This document shows positions 1-64,000 of a stretch of DNA of 64,000 nt, piece after piece. The notes beneath the pieces were generated by a model that worked only from the letters and a program-made list of their open reading frames with translations, was not told the DNA's origin and made no database searches. How positions within the stretch are numbered: position 1 is the stretch's first letter; every line of letters begins with the position of its first letter. The stretch comes from Nemertoderma westbladi. Its lineage: Eukaryota > Animalia > Xenacoelomorpha. A program made the position numbers and the translations under genes. The stretch covers positions 1 through 64,000 of the forward strand of contig JAUCBJ010000476.1 of the NCBI GenBank assembly GCA_032718475.1. The letters run 5' to 3'.

Positions 1-33
1 GTGAGTACCAGTTTCCTCTGGGGTGTAAATTAT

Positions 34-68
<35 letters not shown>

Positions 69-219
69 AAATACAGTAAGCTTAGTCCCTGTGCTGGAAA
101 AATGGATGAATAATACTTAATTACTAATACTGTCGAGTAAACTCGACAGCCTATTTCAACAAACTGGGAGTAACAAAAGTAGCGAGAATTGTCAGTGGTA
201 GTTTATATTACAATAATAA

Positions 220-2390
220 TCAAATTCTTACACCATCATGGCACTGGTTAACGTACTCGATTTTTTTACTGGTTTGATAAATTCTATTTTTCCATAGGAG
301 TACTAATCCATCTATTCCGCAAGTTGCGAATCCTTCGCTGTTACTGGTGAGACACAGCACGGAACCACTGTGTCCGAAACACTCCCCTATAAGATGAAGT
401 TTCATACCATCCGATTGACATCTGCGTCCGTTAAGCACGTTTGATAAAGACTCAAATTGCGCGTGAGTTTTACAGTTATTCTAAAGGGATGGAAAGTAAC
501 GGTACCATAGAAAATACTAAATACATGTATATAGGTTGTCACCTACAGTAGTTGTAAGTAATAATTACAAAATGTAGCTAATATGGCAATTCTGTTTGGT
601 TAATATTATAATTATTGTTTTCGTTAGACTATATTTCAGGGTAGAAAATCTCAGGTTTATTGTATACCGTTTATGGACATGTACAGTACATTCTGCTATG
701 CCCCTTGAGGAAAAAATTTTATTTTAGTTTTAGTAAATATTATATTAAATGCCTACAAGTTATTATAAATAGAATAATGTTCTAATATTAAGGTTCGGAA
801 ATGGAAAACAATAGGAAGCACAAGCACGTCACCGAGGGTTGAACCAGCGCTATAGGCCTACGGACGTTTCGGCCTATCAGACCTCATCAGTAGCGCCAAC
901 AAGGTAAGCCACACTCACTCATCACATATAATCAATCCACTTATATTGAACATGCAGTCTTAAGTTGCATATCCTATCCCAATTAATTTAATAAATACAA
1001 TATACAGTAAAAGACTTTCAATAATGGCCTTGATGACACTTGCAAGCGCAGGTCGTCCCCGTGTTCAGGTGCAAGTTATTTTTGAATAAATTTGCATACT
1101 ATCTAATTTGGGGCACCCGGTTTTATGATTACCTACTGTATAATAGTGAAATCTCGCTAAGCACTCACAATATTACTTGATTATCGGGTACATTGGCTCT
1201 ATAATGTTTGGTCAAGTAACAAGTATGAATAAACAAAATGAAAACAACATTGAACGAAATGATAAACTCACCTCCAGATCCTCACAGGCTGCCCACAACC
1301 GAACTGTGCCGTCTTCACAACTGGAAGCGAGCAACGACCCACCATGAACAAGGTCCAACGACAAAATTTTACCAAAGTGAGCGATTCTCTGTTCGACGAC
1401 AGAACTTCCCAAGCTGTGGTCGTAAACCACGAAACCTTTCCCTATCGCTGCGGCAATATATCTTTTATCGATCACCAGAATCGCTTGAACCATGTACGGG
1501 AAAGGATTATGGGGAACTCCTTCGTATTCGTTGTTGTCGACGTGGTTTAATGTGGCGTAACATTGATCCAAATGAGTAACAGACCAAACCTTAATGTCAC
1601 CGTCGCAAGAACAACTCACAAAAGACGTTTCACTTACAACTTGGAGGTCTCTGATATCTTGTCTGTGTGGTGGCAATCTCTTGACCACCCTTAACTCTTT
1701 CTGGATAGCTATTTGATCATTACAATTGTCCATTATTTGGGATATTTTATAGACTGTTAATTGCTTCCCTGATGCTGTAACCAGTCTGTCTTTTGGTAAA
1801 CCTACTATGTGAGTGATACCATCGCTGCCATCATCTTGTTTGGCGTTATCATTAAGCTCTCCGTTAAAATCCCACAAACTAAGATCTTTTCCTCCGGCAC
1901 AAAATACCGATATGTTCTGGTTGAAAATATATTCCATAATTAGGATAACCTTAATAGGATTGTTGTGGTCGGCTGTATATACATAGAGTGAGTCTCCGGT
2001 ATTGCTATTCCATAAACGAATTGTGCCGTCTAGAGAACTACTCATAACCAACAAGTCGTCAACGCAAGCGACAGCTGGCGAAGGCTGAATGCTCCTTGGT
2101 AATACACGAAGACATGTGATCAGTTTGCTGTGGCCTTGGAGTACAACCAATAAAGTTCCTTGCTCGAGCGACCAAATAGCGGCGGTGCAATCATGACTGG
2201 CCGAGGCAATACGGCCGGCGTCTATCAATACCAGTAAGTGAACCGTAGTGCGATGAAATGTCAATATTTGTAAGTCAGTGAAGTCGTTTCGAGGTTGCGA
2301 TGGTTCAATCCTTGGGGGTACAGTTTTTTCACGTATCAATTGACCAAATTCCGACTCCCATTGTTGTCTTATATTCTTATTTTTCGGCAT
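220..2390 (-). CDS. WDR41: WD repeat-containing protein 41 (C9orf72-SMCR8 complex subunit); exons 1272..2390 and 220..480, about 459 aa
   Basis: Several WD40 repeats. The N-terminal NDFTDLQILTFHRTTVHLLVLIDAGRIASASHD and C-terminal LHLIGECFGHSGSV...TCGIDGLVLLWKN resemble my recollection of WDR41. Donor GAG|GTGAGT at 1272/1271 and acceptor TTTAG at 482-481 join the two ORF-track ORFs in phase 0. Confidence 0.85.
847..896 (-). ncRNA. Type I minimal hammerhead ribozyme motif (Penelope-type), interrupted by a 6-nt insertion
   Basis: Minus strand reads GCGCTA CTGATGA GGTCT-gat-AGGCC GAAAC gtcc GTA ggccta TAGCGC: stem I GCGCTA/TAGCGC, stem II, and core CUGAUGA/GAAA. Lies in the WDR41 intron. Confidence 0.7.
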
Positions 2391-3726
2391 TCCTGGCTAT
2401 TTTATGAATTAAATTTTTTATGAAAAACAATTTCTATCTGAAAAATTCACTTTTTTTGTAGAAAACAGTGCTAGAAAGTAGTGCTTTCGCGCACTATTAC
2501 TTCTTTATACTACTATTTTAGAGGCAGAAATTACGTGATTTTAGATCAGTAGTCAGAGCGCACAGGTGCTGTGCTACTATTATTATTATTTACCGATATC
2601 GAGACCCGGTTGCAGCAGCAAATTTCGTAAATTCTAATCCTTAATATTGCAATAAAATTTGATCGGATATAATCACCTTCTTGTGCTATATTCACACATA
2701 TTCGCTATAATTACACAAACTCGTCAATGATCCCCAACTGGATGGGAATCAGTCCAGTCGGATTATTGATGACAATCATATTACCCGTAATTACTAAAAT
2801 CTCCCAAAACTTTAGCCTACTCCCCATAGAGAAGGTTTTGAAAATGTTATGCCTTTTCCAACAGTATTTATTAATATAGGCCTACTTTATATCACATAGT
2901 AAGAGTATACTTTGTACTGTCTGTACGTGAATGTACGTATATCGTACATTGCCCTTAACATCTTAAACAGAGTTGAGTTACGATATTATTATATTAACTG
3001 AGTAGCAGGCGATCTGTATACATGTACATACTCATACCATTGTACATGATAGGACACCATATCCCTCCCAATCCGTGGTTCCAACCACATGGGGGTAAAA
3101 TAGTAAACGCGAAACGCCTGCCTTCGCAAACATTACCATAGCGCAATTTCTCTGCATTAAGGATGGACTTGGTTGAGCATTTGGCAGATTAAAATATGAG
3201 CTCATGGTGTCAGCGTTAACAATCGTAATATCGAAAGACAGACGGCGAGCTAGGTTATCTCGGAAAGTATCAGGGTTCAGGTCACTATGGTAGAGCTGCA
3301 ATGGTTATACAATCAGCCATGCGCCAGTATGGTGATATGTAGTTTGTTCCCTGTACGTTGACGTTGAATAGGGGGGAGCAGAAATAGTACCTCAGCCTCA
3401 GTATCTCTTTAGGACATCTTGAGCTTCCCAACTAGACTTCAGAGCTTCAAATAGCAGATCTCGGCGCGGCGGTTTGCAGCCATGAAAATTATTCTATGTT
3501 TGATGGTGTCCGTCCACTAATGAAATTAAATGTTTTAATATTAATTGAAATGCATGCATGGATTGCTAACATAATTTATGTAATAATATATTATTTTATT
3601 CAAACTTAAGTATGACTTCTTTGATTAGCTGATCGAGGGGGGTGAGAGTGAGCAGTCTTTATATTACGATGGCCATGCTGCAACGGTATGCCTATACAAT
3701 ATAACTAATGCGTAGCTAGCTACAAA

Positions 3727-4417
3727 TGTAAGAGCGGTTTCTATGCTCTTGTGTATAAAACAATAAGATGATCTATGTGATTGTAATATGTTCAACTATA
3801 GTTGGATTTCACCCAGTTTACACGGTTACGTCCCATAAAGAAGAATAATTTGTTTATTTGATTGGGAATTAGGAGCATATTTATTATAGAAAATATATAA
3901 GATAATAATATACGATTATAAGCGGTAAGGGATAATAAGATAACGGAAACATAAGAACATTAATACATAATAAGAGATCTAATAATATAAACGTAAAATA
4001 TCGTAAGAGTCAAGAATACAATGTAATAAAGAGTGTTAATAGGGGGAGTTTCCGTTTGGGAAACTGCGGAATGAGACCGACTATATTGAAATGAGTAATG
4101 TTGAGCTCGGTAAGCTGTAGAAATACAGTGAAGTAATAATAGGGGTGACAGTGTGGTGGGCCTTGATTGGTTAATGGGTAATAAAAGGATTGTAGCGCAG
4201 TGGAGATACCTACCTAATATAGCTGAACAGAAGTGAAGGGAAGAATACAGCTGTTTATCTGTATAGGATAAACGGCTGTGAATCGGGGCAGCCAATAATG
4301 GTCGAATGAGTATGTTGGAGATGAGATAGATATTGGTTTGCAACAATAAGCTGGGAGAATGGGCGGTGATGTAATGATAATATATTTTTTATTGTTTGAG
4401 AGAGACCCGCCACTACA
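3727..4417 (-). repeat. 3' LTR of BEL/Pao element
   Basis: Direct repeat of 12923..13613 (identical 128-aa spurious ORF in both copies). On the minus strand it is preceded by the PPT-like AAGGGGGAC. Confidence 0.95.
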
Positions 4418-4595
4418 GTCCCCCTTAAAAATTTTCAAATTTTTACACGATATCTGGGCTTCCTCAAAACATCTTAAAAATTTCAAATAATCGAAGGAAC
4501 ATCTTGTCCCACTCAAATAATATTAATCTATGGCCTTTATATTTTACCTCGGTGGACGAACAGGACATACAAAACAACGATTACACACAGGACAT

Positions 4596-4760
4596 ACATT
4601 TAAAAGTATGGGTAAACCATACGAATGACAGATAAACATAAAGGATACATATATGACGTACATTTAAAAGTATGGAGTTGCCATACGAGTGAAACAGACG
4701 TACAGAAGACAACACATATAACACGGAGGACAAACATTTAAAAGTATGGATATGCCATAC
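4596..4760 (-). repeat. Three spaced copies of ACATTTAAAA-GTATGG-N5-CCATAC in the BEL 3' UTR
   Basis: Copies at 4596-4622, 4660-4686 and 4734-4760; invariant 6-bp stem; loops gtaaa, agttg, atatg. Confidence 0.8.
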
Positions 4761-5407
4761 AAAGGAGATAAGAAGCTCCTTGGTGTCTAAAGGGTCATTG
4801 AAGGTCAAAGATTAACATTATTAATACAATACTTAAGGAAGGTAATTTGTTCAGTAATGTATTTGACGAAGTTAAGATACGTGTAATATTCAAATAATGT
4901 ATCGTCAATTTTGTAAAATTAAGTTAAAATTGTTTATAATATATCTCATCTTAAGGACACTATGTAAATAGGAAACGATAAACAATTATGACACAATGAT
5001 TTAGGATTATAGATTAGGTTGTTAGGAGTGTGGTGATAGATTAGTTAGAGTAACTACTATAGGGTGAATAAATTCAAAATACTTATGAATTACACCACTA
5101 CATTACATTGTTTACAATGTACCCTGTAAACTCGACCATCACCAATTGACACGGTTAATACTTAATAATATCTTTACCAATGGATCTCTAGTTATAATTT
5201 TATAGTTCGTTGCTTATAGTTCCATTTAACCGAGTTCAATATGCATCCTTCAGTGGTAGTCAACAAAGATGTGGACGACCATCATATCATACCCAGGAAT
5301 TTTGGTAGCCAAAACCTAAAAGGAAATTAAGGGAAATTATTTAATATTTGATAAGTATACAAAGTATGCTGGTTTATTAGTTAATTAATTTTAGTAGTAG
5401 TTTATTG

Positions 5408-8400
5408 TTACTTATTTATTTCCTCTAAGAGGCATAGTTTATCAAGTGGTCTTTTGTAAACTCCCAAGGAGGTTTTTACTTCAACTGATCTAATTAACCC
5501 CACATCATCAGGGTATACTTGCGTTATACGACCCACACTCCAACTACTGCGTGTTTGACCTTCATCTACAAGCAATACGACATCGCCTACTGCAAGGTTG
5601 TTGCGAACACGTGTCCACTTCTGTCTTGATTGAAGTGTCACTAAGTATTCGCGTACCCAGCGGGTCCAAAAATGATTGGCTAGTAACTGAGCCTGGCGCC
5701 ATTTACGAGTTGAGTATGTATCACTGTCGTAGATGGGACCTGGTGGTAAATTGTAAGCAGGGCGCTGTAATAGAAGGTGGTTCGGAGTTAATATTTCATC
5801 AGCTTTAGGGTCATCGGTACTAAGGCACAAGGGGCGGCTGTTTAGAATGCACTCTACTTCTGCTAATGATGTCACTAACACGTCATCTGTGACAAGAGAA
5901 TTTCCAAGGACCTGAAACAGAACTTGTTTGATTGAACGGATCAGCCGTTCATATACACCACCCATATGGGGGGCGTACGGTGTTATAAATTTCCATGTAA
6001 TGCCCTTTGGGCGCAGGGCAATATCGATCTGATGTTCCCATAGTTCCAGGTTTTGCCGTAATTCTGACTCGGCACCTACGAAGTTTCCCCCATTGTCTGA
6101 AACTATTTCCTTTGGCGAACCTCTCCGTGCTTTAAAACGGGAGAACACATTGATAAAGGCATCAGCTGATGCATCAGCAGCTACATCGAGGTGTACTGCT
6201 CTACAGTTAAGGCACGTAAAGATAAAGGCATAACGCTTTATAGAACCTCTCCCGTATTTGACCTTTAGTGGACCAAACATATCAACGGCTGAAAACGTAA
6301 ATGGCGGCTCATATGGGGTCAGTCTAGAGGACGGCAATGGCGCCATAAGCTGATTCACACGTGGAGCCTTACATTGCCGACATTTAAAGCACTTACGTAT
6401 TAAAGACTTGCAGAAAGTGATAAGGCCAGGGATCCAATAGGATTCCCTTACCTTGGCAACTACTTGGTTGGGACCGGCATGTAATAAATAGATGTGCCAG
6501 TGCCATACTATGACATTTGTAAGTGGGTGTAACTTACTCAAAATTATAGGGTGTTTTGTATCGTAGGATACTGGGGCGGAGGTAATGCGGCCACCTACCC
6601 GCAATAAACCATCCTGAGTTAGGATTGGGGCTAGATTAGCTAGTGGGCTTGAGCTAGCTACTGGGGATGAATGCAGTAACATTTGAATTTCGTTGGGATA
6701 GGATTGCCTCTGTGAGAAATAAATTAGACATCGTCCAGCATGGTGACGTTCACTTACCGAGACAAATCTCCCTTTAAGATTTAAGACCGAATTTGGATTT
6801 AAAGAATACTTGCAAAGACGTAAGATCCATGCGAACAGAGTCTGTAATTTATTCCATGACGAATGTTTAGCTATAAGTGAACCTATAGCATTAAATGCTG
6901 TGTTAGAATCAATGTGGACATTAAGAATTATTTCAGTGTCAGGATTGTGGTATGGTGTCTGTTCTTCGACAACTATGTCAAACCAAAAGTCCGTCATGGT
7001 GATGTCATCGTTATAATCAATATCAGATGATACCAATATATGAGAAGTTAGCACATCTGGGTTATTGATTAGTGTATTAGTGATAGTTTCTGGGCATATG
7101 GTTGATACTGTCGTCCATGTTTCCTCAGGCTGAACGAGAAAAGGAGGCCCATGCCACCATTTCTGTGAATTAATGAGCTTGACTGCTGTAAGCCCACGAG
7201 TAATGTCATCTGCAGGGTTTAAATGACCAGGTACATGTTGCCATTGTGAACTGGTTGTACGATCAAGGATATACTTAGCGCGGTTGTGAACAAAACATCG
7301 AAATTGCTTGACGGTGTTGTTTATGTACCCAAGTACGACAGTAGAGTCTGTCCAAAAATAACATTTAGCGATTGGTAAGTCTAGGGATTCTAACACAGTT
7401 TCACTTACCTGTGCTGCTAAAACTGCAGCTTGGAGCTCTAATCGAGGAACTGAATGTCCAGAGGCTGTACGAACTAACTTACCTTTGCTGAAAACGAAAG
7501 ATGAATTTATTTCATTATCACTTACAGATCGGATGTACAATACTGTACCGTAGGCCACTTTAGAAGCGTCTGAGAAAATATGTAGCTGGTAGTTGATTGG
7601 ACCCGAATGGACGGGGATGTACATCCTAGGGATTTCCAGTTCGCTGAGCATAGGAAGTTGATCTCGCCACTTCATCCATTGACGTGCTGTATCTGGTGGG
7701 AGTGGGGTATCCCAGTCTAATTCCATTGACCACATTTTTGCTATAACTAATCGACCTGCTATGATTAAAGGCAAGATAAAGTTAATGGGATCGTACAATG
7801 AGCTAGTCAAAGAGACGCATCCCCGTTTAGTTAATGGTGTGTTTTTAAGCACATAGGAGAATATGAAGTTATCTGAATTTGTGTCCCAGGAAACTCCAAG
7901 GGCACGGGTTATAGGAAGATTATCAAAATCTAAGTTAATGAAGGATTTTGCCTTTTCTGAATCGGGAAAGGCATCTAGGAATTGTCTAGAATTGGAGGCA
8001 AATTTTGTAAGGTGAAAGCCACCTAATTTGAGGCAATCTACCATTCCAGAAGCGATGTGAATAGCTTCAGAGACAGATGCTGCACTTTTGAGGCCATCAT
8101 CCACATACATGTGGCGATTAATGGCATCAATCACCTCCGGGCTAAAATGACTGGCATTATCAATAGCAGTTCGTTTGACTGATCCTGATGCCACAAAGGA
8201 TGAATCGCATGCACCAAATATATGTACTAACATTTGGTAAGTCTCCACTGTGGTAGAGCCATCGGGTTGCCACAAAAAGCGAAGACTATCGGCATCGCCT
8301 GGTGTGACTCTCACCTGGTGGTACATTTCCTTTATGTCGCAGGTGAAAGCCACAGGAGATTGTCGAAAACGCAAAAGAATTCCAATAAGGCTACTGGTGA

Positions 8401-9538
8401 GATTAGGACCTTCTAACAGTTGACTATTGAGGGACATCCCTCGGTATAAGGCAGCAGCATCATTTACGATCCTTATCTCACCAGGCTTGTTGGGATTCTC
8501 AACAAAATGATGGGCGAGGTAATATGTCTGTGGCCCTGGGGTTATCTCACATGGTAGGAGTTTGCGAGCATAACCCTTCAAGACATAATCGTCTATTTTT
8601 TGTTGATAAAGGGCATGGATATGTGGCTTACGATGTAGCTGACGGATTAAATATGCGAAACGGGATTTTGCCATATTATAATTATTAATTAATAATGGAG
8701 GTGAGTCCCTCCAGAGCATTCCTACCTGATAGTGACCATCCACTAGACGTATTGACTTAGAAAACATTTCTAATGCTTTTAAGTCATCCATGGATGGTGA
8801 TAGAAACTCATCGATGAGGGGTGAGGGTTTTGGGTCTGAAGGTGAACTTTCAGCAAAACTCTGAAATTTCATCCATTGAGTGACCTGTTTAGAGATGTCG
8901 CGGTCTGTGCAAGGGTCATTGACTGTGATGTGATTAAACTGTGTTACTGTACTATTGGGTTCAACTGCTTTACAGCTCACAGGACCGATTATGCACCATC
9001 CAAATGGTGTCCTAATTGCAGAGGGATTAGGGTTCCCAGCCTTTGGGAATACATGTACATCCCTAGCTAGGGCCTCAGGATGGTTACCACCAACCAGAAT
9101 TGTGATTGATGGGATATCAAGATTAGGGCAGCATGTCACATATGGCAATATGTGATCTAAGTGCTGGAGCGTTTTAGGACACAGTTGTGTTACATCATAT
9201 GAGTAATCCCTTTTGAAATCGGGGACTACAAATACTTGAGGCATGTTGATGACAAAATTGGGTTTAATTTCTGGCTGCCCTTTGATAGGTGAGATACTAC
9301 ATGATATTTCCCCTAGAGAAACAGACATATTTGATTGGAAGACAGTACTGACATTAAGAGAAGTAGTTTCGGGAATGATACCAAGAGTATCGGTTACATT
9401 TTTGTCAACAAATGTCGCAGTAGACCCATCATCAAGAAGTGCATATGTAGTGAGTGATTTATTGGCAATGCATATGGTTACTGGGACTACTGATAACCAT
9501 ACGGGTTGTACTTTGGCAATTGATAAGTGTACAGACAT
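5408..9538 (-). CDS. pol: BEL/Pao Pol (aspartic protease, RT, RNase H, integrase)
   Basis: ALLDDGSTATF protease motif; DIKEMYHQV and MYVDD (RT); HIFSDASKVAYG (RNase H); H..HAG..C..C zinc finger with VDMFGP/SDNGGNF/GGVYER (integrase); BEL-type C-terminus FWTRWVREYL. Confidence 0.95.
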   Translation of the reverse strand: MSVHLSIAKVQPVWLSVVPVTICIANKSLTTYALLDDGSTATFVDKNVTDTLGIIPETTSLNVSTVFQSNMSVSLGEISCSISPIKGQPEIKPNFVINMPQVFVVPDFKRDYSYDVTQLCPKTLQHLDHILPYVTCCPNLDIPSITILVGGNHPEALARDVHVFPKAGNPNPSAIRTPFGWCIIGPVSCKAVEPNSTVTQFNHITVNDPCTDRDISKQVTQWMKFQSFAESSPSDPKPSPLIDEFLSPSMDDLKALEMFSKSIRLVDGHYQVGMLWRDSPPLLINNYNMAKSRFAYLIRQLHRKPHIHALYQQKIDDYVLKGYARKLLPCEITPGPQTYYLAHHFVENPNKPGEIRIVNDAAALYRGMSLNSQLLEGPNLTSSLIGILLRFRQSPVAFTCDIKEMYHQVRVTPGDADSLRFLWQPDGSTTVETYQMLVHIFGACDSSFVASGSVKRTAIDNASHFSPEVIDAINRHMYVDDGLKSAASVSEAIHIASGMVDCLKLGGFHLTKFASNSRQFLDAFPDSEKAKSFINLDFDNLPITRALGVSWDTNSDNFIFSYVLKNTPLTKRGCVSLTSSLYDPINFILPLIIAGRLVIAKMWSMELDWDTPLPPDTARQWMKWRDQLPMLSELEIPRMYIPVHSGPINYQLHIFSDASKVAYGTVLYIRSVSDNEINSSFVFSKGKLVRTASGHSVPRLELQAAVLAAQVSETVLESLDLPIAKCYFWTDSTVVLGYINNTVKQFRCFVHNRAKYILDRTTSSQWQHVPGHLNPADDITRGLTAVKLINSQKWWHGPPFLVQPEETWTTVSTICPETITNTLINNPDVLTSHILVSSDIDYNDDITMTDFWFDIVVEEQTPYHNPDTEIILNVHIDSNTAFNAIGSLIAKHSSWNKLQTLFAWILRLCKYSLNPNSVLNLKGRFVSVSERHHAGRCLIYFSQRQSYPNEIQMLLHSSPVASSSPLANLAPILTQDGLLRVGGRITSAPVSYDTKHPIILSKLHPLTNVIVWHWHIYLLHAGPNQVVAKVRESYWIPGLITFCKSLIRKCFKCRQCKAPRVNQLMAPLPSSRLTPYEPPFTFSAVDMFGPLKVKYGRGSIKRYAFIFTCLNCRAVHLDVAADASADAFINVFSRFKARRGSPKEIVSDNGGNFVGAESELRQNLELWEHQIDIALRPKGITWKFITPYAPHMGGVYERLIRSIKQVLFQVLGNSLVTDDVLVTSLAEVECILNSRPLCLSTDDPKADEILTPNHLLLQRPAYNLPPGPIYDSDTYSTRKWRQAQLLANHFWTRWVREYLVTLQSRQKWTRVRNNLAVGDVVLLVDEGQTRSSWSVGRITQVYPDDVGLIRSVEVKTSLGVYKRPLDKLCLLEEINK

Positions 9539-9646
9539 GGAATTGGTTGAACTTTGTGCGCTGATGTTGCCACCTTTAGATTTTGGTCGGTCGGTGTGGC
9601 TACCAGAGCTCTCACTACTCGCAGGGTCCTTGACACTCTGTTTCGA

Positions 9647-12600
9647 TTAATTGGAATCGGAAGCCTTTGAAAATACATACGCACCATGTAATAAGGTATT
9701 GTGTTTTCCTTTGCAATCGGGAGCAAAACACACATCAACAGATTTGCAGTCCGGAATAAGATGTGAATTTGCAAAACATCGAAAGCACAACTGGTATGAA
9801 CGTACGCAGTTTAACCGTTCTTGTGGTGTAAGATTTAGAAAGGTTTTGCATTGACTGATTTTATGCCCATGTTGTTTACAGCATGGGCAGGGGTGGGATT
9901 TTAACACTTTGGGATTATTACCGACCCCTGAAGTAACTGGGATATGTACTTCAGTGGCCAAGGTTGTGACCTTTGGGCGAGGCTCAAATGAGCCACGGTC
10001 AACTATACTATAAACAGGGTCATTTATAATATCGGCTTCATTGTCAAGGAAGTCCGCAAGCTCATTGAGAGTGGGTTCCTTTTGAGAACGAGCACGAATA
10101 CCGTGAGCAACTCGACGCCATCTTGCAAGATGCTCAGTTGGTAGGTTAGAGGCAACTTGTTTGAGGTTCGAGGTAGCATTCATTTCATGACTGTTGCTCA
10201 AGTGCTGAAGAATGGTAACCTTACTTCTTACCTTATCAGCATAGTCACGAAGTTTTTCCCTTTTTATTCCAAAAGATCCATTTAAATCTACAGAAGAGAC
10301 GAGATCTCTTAGTGTAGCTTCAATGATTACACTAGGGTGACCATAACGTTTATGCAAGGTCTCCCAAGCCTTAGTGTAACCATTTGAAAGTCCTTCATAA
10401 GCCTCCACTAGCTCATGAGGTTTGCCAGACGTATATTGTAAAAGGTACTGCAATTTTTCCACATCAGAAAAATCACGCGTCGATATGAGCCTTAAAAGTA
10501 GCCACAAACGATATATACTTAGCTGAATCACCACTAAATTTTGTAGGTTCAGGGCGTGGCAAGGATAGCTTAGTATTTAATTTGCCTAAGGCATCCAGGG
10601 TGTGAGAGAGACCAGAATCTTGTAAGGCAAAATCTGATGGCGCACCATTGTGTGGGTTGGGTAATGGGGACCCTCCAAAATAGACACCACTTGATACTAT
10701 AGTGGGGTCACCTGCAATGGAAATAGAAGATCTATCATTAGGGTTCATGGATGTAATAACCGATAGTGCAGAAATAGGAGCATTTCCATCGAAATATACT
10801 GGACCATTGTGTCCCCCCATGGCAAATTGTACAAGATTTGAATTAGGAGCATTTACTGCAGACTGACCAACAGAGATTGAACTAGCAGTTACAGATGCTA
10901 TGGGATTACATAAAATTCCAGGAGTCTCACTGTATTGATACTGTAGGCCAGTGGTACTATAAGGGAAACATTGTCCCTCGTCATATAAGTTTTGTCCCCC
11001 CATGGTAAATGATGGGACGTGAGATATATTATGGGTATTGTATAGCGCAGAAGCGGCAAACTTGGGGTGCCTCTCTCGTGCAGATTGTCCCGGAACATTG
11101 CTGGGACATGATGGGACACTTTGACCTATGGGGTGGGAAGGGTGGGTGAATTGTCCCCCTATGGGGCATGTTGAAACATATATAGATGGACATGTAAGGC
11201 TATTTACATCAAGAGATGTAAATGCCACGGGCTCCTCTTGACTATATTGTTCCCGGCTGGTAGTAAGATAGGATGGGACATATTGTCCTCCAGAAGTATA
11301 GGATGAATAAATGCATTGTCCGGCCGAGGAACTTTTAGGATATCTCTGAGAATACTGACTTAAGGAAGATGCAGTATTAAAAAGCGATGTTGGGGGTATA
11401 AAGAGACCAGTTGTACAAAAATTACCTAGTGGGATAATTTCAGAAACTCTACTATTAATTAGCGCACTAGTAGGTCTTATAGGAGACGTAAGATTAAAAA
11501 TTGGAAGTTGAGATGACACTACTGATGTTGTTTCTACAGTGACGGGGTAGGAATGAGATTGACTAGACTGTAGATTATTTTGTGCTGATTCATAGGAATC
11601 TGAGGCACTCACGTTAACAGGTAGGCCTGTGGTTGCCATGGCAACAGGGTCGACTGGAGACTCTGATTGGATCCTTGTATTAACAGTCACATTATTATTA
11701 AGATTACTTTCAGTTTGTAAATTAATTGGTACGTCATACGTGGGAGATTTTTCTGGTGATTGTAATAGCGCAGAAGCTACATAATCTGCTTCTGCTTCTC
11801 CAAATTCAGGTGATTTCAACTCTAAAGCTTCTTCAAGTGCTGCAAGTGCAAGAGCATCGCGAAGGCCACGTTCCTTTGCCAAGCGATTAATTTCTTTCTG
11901 TTGCCGCTCTGATTTTTGTAATAGCCGCTCTGATTTTTGTAATAACAATGTGTCAGCCCGATCTGCCTGAGCAGCTGCTGCTGACTGCTCGAGCTGTAGC
12001 AGAAGTAATTTTCGCTTGACTTTGGCACGATGAACTCGAACTGATGCGCTCGTAGAGGCTCGAGTATGTGCTGTAGAGCCAGAGTGAGTTGAAATTGTTC
12101 GATTACGTTTGAGCTCGCCAACTTGCAATTGTTCATGAGATGATACATACTGTGGAACATCTGAAGGCACGACTACAATGGGTATGGCGTTACTCTGACA
12201 TGTCTGGGTCTGAGTCACGGTATGCTCATTGCTATTAATATATTCGCGAATGTCATTGAGTTTAGATTCAAGGTCTGACAGTACAGTTACTGATTGTGCA
12301 GCTAGCTCACGTGACACATCAGAAAAACCAAATCTTTCGAAATCGAAAGTTGATTTTTCATAGTGACTACACAAAGATTTGTATACATTAATACAAGAAT
12401 TAAATATAGAATCGATATTAGTAGGGTCGAATGTAGCAGACCTTTGAATGGTAAACTCATTGAAACGTCGTGTAAAATGAGCCTTATAACCAGCAATCGT
12501 TCTCTTTACGTGAGTTAGATTAGGTACTGAACTCTCACTAGACATTTCTACGGTAGGATTTACAACAGATGCAACAGGAGTTGGTGAGATAACGTTTTCA

Positions 12601-12737
12601 ATACGTGTAGATGTAAGAGGTGACTTACCAGACTGTGTGGATACATCAGATTCCGAAGCTGAATGAATTTCGTCGTCCATTTGAACACCTTTGTTGTCCA
12701 TATTTGTATCCAAATTAAATAAAGGTGTCGTCTTCAA
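9647..12737 (-). CDS. gag: BEL/Pao Gag with long low-complexity N-terminus; frameshift near 10476 and in-frame TAA at 9647-9649 before Pol
   Basis: LPRPEPTKFSGD...EKLQYLLQYTSGKP BEL Gag core is split across two frames; Cys/His knuckles CPCC..H...C, CFRC....H....C, C....C...H...LH. Confidence 0.85.
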
Positions 12738-12922
12738 AATTAAAGTCTAGCTACGGTAGTTAGAATCGCCTAAATAGACTGTAATACATACCAACTTGGC
12801 TACAAAAGCTTAGTAACGTGGTATAGTAAAGAATTACTAAGAAATAAAATAATTCATATACAATTTAATTTATTTATTTATAATTGTAAATTTCATAGAG
12901 TTTTATTTGAGTTTTCCCAAAC

Positions 12923-13613
12923 TGTAAGAGCGGTTTCTATGCTCTTGTGTATAAAACAATAAGATGATCTATGTGATTGTAATATGTTCAACTATAGTTG
13001 GATTTCACCCAGTTTACACGGTTACGTCCCATAAAGAAGAATAATTTGTTTATTTGATTGGGAATTAGGAGCATATTTATTATAGAAAATATATAAGATA
13101 ATAATATACGATTATAAGCGGTAAGGGATAATAAGATAACGGAAACATAAGAACATTAATACATAATAAGAGATCTAATAATATAAACGTAAAATATCGT
13201 AAGAGTCAAGAATACAATGTAATAAAGAGTGTTAATAGGGGGAGTTTCCGTTTGGGAAACTGCGGAATGAGACCGACTATATTGAAATGAGTAATGTTGA
13301 GCTCGGTAAGCTGTAGAAATACAGTGAAGTAATAATAGGGGTGACAGTGTGGTGGGCCTTGATTGGTTAATGGGTAATAAAAGGATTGTAGCGCAGTGGA
13401 GATACCTACCTAATATAGCTGAACAGAAGTGAAGGGAAGAATACAGCTGTTTATCTGTATAGGATAAACGGCTGTGAATCGGGGCAGCCAATAATGGTCG
13501 AATGAGTATGTTGGAGATGAGATAGATATTGGTTTGCAACAATAAGCTGGGAGAATGGGCGGTGATGTAATGATAATATATTTTTTATTGTTTGAGAGAG
13601 ACCCGCCACTACA
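12923..13613 (-). repeat. 5' LTR of BEL/Pao element
   Basis: Direct repeat of 3727..4417, followed on the minus strand by non-tRNA PBS GTTTGGGAAAACT. Confidence 0.95.
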
Positions 13614-14436
13614 ACAAATACACAAGCGAAATATTCCAGAACGTTGTTATTAAATATAATAAATGACCTACAGCGAACGATATTTCTTACAATCTTTAAA
13701 CTCATATATCTCAGTTGTTTCTCAACGAAATTCAGACATTGTTACATATTTGGAATCCTTGCAACGCAAGCTTTCTATTGATATAAATAAATCACGACTA
13801 ATGTGAAGAATGCCGGCTATAAGAAGGGTGTAATTTCGCAAAAAGACACTGTTTTAAAACGTTGTAATGTATGTCCCACAGTGAGAGTATACTTTGTACT
13901 CATACTGCCTCACTGCCTGTACGTGAACATTCGTAACATCTTAAACTTAGTTGAGTTACTTTTTATAGATATTATTATATAGTAGTAGTATATTATATAT
14001 TATATTTATACCAGTGCATCATTTCAAAGTCAGTATACCATTATTGCATCAATGGTATCAGTATACCATTGCAAAGGATAATAAATTTTATGTTATAACA
14101 GAAAATAATAATTATTATTTATGGTTAAGTGATGCCAACTCAATTTTTTATTATTGAAGTAAGAGTGGTGTCATTGACTCGCAATTTGAGGGCGTTAATT
14201 TATTTAAACGGTCGTCACCAGTTGCATAGCGTGACGGTACCAATTCTAGAATACATCAATACCATATTAATTTAATTGTGTATAAGCTAATACTAACCAA
14301 AATCAATTAGGTCCGATAGATATTAATTCATCATAAAAAGCAACGTACAAGTAGGATGACAGTGAAAAATTGTTATCTTTTAACTTTAGGTATGTAGCCC
14401 GACCGTTTACCCTAGCTTTACATGGGTTAGGGCATC

Positions 14437-17400
14437 ATGGGCGATGACTTAGTTAAAAGAGTCCTTTGGGATTTTCAGAGACGGATAGAAAATGGACACG
14501 CCGTGAGGCGTGCCCATGCCTCCAAGGATGTAAACACGTTGTGTCAGACCGAGCGACAGGACAAGCCCATAATATACCGCGGTGTCATTGTGGAAGGAGA
14601 AAGAGACAAAATGTTGGCTTTTCAGAAAGATAAAAAGTTATGCGATGTTACAATAACAGCTGAAAATGTTACTATTGCTGCACATCGCATTATTTTATGC
14701 ACGTTGAGGTAAGTCACAATGATATATAGAGCAAACGTTTGCTGTAATTATTTAGGCTACACTATTCCTTTCCTTACCACCACTTTCAAATGAACTTCGG
14801 CTTTTATTAAATAAGTTCTACGCGTACTAACCATGTCTGTGGAGGGTGAGGGATCAGGTTGTTTAGTTTACATGGAAACTGTTCCTTATTTCGAAGTGCT
14901 CTAGCTTTAACTATTTTCGTGGTACTATTAGCTAGTCGCTTTGTTTTCTCGGGCAGGAAACCCTCGGGTCTACGGCCCTCGGGTTTTCCTACAGTACACT
15001 CGAGTAAAGTAACTGGGAAAATACTTCAAAACTGTGTAATAAGTATTGTAATGGGATACCAATTATTTATTGATAAGATAACATGTGGTGGTTACATGTC
15101 AATGGGAGTGAGTGTACGACTTCTTATGTGACAATGGAGTCGAGGTGTGAAGCAAACGCAAGGCAATATAGAATACGCAGAGTGTAAGGCTAATTTACAT
15201 TTACATAAGTTGAATTTGCTGAGTAAATTTGGGTTCCAACTTGGTGTAGTGGTTGCATTGAATTCACATCTCCTGTAGGTCGTGGGTTCGATCCTCACAT
15301 GGACCAGGGCAGTTTTCGTTTCGGCACGATAATGCTTTAGAGGACCAGCCAGGACGCATCTCTGCCTTGCATCCTTAAGTGGTAGCTAAATGAGTACTGA
15401 GCGACCGAAGAAAATTTAAGGCTCCTCTCTCTCTCAGTTGTTACCTGTATAAGGCAGGGAGGGTGCCACACTAACTCCCAAGATCCGATACTCCCACTAT
15501 ACAACCATTGTATTTACCCCCCAACCACCATATACCAGGTTCCCATTACAGCTGGGTGAAGCTAGTTACTTAGACTTGACAGCTTAATAATAACTGCGCT
15601 GTTCCTTTTCTGGGGCTCGAACTTACAAGCTTCCGGTTGGAACACGTACGCTCTACTAACTATACCTGGACAACCTGCGCCTAATAATATAGCCTACATA
15701 GGTACAACGGTCAAAATGGATATGGAATCAAATTTTGAAATAATATTTGAAGACGCAGCCAATTTAATTTCCCTACTTTCTAAGAATGTTTCCCTTCTTC
15801 CTACCACATGAGAGCGACTACACTGCTCTTTAGTAGCGTTGTTTGCGGATACCCTCAACGAATTTATCCGACTTTACCAAAGGTAAAATCACCACAGTAA
15901 AGACATATTTGTTTTAAGAAATAATATAATTTTTTTATTTCCTGCAGCCCTTACTTTGAAGCAATGTTCACCAATGGCATGATAGAGACTCACTCTAAAA
16001 CGATAAACTTATTTGTAAAGGCGGAAGTCCTTCGCGTGATTGTAGACTACGCGTATACTCGTAAAATAAGGATTACGTGGGAGAATGTGGAAGACATCAT
16101 TGAAATAAGGTTAATCGTTGCTAAATATCCTATATATATATCATAATAATTATACTACTAGTGCGTTTTAAATTCATAATTAGGAGCCCGCTCAAAGAGC
16201 AGGGATAGTTACTGTCAGAAAAAATTGTCAGTGAGGGATACATAGCTATCCATATGTTATCTATCCACCATATTACCGGAATTGCAGTTTCGTACACTTC
16301 CTACCTAGCTTATTTTCATAATCGCGTTACAAAATTTCAGATCGATTCTATGTTTGGTATTCGATGTATTTCGTTTTTTTTTATGTTATTTTGTCGCGAA
16401 ATTAAATGTATATAGACATTCATTGGCTGCTGTGACAGAGGAATACATAGATAGCTGGCTTAGGGGCATTATTAGGCGGACCTGACCCATTTGAATGCAG
16501 CCCTATTAATTAATTAACGGCCCTGTGCTCATAATAATTCAATCAGCTGGCCTACCATATAACATAGCAGTGAGTAACATTATAGATATTCCTATAGGAT
16601 ACACTGGGAAGAGATATTCAGCTGACGGGGTAATACATTATAAACAGTTATATATTTATTATATATATTATATATATTATATTATTATTATATATATATA
16701 TTATTATTATAAGAAACAATATGGGTACAGTACAACCTGACTGGCGAAATATATATATAGAAACAATGTGATCCAGTCTCCTATCAAAAATGAAACCTAA
16801 CTACAAATAAACACTTTAATAACTGCACGAATAACTATCCTATATATTAGAAAATACAGGACATTTAGTCCGCCGAAAGGGGTAAGTCTACATACTAAAT
16901 TTGATAAAAATAAAGGGTTTCAGGATTTAAACACTGTACCCGGGGAAACACAGCTCCATCATCAGCAGTGTACTGTGAGTCCCTACCCTATCTAAAAACA
17001 GCACAGTACCAATTGACCAATATAATACAGGAAATGAAACCAAATACTGAAATAGAGAAATAAACAAATCAGACCGGTAGTAAATAGATGAAACCCAAAA
17101 ACTGATACCACTAAAGGCTAAATAAAATACATGAAACCAAAATAAGAATGAACCCAAATGAGAACAGTGACCAAAAAGTGAACTACTATATCTAACCTGC
17201 ATAACAAATAAATCCATAATGGCTGTATTGCACAGTCTAATAATAGATATGTTATATAATGGTATGAATACAGCAGTAAATAACAACCCCAAGACCATAC
17301 AGACACCCCCCCCCCCCCCCCCCAAACACTGATAGAATAATGATACCCAATAGTAACTCCCAGAACTAGAGTAACGGAAGCAACTAGCTTTCAATAGGCT

Positions 17401-20400
17401 ACAAGAGGCATACTGCACAAGAAATATATAAGAAACAATATGGGTACAGTACAACCTGACTGGCGAAATATATATATAGAAACAATGTGATCCAGTCTCC
17501 TATCAAAAATGAAACCTAACTACAAATAAACACTTTAATAACTGCACGAATAACTATCCTATATATTAGAAAATACAGGACATTTAGTCCGCCGAAAGGG
17601 GTAAGTCTACATACTAAATTTGATAAAAATAAAGGGTTTCAGGATTTAAACACTGTACCCGGGGAAACACAGCTCCATCATCAGCAGTGTACTGTGAGTC
17701 CCTACCCTATCTAAAAACAGCACAGTACCAATTGACCAATATAATACAGGAAATGAAACCAAATACTGAAATAGAGAAATAAACAAATCAGACCGGTAGT
17801 AAATAGATGAAACCCAAAAACTGATACCACTAAAGGCTAAATAAAATACATGAAACCAAAATAAGAATGAACCCAAATGAGAACAGTGACCAAAAAGTGA
17901 ACTACTATATCTAACCTGCATAACAAATAAATCCATAAAGGCTGTATTGCACAGTCTAATAATAGATATGTTATATAATGGTATGAATACAGCAGTAAAT
18001 AACAACCCCACCCCAAGACCATACAGACACCCCCCCCCCCCCCCAAACACTGATAGAATAATGATACCCAATAGTAACTCCCAGAACTAGAGTAACGGAA
18101 GCAACTAGCTTTCAATAGGCTACAAGAGGCATACTGCACAAGAGATATATAAGAAACAATATGGGTACAGTACAACCTGACTGGCGAAATATATATATAG
18201 AAACAATGTGATCCAGTCTCCTATCAAAAATGAAACCTAACTACAAATAAACACTTTAATAACTGCACGAATAACTATCCTATATATTAGAAAATACAGG
18301 ACATTTAGTCCGCCGAAAGGGGTAAGTCTACATACTAAATTTGATAAAAATAAAGGGTTTCAGGATTTAAACACTGTACCCGGGGAAACACAGCTCCATC
18401 ATCAGCAGTGTACTGTGAGTCCCTACCCTATCTAAAAACAGCACAGTACCAATTGACCAATATAATACAGGAAATGAAACCAAATACTGAAATAGAGAAA
18501 TAAACAAATCAGACCGGTAGTAAATAGATGAAACCCAAAAACTGATACCACTAAAGGCTAAATAAAATACATGAAACCAAAATAAGAATGAACCCAAATG
18601 AGAACAGTGACCAAAAAGTGAACTACTATATCTAACCTGCATAACAAATAAATCCATAATGGCTGTATTGCACAGTCTAATAATAGATATGTTATATAAT
18701 GGTATGAATACAGCAGTAAATAACAACCCCAAGACCATACAGACACCCCCCCCCCCCCCCCAAACACTGATAGAATAATGATACCCAATAGTAACTCCCA
18801 GAACTAGAGTAACGGAAGCAACTAGCTTTCAATAGGCTACAAGAGGCGTACTGCACAAGAAATATATAAGAAACAATATGGGTACAGTACAACCTGACTG
18901 GCGAAATATATATATAGAAACAATGTGATCCAGTCTCCTATCAAAAATGAAACCTAACTACAAATAAACACTTTAATAACTGCACGAATAACTATCCTAT
19001 ATATTAGAAAATACAGGACATTTAGTCCACCGAGAGGGGTAAGTCTACATACTAAATTTGATAAAAATAAAGGGTTTCAGGATTTAAACACTGTACCCGG
19101 GGAAACACAGCTCCATCATCAGCAGTGTACTGTGAGTCCCTACCCTATCTAAAAACAGCACAGGTCAACTGTGCTGTTTTTAGATAGGGTAGGGACTCAC
19201 AGTACACTGCTGATGATGGAGCTGTGTTTCCCCGGGTACAGTGTTTAAATCCTGAAACCCTTTATTTTTATCAAATTTAGTATGTAGACTTACCCCTTTC
19301 GGCGGACTAAATGTCCTGTATTTTCTAATATATAGGATAGTTATTCGTGCAGTTATTAAAGTGTTTATTTGTAGTTAGGTTTCATTTTTGATAGGAGACT
19401 GGATCACATTGTTTCTATATATTATTATATATCTATATATTATATAGTTATAATACGTTATAAAACATTATTTGATTACTGTCTGTAATAGTGTGAGTGA
19501 GTAAACACAACCTTAAATACTTTTCTGCAGTTTGGGCATATCCGCACCAGCTGGTATTTCTATCATTGAGTCTAATGCCATTCAATACTATATAAATAGT
19601 ATTGTAATAGCGCCTCCATCAATACTATATAAATTGAAATATAACTTGCCAATTAATATACTTCGCGATACGCATTGGCCTACACAGAAACACTTGTCAC
19701 CTGTCACGTTTCACCTTATATATACGCTGGCTTGGCTTAGTGATTTTCAACGGATATTCCAATATTGTGACTAAGCAATCGCAGTTAACCAATCGCATTA
19801 AACCAAGTTTGGGCAGCTGTTATTACTAGTAAATCTCATTAATATCAAGAATAAAGTTCAACAAATTGAAATTTTGTGCAAACATCGCAAATTTGGCGGT
19901 TGATATTGTTGAAGTCTTTTAAGTAAAAATTATAAGTTCCAATATATGACAAGTTTTCTACAACTAATTGTAGTTTAGTACTGGATGGACTGGAGCTGTT
20001 GCTGGTTCTTTAAAGTCAACATTTTGAATACTCTCACTTAGATTAGATATTTTAGATAGTAATTCAACAATGACAGATGGTCTTACCAAGTCATTCAACT
20101 CAACTGACTAGTGTATTCTAACGATGTGTAATTTCGCTGTTATTGTTGGTCAGCTACCAGATGATAATCAATATTGTATGTTTAATTCTCATGGTCGGAC
20201 AAATGAAGTATGGCATCTTTGACAATAGTACTGTACAATAAATGACAATATTGTGACTAAGCAATATCACCGTTAACCAATCGAAGTAAACCAAATTTGG
20301 GCAGCTGTTATTACCTTCACTGTCTTCTTTTTTTGTTAAAACACAAACAAGTGCACACTCTATAATTGCATAGGCAAATGAATTTATTTATGTGCAGTTT

Positions 20401-23400
20401 AAATCCTACCCGGTTTTTGCACTATACTTTGTTGTTATTTAGTATCTTGATGTCATTGCTCTCTTATTGTTTTAAATTACATTTTTAATTTCATCTTTCT
20501 GTGCCTGCTACCACGTTACGTACATTTTACCGAACTAGGTCGGGTATATATTAATATTTTTCGATAACAATATAAATATTCGGAAAACAGCGCTTTTTTC
20601 AATGTCATTTTTAGTTTAGTAATATTCGACTATTACAGTATTATCAGAGTGGTCGGTCGAGTTTTGCACGAGTTTATAACTTTTTAATACAGTAGCAATA
20701 AAGTAGCAATCAAGCATTAAAGTTGCGCGTGAGAATGGGAGAGGGAACCTGCAATATGTTGCCGCAGTGATAGTTGCAACTTTTTGAGGCGGACCTTGTC
20801 GCTACTTTTAAACTGATTCATTTACCAGATCTTTTCTGGTGTGTTGCGACCTTTTTGATTTTTTGTAATATTTAAATGTCAAGGTTTCAAATGTAAAATA
20901 TTAATTAAAAATTAATGAAATAGAAATGAATTGGATATAAATAGGTAAACTAATTCATCGACCGTTTTCATTTACGTACGCACGACGTCCTTTCGCACTA
21001 GATTGTATTAATTAACGGTAATTATTCATAGCTTCACATAACATAATAATAATTTATATTTTCAGTGATTACTTGAACATTGTTTCCCTCCTTGATCTTT
21101 GTACAGAGTTTCTATTGTCTGAAATATGCCCCGCCAATGTACTTGGTATATGGATGACGACTCACACATATTACTTAGAAAAGCTTCGTTCGAATTGCTT
21201 TAGGTACGTTGTCCATTTGATATTGCAATTATTTATTTTTTAGTTGTCAATTTTCCATTGCGATAATATTAATAATTTTGGATAATATTTGTAACGGTAT
21301 ATTTTTATCTTACAGGTTTATCCTCTATAATTTTCCCGAAATTGTTAGGGTCTCAAACGAATGGTGTTCTCTACCAGTAGTCCAGGTCTCACAGGTAAGA
21401 CGAGTTTAAGCTTCGTGTATTGTTAACATTATGTTTCATTGACTATAGGTTAGTTATATTATAGGAGGTTAGTAAAGGTCGCCTTGGTTTTACCACAACA
21501 ATTATTTGACTATATTATATCCTCTCACCTAATAACGTACGAAAATTTGAATTCGGTAAAGTGGATAATTTTCATTATATTTTGTCATTATATCTGCCAT
21601 TCGGTCTGACTGTCATTGGTTTCTTGATATCGTGTACTGACTGGTGGTTTCTTGATAGCAGTCAAGGCAACCACATCATATCATCCCTAATACACCATGA
21701 CCCGTAATAAGTCTATTTTTATGAAATATAATACAATGTGACTACTATTATTCTATTCACGGTCACGGTGTACATGTTGCATCGATAGAGTATTTATTAG
21801 ACTTATTCAAATCAGTGATGAATTGAGTGAGGATAGATTCTGTTTGCTTAGTCAGAACATGATGAGAACTATTGCAGCATTAGAACTATGTTATTTCACT
21901 AAAGGTGAAATTCTGTTCAACGCAGCGTAATTGCATCATTGCAATATAGACACATCGCCAAAAGGAATGCTTACCATTACTACACACAGTATCAATATCA
22001 ATATTGTGTTCCGAGCTGCAAAATTTAGTGGGTGTAGACACCTTCAAAACCAGTTCACATTTCATCCCTTTACGTTTCTGCGATTTCAAGGAAAGTATTT
22101 TCAAATTCAATTTTGGGAATCTACCTTTGTTCCTCATCACCTTATTGCGAGTTTCCATAAAGAATATAGGAGGGAGCTGGGCTGGGCTGGGCTTTAATAA
22201 ACTTGTAAATATATTGTTACAATATATGAAACTTATAAGCGGCTAATTATTCAAACATTTAATACGATAATTAATTATAATAATATAGTCTCAATACTTA
22301 TCAATATTCAGTATTAAAATTATAATCATAATTAGCTCTTGCTCTACCTCAATTATCGGTTATTAATTAACAATTTATAGTTACTGTTTCTCTATATTTG
22401 ATACAGATATTATGTCAGGATGAGCTAAATTGTTCTGCCGAAAAAACGGTTTTCGATGCAATCGTGAAATGGGTTAACGAAAATAAAGACACCAAGATTA
22501 ACCTCTTTGATATATTGAAACATTGTCGATTGGCTCTGTTTTCAGAAGTTTATATCATCAACAATGTAAACCCATTCGTAAGGTAAGTAACTAGAAATAA
22601 TCAATATTTAATAGATTTAAATAATTTACACAACTTGCAAATTTGAATCACTGTCATTCTTAGCTAACGGATACTAAAAATACGCGTTGCCATTAGTTGT
22701 GGAGCGAGCCACGAAGTGAGCGAAGCCTTAGCATATGGGTGCCATTGGCGAGTTGTCTGTCGTCGTCGTCGTCGTCTGTCGTCGTCGTCGTCTGTCGTCG
22801 TAAATTTTTGATCGCTAATAACTCGGTTATTCCTTGATGAAATTTAACGAAACTTGGTATGTATGTAGTCCGTCAAAAGTTTAGAAAGAATCTGAAGTTT
22901 CGTCAAAAACGAACGAACGCAACGAGGCACAAGAGGAGGACGAGTATTGTGTTGAAGACTTCTGACTAACGGCAGACAACTCGTTAATGGTGCCCATATG
23001 CTAAAGGCTTTGCTCACTTCGTGCTGCGCGAAGACGTGTAGTACTATGACCGGTACCAATCCGTGTCATGGGCAATTTGTATGAGATGAAGTATTGCTAC
23101 ATCCAGGGATTCCAATCAATTCTCAATAACATACAATAAAAAAAATGCGATCCTGAGACGTCTCGCAAAGGTCACTTGAAGATGCGGTTAATCTCGCGAA
23201 AGTCAAGGGTGATAAAGGCGTTGTGGCGGCGCAATTTTATTGAAGGCCGTCATAGCATTCTTATAAATGTATGCATTATAATAATGCAGGTTCAATACGG
23301 CATGCTGACAGAAGACCTACAATATAAAGTATAAATCGCCATTGTACTACACTGCCTGCATCCACTATGATGCCAGACTGCATCCACTAAAAGTTTTGAA

Positions 23401-26400
23401 AACCTGAAGTTCTCGAAATGTAGAGGATTTGTTAGTCATGATATGGATTCGATTGAATGATTTTCAACCTCATTACATAATATGTTTTTGAATTTTACTT
23501 TTCGTCAAAGGCTGCTAGTGTCCACATTTATCAACTCTGAGGCAGTCTTAATATTTTTATACGTTTATAAATTTGGTAAACTTTAAGTGGCCAAGTCAGT
23601 CTTATGCCGCAATTTAGGAATAAAATCATATTATGTTGGTATCTTACAGGGACTCAGAAGAATGCCATACCCTAATCACTGAATCCCTGTCCCAATTATT
23701 GTCACTCCAAGATAAAAATAATCGCGGACAGTTGAACCCATTTCCTCACCCCACTGTGCTGGAAGTGAGAAGAACTTTGGGAAGATTTCGTACTCCCTCG
23801 GATTTGTTGATTGCTTACGGTGGTTGGAGCGGCCAAGCACCGACAAACGCCATCGAGGTAAGGAAAGCCATTAATTATTTAATTATATTGAAGTGAAACT
23901 AGCTAGAACAGTAAGAACGGGAAGGGTAGACTAGCAGAAATGTAATGGTAATCGATGTCAATTCTAGCTTCGGCGTGGCGATATGAAATGTTGAAATTTT
24001 CGAATAATCTTTTTACATTCCTGGTTATCACTGTACAGTTATAAGTGATGTTGAAACTTAACAATAATATAATTTGTGATAATTTTTTTCCTTAATTTAT
24101 AAAGATATTAAATGACTCTTTCAATTCTATTATATTATATGTTTTGTTTGTTTCAATTCAACTCGATAATAAATTGCATAGTCCCAATTAAATATAATCC
24201 CGGTACAACTTTCATTCAGTTACCTTATTGCGCAGGTGTACGACACCCGAGCCAATACGTGGTCGCACGTGTTCTGGCCACCAGATCAGCGACCAAGGGC
24301 CTACCACGGTATTGCCGTCATAGATAATCGCGTCTACGTTATTGGGGGATTCGACGGCAACGGTGAATATTTTAATACGGTAAAGACATATTCCTTGGAC
24401 CAACATGCGTGGTTGGACTCAGCACCTATGCACTATAGACGGTGCTACGTGAGTGTTGCAGGTATGTTGTGGTTTACGTAATGTTAACCCTTTCGGTACC
24501 ATGGCACGTCTGTTCCATGAGATTTATTCGATTTCGAAGAAGGTAAAATGTTGCTGGACTCTTAAGTACATGCTTCTATATGTTAGCGACGCATTTCAGC
24601 TTGTATCTACTGTAATTTAACTACTGGTAGGCCTACTGCAGACCTGCTTACAGACTGCCAGACTGCAGCAATAAGGTAAACCCTGTTGTTAGTTTTCAAA
24701 TTGGACAGTCGGACTGGATAGGGTCAAAAGTGAAAACTGACAGCGGAAATGAAATCCTTGACCAGGAAAACCCCCATAGCGAGAATTTTAATAAGCTAAT
24801 GTGATTCCTTATATTTTTGACGGACAGACTGACAGACAGTCGACAAACAGACAGACCGACAGTCTGTCTGGATAGGGTAAAAAGTGAAAACTGACAGCGG
24901 AAATGAAATCCTTGACCAGGAAAAAACCCCTATAGTGAGAATGTTAGTAGATTTTATTATTTCTAAAGTCTTGACAGACAAACTGACAGAAAGACAGACA
25001 GATTTCGGAAATTCATGAATTCGACTTGGGCATTTGGGGATTTGAATAATTTCCAGTTAGGTACCGAAAGGGTTAATCTATAGTTCTACAAAGAAGAAGC
25101 AAAGGATACCAGCTCGACCGAATACCAAGGGGTGATTCTAGATTGAGGAGCCAGGGGTAACAACATATTACATGTATGTGAGAGCAAAACCAAACCCCCT
25201 ACCCTCCCTCGAAGAAAAAAAACAATAATACTATGCGATAGGTTTTCACGAGGAACACAACTTTAAAACAATAATTGTAAAATTATGTGAGTGGTATTTT
25301 TTGAATGTGTAAACATATAAATAACATTGTCTATTCTGTGTGGATTGGGGTGGATGGATTTAGCATCTGAACTCTTACCATTAGAAGTGAAGGCGACGCA
25401 GGTTGAAATCCGAGTAAATGTTGTATCAAATTCGTACTGGTTCTGGTGTGTCCGTTTGTCCCTAACCAAGATATATACCGGTAGTGCTATCGCTAAACCA
25501 GCAATGAAAAATATGATTTCTGCTGGAGGAGTAGGGAAAGTCTTGTCTAATTAGGTAAGGAGTGTTAGTCCCCCTCTAAGAGTTAATGTCATACCCTCCG
25601 AGCCTTGCAGGTAACAGCCAAAAGAGAAGTGACTTCGAGATTCCTTCGGTTTTCGTGTTTAACCTACACCGATAACTTTTCTTTGTTAGGGAATCAATTT
25701 TGCATGTGACATATAATGTAAGATTATTTTTGAAATAATTTACTTAGATAACGGTTGTTTTAGTTTATAGTGGAATATTTATAATTTGTAGTGATTAATA
25801 AGGAGATTTACGCCCTGGGTGGATTTAATGGTAGGAGCCGGCACGACTCAGCGGAACATTTCGACCCGAGCACCAATCAATGGTCTCTTATTGCTAACAT
25901 GAGTATGGTTCGCTCTGATTCCTGCGCCGTGGAAATGGATGGAAAAATCTATATGGTTGGCGGATTCAATGGTGAGATAGAATACATCGCATTTATTTAA
26001 TATTGCAATATCAAATTGCTACATATTATTTTAATACAAGTATAAATGAGAGGATGAGGTTTGCGTTTACCGTTGAGTAACCAACGAGTTACAAAGATAA
26101 GACACTAATAATAGGTACCAAACTGCTATCGGTCTTCTGTTTGAATGGCTTTATTTAATTCTACAAAGAAGATCTTAAGAAAACTGCCATGAATAGCTCT
26201 TAGATAGGGCCTAGATTGTGGATCTGAGGATTACTTGCTTAACTACCACATCGACAGTACTTGTTGATTCCATGTTAAAAGGTTCCACAGAGTCAGAGGC
26301 TCTACAAGGACAAGAGGCCTACTTCCACTTCTCATTTGAACAAATTTAAGTCGTTTTAAAGCTAGCACAAAGTGGTTCAAAGGTCCCACAGTTGGGTTAA

Positions 26401-29378
26401 AGGTTCCACAGCAACAAATATGGTTCAGTTTAAGATTGGAAGGGCAGCTTTTATGATATAACAGTATTTTAATTGTAAATACATTTATATTATTATTATT
26501 TTATTAGTATCAATTAATATTTTAAACCCTTTGTATTACATGTCTTTACACAATTTTATCTACCTTTCAAACACAAAAGACTGAAGTCAGAGTTAGTTTA
26601 GTAATATACAACTAACTTACAGCTGTAAGAATTGATACGGTATTCATTGGTTTGTCGGGGATGTTCAGCATAATAATATAAAGAATTGTAACTAAGCATA
26701 AGTAGAAGTACTTATAATCAGCGCTCGGAAAATAATTTTTTGCGGGATGCTAAGATAGGTATTTTATAAATCAGTAGAATTATCTGACTCAAAATTTTGA
26801 ACTATTCCCACCACCAGAGCAACCAGTTAAAAATATCAGATCAGATCAGTTTTTGGATGCAAGTCCCGACCAGAGACCCAGACGAGCACTTAGGCATCTG
26901 ACTCCGGAGCACCGCTGACACTGGGAGGTGCCGCGAATAAGGCGAAGGCAATTCGACTTGTTAGCCAACCCACCTCGCAGGTGTATTGTATGCCCCAAGC
27001 TCGGTGGAGCTTGTATGTGATGGTCCGCAGAATATTGCTTGACCTGGGTGCCAGTTCTTCGTGACAGGTTGCGACAAAGGGAGAAAAGTAGTATCGGCGC
27101 ACATAATCTGTCTCAGAGTAAAGGAGTTTCTCGCCATCCTATTTGAACAGAAACGGTGGGGACAATATCTTTGCTTGACCTGCTGCAATGTGATTTATAA
27201 GTTACCAATTGCATCTAGGATCGGAATGCTTGATGTCTTGCGAGTGTTACGACCCCGAGTTGAACATGTGGTCGATGATCGGGGATATGGGATCGAGAAG
27301 ATCGGGTGTATCGGCTTGCAACTACCACAATACGCTGTATTCTATAGGAGGTTTCGATGGTGCAGCTCGATTAAAGACCGGAGAAAGGTAAGTTTTATTT
27401 GCTTCTACTTCTAGCAGCAGGCACAGATTACACACAATAATGTACAGGATATAAATAGTGGAGTAGTTCTGAGGCACCCCCTCACATTTTTCTTAAATGT
27501 AAATAAATCGTATTATTAAATCTTAAATGAGTTTGCTTGAAAGTTAAACAGAGATATTTGACCTCATGAAATTATAGTGTGTGAGTAATAATTTTTATTT
27601 TTGCTTTAATTTTTTAGCAATTTTTTGTTTGAAAAACGTTTCTCCGTCAGTCGCTCCTTAGCGAATGTTCGTCCTTTTTGTAATTTGTTTGTACGGATTT
27701 ATGAATGGTGGACTTTGGGATACCAAATATCTGAAATTCGTGAAAAATGAGCAGCCGTTTTTTTCCACTGCGCGAATGTTATCGGCTTATAATTCTTAAT
27801 TGATGCACTTCTGTTGTTCATTTTCCAACCACCAGGCTATTCAGTTATATAATGGCTAACCCCCAATTACGTGAGCGCCCAGATTCCCCCAAAATAACTC
27901 AATAATATTAATTTGTTACATGGTTGTATCGCATGGACTGGACTGGACACCCATTGCCAGGCAGTCATCGGAGACAAAAGTACGTCTGTTTGTGGTAATA
28001 GTTAGTAGTTACAGTTGTACCGGTAGTTGTTAGTGACACAATTCAAAACGTATCGCTAGGTATATCGATTGACTGTATATTTATTTTTGGTTATATAATA
28101 GGTACGACGTAGATTCCAACACATGGACTCCTATAGCCGATATGAATATTCCGAGGTCTAACTTTGGGGTCGCTGTTATTGACGACTTTATCTACGTATG
28201 CGGTTAGTATGTAACTTTTGTCGTTATTCAGTAACTCGTTATTATTGACCCAATATATCCGTAATAGTAAATTTAAGGACAACCAAACTCATTTTCCTCA
28301 CGGAACTCCACCGTCCGACCGAGATCTACGCATTGGATCAAATCTAAGGAAACCAGAGCACGGGGAGTATAGCAACTCGCTTCTAAAGCAACTCGCTTCT
28401 TCTATGACAAATAGGCTTATTTCAAGCTGACCAATGATGTATGCAGTTATTGTTTTTATTGTAAGGAGATCCGAGCGCAGCGATTTCCACACGGGGCACC
28501 GAAAACCCACTTAATTAAATTAATCTTAATCTTGTGGTTGCACAATGCACACCAAGAAATTTGAAATTGCTGAATTTTTCATAAAACATCTCATCTGATG
28601 CAAAATTTGACGTAGATTCCAAAAATTAAGGACCCATCACATAAATAAGAATAATAACCAGCAATAAAAAGTTTTGTCCATTGTTCTGTGACAATTTTCA
28701 AGGCGGTCCGTTATTTTTCAAATTTTGGTCCAAATTTTGAAATCTTTTTTTATCTTTCTTCACTTTCAAAATTTACACATTTAGAACAGAATTTAATGTA
28801 TATAACAATAATAGATAGCAAATAACCTGAATCAAATCCAATCAAAACTTATAAGCATTAATCTGGGCGCATAAGCCAAATGCGGCTAAGGACTTTTGGG
28901 GCGATTTCGGATCATCGCATTTATTCCCATTCGCCTTTACATATATCAAAAACTGTAAATGATATTAACATGAAATTTTCACACACAATGTAGCACATGT
29001 TGGGGCAAGTACTTAACCAATGTTTCATGTCATGTGTGAGATTCATGTCATGGGACCTTGATTTTTTGAGTCTAAGTCAAATTTTACATCAGATGAGATG
29101 TTTTATGAAAATGTCAGCAATTTCAAATTTTTTGGTGCGCAACCAACCACCTTAATTAATACACTTTCGGGATGTTGTTAAATAAATAAGACATCCTTAT
29201 ATCATTATTAGGAGGTTTCAACGGGGTTACAACAATATCAGATGCTGAAAAATACTCAGATGTAACCAACACATGGGTAACAGTGGAACCCATGGAAATA
29301 AACAGATCGGCTCTGAAACTCGCCGTTGTTTGGAATGTCAAGGAGCCAAAACAATATTTTCCGACAAGACAAAGGTAA
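14437..29378 (+). CDS. KLHL10: Kelch-like protein 10 (BTB-BACK-6 Kelch). Exons 14437-14708, 15948-16109, 21066-21203, 21316-21394, 22407-22582, 23650-23857, 24236-24461, 25792-25971, 27219-27387, 28102-28202, 29212-29378; about 625 aa
   Basis: All ten introns are GT-AG with consistent phases. BTB (LCDVTI...AHRIIL..LSPYFEAMFT), BACK, and the KLHL10-type kelch motifs GGWSGQAPTNAIE, PRAYHG, PMHYRRCYVSV, RSD, RRSG, PRSNFG, RSAL. Confidence 0.92.
14870..15045. mobile_element. Short non-autonomous element with GGAAACCCTCGGG..GCCCTCGGGTTTTCC stem-loop (Crypton-like)
   Basis: Characteristic ctcggg-ctacg-ccctcggg palindromic core at about 14956-14989. Family assignment is from recollection only. Confidence 0.35.
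15242..15420 (+). mobile_element. tRNA-derived SINE with Nin-like core
   Basis: A-box-like TGGTGTAGTGG, B-box GGTTCGATCC, and core GCCTTGCATCCTTAAGTGGTAGCTAAATGAGTAC. Confidence 0.6.
15430..15668 (-). mobile_element. tRNA-derived SINE (CORE/Deu-like)
   Basis: Minus strand: GTATAGTTAGTAGAGCG (A box), AAGTTCGAGCCCC (B box), core CACCCAGCTGTAATGGGAACCTGG. Confidence 0.55.
16915..16971 (-). ncRNA. Candidate non-circularly permuted hammerhead ribozyme, copy 1
   Basis: ACACTG CTGATGA TGGA-13nt-GGGT A CAGTGT-TTAAA-TCCT GAA ACCC: stem I 6 bp, stem III 4 bp, stem II GGA/TCC, GUA cleavage triplet. Confidence 0.6.
17634..17690 (-). ncRNA. Candidate permuted hammerhead ribozyme, copy 2
   Basis: Same sequence as copy 1. 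Confidence 0.6.
18355..18411 (-). ncRNA. Candidate permuted hammerhead ribozyme, copy 3
   Basis: Same sequence as copy 1. Confidence 0.6.
19072..19128 (-). ncRNA. Candidate permuted hammerhead ribozyme, copy 4
   Basis: Same sequence as copy 1. Confidence 0.6.
19204..19260 (+). ncRNA. Candidate permuted hammerhead ribozyme, inverted copy (sense to KLHL10 pre-mRNA)
   Basis: acactg ctgatga tgga gctgtgtttcccc gggt a cagtgt ttaaa tcct gaaaccc reads directly on the + strand. Confidence 0.6.
19761..20313 (+). repeat. Pair of ~65-bp diverged direct repeats
   Basis: AATATTGTGACTAAGCAAT...GTTAACCAATCG...TAAACCAA.TTTGGGCAGCTGTTATTA at about 19761-19825 and 20248-20313. Confidence 0.6.
22710..23023. 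mobile_element. Non-autonomous element with ~50-bp inverted repeats and (GTC)n microsatellite (Helentron/DINE-like or MITE)
   Basis: CACGAAGTGAGCGAAGCCTTAGCATATGGGTGCCATTGGCGAGTTGTCTG is inverted at about 22973-23023; (GTC)n at about 22756-22800; a related decayed copy lies near 49525-49765. Confidence 0.55.
24488..25072. mobile_element. Non-autonomous piggyBac-type MITE
   Basis: 13-bp TIR CCCTTTCGGTACC/GGTACCGAAAGGG with TTAA on both sides (24484-87, 25073-76); internal ~60-bp duplication and (GACA)n. Confidence 0.85.
25330..25650 (-). pseudogene. Possible decayed DIRS-type tyrosine recombinase fragment
   Basis: Broken minus frames give LEVTSLLAVTCKARRV (cf. DIRS YR LLALASARRV) and FTRISTCVAFTS (cf. 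HSTRxxSTSWAF); many stops. Confidence 0.3.
26880..27170 (-). mobile_element. 3' fragment of a CRE/HERO-like (RLE-bearing) non-LTR retrotransposon
   Basis: FSPFVATCHEELAPRSSNILRTI...W......VGWLTSRIAFALF resembles the FxPLVxxxxGxxG...GWxxxRLSFALLR C-terminus of restriction-like-endonuclease retroelements. Confidence 0.55.
28530..29151. mobile_element. MITE with ~110-bp imperfect TIRs (Kolobok-like)
   Basis: AAATTTGAAATTGCTGA.TTTTCATAAAACATCTCATCTGATG at about 28557-28600 is inverted at about 29086-29130; the right end is followed by TTAA. Confidence 0.7.
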
Positions 29379-30670
29379 AAACGATCAATCGACAACATAT
29401 CAAATATTTTATTATACTGCTGAAGTTTTCTAATATATTCTGAAGTAATGTGAGATTGTAATTAAAGTTATTGGTGAACGCAAAACAAGAAACACCGGTG
29501 GCAAACTAAAGGGTCTTCTCTCTTGGCTATTACATGTTCATTGTAGGCGACACTCTAACTTCCAAGGTGGTAGAAACCGTAAATATCCAAACATTCTTAT
29601 CGTATCACAAATTGTAGCGATATCCAATGACCGGGATAAGTAAAATAAATTAAAAATAGCCACATTCATTTTGCTTTAAATATTATGAAAATATTGTGAT
29701 ACTGTTGAGTTGTTTTATTAACGTAAACGTATATGTAATATCTCATTGCTTAGAAAAACGAATACTTGTATTGTAGGTTTCCTATTTGCTCGAAAATAAT
29801 TACCGATCCAAGGCCACGGTTCAATTTATCGGACTCCATTGCTTTAAACCTCAATCGACGTCGATTTTAACAAGGATGTTACTACACCCGAGAAGAGCAG
29901 CGCTTCAGCAAACTTGCCACAGACGTTTCATTATTAAGTGCGTCAGTCATATTTATGGTGAATTAATTGTATAAATCGTGCAACAAATTTATTTGAAACA
30001 ATGATTTTATAAAAATACGGATGATTTTAGGATGCAGATGTTTGGTTTATTTTTAATTTATGTTTTTTGCTGTTTTATACAGTATCAGTATTGTATCGGG
30101 AATTCCAGGTAGAACCTAAACCGAATCAGATACCGTATTGAATATGTAAAGAATATCAGCCCAGCCGTGGATCCCAGTGCGACATTTTATTGGCTTAATG
30201 AATCCTAGAATATGAACTTAATATGTTAAAACTTCTCTATAGTTAGTCAAACTCCACTAACTTGGCAAATTCGCATTATAGTAGAACTCAGTCCGAAGAA
30301 TCCCACCCCCTCCCTAAACAACTAAATTTATTTGACCGCAAACACAGAAACACTGCCCAGCCCCCACAGCCCAAGCCAAACAAAACATATGGGCAATAAA
30401 TATTTAAAAATTTTGTTTAATTTTTATAATGGAATAAAAGGTCCCAACTGAGTTAAGAACGAAACTGAAAGTAAAACTGCATCTACAAATGGATGTAAAC
30501 TTTCTCGGTACCACTGCGCCATAGAACGGCTTCAACACTGAAACAAGTTAATTGTTAGATTGATTAAAATAAATTGTTCGTATATGATGAATAAGTTTAT
30601 AATCTATTCAGTTTCATGATAACTATAGGATTCCTCACCAGGCAACGTCATACTCAAATACTCAGTATAG

Positions 30671-31858
30671 TTATTTCTTAGACAAGGAATGTAACTCAGC
30701 ATATTGGGCTTCTGGTCCGGCATTCGGTGGGATTGTAAGCAGCCCCGAAGATACCCTGGCCCTTGGGATAACATCCCCTGGATCCATGTAGGTTGCCTCT
30801 AACGCTTCAATATTCATGTTTCCTGAACTTGTTGCACAATCGTCCATGGCGGCATCATTACTACGTTCATTGTTGTCACCTTCCGTCGCCGGCACTGTAC
30901 GGGTTTGCCCGCGTAATGTATGCTCTCTGTAAATTCGTCGTAGTTGCAACTGCCGGCAATTACAACATCTTGAAATTTCCTTATACACATTAGAATCACT
31001 GAAACACATGATGGATGTGAACAGTAAAGCTTGTAATCCTTGTAGTGAATATTTTATATATAAAATGGCATTTTCTGCAATATAAGAAGATGTGGAAACT
31101 TCATACCCATTAATAAATATAATATTATGTACACCCAATACCGGAAGCAGGTAAAGTATCTTGGCGCCACGCCAGAGTTGTCTGCAACATCTTTCATTCC
31201 AATTTGTGTACGCGGATGACATGATAATCAATGCACACCAAAACAAGTTGACTAAAAGAACCGCAAATTTAGCTCCTTTTAATACGGCCAAGAACGCGTA
31301 GTGTTTCGTTGTGTACCGCGGAATACACTGTTGGTTGCAAATTTCAAACGCGATGAGTATAATTATTTCCACAATAACGGGAATTGGAAGTATCCATCCT
31401 ATTATAAAATAACATTTGGGTTTCACTTGCTCTTCATATATTCTGTCCGGATTCGCTACAGTAAAGGCCCTTCTGACTATGTGAATTCCATAAACCGACA
31501 ACCACATGTAGCAGGAAAGTTCAGCATATTCCTGTAGGATGCGAGTGAAGAGACATATATTATATCTGTCATTGACATCTTGGGTGACTAGCAATACAAC
31601 ATCTTCAATAACTGTGAAACTTAAGTAAAATAAGTAAGTCAAACAAACGTTCTTAAAAATGAAATCCTTTGTCCTATTCAATGAATATGATATTGTATAT
31701 ATTGCAAAGCATATAACAACGGATGCTATTGATATACAGCATAATACAATGCGATATATACCGGCGACAATCAGAAACTTCGATATTGGGTTCTTTAACA
31801 AGTATTCATTGATTGATGATGAAAATAGGTATATACATTCTACAGTCTTTTGTGACAT
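30671..31858 (-). CDS. Class B (secretin/calcitonin receptor-like) GPCR, intronless 7TM, no N-terminal hormone-binding domain in frame
   Basis: Seven hydrophobic segments with class B motifs: C...ILQEYAELSCYMWLSVYG (TM3), YFIIGWILP (TM4), VNLF (TM5), LLPVLG (TM6), LQGLQAL...CF.DSNV..EI (TM7/helix 8). Confidence 0.85.
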   Translation of the reverse strand: MSQKTVECIYLFSSSINEYLLKNPISKFLIVAGIYRIVLCCISIASVVICFAIYTISYSLNRTKDFIFKNVCLTYLFYLSFTVIEDVVLLVTQDVNDRYNICLFTRILQEYAELSCYMWLSVYGIHIVRRAFTVANPDRIYEEQVKPKCYFIIGWILPIPVIVEIIILIAFEICNQQCIPRYTTKHYAFLAVLKGAKFAVLLVNLFWCALIIMSSAYTNWNERCCRQLWRGAKILYLLPVLGVHNIIFINGYEVSTSSYIAENAILYIKYSLQGLQALLFTSIMCFSDSNVYKEISRCCNCRQLQLRRIYREHTLRGQTRTVPATEGDNNERSNDAAMDDCATSSGNMNIEALEATYMDPGDVIPRARVSSGLLTIPPNAGPEAQYAELHSLSKK

Positions 31859-33799
31859 TTTTTAGGAAATTCCACTGTAATAATAAATAATGTAATTATT
31901 CCGTCGCCGAATAACCGGTCGCTAAAAACACTCGTTCTTCTTCTGGGTTACCTTATCTCCTTATGATTTATTATAGCTAATGTTTTTTTGTTATTTTTAG
32001 TGTTCTAGAAATATGTAAGCTATTATTTAAAACCAAAAAAGTTACAGATCATCTTTTAATTTGTTAACGTTTTTAAACATTTGACCAACCGATTAGTTAT
32101 TTGTTGAGTCATATTTTACGCCTTCAATCATTAGCTACAAGCGTTTAAAAAAGCGTTTTGTACCATTCCCACTGGAATATATTCAGCTTGTTGTTGTCTT
32201 CAAAACAATTAATAAACAAACAAGTGGTAATATAATAATATCGACAATATTTGGCATTTCTATGAGTAGCCCATTTTTAAGAAATTTTTAATCTATTTTT
32301 TTTTGATTTTATCTTTTTTTATTATATAATATGGTATGTTCTAGCCAAAACAAAAACAACTATATTTCATGTGCGACCAATCTGCGCTGGAGAGGTTTTT
32401 GCAATTGCGGTCAATGTGCACAACTATCCGTTTCTCATTAGCTAAAATAATTAATGGGAGAACACTTGTCAGTATATTAAATGAGAGCATCATAATAAGT
32501 AAGTTCTAGAAAAGAAAACATCATTAACAACGTCTCAATAAATTGAACCGCAAATCTTCCATAATTCCGAATTAATCTTGCACCATTATTGGGCCATGTC
32601 AGATGATAAATTTCAAGAGTAAATAATACAAAAATCAATTAAAACATATTATATTTTGGATTACTGTTGTTGATTTTAGGTGTAATTAAATAAAATAACA
32701 CCATACGATGTAACAATAATCGAATCAAATATTTTGGAACAAGGGTTGCTGTTGTTACAGATAGGGGGGGAAAGTGGACGTAATAAAAAATACAAAAATA
32801 AATACAACAATACATACAATAGTTTATTGTTTAAAAATTAATTAAAAATGGGGTACCTCCTATTCATATCGTGCAACGGCCCATTCATTTATATTATTCA
32901 TTCATATATATTTAACTCAGTTCATTATCAATAAAAATTATTACAAAAGGGTGTACGATACGGATCCGTTCCCAGAAAGAGTTCTTCTAGAAAATCTTTT
33001 GTTTTCTAGATATGTTATACAATGCAAATATTGGTTGTTATTCCTTCCAGAATATTACATTATAGCGCGGTCTGCCATAGGTATATATCAATTCATTCAA
33101 ATAGAAATAGTTCTTGGGCTCGGAAAGTATCTACTATCTGAATGAAGACCTCAAAAAGGACTTATGTTCGATTGCCACACGTACAGTAGTACTACAGTAT
33201 ACTGCAGTTTTGTTTCTTGTATAGGCCTACTGTGTAACTAATTCTTCTTCTACCCTAGAAGAGTGATCCATAAATAATTCTACATGATCAGATATAATAT
33301 TTGTAAATAATTTTCAGTCCCAATTAGAAAACACAATACTATTATTAACCATTATTATTATTTTAACTTCATAGCAATTAAATAATTTATTTAAATATAT
33401 TAGTAACATAGTAATAGAAACATTATTTGGAGTCCATCAATAAATATACAAATTGCCGAAATCGGCTAAATATGTAAAACTTAAATATATATTATTATAA
33501 ATTATTTATATATTTATATTTATGAAGTATTATTTAGTAACCCCTACATAAATATTCATAATTATCATGCAAATATCATTCAGTTCAGTTATTGCATCCT
33601 GCAATATTTTATAATTATTTTATTAATAAATGTTTATATGTTTATCGTTAAATCTTTAAATCATTATCGTTAAATGTTTATTTATCGTTAAATCTTTAAA
33701 TTTTATCGCTAAATGTTTATCATTAAATGTTTAAATGGTTATTGTTAAATGTTTAAATTGTTATGTTATTATGTTATTATGTTCATAGTTTAATGATAA

Positions 33800-35130
33800 A
33801 ATGCTGCAGCCTAGCCCATCCCTGGCTTTCATCCTTAACTGGTCGATAAATGGGAACCAAGGCAACTTTGGAAACAGAGTGGAAGGGTTTACTGTGGAAG
33901 ATCACTACTACTACTAGGATCGGCATGCTGCATTGCAGCTGCATTTTTAAGAATGCTGTGCCGGCTTATCGACAAAATTGCACCGCCACAACTCCCTATC
34001 ACCTATGACATTTGCTAGATCATCCGCATCTTCAAGGCCAGTGTCCTTTAAGATGCGTCTCAAGAAAGTCATGGGCTGTCCAACATTCTTATTCACTCCA
34101 TGAGGCTGCCAAAGTACAAGATTATGCACTGGCTGGTCCTCACGGCGAAAGCAATGTCCTGCAAAGCGGAGGCGATTTCGTTCTAGTGTCAAGCTTGGGG
34201 GAACCAATGAGACACCTCCAATGTTATATAGTGTCTCGTTGGAGATGTGTGCATTGTACTTGACACAATGAACCCGGCGTAGCATTCTTGTGAATGTGCC
34301 ATCCAGAGATTTGGTGTCCTCAGCAGTTAGAGCCCAGCATGGACTCCCATAGAGGAGTACTGGAACTACTGCTGCTCTAAATAATCGGACCTTAAGTTTC
34401 CGATTAATTCTCGGTGACTTCCAAATCCTGGAAAGCCTATTCAAGGCTGCCCATGCCTTTCCCTTACGTATTCGAAGGTCCTCACCTGACTTCCGGATCC
34501 GTGATCCCAGGTAACAGAAGTCATCCACATGCTTAAGCATACCATCTTTTGGGCTTATGCTCATCCGATCATAGACTTGCTGAGGACTTTCAAAGTTAAC
34601 TGTCAAAATTTTGGTCTTTCTGGAGTTAATAAAAAGACCAACACTAGAAGCAGCATGTTCTAATGAGCTGAGGAGCCGTTGGGTTCCCTCTAGTGATTCT
34701 GAGAGTACTCCTAAGTCATCAGCAAAGTCTAGATCAGTTAGGTACTTGGCAGGGTTTCCCCTACTTCTGGAGCCAGTAGGTGGAGTTATCATCACCCCAT
34801 CATCATTATGATGATCTAAGGACATGCGTAGAACATAGTCAACAACAATTATGAACAAGAATGGTGCAAGTGTGTCTCCCTGGAGGACGCCCCATAACAC
34901 TTCAAATGGTTCTGTGTCACCGTCAACAGTAGACACAAATGTTGTCGAACCATCGTATACTGATCTGATTGCTGCAATAATTTCATCAGGAATCCCATAT
35001 AATGAAAGTATGCTGAACATTCGTGAGCGAGAGACTGAATCAAAGGCCTTGAAGAAGTTTACTAGATCACCATGGTGGTGAACTGGATTTCCTTGGCTTA
35101 AGGAGCTTAAGTGATTCTCCAATTCATTAA
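33800..35130 (+). mobile_element. Nin-like SINE remnant interrupted by the RTE insertion
   Basis: GGCTTTCATCCTTAACTGGTCGATAAATGGGAACC core; continues after the RTE TSD at 35071; the empty RTE site is visible in the inverted copy near 63277-63290. Confidence 0.5.
33906..35063 (-). mobile_element. 5'-truncated RTE-clade LINE (RT C-terminal half intact)
   Basis: FKAFDSV, GVLQGDTLAPFLF, DLDFADD, FCYLGS, VLLYGS, RLRFAGH motifs; (TAG)n tail; 7-bp TSD AGATCAC (33899-33905 and 35064-35070). Confidence 0.92.
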
Positions 35131-35139
35131 TTAAATTTT

Positions 35140-36830
35140 TAAATGTTTATCGTTAAATGTTTAAATGTTTATCGTTAAATGTTTAAATGTTTATCGTTAA
35201 ATGTTTAAATATTTATCGTTAAATGTTTGAATGTTTATATATCGATAAATTAAATGTTTATCGTTAAATGTTTATCATTAAATGGTTAAATGTTTATCGT
35301 TCAATGTTTAAATGTTTATCATTAAATGTTTACATGTTTATCGTTAAATGTTTGTAGTTTTATAGTTAAATGTTTAAATGTTTATCGTTAAATGTTGAAA
35401 TGTTTATCGATAAATAATTAAATGTTTATCGTTAAAAGTTTAATTGTTTATCATTAAATGTTTAAATGTTTATCGTCCAATGTTTAAATGTTTATCATTA
35501 AATGTTCACATGTTTATCATTAAATGTTTGTAGTTAAATGTTTATCGTTACGTGTTGAAATTTTTATCGTTAAATGTTGAAATGTTTATCGTTAAATGTT
35601 GAAATGTTTATCGTGAAATGTTGAAATGTTTATCGTTAAATGTTAAAATGTTTATCGTTAAATGTTTAATTGTTTATCGTTAAATGTTGAAATGTTTATC
35701 GTTAAATGTTTAAATGTTTACCGTTAAATGTTTAAATGTTTATCGTTAAATGTTTAAATGTTTATCGTTAAATGTTTAAATGTTTATTGTTAATGTTTAA
35801 ATGTTTATCGTTAAATGTTTATTGATAAATGTTTAAATGTTTATCGTTAAATGTTTATCGTTAAATGTTTATCGGTAAATATTTATCGGTAAATGTTTAT
35901 TGATAAATGTTTAAATGTTTATCGTTAAATGTTTATCGTTAAATGTTTATCGTTAAATGTTTATCGGTAAATATTTATCGGTAAATGTTTATTGATTAAT
36001 GTTTATCGTTAAAAGTGTAAATATTTATAGTTAAATGTGTAAATGTTTATCATTAAATGTTTATCATTCAATGTTTAAATGTTTATCATTAAATGTTTAT
36101 ATGTTTATCATTAAATGTTTAAATGTTTATCATTAAATGTTTATATGTTTATCATTAAATGTTTAAATGTTTATCATTAAATGTTTATATGTTTATCATT
36201 AAATGTTTAAATGTTTATCATTAAATGTTTATATGTTTATCATTAAATGTTTAAATGTTTATCATTAAATGTTTATCGATAAATGTTTACATATGTTTAT
36301 CATTAAATGTTTACATGTTTATCATTAAATGTTTAAATGTTTATCATTAAATGTTTATCGTTAAATGTTTACATATGTTTATCATTAAATGTTTACATGT
36401 TTATCATTAAAGTTTTAAATGTTTATCATTAAATGTTTATCGTTAAATGTTTACATATGTTTATCATTCAATGTTTAAATGTTTATCATTAAATGTTTAC
36501 ATGTTTATCATTAAATGTTTATCGTTAAATGTTTACATATGTTTATCATTAAATGTTTACATGTTTATCATTAAATGTTTAAATGTTTATCATTAAATGT
36601 TTATCGTTAAATGTTTACATATGGTTATCATTAAATGTTTACATGTTTATCATTAAATGTTTAAATGTTTATCATTAAATGTTTATCGTTAAATGTTTAC
36701 ATATGTTTATCGTTAAATGTTTACATATGTTTATCGTTAAATGTTTACATATGTTTATCGTTAAATGTTTACATATGTTTATCATTAAATGTTTAAATAT
36801 TTATCATTAAATGATTAAATGTTTATCAAC
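35140..36830. repeat. AT-rich minisatellite (AAATGTTTATCGTT / AAATGTTT variants)
   Basis: Direct reading; also at 33627-33770 and inverted at about 62008-63210 and 63780-63940. Confidence 0.95.
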
Positions 36831-37478
36831 TAGTACTTAAAGTAATAGTTAGTTAGGAAGGTAGTGCTTCTGTAGTATGCGGATAACTACTGCTCACTAT
36901 AAGAGGTTGGTCTTGGGTTGTTATGTGAACGTGTTTCATTGGCTGACCCCCTAGCGCCGTCCAGTGACTCAATTGATACTGACGCACATAGCCATGTTTA
37001 CATATCATCTCGTGTTCCCTTTCAGGGGAAATTAGATACGAAAATCTCTGGAAAATAAAATAATTTTATTGTGAAATAAATGTTAAACAAAACAGGCAAG
37101 CTTGCAAATGCTTGTAATCAACCAAGTTCAGAGAGTGAGATAAGAGAGCCATAAGCCCTAATTTTAGGCAATTTAGTAACAGTAACACAACTAAGTAAGC
37201 AAGCAAATATTTTTTGAAAAGTATAATTGAGTTTATGTTCTCACATATAGTTAGGGGTTGAAATATCGTAAACACCCATAGAACTACTTGTGATATTATC
37301 TGCATGTCATTGATATACAGACGTGAAAGCGAAAGGTGACCTTTTACTATATACTGTATATAATATACTACTTCATATATTCTGATTAACGGGAGTAAAT
37401 GGTACGCCTACACCTTATACCAACTACGCCCACGAAACACCTAAAACTACATCTATATCTACACCATGCCTACACACA

Positions 37479-37850
37479 TACATGTACCGGTGCCGTAGCC
37501 GGTAGGTCTATAAATACTGTACATGTACCGGTACCGTAAGCCGGTAGGTCTATAAATACTGTACATGTACCGGTACCGTAGCCGGTAGGTCTATAAATAC
37601 TGTACATGTACCGGTACCGTAAGCCGGTAGGTCTATAAATACTGTACATGTACCGGTACCGTAGCCGGTAGGTCTATAAATACTGTACATGTACCGGTAC
37701 CGTAAGCCGGTAGGTCTATAAATACTGTACATGTACCGGTACCGTAAGCCGGTAGGTCTATAAATACTGTACATGTACCGGTACCGTAGCCGGTAGGTCT
37801 ATAAATACTGTACATGTACCGGTACCGTAAGCCGGTAGGTCTATAAATAC
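37479..37850. repeat. 41/42-bp tandem repeat, about 9 copies, rich in palindromes
   Basis: Unit TGTACATGTACCGGTACCGTA(A)GCCGGTAGGTCTATAAATAC. Confidence 0.95.
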
Positions 37851-38228
37851 ATGTGTCTGTTTATTCTCAATTAAGTTAGATTTTATACAATATTTCTAAA
37901 ACTTTCGTATTGTTTTGATTCCTTTCAACCCGCATCTGTAACCTGTTCCTTCACTAGCCTGCCTAAAAGTAAGCGTAGGTGTAGGCGTAGCGCTTACCCA
38001 GCTGAGTAACTGAAATTTTCTAAATTTTCTCTAAACTAAATTCTATCTATTTAGATATATCTAAACTAAATTTTCTCAACGAGCTGATTCGCATTATTGA
38101 AGTCTCTTACAGAATACCGCCTCAGCGACCATGTACACAACTAATCGATAGTGCCTTAGCCACTACTAAACCGTGCTGCTGTCGACCTCGCCGGATGCTG
38201 AACGAACAAAGTGGCAACTAATATGGAT

Positions 38229-38315
38229 AATATCAGCAAGTGCATAGGCTACCTAAAATATCAGCAAGTGCATAGGCTACCTAAAATATCAGCAAGTGCA
38301 TCATAGGCTACCTAA
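38229..38315. repeat. 28-bp tandem repeat, 3 copies
   Basis: AATATCAGCAAGTGCATAGGCTACCTAA. Confidence 0.85.
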
Positions 38316-38401
38316 ACGAATGAGCCTTCGGGCTAGTAAGTGTCATCATACAAGTCGCAAAATGACGAAAGTGATATTGTACATAGCTGCAACACTCTAA
38401 C

Positions 38402-39480
38402 CTCTTTCCAAGTAACACCAGAACTTTTGCAAATCTTATATATTGCGACTCCAGGTATAAGAGACATCGAACTCAAAGTGATTAACCATCCAATGAGGTT
38501 GGCCCACATCGGGTACTCGTATTGGTCGTGTTTAGCAGGTTTATATCCGACGCAACTAAACACAACAATTATCTAAGAAATAAATAAATAATAATTTGTA
38601 TTTGATAAACTTTTTCTAATATTAACTTTATTTATAGTTTTTTTAAAAGTAACTAATTAATTGCAATTGTAAATGCAAATGAATTTACCGCAAGAAATGT
38701 AGGACTCAAGAACTTCCAACAAAATCTCCACCAAATATTTGGTCTTTTTCCCAACATTTCTTCAATATCATCAGAAAATCTAAAACATAAACAATTACAT
38801 TGTCATTTATTATAAGATTCCCAATAGAAAATAATAATAATAATCAAAATAAAAATAAATAAAAATCAAACGCATATTTTTATCAAAAATGTATATTTTG
38901 CTATTATATGTTTCCGCTTGTTTTCAAACACCCTCCAGCCAATGATGTACATACATTAGGTACAAACAAGTACAGACAACTAACTACAATACCTATCAAC
39001 CCCATAAATCCATGATATTCCTATGGCCTCGAACAATACGGTGTAGAGAATTGCTGTTCCCGCTGCATAGGTATCGAATAGCGTCACCATATATGAGCCT
39101 CCGTATGTTACATTGGAAAGACCAACTAAGAAAGCTATTCCTATAATAATAGCAGTGTAGATTTCTCTTCGAATGGGGAAGTGCGGCCGAATATCATCGT
39201 GAGTACCGGTTATAACAGATTCCAAACCGCCCATCTAAACAAATTAAGTAGAACATTAAATCTGAAGTAGATTCCAAAACAGCTAATCATCCAAAAATAA
39301 ACTTTTGTAGGTTCTACCAGTAATGTTAAATTCATTAGCAATCATAATTCTTACCGCACTGTCCAATCCAAGTGTTAATAACATAATAAAGAAAACTACA
39401 GCCCAAGCAGTAGATCCTGGAAGCGTTGCTATGGCTTCAGGGTATACAATAAACACAAGACCCACTCCTTCAGTTGCAAC
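38402..39480 (-). CDS. SLC6 monoamine (noradrenaline/dopamine-type) transporter, partial; exons 39355-39480, 38993-39234, 38689-38779, 38402-38572 (TM8-TM12)
   Basis: [20 protein letters not shown]...LGLDSA|[10 protein letters not shown]...DTYAAGT...WIYGVDR|[21 protein letters not shown]|...YP.WAN.IGW...SSM. Introns are GT-AG and in phase. 5' exons and the terminal exon were not found. Confidence 0.85.
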
Positions 39481-39696
39481 CTGTAATGTAGTTATCATTT
39501 TTAGTATTCCGAGATTAATAATTACTAATTAGTTACATTTACAACAATAAATTAGTTCAGTTAAAATAGGCGTAAAAAAGGGTCACACTCGAACAAATGG
39601 CAACATATTTGAATTTATGTTTTTTCTAGACCAAATTTTTTTTTATTATCAACATATCTAAAATAGGCCCCAATCTTATTGTTAGAACTACTGTAG

Positions 39697-41680
39697 TAAT
39701 AATAATAATAAAAATTTATATAGCGCCTTTTAACGTGATGATCAAAGGCGCTGCACTGCACAAAATTTAACGATTTAAAATTTTTAAAAACATTAAAAAG
39801 TATTGCTTTACAAAGAGATCGGTCATTAATGAATTTAAAAGTTTAAAAATACGCTGAGAAACTTAATTCCCGTATTGCTTTATGAAGAGATGGGTTTTTA
39901 GCTGAGCCTTAAACGAATCAAGTGTGGGAGAGTCTTTGATTTTCGAGGGTAGTGAGTTCCACACCGTTGGAGCTGCAAAGGAGAACGACCGTCTACCATA
40001 ATAGGTAAGTCTACACGTTGGGATGCGTAACAGTCCAGCACCACTTGTTCTTAAGGTACGATATGGTTCATATCGATCCAATAATTCGGCCAAGTAACTT
40101 GGAGCCAAATGATTAACGCACTTATATGTTAGTAGTGCAATCTTATACTCGATCCTTCTCTCTACTGGCAGCCAATGTAATTCCTTCAGGGTCGGGGTAA
40201 TAGGATCTCTCTTGCGGATGCGTTTTATCAGACGTGCTGAGGCGTTTTGAACTTTCTGTAGTTTGCCGATAAGGTTCTTTGGTAGACCATAATAAAGAGA
40301 GTTGTTTTGGTCCAATCTACTGGTAATGAACGTGTGCACCATTGTTTCCAAGGTACGACGATTTTTCGCGATTCTTCTTAAATGAAAGAAACAACATCGC
40401 ACGGTCGCGTGTATATGTCTAACCATTGTGAAGTTGGTGTCAAAAATGGCACCTAGACTCTTAGTCCATTCGCTTATTGGCACCAAATCATCACCCACTT
40501 GTATTGCACCATTCATGTGATGTGAAGGTGCCACATAGCGTGATTGTAACAAAATTGTTTCAGTTTTATCGGTATTCAACTTCAAGAAGTGCTCCCTCAT
40601 CCATTCCTGAATCTCTTTCAATCATTCTTCGGTGACTGATTTCGCTTGTAAATATTGTTCAGGCTTAAATAATATATAAATTTGGGTGTGTGATCCGCAT
40701 ATATGTGATGCGATAGACCGTGCTTCCGGATAACATTCCCTAGAGACTGCATGTAGATGATGAATAACAATGGGCCCAAGACCGAACCCTGTGGGACACC
40801 ATAACGCAGTTTAAATATTCTAGAACGTTCACATCCTATTGAGACTGATTGAGTTCTATCACACAGGTACGATTTGAACCATGAGAGAACATCGCCGGTG
40901 ACTCCAATGTCTCTCTGCAGTATATTAAGTAGCTTCACATGTTCTATGGTGTCGAAGGCAGAGCTTAAGTCCAACTGAATCAGCAATACAGCGTTACCAT
41001 TATCGATTCCGCAGAGCATATCATTGTGAACCCTGAGCAATGCTGTCTCAGTGCTGTGCTATTTGCGATAACCACTTTGCAAGGGCTCATATAGGTTGTT
41101 AATTTCAAGATGCTTTATTAGTTGAATGGCGGCGGCCTTTTCTATCAGTTTGCAGAGAAACTTCAAATTTGACACAGGTCGAAAGTTCTTTAATAACTCG
41201 GGATTTAAATTAAGTTTTTTCAATATTGGTGTCAAAGACAGCATCTTTTAGAGACTGTGGAAATTTCGCAAGAGACAAAGATAGATTGACAATCGCAACT
41301 AGTATTGGTAGCAAGACTGAGATGGAGCGTTTTACCATCCAGGTTGGAATTGGGTCAGTTTGGCTTGTCTTTGACTTCATGTCCTTTAACATGTCGTTAA
41401 CGTCATCAGGTGATACAGAATCGAACTTGTCAAATACTGGCTTTGGAATGTCCGTTGATCCTGCAAATGTTGCATTTTGCTCGATGTTGAAGTCATCAGT
41501 GACTGTGGAAGACTGAGTAGTGTAATCGACATTGTAGTTATCCAACTCGTCTCGTAACTTTTGTATCTTACCATCGAAGTAGTCGGCAAAATTGTTTGCC
41601 AAGTCTAGTTCAGAGTCGTGCTGTGGTAAACAAGTACTCTGTTCACGATGCAAAGTTTTATTAATAACCTTAAATAAGTC
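39697..41680 (-). mobile_element. 5'-truncated, frameshifted L2-clade LINE
   Basis: NFRPVSNL, LDLSSAFDT, GVPQGSVLGPLLF, HIYAD, LHWLPV..RI.YK, FSFAAPTVWNSLP motifs; 3' stem-loop GCGCCTTT...AAAGGCGC-TATATAAAT and (TTA)n tail. Confidence 0.92.
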
Positions 41681-41881
41681 GTAGTAGTAGACAATAGGAA
41701 TATTTTTTACTATTAATATCATATTAATAGTACAATCTTCGGCCGCCACCGGGACCGGATTGTAAAAAAGGGAGTTTTATTACAATATTAACCCACCTGA
41801 CACAGACAAAGTCCATTAAAAACACAAAATAAAAGTTTATATGCAAATTATTATTATTAGTAAAAAAAAAACTCAAATGAG

Positions 41882-41918
41882 TAGCCGTAACGCGACTTTG
41901 AAAGTCGCGTTACGGCTA
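41882..41918. repeat. Perfect palindrome, 18-bp arms with a 1-nt spacer
   Basis: TAGCCGTAACGCGACTTT-G-AAAGTCGCGTTACGGCTA. Confidence 0.9.
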
Positions 41919-41926
41919 ATCTATTG

Positions 41927-43895
41927 TCTTGGTTTTACATAGTAACAGATAAAGTTGGCAATATGTTTTTCAATCGTGTTGTAAATGTGTGGAACAGCCT
42001 GTCCAATGACGTAGTTAATTCGCATAGCCTTGTCTGTTTTAAAACCAAACTCCGTAAATGTGATTTTAGCTCATATTGTAAATTTGATAGAAATCTGTGA
42101 ATTCCATAATTTTATTGTTATTGTAGAGTTGTGTACATTTTATTGTTGAGTTGTGTACATTTTATTGTTATTGTTGAGTTGTGTACATTTTATTGTTATT
42201 GTTGAGTTGTGTACATTTTATTGTTATTGTTGAGTTGTGTACATTTTATTGTTATTGTTGAGTTGTGTACATTTTATTGTTATTGTTGAGTTGTGTACAT
42301 TTTATTGTTATTGTTGAGTTGTGTACATTTTATTGTTATTGTTGAGTTGTGTACATTTTATTGTTATTGTTGAGTTGTGTACATTTTATTGTTATTGTTG
42401 AGTTGTGTACATTTTATTGTTATTTTTGAGTTGTGTACATTTTATTGTTATTGTTGAGTTGTGTACATTTTATTGTTATTGTTGAGTTGTGTACATTTTA
42501 TTGTTATTGTTGAGTTGTGTACATTTTATTGTTATTGTTGAGTTGTGTACATTTTATTGTTATTGTTGAGTTGTGTACATTTTATTGTTATTGTTGAGTT
42601 GTTTACATTTTATTGTTATTGTTGAGTTGTGTACATTTTATTGTTATTGTTGAGTTGTGTACATTTATTGTTATTGTTGAGTTGTTTACATTTTATTGTT
42701 ATTGTTGAGTTGTTTACATTTTATTGTTATTGTTGAGTTGTGTACATTTTATTGTTATTGTTGAGTTGTGTACATTTTATTGTTATTGTTGAGTTGTGTA
42801 CATTTTATTGTTATTGTTGAGTTGTGTACATTTTATTGTTATTGTTGAGTTGTGTACATTTTATTGTTATTGTTGAGTTGTGTACATTTTATTGTTATTG
42901 TTGAGTTGTGTACATTTTATTGTTATTGTTGAGTTGTGTACATTTTATTGTTATTGTTGAGTTGTGTACATTTTATTGTTATTGTTGAGTTGTGTACATT
43001 TTATTGTTATTGTTGAGTTGTGTACATTTTATTGTTATTGTTGAGTTGTTTACATTTTATTGTTATTGTTGAGTTGTGTACATTTTATTGTTATTGTTGA
43101 GTTGTGTACATTTTATTGTTATTGTTGAGTTGTGTACATTTTATTGTTATTGTTGAGTTGTGTACATTTTATTGTTATTGTTGAGTTGTGTACATTTTAT
43201 TGTTATTGTTGAGTTGTGTACATTTTATTGTTATTGTTGAGTTGTGTACATTTTATTGTTATTGTTGAGTTGTGTACATTTTATTGATATTGTTGAGTTG
43301 TTTACATTTTATTGATATTGTTGAGTTGTGTACATTTTATTGTTATTGTTGAGTTGTGTACATTTTATTGATATTGTTGAGTTGTTTACATTTTATTGAT
43401 ATTGTTGAGTTGTGTACATTTTATTGTTATTGTTGAGTTGTGTACATTTTATTGTTATTGTTGAGTTGTGTACATTTTATTGTTATTGTTGAGTTGTGTA
43501 CATTTTATTGTTATTGTTGAGTTGTGTACATTTTATTGTTATTGTTGAGTTGTGTACATTTTATTGTTATTGTTGAGTTGTGTACATTTTATTGTTATTG
43601 TTGAGTTGTGTACATTTTATTGATATTGTTGAGTTGTTTACATTTTATTGATATTGTTGAGTTGTGTACATGTTATTGTTGAGTTGTGTACATTTTATAA
43701 TTAGTATCCTTTGTGTTGTTAAATACATATTTTATTTTTACTCACTGCTGGAACATAAGTCGCTTCGACATAACCAGACAGTGTTTGTTTTTAACCAGTT
43801 TTCATATTTTAAATAAATAACTAATGTGCGTGCATTTTATAATTCGTGCGCTGTTTCAACATATGTAGATGTATCTGCATTAAATAAAACTATTA
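41927..43895 (+). mobile_element. 3' fragment of a CR1-group LINE with an expanded minisatellite in its 3' UTR
   Basis: FFNRVVNVWNSLSNDVVNSHSLVCFKTKL at about 41965-42051; AATAAA and (CTATT/TTA) tail; candidate TSD CTATTG (41921-41926 and 43896-43901). Confidence 0.7.
42110..43698. repeat. 28-bp minisatellite, about 56 copies
   Basis: Unit GTGTACATTTTATTGTTATTGTTGAGTT, highly homogeneous. Confidence 0.97.
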
Positions 43896-44270
43896 CTATT
43901 GAAAGCCTGGTATTCTTTCCGTTCACATAACTAATGCTTCGTGTGGTGCGAGCCTTAAAGGTGAAGTTAAATAACAACAAACTCGACTCATCAGATGATA
44001 CTATATTTATGTATTATTATATTAAATAATGTTTATAAGAATCAAGCCTTTTTTAAAACGAGACTTTTGGGTGCAGCTCTTGAATTTATTTGACGAAAAT
44101 TAATTTAAATTAATAATTCATATTAAATAATTAAATTCATTCAATAATTAATTTATATGAAATAAATAACTAAAACGGCATGTTATCTTCACAGCCATTA
44201 TTTTATACTCAATTAGCTATTATTTAAAAAATATATATTTTTGCCAATTCCAACTTTGTTATTGATTAGT

Positions 44271-45627
44271 GGCCCGTATGCATAAAACAGTCCTAAATTT
44301 ACGTCCGTCGATTCATCTAAATAAATCGTAAGTTGGATTACGACTATCGTGGCGACGATTGTCGTACATTGGTTTGCATAAAACTGTTTACGATTAAGGG
44401 GGGGGGGGGGGGGGGGTTCCCCCTCCTTGGGTAAAATTTTCACATTTTTGGTTTTCTATTTCATCTGATGCAGAATTTAATGGGGAGTTCAAATCTTGAA
44501 ACAGTTTGGCGAGATCATATTTTAGTTCTCGAGTTATCGCTGTCTTTCCGTCTATCAGTTTGTCCGTCAAAATTTAGAACACAGACAGTCAGACATGCTG
44601 TCAGACAGACATATTAGATGCCACCAAACATTAAAACTGACATCAGAAATGAAATCACCGACCCCGAAAACCCCCATATTGATAATTTTAGTGAGTTGGT
44701 ATGAAGCCATAGTGTCAAACATTACTGACCGATTAACAGACTACAGACAGTCAGGTTTGAGCGGGAAGGTTAAAATTGTAAAGAAAATTATCTCGTAATT
44801 ACATTTCACGTTATTTCCATTTTTCAAAATACTACTCCTCCGCCGTTTTTCACCGAAATTCGATAATTTATGGCTCGTTTGAAAGCTTTTTTGAACATCT
44901 TGAAAAATTATCCAGCACTTTTTTGAAAAATTTTTTTTTTTAATATAATTGAAAATTTGAATTTATTTTAATTAATTAATTTACTTAAAAATTAATAATT
45001 TAAAAAATCGGCTGGATAATTTTTGTAGAAACGATGGTGCTGAGTCCAAAAAAGTTGGTTAAAAAAAATACGATAAATATTAAGGGACTAGTAGTGTTTT
45101 TAGTGAAATATTTAATTCCGCCACTCGCCGCTAGAGGGACACAAAAAAATTTAAAATTTCATTTTTTGTTGCTCTTTGGCCTTCCCCACGTTGGCTGACC
45201 CCCCCCCCCCCCCCCCCCCCTTAATCGTGCTTCCGATTATCGTAATTTAGTTACGATGCTACTGTATTTTAGAGTGTTGCTGGGCAACTCTGTGAACAAT
45301 ACTGTGAAAATCTGAGATTCCTATTATGTTCCTTATAATTACAATATAATTCACGACTGTTGTATTGTTTTATAGGTAGCCTTAGCAACAGTCTCCTATA
45401 CTACATTTTAGCCAATAAAAATTGAGTTCAATGTAAACTGGAGCAGATCGTAACTTTAATACTCGATAGAGAGCACCCTTAAATTTATGATCGAAATGAA
45501 TCGTAAGTTTACAATCAAAGAGGCTGACAATTTTTATGCATATCGAATTTATTTACGATAGTCGTATCTGCTGACATACGACGATCGGAGGATTACGACG
45601 GTCGTAAGTGTTTTATGCATACGGGCC
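44271..45627. mobile_element. PIF/Harbinger-like MITE
   Basis: 19-bp perfect TIR GGCCCGTATGCATAAAACA; internal TACGA/TCGTA repeats; no clear TSD. Confidence 0.7.
44398..45220. mobile_element. TTAA-flanked element with poly-G / poly-C termini (Kolobok-like) nested in the Harbinger MITE
   Basis: TTAA (44394-97) then a G run; a C run then TTAA (45221-24). Internal segment related to the interior of the 24488-25072 MITE. Confidence 0.6.
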
Positions 45628-47857
45628 AATATCCTACAATATCTTAGCAATTATAGAAAACTAATTTGTCAATATTTGTCTAGAACAAATAATTTATTGT
45701 TCTAGAACATTTTTTATCAATTATGTAGAAATGTTTGGTATTTTTAAAAAATGAATTCGTATTATTAAACATCATTTTTTCAACCAATTATCATGGTAAA
45801 GTAAATGTAACGCATATAGATTATATATTTTGTTACATTATATCAACTTAACCGCGTTCTGGTGAATTACTCGTAACGCTGCAAAGTACTAGTTTGCATC
45901 GTTGCGGCCTATAGGACAGAACGCTGCAAAGTAATCAATGACATGGAAACATTCCAGAATGTATTATTTCCATTTATGTATGTAATTATTATTTATTATG
46001 TCACATTATTTAGGTCCTCTTTATTATCCAGTTTGCAGTGACGGGACTACAGGACTAGCTAGGTCTACTGTATGCAGAGGTGTAGCGAGGGGGGGGGGGG
46101 GAGTTGGGGGAGGGGAATGTTCCCCCGGGCGCACTCACCCGGGGGCGCTGAAATGCCAGGCAAACATGTCAGGGCATTAAGTAACAAGTCTCTGATTCAA
46201 CTCTAATTGCTTGCAAAGGTCACTTTTCAGCGTTAAAGACTCTTGTTTATTTATGTAAACCTCGCTCGCTGCGCTCGCTCGGGACATAACGCTGCAAAGT
46301 GCTACTTTGCTCACAATTATGTTAATAGTTATTTATGTATGTTATTGCAATTAAATTAAAATTTAGACATTTATTTAAATTAAAATAATTTACCTAAACC
46401 AGATCTTAAATCCATATTTTTTTAATTACGTTTTCGGACTTCCGGTAATGGTAAAAAGTGTTCCTTTAACTTAAAAGGGTAATAATAATGCAGCAATTAT
46501 AATCGATGATGTCTAAATTGTATGATAACTAATAATATATAACAGGAATGAACCTTTTACAATAAATTTAACAAACACCAGTAATAATATTAATATTATA
46601 TGAATGTTTATTATATAACCTACGACTTACCTCCTACAGTATAATACGTAATGTACTTACAACGTACAATAGTTAGTAAATTAACAATTATTAATTATAA
46701 AAGATCTTAGTTTCTATAACAACTTTACTACAAACAGACACTCAAACAAAAAGTAAATAATTACTTTATGTATAATATAATATATAGTTGTATGAGAACG
46801 ACAACAATAACCAAATAATTGGGTGTCTATTGGGATTCGAACTCGGTACCTAGGATTCATTATTTACGGCACTACAATACAACTAAGGTCGCACCGGATA
46901 TCACTTTATGATATCCGTCTTACCATACTATTCAGCCATACTAATTGAGAGTTTGTTTATTTGTGATATAATATCATTTCTATATAACATTTTATTTGTG
47001 CAATTTATAGAAAAGTTGCAAATAATAGACCCAAACACAAAATACCGGGCCAGAAACGCAATATAATTAGGCTGTTTGCAGGATATTGTATATAAATATA
47101 TTGTGCACAACTAAAGATAGAAGGAATGTATTTAATACCCCTTTATTAGCCCACAGTTTCTCAAGAACTCTTAAATTTATGTTGACAGTTAAATTAATCT
47201 AATTTTTTTATACATCTTAGTGAAGTCTAGGTGGCAGGTGGGATCGAATTGGTGACCTCCAGATTGGAGCTTTTTAACCATTCCAATAGAAGAACATGAC
47301 TTTTTAGCTGACTTCACAAACCTATGTCCATCTATTCTCTCGAGTGAAATTTAATATAACGATCGCCATTAATACCAATAATTTTATGTAAACAATTGTG
47401 AACGATTTAAATTGTAATGTGTTAGATAAACCTGTCCCATACCGGTACCAGGGTAAAATAAAGTATGATATCACGATATCAGTAATATATTAGATATAAT
47501 TACTTTGAACAACATTCAATATTTAGTGATATTCCAAAAAAATACAATTACAATATTGACCTACCGGTACTATAATAATTTACTAAATTAATTACAATTA
47601 TTATTATAACTTTGTTCAGAATGTTATTAATTTATTTTCCGTAGGTTTTAACAGAAAGTAAATAAATAACGCAGAAACAAAAACAACCTGTATTTTAAAC
47701 TAAATTAACAATCAAATAATCTAACTGACAAGTGTAACATATAAATAATACATGAAGACATATATGTGTCGCGCCACAGTAGTTAGTTAGAATATGTGGG
47801 GATTCGATGATTGGGAATTTAATTAATAGCAACTGCTGAACTGCGAAATGTTAAACC

Positions 47858-48499
47858 CTAGGTCGAGGCGCCTGGCGCTATACTGGCATTAGAGCTCTGC
47901 AAAATACCAACGATAACCCCAAATAAACCGATAGCGCTCGCAAAAATCTCGATAATTAAAATCTTAACGAATAGGGCGGGATTGGCCGCGTCTGAGAGCG
48001 CGGCCCCGGAACCTACAACCCCAACGCAAACACCGCAGAATAGGTTGGATAAACCGACGGTTAGCCCAGCGCCGAAGATGGAGAATCCACCGAATACATT
48101 CTGTCGCATCTGTTTGGCAGATACGGTGAGGGGGTCGTAATCCTCCACCATGTTGGCCGTAACTATCGACATGATAATACCGTAAATAGCGACGGCCTCG
48201 CAGAATATAATCGAAATGAGGTTTTTTGTTTTGATTCGCGGCGCTTTTACGGCTCCTCCAATAATACTTGTGCCGGTTATGTAGATACCGGTAGCCGCTC
48301 CGACTACAGACAGCGATATGGACAGGCCTACGCCGACGAAGGCCCACGCGTGCGGGGGGATCGCGAGTAGTAGCCAACCAACGTCGAAACGGTAGCCCTG
48401 GTCCGATAGGAGGAAGAATAATCCGGTTAGAACGAGGAGGAATATAACAATGCTGGAGATTACTTGGGAGTGAATAGAGATGATGTTTTCCGAACCCAT
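47858..48499 (-). CDS. ATP6V0B: V-type ATPase V0 subunit c'' (21-kDa proteolipid), intronless, 213 aa
   Basis: [46 protein letters not shown] (essential Glu) and [18 protein letters not shown]; ATG at 48497-48499. Confidence 0.95.
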
Positions 48500-48514
48500 T
48501 GTTCGGTTGGAATG

Positions 48515-48523
48515 CACTTCCGG
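48515..48523 (-). promoter_or_regulatory. ETS/GABP motif CCGGAAGTG just upstream of the ATP6V0B start
   Basis: Exact consensus ending 15 nt upstream of the ATG, typical of TATA-less housekeeping promoters. Confidence 0.45.
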
Positions 48524-50522
48524 AGTTCAGCAGTTGTTTATTGATTGTTTATCTATTATCATGTACCGGTACTGCGATCTGGCGATAGTCTGATAGTCCT
48601 AGCGGTATGCCTCTATCTTCTATTTTGCAACGACAATGCAGCAGCAGCACTGCTGCACTGAGTACGCCTACTGACTGACTGAAGACTGAACTGACTGAGA
48701 AAATGTTACCAATCCTGCAATCCTTCAATCTGTCGTGCAGCAGTGCCCTATCAGCCTATCCATCTACCGGTATCGTAATCGTACCGATAACCTGATAAAG
48801 GCTGAACGGTAGGGATAGCCTGCCTATTCTTCCCGCCTACAGTCTGACAGTACAGAAGTACACCTGACGTAGATAGATCAGTAGATAGATAGACAGATCT
48901 GCAGATACAGAGATAGAGCAGTACAGCATGCAGCAGTACGTGACTGGAATACTTACAGGTTTGAGTACAGATCTGCGGCGCGCTCTTGCGCATCCAGAAA
49001 TGCGGCGCGGTGCGATTTTACTGTTTTACGCAAATAGAACGTCAGACTGCAGGACTGTCAGAAATATGTCAAACAAAATGTCCTACTACTGCTGTACTGT
49101 AACTGTACCGTACTACATACTAGCAACACAGTATCAGTATACTGTTAAGGTTTAGGCTACTGGTTTAGCTTAGGCAGTTAGGCCCTAACTCCTTCTGTCC
49201 TTTGAAGTTTGACCGTTTGACTCGATCTCTAATTTAATTTCACTCCATTTTCTCTTTAAACACAGCCAACAAATTTGAAAATACTGTATTTTTCGTAATG
49301 CAGTACCTAACAGCCTAATAGGCCTATAGATGTATAGTACTTTTTTGTCAGTCAGTACCGGCAGTGCGCTGGTGCGGCAGATCGGTCCGGTATACAGTTG
49401 AATTTGTGGTTTTGGAGCTCAGGTGCTTTAGTGCGGTGCGGCACACTAAAATCTAACTGCAGCGCAAGGTAACAGTTTAGCGGTTCGGCAGTTTAGGCCT
49501 AACCGGTATGTTCGTTGTGGGGCGAGGGACGAAAGTAAGCGAGCTTAGCATACATGTACCACTAACTCAATCGGTGTGTCTGTTGCTCTGTGGGGCTCTT
49601 GGCGTAGTGGCACCATTAATCAACCTGTCGTTCTGTTGATCTGTCGCTGTTTTTTTTGCAGTGTTCAATTTTAAACGTTAATAACTGGGCCAATCCTTGA
49701 TGACATCTATCCAAACTTGGTATGGTACACATGTTTTTTGGCAAAAGTTTAGAAATTTTCCAAGTTGAATTCGTGTGTGGTCTTCGAGAAGCTAAGATAA
49801 AAAAGCAGTTAATTAGTTAATTAAGTTGATTAGCCTGTCTTTTAACGGAAATTACTTATTTTAGTATAAGATTTAAATAATTATACTTAAAAATTATACA
49901 GATGTAATCCACATACCTCATTCTATTATAGTTTTTAATTAGTCAGTTAGTTCAAGTGATTTTCTTTAATAATTGTGTCTTTTGTTTAATTGATCTAAAG
50001 TATAATTAAAACGGCATAAAAAAATTATGCGCAATAAATACTGCTCATTTATTGGCTAACATGCAAGTTGGCTGGTATATTTGGGAAGGATGTGTGTGTA
50101 AGGCAGCCAGTTGCTGGGAATTCAAGTGGAGGGGGGTGGATTGTATGTGACTCATGCCGTAGGCCATGCTCATGCCACACACAAGCAGGTAGAGTGCTTG
50201 GCCAGCTCTCGTCTAAGCCTCAGGTAATAATTAGACAGATCTCATTTAATATTGTCAATAACATTACCACTGTAGAAGGCTTTTTATATCCAAAATTGTT
50301 TATTCCTCAAAATATTAGGCTTATTATTTTTTGATAGGATTTCTGTGTAGGCCTATTTGAATTGTTTACACTGAGGCATTAACAGAGGGTACTGGTATAT
50401 TAAATTAATTATTTGAATACCATTACTGCATCGACTGCATTTAGCTGTTTAGTACTGCGTTGATTATATTCCTATAAACCAATTGCTGGTTTCGCATATT
50501 GAACGTATCGATAGTTATAAAG

Positions 50523-51069
50523 TGTGACGGGATCCACGAAGGATCCCGGTTTATCCGGTTTGTCGATCTACGCGTCCCCGCCGTGTGTGAAAGGTAAAAA
50601 GAGTTTGCGTTGTTCGTCGTATATAATGTTCGGGCATATAGATAGATATAGATAATATATTGTAATGTAAAGCTGTGAATAATATTATATGGAAGGCGGG
50701 AGACGGTGATTGAAGTCCCGGTACTTCCCTAGCTAAACTAACCTAACTAACACCAAATAGCACACTGAGATAACTGAATAACTGATTGCTGGTGCCTAAT
50801 AATATACTGCACGGTTTGGCCTTGCTACAGTACCTAGCCGATGCTTCCCCCCCATTGGCTAATATCCCTGTTGGCGCCCTTTGGAGTGTTCCCGTTCACT
50901 CCAGCTATTCTCTCTCTGTTAGGGGTTTGGCCCCTGACCTTTATTGTTCGTTTCTCCTTCCCACTTTGTTGGGGTGGCACGAGTGGTTGATTACCCAACC
51001 TCGTGGCCCCCAATATTGCTTAATGGTTTACTTTATGGGGTTGGGTGAGGCGGAATTGATTCGCTAACA
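50523..51069 (-). repeat. 3' LTR of the second BEL-type element
   Basis: + strand TGTGACGGGATCC...GCTAACA, homologous to 57542..58061. Confidence 0.85.
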
Positions 51070-51651
51070 CTCCCCCCATGCTATCTTCCCGGTGAGAAGA
51101 TAGCATCAACCTCTAAGTGCGCTTCAATTCCGCTGGATCCCGATCTAGTATCGGGTGTGGGGTGGGATTATTTTCTTGGAGTCGGCTTTCCAGGCCGCTC
51201 CCTATGGGTATGATGTCACTACCCTCTGGCATCTCGTGTCGGGCCGATCGTGCACTTCTCTCACACAATTTTTGTTTCCCCGACATTCTCACCACTCTAG
51301 CTCCGCTCTCTAACTCAACTCGCTCTTATTCTCTCCCCACACCTGAATCGCACTCTTCTCTCTCGCCAACAGCTCTTCTCACTATCTCCTCCCTACTCTC
51401 TGCCACTCCCTAAGGCCCTAATCTCTAATGCTACCCCTGTGCTATCATATTATCTACCTACTACTCACTTGGTAACTATCTAACTCTCTTACTCTCTACT
51501 AACTCTCCGACTCTAACTAGCTCTACTAAGTCTAACTAACTCCTACTAATTCTCTACTAACCTCTAGCTCTAACTCTACTAACCTCTAACTGTACTCTCT
51601 GCTAAGTCTACTAACTCTTTCCTAACTCTGACTAAAACCCTCCATCTACGT

Positions 51652-52193
51652 GGCGCTTGTGGTGCCCACAACCATTCTACTACTACTTCTACTCTGCTAC
51701 TATCTTTCTAACTCTACTAACTCTCTACTATCTCTAACTCTACTAGCTGGCACCCTATGTGCCCGCCTCTACTACTCTACTGCCTGGCACCCTATGTGCC
51801 CTCTCTACTACTCAACTACCTCTCTAACTCTACTACCTGGCACCCTATGTGCCCGTCTCTACCACTCTACTACCTGGCACCCCATGTGCCCTCTCCACTA
51901 CTGTACTCTATCTACATCTCCACCTCCACTAATACCTCTATCTACGTGGCGCTTGCGGTGCCCACAACCACTCTCTGCTACTACTTTCTACGTGGCGCTT
52001 CTGGTGCCCACAACCCCTCTCTTACTACTTTCTACGTGGCGCTTATGGTGCCCACAACCACTCTACCACTACTACTTTCTACGTGGCGCTTCCGGTGCCC
52101 ACGACCCCCCTACTACTACTCCTTTCTACGTGGCGCTTCCGGTGCCCACGACCCCCCTACTACTACTCCTTTCTACGTGGCGCTTCCGGTGCC
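51652..52193. repeat. Array of 11 GGCRC-N5-GTGCC hairpin motifs in a CTA-rich background
   Basis: Loops ttgtg, cctat x3, cccat, ttgcg, ttctg, ttatg, ttccg x3; spacing mostly about 37-53 bp. Confidence 0.8.
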
Positions 52194-52425
52194 CACGACC
52201 CCCCTACTACTACTCGTGGCATGACAATATGCCACACTCCCTTACCCCGCCGCCTTCTAACTCTACTCTCCTTCTACTAACTTATCTCCTGTTCTACTAC
52301 TTACTATCTCTTCTAACTATTATTTAATTAATTTTATTATTTATTTTTTAATTAAATAATTATTTATATGTGGGAAGGGCGTCTCGCCCTCATTCCCACC
52401 CCCCTCAGTCCAAAATCTTGGACGA

Positions 52426-55400
52426 CTAAACTTTCAGGTGCCCCTTCTTCCAGTAGGCACTCTCCCACTGCCCTCCTATACGTCCTCTTACTCTTCGCCA
52501 CGCTCTCCCCGCCAACTCCAACTGACCAGGAATTGGCTCTCCCTCTTCCGCCACCCCAAAATCGGGTCTCTCCGCCGCCTTCTTAACCATCTCGTCTCCT
52601 GGCATCAAAATGCCATCTCCCTCCTTGTTATCTCCCGGTGGCAGAATGAATAGAAAGTGAAAGAACAGGCAAAACAGAAGGTACAACAGCAGTCCTACCC
52701 CTCTCCATCCTGCCCCCCCTCTCGACCTCCCCCCCGTCGGCACGCCTCTCAACCGGACCGGCGTCTCCTCCGGACACTCCCCCGGACACCCCTCCGGACT
52801 ATTGTCCTCCTGACACTTCACCGGACACTCCTCCGGAGTGTTGTCCCCCGGACACCCCGCCGTCCGCTCCCCTCCATCCCCACACCGACACCCGCTGGGA
52901 AGTCTATTATCCTCCGCCCACTCTCTTATTGTTACTTTCCTGTCTGGCTCTACTATCTCCTCCGGCTTCTTATCTTCGTCCTCTGTGTCTACGGTGCCTG
53001 GTAACATGCACCCTGATGTCTCTGTCACACTGCATGGGATCTTGGTTTTAACTGGGCCGCTAAGCGTCCATCCGAACGGCGTGAGGATCGCCGTCGGGTC
53101 CCGCTGCCTGTCTTCGCCGAAGACCGTCCGTGTTCTCTCGTGGGCCGTCGGGCAGTCCATTCCTACTATAATGGACACCTTCCTAACGTCCACCTTTGGT
53201 ATTGAGAAATCGATACCGTCCAGGAATCTATACTGCTCGACCTCAATGTTGGTTGGTCGCCTGGCGTTGATATTTATCGATTCTATGACGTGGATGGGGT
53301 CGATCGTCGCCCCATAGTCGCATCCCGGTGCAATCGCTGCTATCCTGCACCGCCCCGTCCTCGTCTCCAGGACCTCATCTTTACTCGAGACGGTAGTTAC
53401 CGCCATTCTATTCGGCCTCGTCTTTAGCCCTATCTCTTCGGCCACCCAGTTCTCCACCAGCGTGAAGGCTGCTCCGCTGTCGACCAGCATTAATGTCGTT
53501 ACTGATCGACCGCCCTCTCCTGATATCTTTACTGGTACTACCCCGAGTAGTACTTTTCTCTTCTTCTCCTCTTCTGTCATGCTTGTAGCCATTGTTTGGC
53601 CTCCAGTCTCCTCCTCTCTTGCTGCTGTTTCTCTACACTCTCCGGGTCTGTGTCCTTCTACCACACATCGATGACATAGTCCGTTTGCGTCTGTGTAGGC
53701 TACACGATCTTGTTTGGGCAACGCTTGCCAGTGCTTACAACTCCTGGTCTTATGGGTTCCGTCCCGGTGTAATTGACATTCGAATCCTGGATTATAGCGT
53801 TCCCTGTATAGTCCCTCACGTATCGCGCGTAGGTTTATATGTACCGATTTAGTGTTTTGGTTGTCTGTACTCGGCCTACTGGGTATATTGGGATTGTGTT
53901 TATTTATGGTGTTATTTTCTTTCTGTCCCTGCCACGGTGTGGCCCTACTCCCAGCTAACTGTGGGCTTGTAGCCCCCTGTGTGGCCGCGTGTGGTAGCGA
54001 CTCTCTTACTCTTGAGAATGGATCCGTCGGATTATGTTCGGGTCCAGGCCTGTTGTATTCGGTCTTTGGTGCCTTCCCCAAACTATCCTCACTATAGACT
54101 GGGTCTGTAATTAATTCGGCTTCATAGTTTAGGAAGCTCGACATTTCTTCTAGGCCCGGTTCCGCACCTTTCTTCTCTCGAGTGGAGAAGGCGATCTTCC
54201 TCCACTTTCTCCGCAGCCAGATCGGCAGTGCCTGCGCTATCGTGGTGATGTTGTTAGACGCGTTGAGTTCGTATGGTGCGTCTAGCGTCTTTAACACGAT
54301 TAACGCCTTCTCGACCTTGTTCGCAAAGGTCTTTATGCTAACGGGATTATCCTGTAGGCCACCCGATGTTATGCCTCTCAGGGTTTGCCGGATGATCTTG
54401 GCTGGGTGCCCGTACTCCCTATCTAACGCCCGCCATGCTGTCGTGAAGCCGCCCTCGATGCCCTGGTATTGCCTCACGATGTCGTATGCTGGGCCTCCTG
54501 TATATACTTGCAGATATTTTAGGCACTCCGCCTGCGTCAAGTTCTTACTTAATATCTCGTTGCTGTACATGCGCCGAAACTGCAGGTATTCTTCCGGCCT
54601 ACTTCCGTCGAATTTAAATGGCTCGACTGGTGGTAACTCGATCCTGGTCTTTAATGCATCGATTAATGTGGCCATTCCCATCGCTTGCGCTTCCAATGGG
54701 TTCGATGGATGTTGTACAGACTCTCCTATTGGGTGCGGTCCGTTCGTCCTATCTGTTGTTGATTTTATTTGTTGCGTCGGATATATCATTGGGGGTAACG
54801 GCCCCCTCCATATTTCCGTGTCGCACGACCTATTCTCGTCCAAGGGGTTCGATGTTCTTGCTCCTATTGGGGTATATTGTTGATATTGTGATGGGGGAAT
54901 GTCACCCTGTCCCCCCCCCCCCCCCCCCCACCGGTATGTTTGGTACTGGGGTTGATGTTAATATATTGGGGCCCATACATCTATCTACAATAACTCTCCC
55001 CTCCCCTGGATATATGTTATGTCCCTGTGTATTATAGTCATGCTGCTGTACCGATATAGGCCTACCTACCTCTCGCCTACCTACCGGTATGTACTCCGCG
55101 ACTTCCGGGTTTAATCCCGTCGTTCGCGCTACCCTATCGCCTACTCTATCTCTCCCAGCATGGCCTATAATAGTATGTGCAGTAAGGCCTACAGTATGTC
55201 CTGCAGTCTGCATGTGCCCTTCCGAACCGAAGTTTATTCTTCGCGAATCTCGAATCTCCCCGCGACTACCGTACTCTCGATCGGCAGCTATATCACGTCG
55301 GGAAGTTTCCCTTCGATCCCCTCTCCTGCTCTCTTCTTCGTACCGGTACGTCCTGTACCGCTCTCCTGGTGTGCGGTGCGTTTCTCCGGGGCGACGGCAA

Positions 55401-57468
55401 TCTCCCGAAGTTCGACCCCACTGACTCCCTAACTCCATCTCTACTATCGACGGCTCGCTATCCGTCCTCGCTCTCCGGTTGCTCCTAGCAACGACTCTTC
55501 TATTATCTTCACTTCTTCTCTCTTCGACCTCTCGGTTAAACTCTACTAATCTTCTTCTATCTTCGACCTCTCTATTAAACTCTACTAATCTTCTCTCTTC
55601 TGACTGGGCTCGACGTTCCGTCGCCCGCCCTCTCGCGACGTCAACCTGTCTCTCTCTGCTCGATCGCACGCCGCTGGGGATACTCGCAATCCCCCTATTA
55701 CTCTCCATCGCCGGGTGTTGCGGTTTACCTAATTCGGCCCGCGCATTATCCGCCGACGCCTGTGGGACACTCTCTGCCCCCCCTCTCTCGCTACTAATCT
55801 CTCGCGGTGGGGCGCCCGTAGCCCCCCCCCCCCCCCCCCCCACCCGCCACTTCTAACTTCACTATCTCTTACTACACTTCTGCGTCCCTCTTGTCGGACA
55901 TTTTCTACCCCCCTTCTCTCGCCACTAATCTTCCGTGATGGGGCGCCCGTAGCCCCCCCCCCCCCCCCCCCACTCGCCACATCTAACTTCACTATCTCTT
56001 ACTCCACTTCTACACCCCTCTCTAGTCGACACACTGTCTCTACTACGGCTGGCTCTATTCACCCCCGCCTCTCTCTCTACTACTGCGAGGCCTACCAGGC
56101 CCACCTCGGGTTGGCTCAACCCCGCTACCTCCTGCCTACCAACTACGTGGCCTACCAGGCCGCCGTTGGGTTGGCTCAACCCCGCCACTTCCTGCCTACC
56201 AACTACGTGGCCTACCAGGCCGCCGTCTGCCGGGCTAAACACATCTGACGCGTTCACATTAATAGCACCATTCCCAATATTATTTGTTAAATCAATTAAA
56301 TTATTAGAATTTGAAACGGGATTATTATTTAAATTATTTAAATTAGAATTGTTATTATTTTCAAAATTTAAATTGTTATTCGAATTATTTGAATTATTCT
56401 GGATATTTGAATTAATATTATTACTTGAATTTAAATTTAAATTACTACTACCAGGTAAAACATTTCCTGTAATAAAGGATTAGGGTTATTTACTACGGTA
56501 CTATTAATACTAACATTTCCTAACGTACTACTACTACCCCCCTCGCCCGTACGGCTACTGTACGTGTACCGCACGCTCTGTTCTCTTGTCTCACGCTCTT
56601 CGCGTTCACTCTCTTGCTCCTTCCCTCTCCCCATTATCCGGTCTAATTCTTTCACCCTTAATTTATATGCCAGATTTATCTTCCGCATCCGTCTTTCTTT
56701 TGCGGAGGATGTAGCAGACTTATCGGTTGCGACGGACTCCCACCGCCCCTCCGTCCTACTAACTTTCCCCCGCCCTCCGGGGTTCTCGCTGACCGACGAG
56801 ACCGAATCCTCGGAGCTAGCCTCGGATTCGCCCTCGTGCGGTCCCGCCCAACGCACCAACTTAACTTCCCTGGCATCGACTAAGTATGGCCCTATGTACA
56901 CTGCACCAGGCCCCATACCCCTACGTTCCCATAGCCCAAACAGTTCGATGGCAACCCCTCTCGCTCTCTCGCTGGCTAGTTCTCCCTGCCCAGAACGCAC
57001 TAGGTAATCAAAGTATCTGTTCGACTCACCTAGTCGTCTCCTCAACTTTACCTGGTCTATCTCAGCCCCTCCTCTAGCTTCTTTCAGTTGTTCCCGGGTC
57101 GCGGCGTAGGCTCGTCGAAGTCGATCGGAAACCCCGACGTCCTCGTTGCCGACCTCTCCTCCATCTCTCCGGGTCCGACGTCGTACCGGCGGCTCCACCG
57201 TTGCCGTTCCAGTGGGCCGTCCGTCGCCCTCGGCCTGTGGCTGGCCGGCGACATCGGTACGTCGACCCTCGCTCCGCGTCGACTCGTCTTTCTCCTTTTT
57301 GACTCCCGACTCGTCCTCTCGCTGTAGAAGGCCCCCTTCATCTTGGATCGCCGGATCTTTCGTCGACGGATCCGGCGTCGTGGGTTGATACCGTCTCGCC
57401 GTGGCCTCGCGGATCGTTAGATCGTCGTCCGGGGTCCGCGGCGGTATCGCTTCTCCTCCTCTACTCAT
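52426..57468 (-). pseudogene. gag: BEL/Pao Gag-protease; long N-terminal region broken at poly-C tracts; intact ORF 52426..54843
   Basis: LPPVEPFKFDG...CLKYLQVYTGGPA BEL Gag core, C..H....H....C and CHRC....H....C knuckles, LMLVDSGAAFT protease motif, AILTPFGWTLSGP, then an unrelated tail. Confidence 0.8.
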
Positions 57469-57541
57469 CTTGTCTTTGGTAGTTATCAGCCACAGTTCGG
57501 CAGGCCTAGAGTTAGGACTGTAGGCCTTGGGTAGTCAAGAC

Positions 57542-58061
57542 TGTGACGGGATCCGAGAGGATCCCGGTTTATCCGGTGTTGTTTCGTACGCGTCAGCCGC
57601 ACCGTGTGATAGAAAAGGAGTTTGTTGTTCCAGTATAGATATAATGTAGATATATAGATATGTAGGTATGATAACAGATAGCGCCAATGAGTGATGACAG
57701 GTAATATGGGTGACGGCGGTGATGGTCTTGACTGTCACCGTACTACCTGACTGTACTGGGATAACTACTACAATGACGTGATGACAGGTAATATATACTG
57801 CACGGGTTGGCCTCATTGCATTACCCAGTCGATGCTCCCCCCCTGATTGGCTAATATCCTTGTTGGCACCCTTTGGAGTGTTCCCGTTCACTCCAGCTAT
57901 TCTCTCTCTGTTAGGGGTTTGGCCCCTGACCCTTATTGTGTGTTTCTCCTTCCCATTTTGTTGGGGTGACACGAGTTATTGGTTACCCAATCTCGTGGCC
58001 CCCAATATTGCTTAACGGTTGACTTTATGGGTTCGTGTTAGCGGAATTGGATAAGCTAACA
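57542..58061 (-). repeat. 5' LTR of the second BEL-type element
   Basis: Followed on the minus strand by non-tRNA PBS GTCTTGACT. Confidence 0.85.
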
Positions 58062-61000
58062 TGCAGCGTGACCGCATGGATATAAGACGCTATTTCTCCG
58101 TCATCGATGACATCATCATCAGTCGGGTCATCAACGGGAGCGCGGGACAACGCATCCAGAATCCAGTGTTCTTTACCTTTTTTCCATTTAGTGGTAAATA
58201 CAAAGGGACTGAGTTTCGCCTTTAATGGTTGAAGGCGGGCATTGTCCGTGTCGTCTATTGTGTATCTATTAAGTATAGTTACTAAGGGCTGGTGGTCCAC
58301 AATCAGGGTGAAGTGGGGAAGGCCGAGGAGGTAGAGGTGGCATTTTTTTGTGGCCCAGGCGATGGCGAGTAGTTCCAGTTCCACCATCGCGTACCAAGAT
58401 TCTGTGTCGGTTATAAATCTGGAGCCACACTCCACTAACTTCCAGGTTTCCTCGTGCAGCTGTAATAATGCATACCCCAGGCCATTCTTCCGGGAGGCGT
58501 CGGTTTGGAGTGAAGTTACGCGTTCTGGTTCGAATGGGGCGAGCACGGGTGGAGAAATCAGTGCTCGTTTCGTGTTCTCGAATGGGTCCTCATGATCGCT
58601 GTTCCATAGGAACTCATTAGTCGACCTGAGCAAAGGACGTAGAGGCGTCATAACGGTAGAGATTTCCATCGAGAAGGAGGCTAGTTGCTCTACTAGTCCC
58701 ACGAAACTCCGTAGGTCCCTTATATTAGTGGGACATGGGAAGTCAGCGATGGCATGGACCTTCGCCGGGTCGGCCCGTATTCCGTCGGCGCCGATTATGT
58801 ATCCAGCACATTTCACCTCCCGCAAGGCAAACTGCACTTTATCGGGGTGCAGGGAAATACCCGTCTCCCGGCATCGGAGAAGGAAACGGCGTATACTGGC
58901 GAGGTGGGCGTCGATCGTATCATCGAAGAGGAGGACATCGTCGACCAGTTTGAGGAGGTTAGGAAGGTCATGAAGGGCATCGTCGCCCCGTCAATTATAT
59001 TCTTCCCCACTTGATATTAAACCCATTACACTTCGAAGATGTTTGTACCTCCCCCAGGGGGTTATAAATGTGGTTAGAAGTTGGGTTTTTTCCTCGAGCG
59101 GTATCTGCCAGTACCCCGATGCGGCATCAAAAACCGAAAAGTACTTTGCAGTTGTCGACACACCGGAAACTACTACCCTGGGACTAGGGGTGGGGTAGTA
59201 GGGTCGTTTGACCTGGCTGTTTAAGTGATGTAAATCTACGCAGAGTCGTAATTTACCATTTGGTTTATGGACAACAGTCATCGGGTGGGCCCAATCGGTG
59301 GGCTCTGTAACCCATTCGATGATCTGTCGGCACTCCATATCCCCGAGGAGCGACTGAACTTCATCTTGCAATGCAAACGGAATTGGTCGACAACCATTGG
59401 CATGGAAGGGTGCCGCGTCATCCTTAAATTCCACCGTCATAGGGTCCCCCACCATGGTTGTAAGGGGTGTCGAATTATTATCGAAAACATCTGCGAATTG
59501 GGCAAGGATCTCATCGCGAGAACGAGAGATAGTTGTCCCGGGGTCGGGGGCCGTTGCGGAGTTTATCCGACGTTGAAGGAAATCCGGAGGGAGTATATCT
59601 AGTCCCTTGAGAGCAGCGAGGTTTAATATAAGGCCATCCACCTCCGGGGAGACTACGATTTTTGCCAATGTTGAACCTCCATCGTAATCGATCCGAGCAC
59701 GGAATAAGCCGTCGACATCGATCGGGAGGTGGTTGGTGGCCCGGAGGTCGGCTGTCGGGTATGGGGTTAAGTCGTCCAGTCGACCACCCATTGCTGCGTA
59801 TTCGTCGTATCCCAACATAGTTGCAGCAGCGCCGCCGTCTGGGAGTACGCGGCCCCGAACTGTTCCGAAAATTCTACCGGGTTGAAAGTCTGTGCGTCGG
59901 ATATCAACAGTTATGTAAGGAAGAGGACAGGTAGCGTCCTGTTCGTTGCGAATAGAGTTTATTCTGCTGGGTGGGAGGATGGTGGAGACTCTGTCCGACT
60001 CTCTGTGATCTGGTTTGTCGCTGCCTTTTGTAGAACGACAGACTGCAGCGAAATGTCCAGTTGCCTGACATTTATCGCATATATTATTACTCGCAGGACA
60101 GGTCGCCCGCGATGCAGCGTGTTGTCGGCCGCAGAATTTACAGTTGCGCTCCAAGCTGGGTGCGGGAGAGTGAGAGTTTTTGTTGGATTTTCTGTAACGG
60201 TAAGTGGAGCGGCCGTGTGGTCGACGCGTAGATTTAATCGCTGTCACCGGGGCGCCGCGCCCTATTATTGAGTCGTTCTTCTCTCCAACCTCCATTGATT
60301 GACACATCTGAACGCATTCGGCCAGTGTTGGTTGCGGAAGCTTTTTTAGTAGTTCCGTTCGTGTCTCTGACGAACGTATCCCAACCAAGATTTGTGTGAC
60401 GATCTGCTCGTCCCAACAGTCTGTACATAGTTCTGCATCATCCGCCAAGAATTCCAGTGCGACGTGGAAGTTATCGAAAGATTCCGTTGGGCCCTGTTTG
60501 TGATCGTGGAAGCGAATACGATCGATCGCAACACTTCGTTTAGATCGAAGGTGGGCCTGTAATGTGTCCATGACATAGTCCGTTGTGGTGTCATCTCCAT
60601 CGAGGTCTACGTGCAGAGTTACCTTGAGAGTCTGTTGTAGATTGCGTCCCAAAGCAGAAGCAAGGGCATAAACTTGTTCACTGCAGGTGAAAGAGTGAGT
60701 CTGTTGTCGCTGACAGTGGATCTTCCAGGCTTCCCGCCAACGACGAAATGCAGAGAATTCTATATCTCCGTCTATCTTTTCCACGTCCTTTATATCTAGG
60801 ACGCGACGCCGAGGTTGGGGGTTATCCACGAGGTCGAGTCGTTCAGCGGCGGCATAGGCGGGGGCTGTCAGTACGCCATGCTGCGGTTGTAAGTCACCCG
60901 CTGAGTCATCATCTGTGTTAGCTGGTTGAACCGCTGGTCAGCGCGCACGTCAGATTCTGCGCGCTGTTGGTCTGCCGCCAGTTGCTGTCTTAAGAGTTGG

Positions 61001-61522
61001 CGTCGGAGGTTATCGATCTCGAGTTTGTATTCCAATTCTCCGGTACCGATAGCGGGTTCAGTGGGCTCGGACATCCAGTCTGCGTCGTCGCCTGTGTTGT
61101 CCCCGCTGACCGATTGTGTGGGTTCACCCTGATGAGACATTGTGAGTTTTCGCGATCAGTAAACCTGTAGATTGCTGTATAGACGTTTAACATACATACT
61201 GCGCCATGTTGTGAGATGATAAGGTGGGGAAATATCAAGGTGTATTTCGTACCACTACGCTCAGATTAAGTTTATTTTATGATAACAAGATAATTAATAA
61301 TAACGTAGGTTGTTAGACGTCAGTATCAGTATGGTAATACTGGTACTATGAGTAATAATAAAAAATAGGAAAATATAAGTAATATGGTACTGACATGCAG
61401 CAGTACAGCAGAAAAGTGTTAATACCGCGGTACAGCAGAAATGTTACCGAATATGAAAGTATGTTAATGAGATAGATAGTCTATAGGCTACGTGTATGGC
61501 AATTAGTAATGATATCATCACA
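58062..61522 (-). mobile_element. Gypsy (Mag-like) LTR retrotransposon, 3'-truncated, pseudogenised
   Basis: 5' LTR about 61207..61522, PBS TGGCGCAG, double CCHC knuckle, PDGGA protease, RT (RLCVD, DAASGYWQ, LVDD) with an in-frame TGA at 58991-58993, RNase [11 protein letters not shown]; cut off before integrase. Confidence 0.9.
61207..61522 (-). repeat. 5' LTR of the Gypsy element (single LTR only)
   Basis: + strand TGTTGTGAGAT...ATATCATCACA imperfect terminal inverted repeat next to the PBS at 61199-61206. Confidence 0.7.
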
Positions 61523-64000
61523 TACAGTATATAGTAAAATGTCACCTTTCGCTTTCACGTCTGTATATCAATGACATGCAGATAATATCACCAGTAGTTC
61601 TATGGGTGATTTACGATATTTCAACCTTACAATTTGCTTACTTAGTTGTGTTACTGTTACTAAATTGCCTCAAATTAGGGCTTATGGCTCTCTTATCTCA
61701 CTCTCTGAACTTGGTTGATTACAAGCATTTGCAAGCTGCCTGTTTTGTTTAACATTTATTTCACAATAAATATTTTATTTTCCAGAGATTTTCTTATCTA
61801 ATTTCCCCTGAAAGGGAACACGAGATGATATGTAAACATGGCTATGTGCGTCAGTATCAATTAAGTCACTGGACGGCGCTAGGGGGTCAGCCAATGAAAC
61901 ACGTTCACATAACAACCCAAGACCAACCTCTTATAGTGAGCAGTAGTTATCCGCATACTACAGAAGCACTACCTTCCTAACTAACTATTACTTTAAGTAG
62001 TAGTTGATAAACATTTAATCATTTAATGATAAATATTTAAACATTTAATGATAAACATATGTAAACATTTAACGATAAACATTTAATGATAAACATTTAA
62101 ATATTTAATGATAAACATGTAAACATTTAATGATAAACATGTAAACATTTAATGATAAACATATGTAAACATTTAACGGTAAACATTTAATGATAAACAT
62201 GTAAACATTTAATGATAAACATATATAAACATTTAACGATAAACATTTAATGATAAACATTTAAACATTGAATGATAAACATTTAACGATAAACATTTAC
62301 ATATTTAACGATAAATATTTACACTTTTAACGATGAACATTAATCGATAAACATTTACCGATAAATATTTACCGATAAACATTTAACGATAAACATTTAA
62401 CGATAAACATTTAACGATAAACATTTAACGATAAACATTTAAACATTTAACGATAAACATTTATCAATAAACATTTAACGATAAACATTTAAACATTTAA
62501 CAATAAACATTTAAACATTTAACGATAAACATTTAAACATTTAACAATAAACATTTAAACATTTATCAATAAACATTTAAACAGTTAGCCATAAACATTT
62601 AAACATTTAACGATAAACATTATATTTAACGATAAACATTTAAACATTTAACGATAAAGATTTAAATATTTAACAATAAACATTTAAACATTTAACGATA
62701 AACATTTAACGATATACATTTAAACATTTAACAATAAACATTTAACGGTAAACATTTAAACATTTCAACATTTAACGATAAACATTTAACGATAAACATT
62801 TCAACATTTAACAATAAACATTTCAACATTTAACGATAAACATTTCATCATTTAACGATAAACATTTAACGAAAAACATGTGAACATTTAATTATAAACA
62901 TTTAAACATTGAACGATAAACATTTAAACATTTAATGATAAACATTTAAATATTTAACGATAAACATTTCAACATTTAACGATAAACATTTAAACATTTA
63001 ATGATAAACATTTAAACATTTAACGATAAACATTTAATTTATCGATATATAAACATTCAAACATTTAGCGATAAACATTTAATTTATCGATATAAAAGCA
63101 TCCAAACCTTTATCGATAAACATTTAACGATAAACATTCAAACATTTAATGATAAACATTTAAACATTTAACGATAAACATTTAAACATTTAACGATGAT
63201 AAACATTTAAAAATTTAATTAATGAATTGGAGAATCATTTAAGCTCGTTAAGCCAAGGAATGCCAGTTCACCACCATGGGTGATCTTCCACAGTAAACCC
63301 TTCCACCTTGTTTTCCAAGGTACCTTGGTTCCCATTTATGAATTTAATTTAATTACGCCTGGTATGGCACAGTAAAATATATATAAACAATAAAACAATA
63401 TATAATTGAAATTCAAATTCATAATATAAATAAATTAATTCATTAAAATGGTATGTGTCTAGCATATTATTCAGTCGGAGGCGGCCCACACTCTGATTGG
63501 CTGGGCGTTGTGTGGGCAGTTTAGTAGGTGGTACAAGGGGGCAACGTTATCACAAAGATTACAGCGGCACGAGGCACAAGGGGAGTGAAAGCCCTGAGTT
63601 TTGCAGATTTTATGGTGAAAACCGTGTATAGACACTCTCGTAGTTACGTGACGCAATTTATTCATAGCAACGGTCCACCCTCGCGACTGTATAAATGGTT
63701 CCCATTTATCGACCAGTTAAGGATGAAAGCCAAGGATGAGCTAGGCTGCATCATTTTATCATTTAACTATGAACATTGAGACATTTAATGATAAGCATTT
63801 AAACATCTAACAATAACCATTTAACATTTAATGATTTTATCGATAAAATTTAAAGATTTAACGATAAATAAACATTTAACGATAATGATTTAAAGATTTA
63901 ACGATAATGATTTAAAGATTTAACGATAAACATATAAAGATTTTATTAATAAAATAATTATAAAATATTGCAGGATGCAATAACTGAACTGAATATGATA
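61523..64000 (-). repeat. Right arm of the large inverted duplication (runs off the window)
   Basis: Reverse complement of 33574..37358, lacking the RTE insertion and carrying its own LINE insertion. Confidence 0.9.
63340..63695 (-). mobile_element. Short 5'-truncated non-LTR retrotransposon insertion
   Basis: 14-bp TSD TGGTTCCCATTTAT (63326-63339 and 63696-63709), absent from the left duplicate; C-terminal Cys/His ORF end (CRCNLC...HLLNCP) and (AAATT)n-like tail. Confidence 0.75.

Follow-up and report, generated by a model that had tools for sequence, protein, structure and literature searches.

A predicted type-CSG hammerhead ribozyme in an animal tandem repeat with Naiad-like insertion anatomy

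The closest described counterparts of the ribozyme motif analysed here are CSG-1 and CSG-2, two sequences from soil, known for the strand order named type CSG (Eckert et al. 2023, PMC10085705). According to that source, monomers of both cleave in cis in vitro at 0.004–0.026 per min, and their discoverers regarded the biological relevance of the type as less certain than that of type SGC, for which searches of metagenomes, metatranscriptomes and RefSeq yielded 583 predicted sequences. Type-SGC hammerheads (HRIMA-1 and variants, PMC10085705) have the block order S-G-C, unlike the order C-S-G of the repeat described below. Two published RNAMotif descriptors for type CSG are restricted to motifs with G10.1-C11.1 in which stems II and III are no more than 10 nt apart (PMC10085705).

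Minimal type I hammerheads are carried by the pseudo-LTRs of Penelope-like elements (PLEs); as described in PMC4209133, they are circularly permuted, lack a core pseudoknot, have a tiny palindromic stem III and are thought to act as dimers, and they too occur in repeats, sometimes as opposite-strand pairs 100–700 bp apart. Non-LTR retrozymes are defined by type I hammerheads and consist of non-coding head-to-tail repeats of low GC with one hammerhead per unit, the unit usually being 150–450 bp long and up to 972 bp in a 2026 survey, and dependence on PLEs has been proposed for them (PMC7229834; 10.64898/2026.07.22.740005). Naiads, which are PLEs of 3.4–4.4 kb at full length, have been viewed as being without canonical hammerheads and spreading without them (Craig et al. 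2021, PMC8557442); an autonomous Naiad has an N-terminal GIY-YIG endonuclease, a CxC linker and an RT ORF.

The window, a stretch of 64,000 nucleotides analysed at its full length, contains a head-to-tail array on the minus strand (16708..19163) that comprises three full units of 719, 721 and 717 bp (16708-17426, 17427-18147 and 18148-18864) and one partial unit of 299 bp (18865-19163), with no coding match. Next to it lies an inverted, 5'-truncated arm of 259 bp on the plus strand (19168..19426), and the end of the array together with this arm makes a palindrome of ~520 bp centred near 19165. The ribozyme strand of the array is 43% U. Pfam returned no family for the 190-aa frame at 16927-17499 within the array; no RT or GIY-YIG ORF occurs in the array, short RT motifs are absent from the six frames of the window, and a Naiad protein motif was not found in its 64 kb. 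A tail-like 3' extension of 40-45 nt (16708..16752, minus strand) is present at the left insertion end only and absent at the right. The flanks of the insertion are TA-rich, and a candidate 13-bp target-site duplication has its left copy at 16695..16707, within a TA-rich tract (16648-16712), and its right copy at 19416..19428, where the first 7 nt match the element too; the candidate is of low complexity, and two more 13-mers score equally. Because the units differ at few sites, the insertion is taken to be young. Unit 4 differs from the inverted arm at two sites, at which the arm agrees with units 1-3; barring a later change in unit 4, this speaks against the arm having arisen from that unit by snap-back copying.

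Five identical hammerhead motifs are present, four as direct copies in the array and one in the inverted arm, which bears out the claim of the initial annotation that every ~720-bp unit carries the motif. Their CUGA boxes start at 16965, 17684, 18405 and 19122 on the minus strand and at 19210 on the plus strand. Including the fourth helix described below, each copy spans 69 nt: 16915..16983, 17634..17702, 18355..18423 and, within the partial unit, 19072..19140 on the minus strand (predicted cuts 16937/16936, 17656/17655, 18377/18376 and 19094/19093), and 19192..19260 on the plus strand within the inverted arm (predicted cut 19238/19239). In copy 1, read on the minus strand, the 5' strand of stem I (16966..16971) pairs with 16936-16931 and leads into block C, the CUGAUGA core (16959..16965); the 5' strand of stem II (16955..16958) forms a U.U followed by 3 bp with 16925-16922. 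Block S (16931..16941) holds the 5' strand of stem III, the GUA cleavage triplet and the 3' strand of stem I, and block G (16915..16925) holds the 3' strand of stem II, GAAA and the 3' strand of stem III. The core (C3 U4 G5 A6 N7 G8 A9, G12 A13 A14, A15.1-U16.1, H17) is complete in all five copies, and the stems adjoining it comprise 6 bp (stem I), U.U plus 3 bp (stem II) and 4 bp (stem III), with predicted duplex energies of -6.1, -2.3 and -4.2 kcal/mol, respectively; the pair probability of stem III is 0.87-0.95 in a 301-nt context. Stem lengths, cleavage triplet (GUA), the segments of 13 and 5 nt, the cut position in copy 1 and the non-circularly permuted order CUGA, UH, GAAA had all been proposed before and stand as written. 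This order, C-S-G in every copy, is the one that defines type CSG and not the circularly permuted order of types I, II and III. Rearranged hammerheads are rare, as had been noted, but the order itself had already been named and shown to cleave (PMC10085705), and the motif is, as judged from sequence, a type-CSG hammerhead in an animal tandem repeat.

The motif had been delimited as 57 nt with a 13-nt loop. The segment is indeed there, but it pairs, and it contributes the 3' strand (16943..16954, minus strand) of a fourth helix that had been missed, the 5' strand of which (16983-16972; feature 16972..16983, minus strand) precedes stem I, such that the helix joins stems I and II. This helix is predicted to be the most stable of the four (-14.5 kcal/mol), with pair probabilities of 0.89-0.97 in the 301-nt context, and the supposed loop is bound equally well by 8 of 9141 14-mers sampled from the window, the true partners included. 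The 86-nt fold as a whole is no more stable than its shuffles (z -1.33; 20 of 200 shuffles as good). ViennaRNA cannot hold stems I and II alongside the fourth helix, and the zero pair probabilities it returns for those two stems are therefore no evidence. With the fourth helix, the ribozyme measures ~69 nt, and a 57-nt monomer would therefore be a poor test construct.

Compared with CSG-1 and CSG-2 as presented in PMC10085705, the repeat motif shares the order C-S-G, the intact core, four helices, a 6-bp stem I and a 5-nt linker beginning UUAA. The fourth helix pairs, in all three, a strand 5' of stem I with a strand 3' of stem II and includes an inner U.G pair, and its position here is that drawn in Supplementary Figure 10 of the same paper. 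The repeat differs in having U.U rather than G-C at 10.1/11.1 and GUA rather than GUC, in its shorter stems II and III, and in its fourth helix, which here consists of 6+4 bp with an internal loop; moreover, it is a high-copy animal tandem repeat, whereas the other two come from soil-DNA contigs of unknown origin. Because of the G10.1-C11.1 and 10-nt limits, these two descriptors would miss the repeat motif. A U.U at 10.1/11.1 is a known variant of natural hammerheads. Both this U.U, where stem II meets the core, and GUA triplets occur among the minimal type I hammerheads of PLEs (PMC4209133; File S2, PMC8557442), the triplets being common in PLE hammerheads of the Hydra clade (File S2, PMC8557442).

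We recognised by eye the CSG fold, including the fourth helix, in all eight nematode Naiad consensus sequences of File S5 (PMC8557442), near the 3' end or in the 3' UTR. The motif occurs once in each of these 3' ends, with long local stems of differing sequence (stem I 5-6, stem II 4-5, stem III 6-12 and the fourth helix 9-17 bp); the authors had flagged four of the eight, and these as core or half-core only. Stems II (3 bp plus U.U) and III (4 bp) of the repeat are shorter than those of all ten comparators, that is, the eight Naiads and CSG-1/2. In these ten, whose homology to the repeat is putative, the four helices recur with sequences that differ (compared by eye); we saw no sequence likeness between the repeat and these Naiads beyond the core, and the shared layout may be convergent. 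In the Naiads of Octopus, Acropora, spiders and Darwinula, as given in PMC8557442, GAAA precedes CUGA, unlike in the repeat.

The insertion also resembles Naiads as described in PMC8557442: both show partial tandems, an inverted 5'-truncated copy, a tail at one end (30-40 bp in Naiads and 40-45 nt here) and a bias toward (TA)n; the comparison covers one insertion, and tandem and inverted copies are common to other PLE clades too. The earlier suggestion of a mobile, retrozyme-like array stands; it had been made without any link to PLEs or Naiads. With no RT or GIY-YIG ORF and a unit of ~720 bp, the repeat is not an autonomous Naiad. Like non-LTR retrozymes, it is a non-coding tandem array in which every unit has its hammerhead, is low in GC and has a proposed dependence on PLEs, and its 720-bp unit exceeds their usual length; however, its hammerhead is of type CSG rather than type I, and we do not file it as a non-LTR retrozyme but consider it retrozyme-like in its working at most.

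Taken together, we consider it fairly probable that the repeat is a non-autonomous, retrozyme-like element that carries a cis-cleaving CSG hammerhead and is moved by a Naiad. The parts of this reading differ in strength. The predicted fold is very probably a real CSG hammerhead; it is quite likely to cleave and, with slightly less assurance, to act in cis as a monomer. In the proposed folding path, nested pairing of the fourth helix and of stem III would come first, and the closing of stems I and II would then add two pseudoknots; together with the 5-nt linker, the fourth helix would keep these two stems next to each other and so replace the usual contact between loops. Folding within one unit would then lead to the predicted cut after GUA. 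Cleavage of read-through RNA would yield monomers of ~720 nt, which would likely circularise, and a Naiad-type PLE would likely copy them back into sites rich in TA. A Naiad is the probable helper, and the conversion of monomers into circles copied by rolling-circle reverse transcription is slightly favoured. More tentatively, and falling somewhat short of an even chance, CSG could be the standard ribozyme of one lineage of Naiads, to judge by the eight nematode families checked, with the repeat as the first CSG-driven, retrozyme-like, circle-forming element, whose ~720-nt monomers are copied by a Naiad; the orphan CSG-1 and CSG-2 soil sequences may themselves be Naiad tails.

If these assignments are right, an abundant animal element and eight Naiad families with paired but differing stems would give type CSG its missing covariation and a biological home. 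The Naiad folds, if true, would revise the view in PMC8557442 of Naiads as elements without canonical hammerheads, and they bear on the role of hammerheads in PLEs generally. Standard descriptors and Rfam miss the CSG layout, and surveys of animal ribozymes and retrozymes therefore probably undercount.

An account we hold to be unlikely has an active CSG hammerhead but no retrozyme-like circle: the unit would be an autonomous Naiad's 3' end (pseudo-LTR), or would have been multiplied at the DNA level. It would suit the U-rich strand, which recalls Naiad 3' UTRs, the run contigs in which the sequence upstream of the motif differs, and the two sites at which unit 4 departs from an inverted arm that matches units 1-3; in addition, the array and the inverted arm both begin 70 nt upstream of the predicted cut and not at the cut. 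However, three identical unit junctions with an exact period, and the recurrence of this head-to-tail joint in contigs of two of four sequencing runs, suit a monomer of fixed extent better than 5' truncation at random, and the array holds no ORF remnant.

About as improbable is that the fold is real but that efficient cleavage requires a dimer or a neighbouring unit, blocks C and G of one unit acting on block S of the next across a loop of ~690 nt, in the manner of a type I or type III hammerhead. The initial annotation had left the choice between a cis pseudoknot and inter-unit cleavage undecided. Inter-unit or dimer cleavage would suit the shortness of stems II and III, the position of the motif within a tandem array and the fact that dimers are the most active form of many hammerheads in animal PLEs and salamanders; an axolotl hammerhead with U.U reaches only 22% cleavage as a monomer and does better as a dimer. 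Against this, stem III is predicted to form locally with the high probability given above, and cis folding is favoured because CSG-1/2 monomers cleave in cis and the same layout lies near the 3' ends of the nematode Naiads, where (by eye) it is single and has long local stems.

Beyond the window, the repeat family is abundant: it occurs in five of the eight listed sequencing runs, from three studies, all of one organism, one of the runs being a possible source of the window, and the run contigs hold five other inversion joints. As to the host lineage, searches with WDR41 returned only animal-like clusters, the best match having 36% identity. Variation was compared in one contig comparison over 40 of 83 family variant sites, those listed, and in a second over sites more than ~30 nt from alignment ends. 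Of the four listed variant sites over the ribozyme, none falls in the core, and the sole common one, 16942, is an unpaired linker base. In run X4, where one contig covers the site, a variant at 16976 has full depth; it disrupts a pair of the fourth helix and weakens the helix from -14.5 to -9.6 kcal/mol. Another, at 16953, costs the helix a further pair and was seen in one contig, in which stem I and the core carry indels as well. A CSG hammerhead that had decayed to near inactivity and travelled as a passenger of a satellite-like repeat would account for the weak stem II with its U.U, for the helix-breaking variant in X4, and for the fact that no compensatory change was seen within the family among the variant sites listed. 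We nevertheless judge decay very unlikely, since the core bases are intact in all five copies, the common variant leaves pairing untouched, the insertion is young with few differences between units, and in one diverged contig (X1 record 3) the match to the unit is confined to the ribozyme region, 16904-16974, the sequence to either side being different. A loose contig end at 16933, seen in three runs of two samples, may be a copy that starts 3 nt past the cut; it probably represents one locus and was not counted as a cut-site scar. A contig break at 16935/16937 in X4 was likewise set aside, a single variant at 16936 explaining it better.

The motif is far beyond chance. A CSG descriptor run on the whole window gave five matches, at exactly the five motif places, compared with none in 60 simulated 64-kb sequences and, in 226 Mb of simulated sequence, 16 loose matches, none of them with stems of 6/4/4. 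Although the five copies count as one event rather than five independent ones and the folding z-score is modest, the lack of strict matches in that simulation, with the fourth helix not yet counted, and the layout shared with CSG-1/2 and eight Naiads leave a chance set of hammerhead-like words in an ordinary repeat with next to no credence.

Rfam gave no family at gathering score anywhere in the window, and an E-value scan gave ten sub-threshold matches, none a hammerhead; nine lie on the palindrome centre, and we rejected the ten as mostly miRNA models placed there. Scanned for type I hammerheads, the window yielded a single weak match, at 38779, and the array none; an SGC reading was rejected as a compact fold, as its blocks would lie 660 nt apart. 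Pattern scans of metagenome, viral and prokaryote collections found no relative among the loci listed; the metagenome pattern should match CSG-1/2 yet returned neither, so that scan had no working positive control. With a loose CSG pattern, none of 120 loci in viral contigs passed the pairing filter, among the matches listed. Tighter patterns gave 21 metagenome, 1 + 5 viral and 20 prokaryote loci, and the one of these 47 that passed the filter, L133, is better interpreted as a minimal hammerhead of type I that lies in a short tandem repeat.

The initial annotation had claimed five hammerhead motifs in an array of ~720-bp units, and both parts of this claim held. A sequence scan of the window recovered all five motifs, mutually identical, with CUGA starting at 16965, 17684, 18405 and 19122 on the minus strand (copies 1–4) and at 19210 on the plus strand (copy 5). 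Self-comparison resolved three full units of 719, 721 and 717 bp, plus a partial one of 299 bp, arranged head-to-tail on the minus strand (16708–19163), with an inverted arm of 259 bp after the array on the plus strand (19168–19426). All five copies stem from one evolutionary event. TA-rich sequence flanks the insertion at both ends, sequence comparison yielded a candidate 13-bp duplication of low complexity (16695–16707 and 19416–19428), the left arm carries an extra 40–45 nt compared with the right arm, and two TA runs lie near the 3' end of the unit. Unit 4, the partial one (18865–19163), departs from units 1–3 and from the inverted arm at two positions separated by 5 nt (corresponding to 16872 and 16877), perhaps through a conversion patch or template switch. 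Degenerate short internal repeats, with GAAACC on the plus strand, occur upstream of the ribozyme in every unit (17024–17153 and 16790–16812).

The 13-nt segment of the initial annotation pairs with the 12 nt directly upstream of stem I, forming a predicted fourth helix, overlooked there (16983–16972 with 16954–16943 in copy 1), of 6 bp, a 2x2 internal loop and 4 bp. Its duplex energy is -14.5 kcal/mol, compared to -6.1, -2.3 and -4.2 kcal/mol for stems I, II and III, respectively, and pair probabilities for the fourth helix and stem III reach 0.87–0.97 in a 301-nt context. Equally strong binding was found for 8 of 9141 sampled 14-mers from the window, the true partners among them. The overall stability of the 86-nt fold is not unusual (z -1.33); a pseudoknot-free folding program cannot represent stems I and II, which both cross the fourth helix.

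The C-S-G order itself is already known: in Eckert et al. 2023 (PMC10085705) the hammerhead is broken down into three blocks (C, G and S) and this order is named type CSG, with two unique sequences, five in total, from soil DNA. The alignment of these two (CSG-1/2) agrees with our motif in the fourth helix and its inner U.G pair, in a stem I of 6 bp and in a linker of 5 nt that begins with UUAA. The motif fails both RNAMotif CSG descriptors examined: these require G10.1-C11.1 and allow no more than 10 nt from stem II to stem III. U.U at 10.1/11.1 is natural in hammerheads (PMC3088659), being noted also in axolotl HHR_Amex2 (PMC7229834) and, along with GUA triplets, in many Hydra-clade Penelope-like elements (PMC8557442).

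Passages of Craig et al. 2021 (PMC8557442) report Naiad elements without canonical hammerheads, some with core halves 35–50 nt apart; those of the window motif are 37 nt apart. Among the 54 Naiad records in File S5 of that paper, the 3' ends of 10 were read whole and by eye, some others as passages; all pair counts are visual rather than computed. By this reading, the sense 3' UTR of all eight nematode records holds the CSG fold in full, fourth helix included. Stems I/II/III/fourth helix measure 6/5/12/11 bp in Parc and in the preceding record (Ppac by metadata order), 5/5/8/13 in 1_Nbra, 5/5/6/13 in 2_Nbra, 5/4/6/9 in 3_Nbra, 6/5/11/15 in Hcon, 5/5/9/17 in Hpol and 6/5/6+5/11 in Asuum. The triplet is GUU in Hpol and GUC in the rest, and four records (1_Nbra, 2_Nbra, Hpol, Asuum) could form a U.G pair at the inner position; four of the eight were flagged as core or half-core by the authors. 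Between most nematode families the stem sequences vary by eye while pairing is kept, which would be the covariation so far missing for type CSG. In the two non-nematode records read whole (Lpol and Ptep) no CSG fold was seen, and GAAA precedes CUGA in passages from Octopus, Acropora, spider and Darwinula Naiads. Outside the core, no likeness between the nematode Naiads and our unit was seen by eye; with likeness confined to the core and pair counts made visually, shared ancestry is possible rather than demonstrated. In open-licence PubMed Central and bioRxiv texts, we found no printed account of the CSG order in an animal mobile repeat or nematode Naiads. Separately, Octopus and Acropora records show the cleavage strand, GAAA and CUGA near the 3' end, an S-G-C order, and the two Octopus records have the window motif's five bases after the core.

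In the most probable course, folding would begin with the fourth helix and stem III, stems I and II would then close as pseudoknots, and the RNA would be cut after GUA (between 16937 and 16936 in copy 1) inside a single unit, as CSG-1/2 suggest. Cutting a read-through transcript at each unit would release RNAs of 719, 721 and 717 nt. On the model of non-LTR retrozymes, these monomers probably form circles, and a Naiad enzyme, primed at the TA runs, probably reverse-transcribes them. For Naiad insertions, Craig et al. 2021 (PMC8557442) describe a (TA)n bias, tandems that are partial, a tail of 30–40 bp and an inverted copy truncated at its 5' end. If transcription crossed the palindrome, a 259-bp duplex would sequester either copy 4 or copy 5 and leave the remaining copies free.

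Weighing against this mechanism, 5' ends lie 70 nt upstream of the predicted cut, and no Naiad helper was found within the window. The array could alternatively be a pseudo-LTR or have been made at the DNA level, without circles, which we consider unlikely. Contigs fitting the unit numbered 186, 150, 328 and 8 in the four sequencing runs examined; two of these runs show the head-to-tail joint, and five more inversion joints occur at other positions. The shortness of stems II and III also weighs against the proposed mechanism. That cleavage needs a dimer seems improbable; for CSG-1/2, cleavage in cis has been measured at rates of 0.004 and 0.026 per min (PMC10085705).

The repeat is present in five of eight listed runs from three studies, organism A throughout, one run possibly being the source of the window. 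That the motif is a relic is very unlikely. Excluding positions within about 30 nt of alignment ends, four variant sites are listed in the ribozyme: 16942, which is common and is the unpaired base separating the fourth helix from stem III; 16928, in the linker; 16945, changing G-C to G.U; and 16953, where a pair is broken in a single contig that also carries indels. None of these four falls in the core bases or stems I–III, and no compensatory pair was seen among listed variants. In run X4, a change at 16976 weakens the fourth helix to -9.6 kcal/mol. Separately, one contig resembles the unit at 16904–16974 alone, with both flanks unlike it. A chance arrangement is scarcely credible: a C-S-G descriptor matched the window at the five motif sites and nowhere else, gave zero matches in 60 simulated windows, and gave 16 loose and no strict matches in 226 Mb of simulated sequence. 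An Rfam search of the window did not recognise the motif.

Elsewhere, a metagenome contig (L133:111–164) contains a minimal type I hammerhead with an additional U after the core, within a short tandem repeat. An animal origin of the window is suggested by its WDR41 and secretin-family GPCR ORFs and by a BEL/Pao LTR retroelement. The latter, at 3723–13613, looks very recent, with 696-bp LTRs that are 99.9% identical and long open frames with Peptidase_A17, DUF5641 and DUF1759. GC-rich sequence at ~50800–61000 carries LTR-retroelement ORFs on the minus strand (DUF1759 and aspartyl protease at 52426–54957; RT/RNase H at 58025–60937), and a 275-bp repeat pair lies at 50797–51069 and 57789–58061. 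Two satellite arrays of 22/44 bp (33600–36830 and 62005–63990) face opposite ways with about 25 kb between them, and may represent the long terminal inverted repeats of one large element. Tandem arrays with units of 42 bp and 28 bp, at 97% identity, occupy 37479–37850 and 42109–43698 and are young. Matches to WDR41-like (1212–2396; best match just 36% identical), a secretin-family GPCR (30671–31861) and ATP-synthase subunit C (47858–48526) are each contained in a single frame with no interruption, pointing to genes with few introns or to retrocopies.

What the first reader, a model, noticed from the sequence alone, without database searches (positions are those of the whole stretch)
57533..57733. 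BEL/Pao element 2 independently shows the same self-complementary PBS
Seen: directly after its 5' LTR the minus strand reads GTCTTGACT (57541-57533). The LTR contains (C)AGTCAAGAC (57733-57725), a perfect 9-bp complement, again starting at CAGT and ending flush with the LTR edge. The sequence differs completely from element 1, so this looks like covariation of one architecture across two families. A chance 9-mer in a 520-bp LTR has a probability of about 0.2%. The neighbouring Gypsy element has a normal TGG tRNA PBS, which serves as an internal control. Caveat: the best TATA (about 57789-57798) is ~55-60 nt upstream, so the motif may not be at the very 5' end.
Basis: partly seen in the sequence, partly recalled or inferred. 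Interest (0 to 1): 0.75.

Follow-up and report, generated by a model that had tools for sequence, protein, structure and literature searches.

The report
Self-complementary primer site in BEL/Pao relic
A broken, reverse-transcriptase-less BEL/Pao retrotransposon copy carries, exactly where a tRNA primer site should sit, nine bases that pair perfectly with a stretch of its own long terminal repeat, so its family likely starts DNA copying with its own RNA, which textbooks do not describe for this group.

Summary
On the minus strand the 520-nt 5' LTR (58061-57542) is followed at once by GTCTTGACT (57541-57533). Its perfect complement AGTCAAGAC lies in the LTR at 57733-57725, after a C (CAGT). Only 55 of 20000 shuffled LTRs reach 9 nt.

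Element 2 is not an intact element:
- It keeps BEL/Pao gag and protease but has no RT, RNase H or integrase.
- It has no target-site duplication.
- Its 3' LTR has an unrelated central part without the motif.

Support from elsewhere:
- Element 1, intact and young, has the same layout with different letters (10 nt).
- In 12 independent BEL/Pao loci from metagenome contigs, 8 have 9 nt or more of own-LTR complement at the primer site, contiguous or made by a GT-AG intron. Mismatched LTR/leader pairs give 11 of 182.
- DNA contigs of the same organism show the primer-site segment to be far less repeated than its flanks, which argues against a host tRNA primer.

Best reading: a Tf1-like self-primer/PBS pair, inferred and not shown. 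No RNA data exist, and the TATA box lies 64 nt upstream, so the motif may not be the RNA's 5' end. This scan noted the same signature earlier in other genomes. I found no paper describing it for BEL/Pao.

The parts
57542..58061 (-). 5' LTR of element 2 (520 nt, TGT...ACA). It abuts a truncated Gypsy RT/RNase H ORF at 58062.
   Evidence: Alignment with the 3' LTR; BLAST within the window; Pfam hits for the 58025-58990 ORF.
57792..57797 (-). TATA-like box TATATA, 64 nt upstream of the motif. It marks the end of the U3 part shared with the 3' LTR.
   Evidence: Pattern positions. Homology to the 3' LTR stops at offset 273.
57725..57733 (-). Putative self-primer AGTCAAGAC, preceded by C (CAGT). It is the perfect complement of the post-LTR 9-mer.
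   Evidence: Most related copies in DNA contigs read T at 57730, which gives a G-U pair.
57548..57565 (-). Predicted U5 hairpin GGGATCC-TCTC-GGATCCC, just before the LTR end. The stem is kept in the 3' LTR with a different loop.
   Evidence: Folds; alignment; very high contig depth.
57533..57541 (-). Primer-binding site candidate GTCTTGACT, flush with the LTR end. No TGG.
   Evidence: No variant of 10% or more within the 9 nt, while variants start at 57532 and 57531.
56437..57468 (-). Leader ORF of unknown function (ATG 57468-57466), with no Pfam family.
52426..54957 (-). BEL/Pao gag (DUF1759), zinc knuckle and aspartic protease ORF, 843 aa. RT, RNase H and integrase are missing.
   Evidence: Pfam. 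36% identity to element 1 gag (E 2e-34) and 29% to the N-terminus of element 1 pol (E 4e-15).
51070..51090 (-). Polypurine tract GGGAAGATAGCATGGGGGGAG, directly before the 3' LTR.
   Evidence: Sequence read.
50523..51069 (-). 3' LTR (547 nt). U3 is 88% identical to the 5' LTR over 275 nt and the last 96 nt are 80% identical. The central ~160-180 nt is unrelated and lacks the motif.
13250..13261 (-). Element 1 putative self-primer AGTTTCCCAAAC in its 691-nt 5' LTR (13613-12923).
12910..12922 (-). Element 1 primer-binding site candidate GTTTGGGAAAACT: 10 perfect pairs, then one bulged A and 2 more pairs.
61198..61206 (-). Gypsy neighbour's tRNA-type primer site TGGCGCAGT (internal control).

Best explanation
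The nine bases after the 5' LTR (GTCTTGACT) and their perfect complement inside the LTR (AGTCAAGAC) are most likely the primer-binding site and self-primer of a BEL/Pao family that would start reverse transcription with its own RNA, as Tf1 does, and not with a tRNA.

Shown:
- The two 9-mers, their position and their rarity under shuffling.
- The BEL/Pao gag-protease identity of the element.
- The same layout in element 1 and in independent BEL/Pao loci.

Inferred steps:
1. Transcription starts in the LTR at or upstream of the motif.
2. The motif pairs with the site flush with the LTR end.
3. An RNase H cuts after C57725. It must be supplied in trans, because this copy has no RT.
4. RT extends the 3' end through U5/R. 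Strong-stop DNA would be about 183 nt.
5. That DNA jumps to the 3' R.
6. Plus-strand synthesis copies the RNA primer back into the primer site. This would keep primer and site complementary and let each subfamily carry its own pair.

This particular copy is a dead composite, so here the pair is a relic.
For: 1. Anchored 9-nt perfect complement at offset 0: 55/20000 shuffled LTRs reach it.

2. Element 1 is intact, with 100% identical 691-nt LTRs, the TSD TTTGT, Peptidase_A17, integrase and DUF5641. It has a 10-nt anchored complement with different letters, reached by 39/20000 shuffles.

3. There is no TGG within the first 27 nt after the LTR.

4. In 12 BEL/Pao loci from metagenome contigs whose LTR 3' end is defined by an LTR pair, 8 have 9 nt or more of own-LTR complement at offsets 0-6. 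Mismatched LTR/leader pairs give 11/182 (Fisher p 7e-7). At 11 nt or more the counts are 4/14 against 0/182.

5. The one locus with TGG at offset 2 (L052) has no self-complement.

6. DNA contigs of the same organism show no variant of 10% or more within the 9-nt site, while variants begin right after it. One contig aligns only down to 57533.

7. In the same contigs the PBS/leader segment has depth about 300. The U5 end has about 70000 and the module starting at the ATG has 34000-94000. The motif bin is the depth peak of the variable central LTR. A host-tRNA site should be the most conserved segment, not the least.

8. Folding pairs the motif with the site at probability 0.89-1.0 when the RNA starts at A57733. 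The duplex is -11.8 kcal/mol.

9. Inferred primer sites start with GT in el1, el2, L016, L045, L036, L038 and L075, and in L040 in its 11-nt register at offset 5.
Against: - No RNA run was available, so the transcription start, the cleavage and the primer are all untested.
- The TATA box lies 64 nt upstream. If the RNA starts at offsets 296-309 of the LTR, the predicted pairing probability falls to about 0, because local hairpins win by 3.8 kcal/mol.
- Nine pairs is shorter than the 11 recalled for Tf1.
- About 94% of the contig depth at 57730 carries T (G-U pair, -9.6 kcal/mol), and about 20% has A57733 changed to T.
- The element's own 3' LTR lacks the motif. There is no TSD and no RT.
- On the harsher window-wide null, the single match has p about 1.1%.
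- Contigs are too short to link a motif variant to a primer-site variant in one copy.
- 4 of the 12 outside loci show no match. Three of them have doubtful LTR ends.
Confidence: 0.6

Rival explanations
1. The LTR-leader pairing is real and selected, but it serves another purpose, such as packaging, dimerisation, translation control or strand transfer. Priming would be done by something else.
For: The pairing is enriched in BEL/Pao loci, but nothing here shows a free 3' end or extension. With an upstream start site the motif sits in a local hairpin.
Against: The 3' end of the complement is flush with the LTR edge, or within 0-5 nt of it in relatives. That is the geometry a primer needs and a generic structure does not. 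No alternative primer site (TGG) exists nearby.
Confidence: 0.15
2. The match in element 2 is chance: a 9-mer that happens to recur inverted in a degenerate, mosaic copy.
For: The window-wide null gives 1.1% for such a 9-mer. The 3' LTR lacks it. Most related copies differ at one motif position.
Against: - The match is at offset 0 exactly and occurs in 55/20000 shuffles.
- The only other BEL/Pao element in the window shows the same layout (39/20000).
- The pattern is enriched in independent loci.
- The 9 nt are invariant among contigs, while the next bases vary.
Confidence: 0.15
3. A host RNA primes at 57541 and downstream: an internal tRNA segment or tRNA half as in copia, or another small RNA.
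For: The ICTV profile states that Belpaoviridae are tRNA-primed (PMC8742986, passages read). No tRNA set of this organism could be searched. Locus L052 has a TGG-type site.
Against: - There is no TGG.
- The post-LTR sequences of 14 elements are all different.
- The primer-site segment is about 100-300 times less repeated than both flanking modules. This is the opposite of what an invariant host primer predicts.
Confidence: 0.07

Closest known systems
Tf1/Tf2 of Schizosaccharomyces pombe, Tj1 of S. japonicus and the Tf1/sushi and Tcn1 groups (Ty3/gypsy): self-primed reverse transcription
   Same: There is no tRNA-type site. The site is complementary to a segment of the element's own LTR transcript. 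A stem-loop lies in U5 between primer and site. The 3' end of the complement is placed so that extension copies the LTR end. The mechanism is described in PMC4600332 (passages read).
   Different: - It belongs to another superfamily: BEL/Pao gag and protease.
- It has 9 pairs, against the 11 recalled for Tf1.
- The motif is probably not at the very 5' end of the RNA, since the TATA box is 64 nt upstream.
- Nothing has been shown experimentally.
TAR lineage (Houba, Osr-1) of plant Ty1/copia, for which self-priming is predicted
   Same: A second superfamily in which a self-complementary site replaces the tRNA site, inferred from sequence only (PMC6317226, passages read).
   Different: Those are plant copia elements, with no relation to BEL/Pao proteins.
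Belpaoviridae as described by ICTV (Tas, Pao, BEL, roo and others)
   Same: LTRs with TG..CA ends, a polypurine tract, DUF1759 gag and aspartic protease.
   Different: The ICTV profile gives an 18-nt site complementary to tRNA-Arg or tRNA-Gly and replication primed by a host tRNA (PMC8742986). Here there is no TGG and the site pairs with the element's own LTR.

Membership tests
BEL/Pao (Belpaoviridae) | Gag with the DUF1759 domain and a BEL/Pao-type protease | tested here: met
   DUF1759 E 8e-11 and Asp_protease_2 E 4e-6. 36% identity to element 1 gag and 29% to its protease.
BEL/Pao (Belpaoviridae) | Pol with RT, Peptidase_A17 region, RNase H, integrase and DUF5641 | tested here: not met
   Absent from element 2 and present in element 1. 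Element 2 is therefore a deleted, non-autonomous derivative.
BEL/Pao (Belpaoviridae) | Matching LTR pair with a target-site duplication | tested here: not met
   The LTRs share only U3 (88%) and the last 96 nt (80%). The flanks are CTGCA and CTTTA.
BEL/Pao (Belpaoviridae) | Primer site complementary to the 3' end of tRNA-Arg or tRNA-Gly (ICTV profile) | tested here: not met
   No TGG after the LTR. The host's tRNAs could not be searched.
Self-primed LTR retrotransposons (Tf1 type mechanism) | Primer site complementary to a segment of the element's own LTR, adjacent to the LTR end | tested here: met
   9 of 9 nt at offset 0; rare in shuffles.
Self-primed LTR retrotransposons (Tf1 type mechanism) | The complement lies at the 5' end of the mRNA | not testable with these tools
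   No RNA run was listed. CAGT at 57734 could be an initiator, but the TATA box is 64 nt upstream.
Self-primed LTR retrotransposons (Tf1 type mechanism) | RNase H cleavage of the RNA duplex and extension of the freed 3' end | not testable with these tools
   This needs cDNA intermediates.
Self-primed LTR retrotransposons (Tf1 type mechanism) | U5 stem-loop between primer and site | tested here: met
   A predicted 8-bp hairpin at 57565-57548 appears in all folds. The stem is kept in the 3' LTR. This is prediction only.
Tf1/sushi group (phylogenetic) | Ty3/gypsy chromovirus pol | tested here: not met
   The proteins are BEL/Pao.

The most novel reading that the evidence does not exclude
A large clade of BEL/Pao retrotransposons of marine invertebrates does not use tRNA. 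It primes reverse transcription with a piece of its own LTR transcript. In some families that piece exists only after an intron inside the LTR is spliced out. In others, such as elements 1 and 2 here, it is ready-made. Primer and site travel as matched, fast-diverging modules between otherwise conserved LTR and leader blocks.
Probability: 0.5. Interest if true: 0.8.

Novelty: new variant of a known kind. Interest (0 to 1): 0.6.

Why it matters
Self-priming is established for the Tf1/sushi group and predicted for a few copia lineages. The third LTR superfamily, BEL/Pao, is described as tRNA-primed. If BEL/Pao elements self-prime, three things follow:
- Automated annotation that asks for a tRNA primer site will miss or mislabel them.
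- tRNA-fragment-based host defence would not touch them.
- The way primer and site stay matched, and in relatives the apparent need for splicing, becomes a testable question about how reverse transcription is started and regulated.

This particular copy adds a second, sequence-independent example in one window. It also shows that the site segment is hypervariable among subfamilies.

Tried and rejected
- **RNA runs.** No RNA holder was listed. Only DNA contigs could be laid, and they are too short (about 50-360 nt) to link motif and site in one copy.
- **tRNA.** ARAGORN found no tRNA gene in the window, and no tRNA set of the organism was available.
- **Spliced junction in elements 1 and 2.** No GT-AG intron of 30 nt or more, or of 20 nt or more, improves on the contiguous match. 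In element 2, CAG|GTAGTA and GACAG| lie only 15 nt apart, too short for an intron.
- **Extensions of the pairing in element 2.** GGT with a 3-nt bulge appears in the constrained fold. GGTAGT lies 11 nt upstream. Other copies read differently upstream of 57744 (loose end), so I give these extensions no weight.
- **3' LTR against the element's own primer site.** Nothing was found.
- **Relation of the leader ORF (56437-57534) to element 1's extra ORF.** None was found.
- **Contigs with terminal repeats (L010, L039, L053, L059, L065, L070, L071, L073).** I looked at them as possible transcripts. L010 starts 18 nt into the LTR, so it is not a transcript. None was used.
- **Literature.** Searches, and passages from PMC3601003, PMC5443660, PMC6934838, PMC3286476, PMC13524379, PMC3118150 and PMC554778, gave no statement on BEL/Pao self-priming.

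Full report
**What is there.** Read on the minus strand, a 520-nt LTR (58061-57542, TGTTAGC...CGTCACA) is followed directly by GTCTTGACTACCCAAGGCC. The first nine bases (57541-57533) have one perfect reverse complement in the LTR, AGTCAAGAC. It lies at offset 329-337 (57733-57725) and is preceded by C, so the text reads CAGT. The match is exactly 9 nt.

An anchored complement this long appears in 55 of 20000 dinucleotide-shuffled LTRs. On a harsher null of pseudo-junctions all over this repeat-rich window, it appears in 198 of 18126.

**What element 2 really is.** The 843-aa ORF 54957-52426 carries DUF1759, a zinc knuckle and an aspartic protease. It is 36% identical to element 1's gag (E 2e-34) and 29% identical to the protease end of element 1's pol (E 4e-15). 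No RT, RNase H, integrase or DUF5641 is present.

- A polypurine tract (51090-51070) precedes a 547-nt 3' LTR (51069-50523).
- The two LTRs share only the first ~273 nt (88%) and the last ~90 nt (80%). The central 160-180 nt, from just after the TATA box, is unrelated.
- The 3' LTR contains no complement of the primer site, contiguous or split.
- The 5' LTR abuts a Gypsy RT/RNase H ORF (58025-58990). The 3' flank is AT-rich non-coding DNA, and there is no target-site duplication (CTGCA against CTTTA).

Element 2 is therefore a non-autonomous BEL/Pao derivative and a composite. Most simply it arose by recombination between two related copies, though an assembly join cannot be excluded.

**Element 1 and the Gypsy control.** Element 1 (13613-3727, minus strand) has 691-nt LTRs that are 100% identical, the TSD TTTGT, and a pol with Peptidase_A17, integrase and DUF5641. 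Its post-LTR sequence GTTTGGGAAAACT pairs with AGTTTCCCAAAC in the LTR (13261-13250): ten perfect pairs, one bulged A, then two more pairs. Only 39 of 20000 shuffles reach 10 nt.

The truncated Gypsy has TGGCGCAGT after its LTR and only a 5-nt anchored complement in the 793 nt upstream.

**Evidence from the same organism.** No genome is held and no RNA run was listed. DNA contigs of four runs (three samples) were laid on the region. The summed word depth falls into blocks (figures for run X1):

| Block | Coordinates | Depth |
|---|---|---|
| U3 | 58055-57839 | 50000-200000 |
| Central LTR | 57838-57620 | 300-8000, peaking at 57710-57749 (the motif) |
| U5 end | 57620-57542 | up to about 70000 |
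| Primer site plus leader | 57529-57500 | about 300 |
| Module starting at the ATG | 57466-57374 | 34000-94000 |

The two variable blocks are the ones that hold the motif and the site.

- Within the nine site bases, no variant reaches 10%. Variants begin at 57532 and 57531 (about half the depth in X1 and X3), and one contig aligns only down to 57533.
- In the motif, about 94% of the depth reads T at 57730, giving a G-U pair with the site. About 20% has the first A changed to T.
- A site bound by an invariant host tRNA should be the best conserved segment. Here it is the least repeated one.

The contigs are too short to link a motif variant to a site variant, so true co-variation within this family could not be tested.

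**Evidence from other BEL/Pao elements.** Element 1's pol finds only relatives of 45% identity or less, in corals, anemones, sea urchins, molluscs and tunicates. A profile of 18 such proteins brought in 79 BEL/Pao loci from metagenome contigs. In 12 of them an LTR pair defines the 3' end of the 5' LTR. The other 67 were left out for lack of a defined LTR end. Three of the 12 (L023, L055, L033) have doubtful ends.

- None has TGG at offset 0. L052 has TGG at offset 2.
- I scored the longest complement of the post-LTR sequence (offsets 0-6) in the element's own LTR, either contiguous or across a GT...AG gap of 20 nt or more.
- 8 of the 12 reach 9 nt or more. LTRs paired with another element's leader reach it in 11 of 182 cases (Fisher p 7e-7).
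- With elements 1 and 2 included, the count is 10 of 14. At 11 nt or more it is 4 of 14 against 0 of 182.
- With offsets 0-3 the counts were 7 of 14 against 3 of 182.

In five loci the complement is split by a gap with good splice signals:

| Locus | Exon 1 end and donor | Gap (nt) | Acceptor and exon 2 start |
|---|---|---|---|
| L016 | AAAGCT\|gtaagt | 77 | ttttcag\|TCAAAC |
| L045 | CCAAA\|gtaagc | 149 | ttttag\|TTCGAAC |
| L038 | AGTCG\|gtaagg | 71 | ctgtag\|AAAAC |
| L040 | AATTTG\|gtaagc | 123 | ttacag\|AAAACT |
| L072 | CATAT\|gtgagt | 79 | ttttag\|CGAA |

This reproduces a lead from earlier notes of this scan. Elements 1 and 2 have no such split.

**How it most likely works.** The geometry is that of a primer. 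The 3' end of the LTR motif pairs with the first base after the LTR, so extension would copy ...TCACA first.

- If the RNA starts at A57733, the minimum-energy fold pairs nt 1-9 with the site at probabilities of 0.89-1.0. An 8-bp U5 hairpin (57565-57548) lies between them.
- From offset 320 the probability is 0.54. From offsets 296-309 it is about 0, because local hairpins win by 3.8 kcal/mol.
- The duplex is worth -11.8 kcal/mol, or -9.6 for the majority U variant.

By analogy with Tf1 (passages of PMC4600332), an RNase H cut after the paired segment would free a 3' OH. RT, supplied in trans for this RT-less family, would then make strong-stop DNA. Plus-strand synthesis would copy the RNA primer back into the site, which would keep the two matched. 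All of these steps are inferred.

**Against this reading.**
- There are no RNA data.
- The TATA box is 64 nt upstream.
- There are only nine pairs.
- Most related copies have a wobble at one motif position.
- The 3' LTR of this copy lacks the motif.

**Comparison and novelty.** Self-priming is described for Tf1/Tf2/Tj1, the Tf1/sushi and Tcn1 groups (Ty3/gypsy), and predicted for TAR/Houba/Osr-1 (Ty1/copia) (passages of PMC4600332 and PMC6317226). The ICTV profile says Belpaoviridae carry an 18-nt site for tRNA-Arg or tRNA-Gly and are primed by a host tRNA (PMC8742986).

Five full-text searches and passages of seven further papers gave no report of BEL/Pao self-priming. Subscription journals and closed supplements were not searchable. 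Earlier AI notes of this scan report the same signature in other genomes. I tested the splice lead on independent loci and did not otherwise rely on those notes.

I rate this a new variant of a known kind. The mechanism is known, but the superfamily and the internal, sometimes intron-split, position of the primer are not.

**Verdict.**
- Observation: confirmed.
- Interpretation: supported as an architecture. Self-priming is likely (0.6) but unproven.
- This copy is a dead relic, so its value is as a second, sequence-independent example and for the module pattern seen in the contigs.

Noticed in passing
L016:682-1077, L045:2079-2772, L038:1-298, L040:7633-8173, L072:16-414: In five BEL/Pao loci from metagenome contigs, the complement of the post-LTR sequence is split in the LTR by 71-149 nt. 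The gap is bounded by GT[AG]AG and a pyrimidine-rich ...AG, so only a spliced LTR transcript would carry the 9-12-nt primer.
   Followed up: partly
window 57541, 12922; L016, L036, L038, L040, L045, L075: The inferred primer sites start with GT (GTC or GTT), so the inferred primers end in ...AC. This holds in 8 of the 10 elements with a match, counting L040 in its 11-nt register at offset 5 (L066 and L072 are the exceptions). It may reflect a cleavage preference.
   Followed up: no
window 57374-58061: Contig depth shows conserved and variable blocks alternating. U3, the U5 end and the start of the leader ORF are repeated 100-300 times more than the central LTR and the primer-site segment between them.
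   Followed up: partly
window 3727-13613 (minus strand): Element 1 is an intact, apparently young BEL/Pao with identical 691-nt LTRs and the TSD TTTGT. It has an extra 757-aa ORF (12746-10473) upstream of gag with no Pfam match, and its primer motif sits in a 7-bp hairpin AGTTTCC-CAAAC-GGAAACT.
   Followed up: partly
window 58025-61207 (minus strand): A Gypsy element with a TGG-type primer site is cut off inside its RNase H/integrase junction by element 2's 5' LTR. Its 3' part is not found beyond element 2's 3' LTR.
   Followed up: partly
window 57685-57707 and 57771-57794: A 24-nt segment (ATATTACCTGTCATCAC...) is duplicated within the 5' LTR, on either side of the motif.
   Followed up: no
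window 51731-52248, 55761-56261: Element 2 holds tandem repeats of 47, 60, 90 and 130 nt and poly-C runs inside its internal region.
   Followed up: no
window 41972-43800, 33600-36800, 61947-63000: A 28-bp satellite array and AT-rich 22-bp minisatellite arrays (TGTTTAAATGTTTATCGTTAAA type) occur at three places.
   Followed up: no
L052:235-405: One BEL/Pao locus has TGGTAGCAGAGCGAGG two bases after its LTR and no self-complement. tRNA-type and self-type sites may therefore coexist in the superfamily.
   Followed up: no
window 57524-57541: The post-LTR sequence can form its own hairpin, GUCUUG-ACUACC-CAAGGC, which would compete with the LTR motif.
   Followed up: partly
window 1212-2396, 30671-31861: Host-gene fragments lie on the minus strand: a WDR41-like WD40 exon and a secretin-family 7TM receptor exon.
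   Followed up: no
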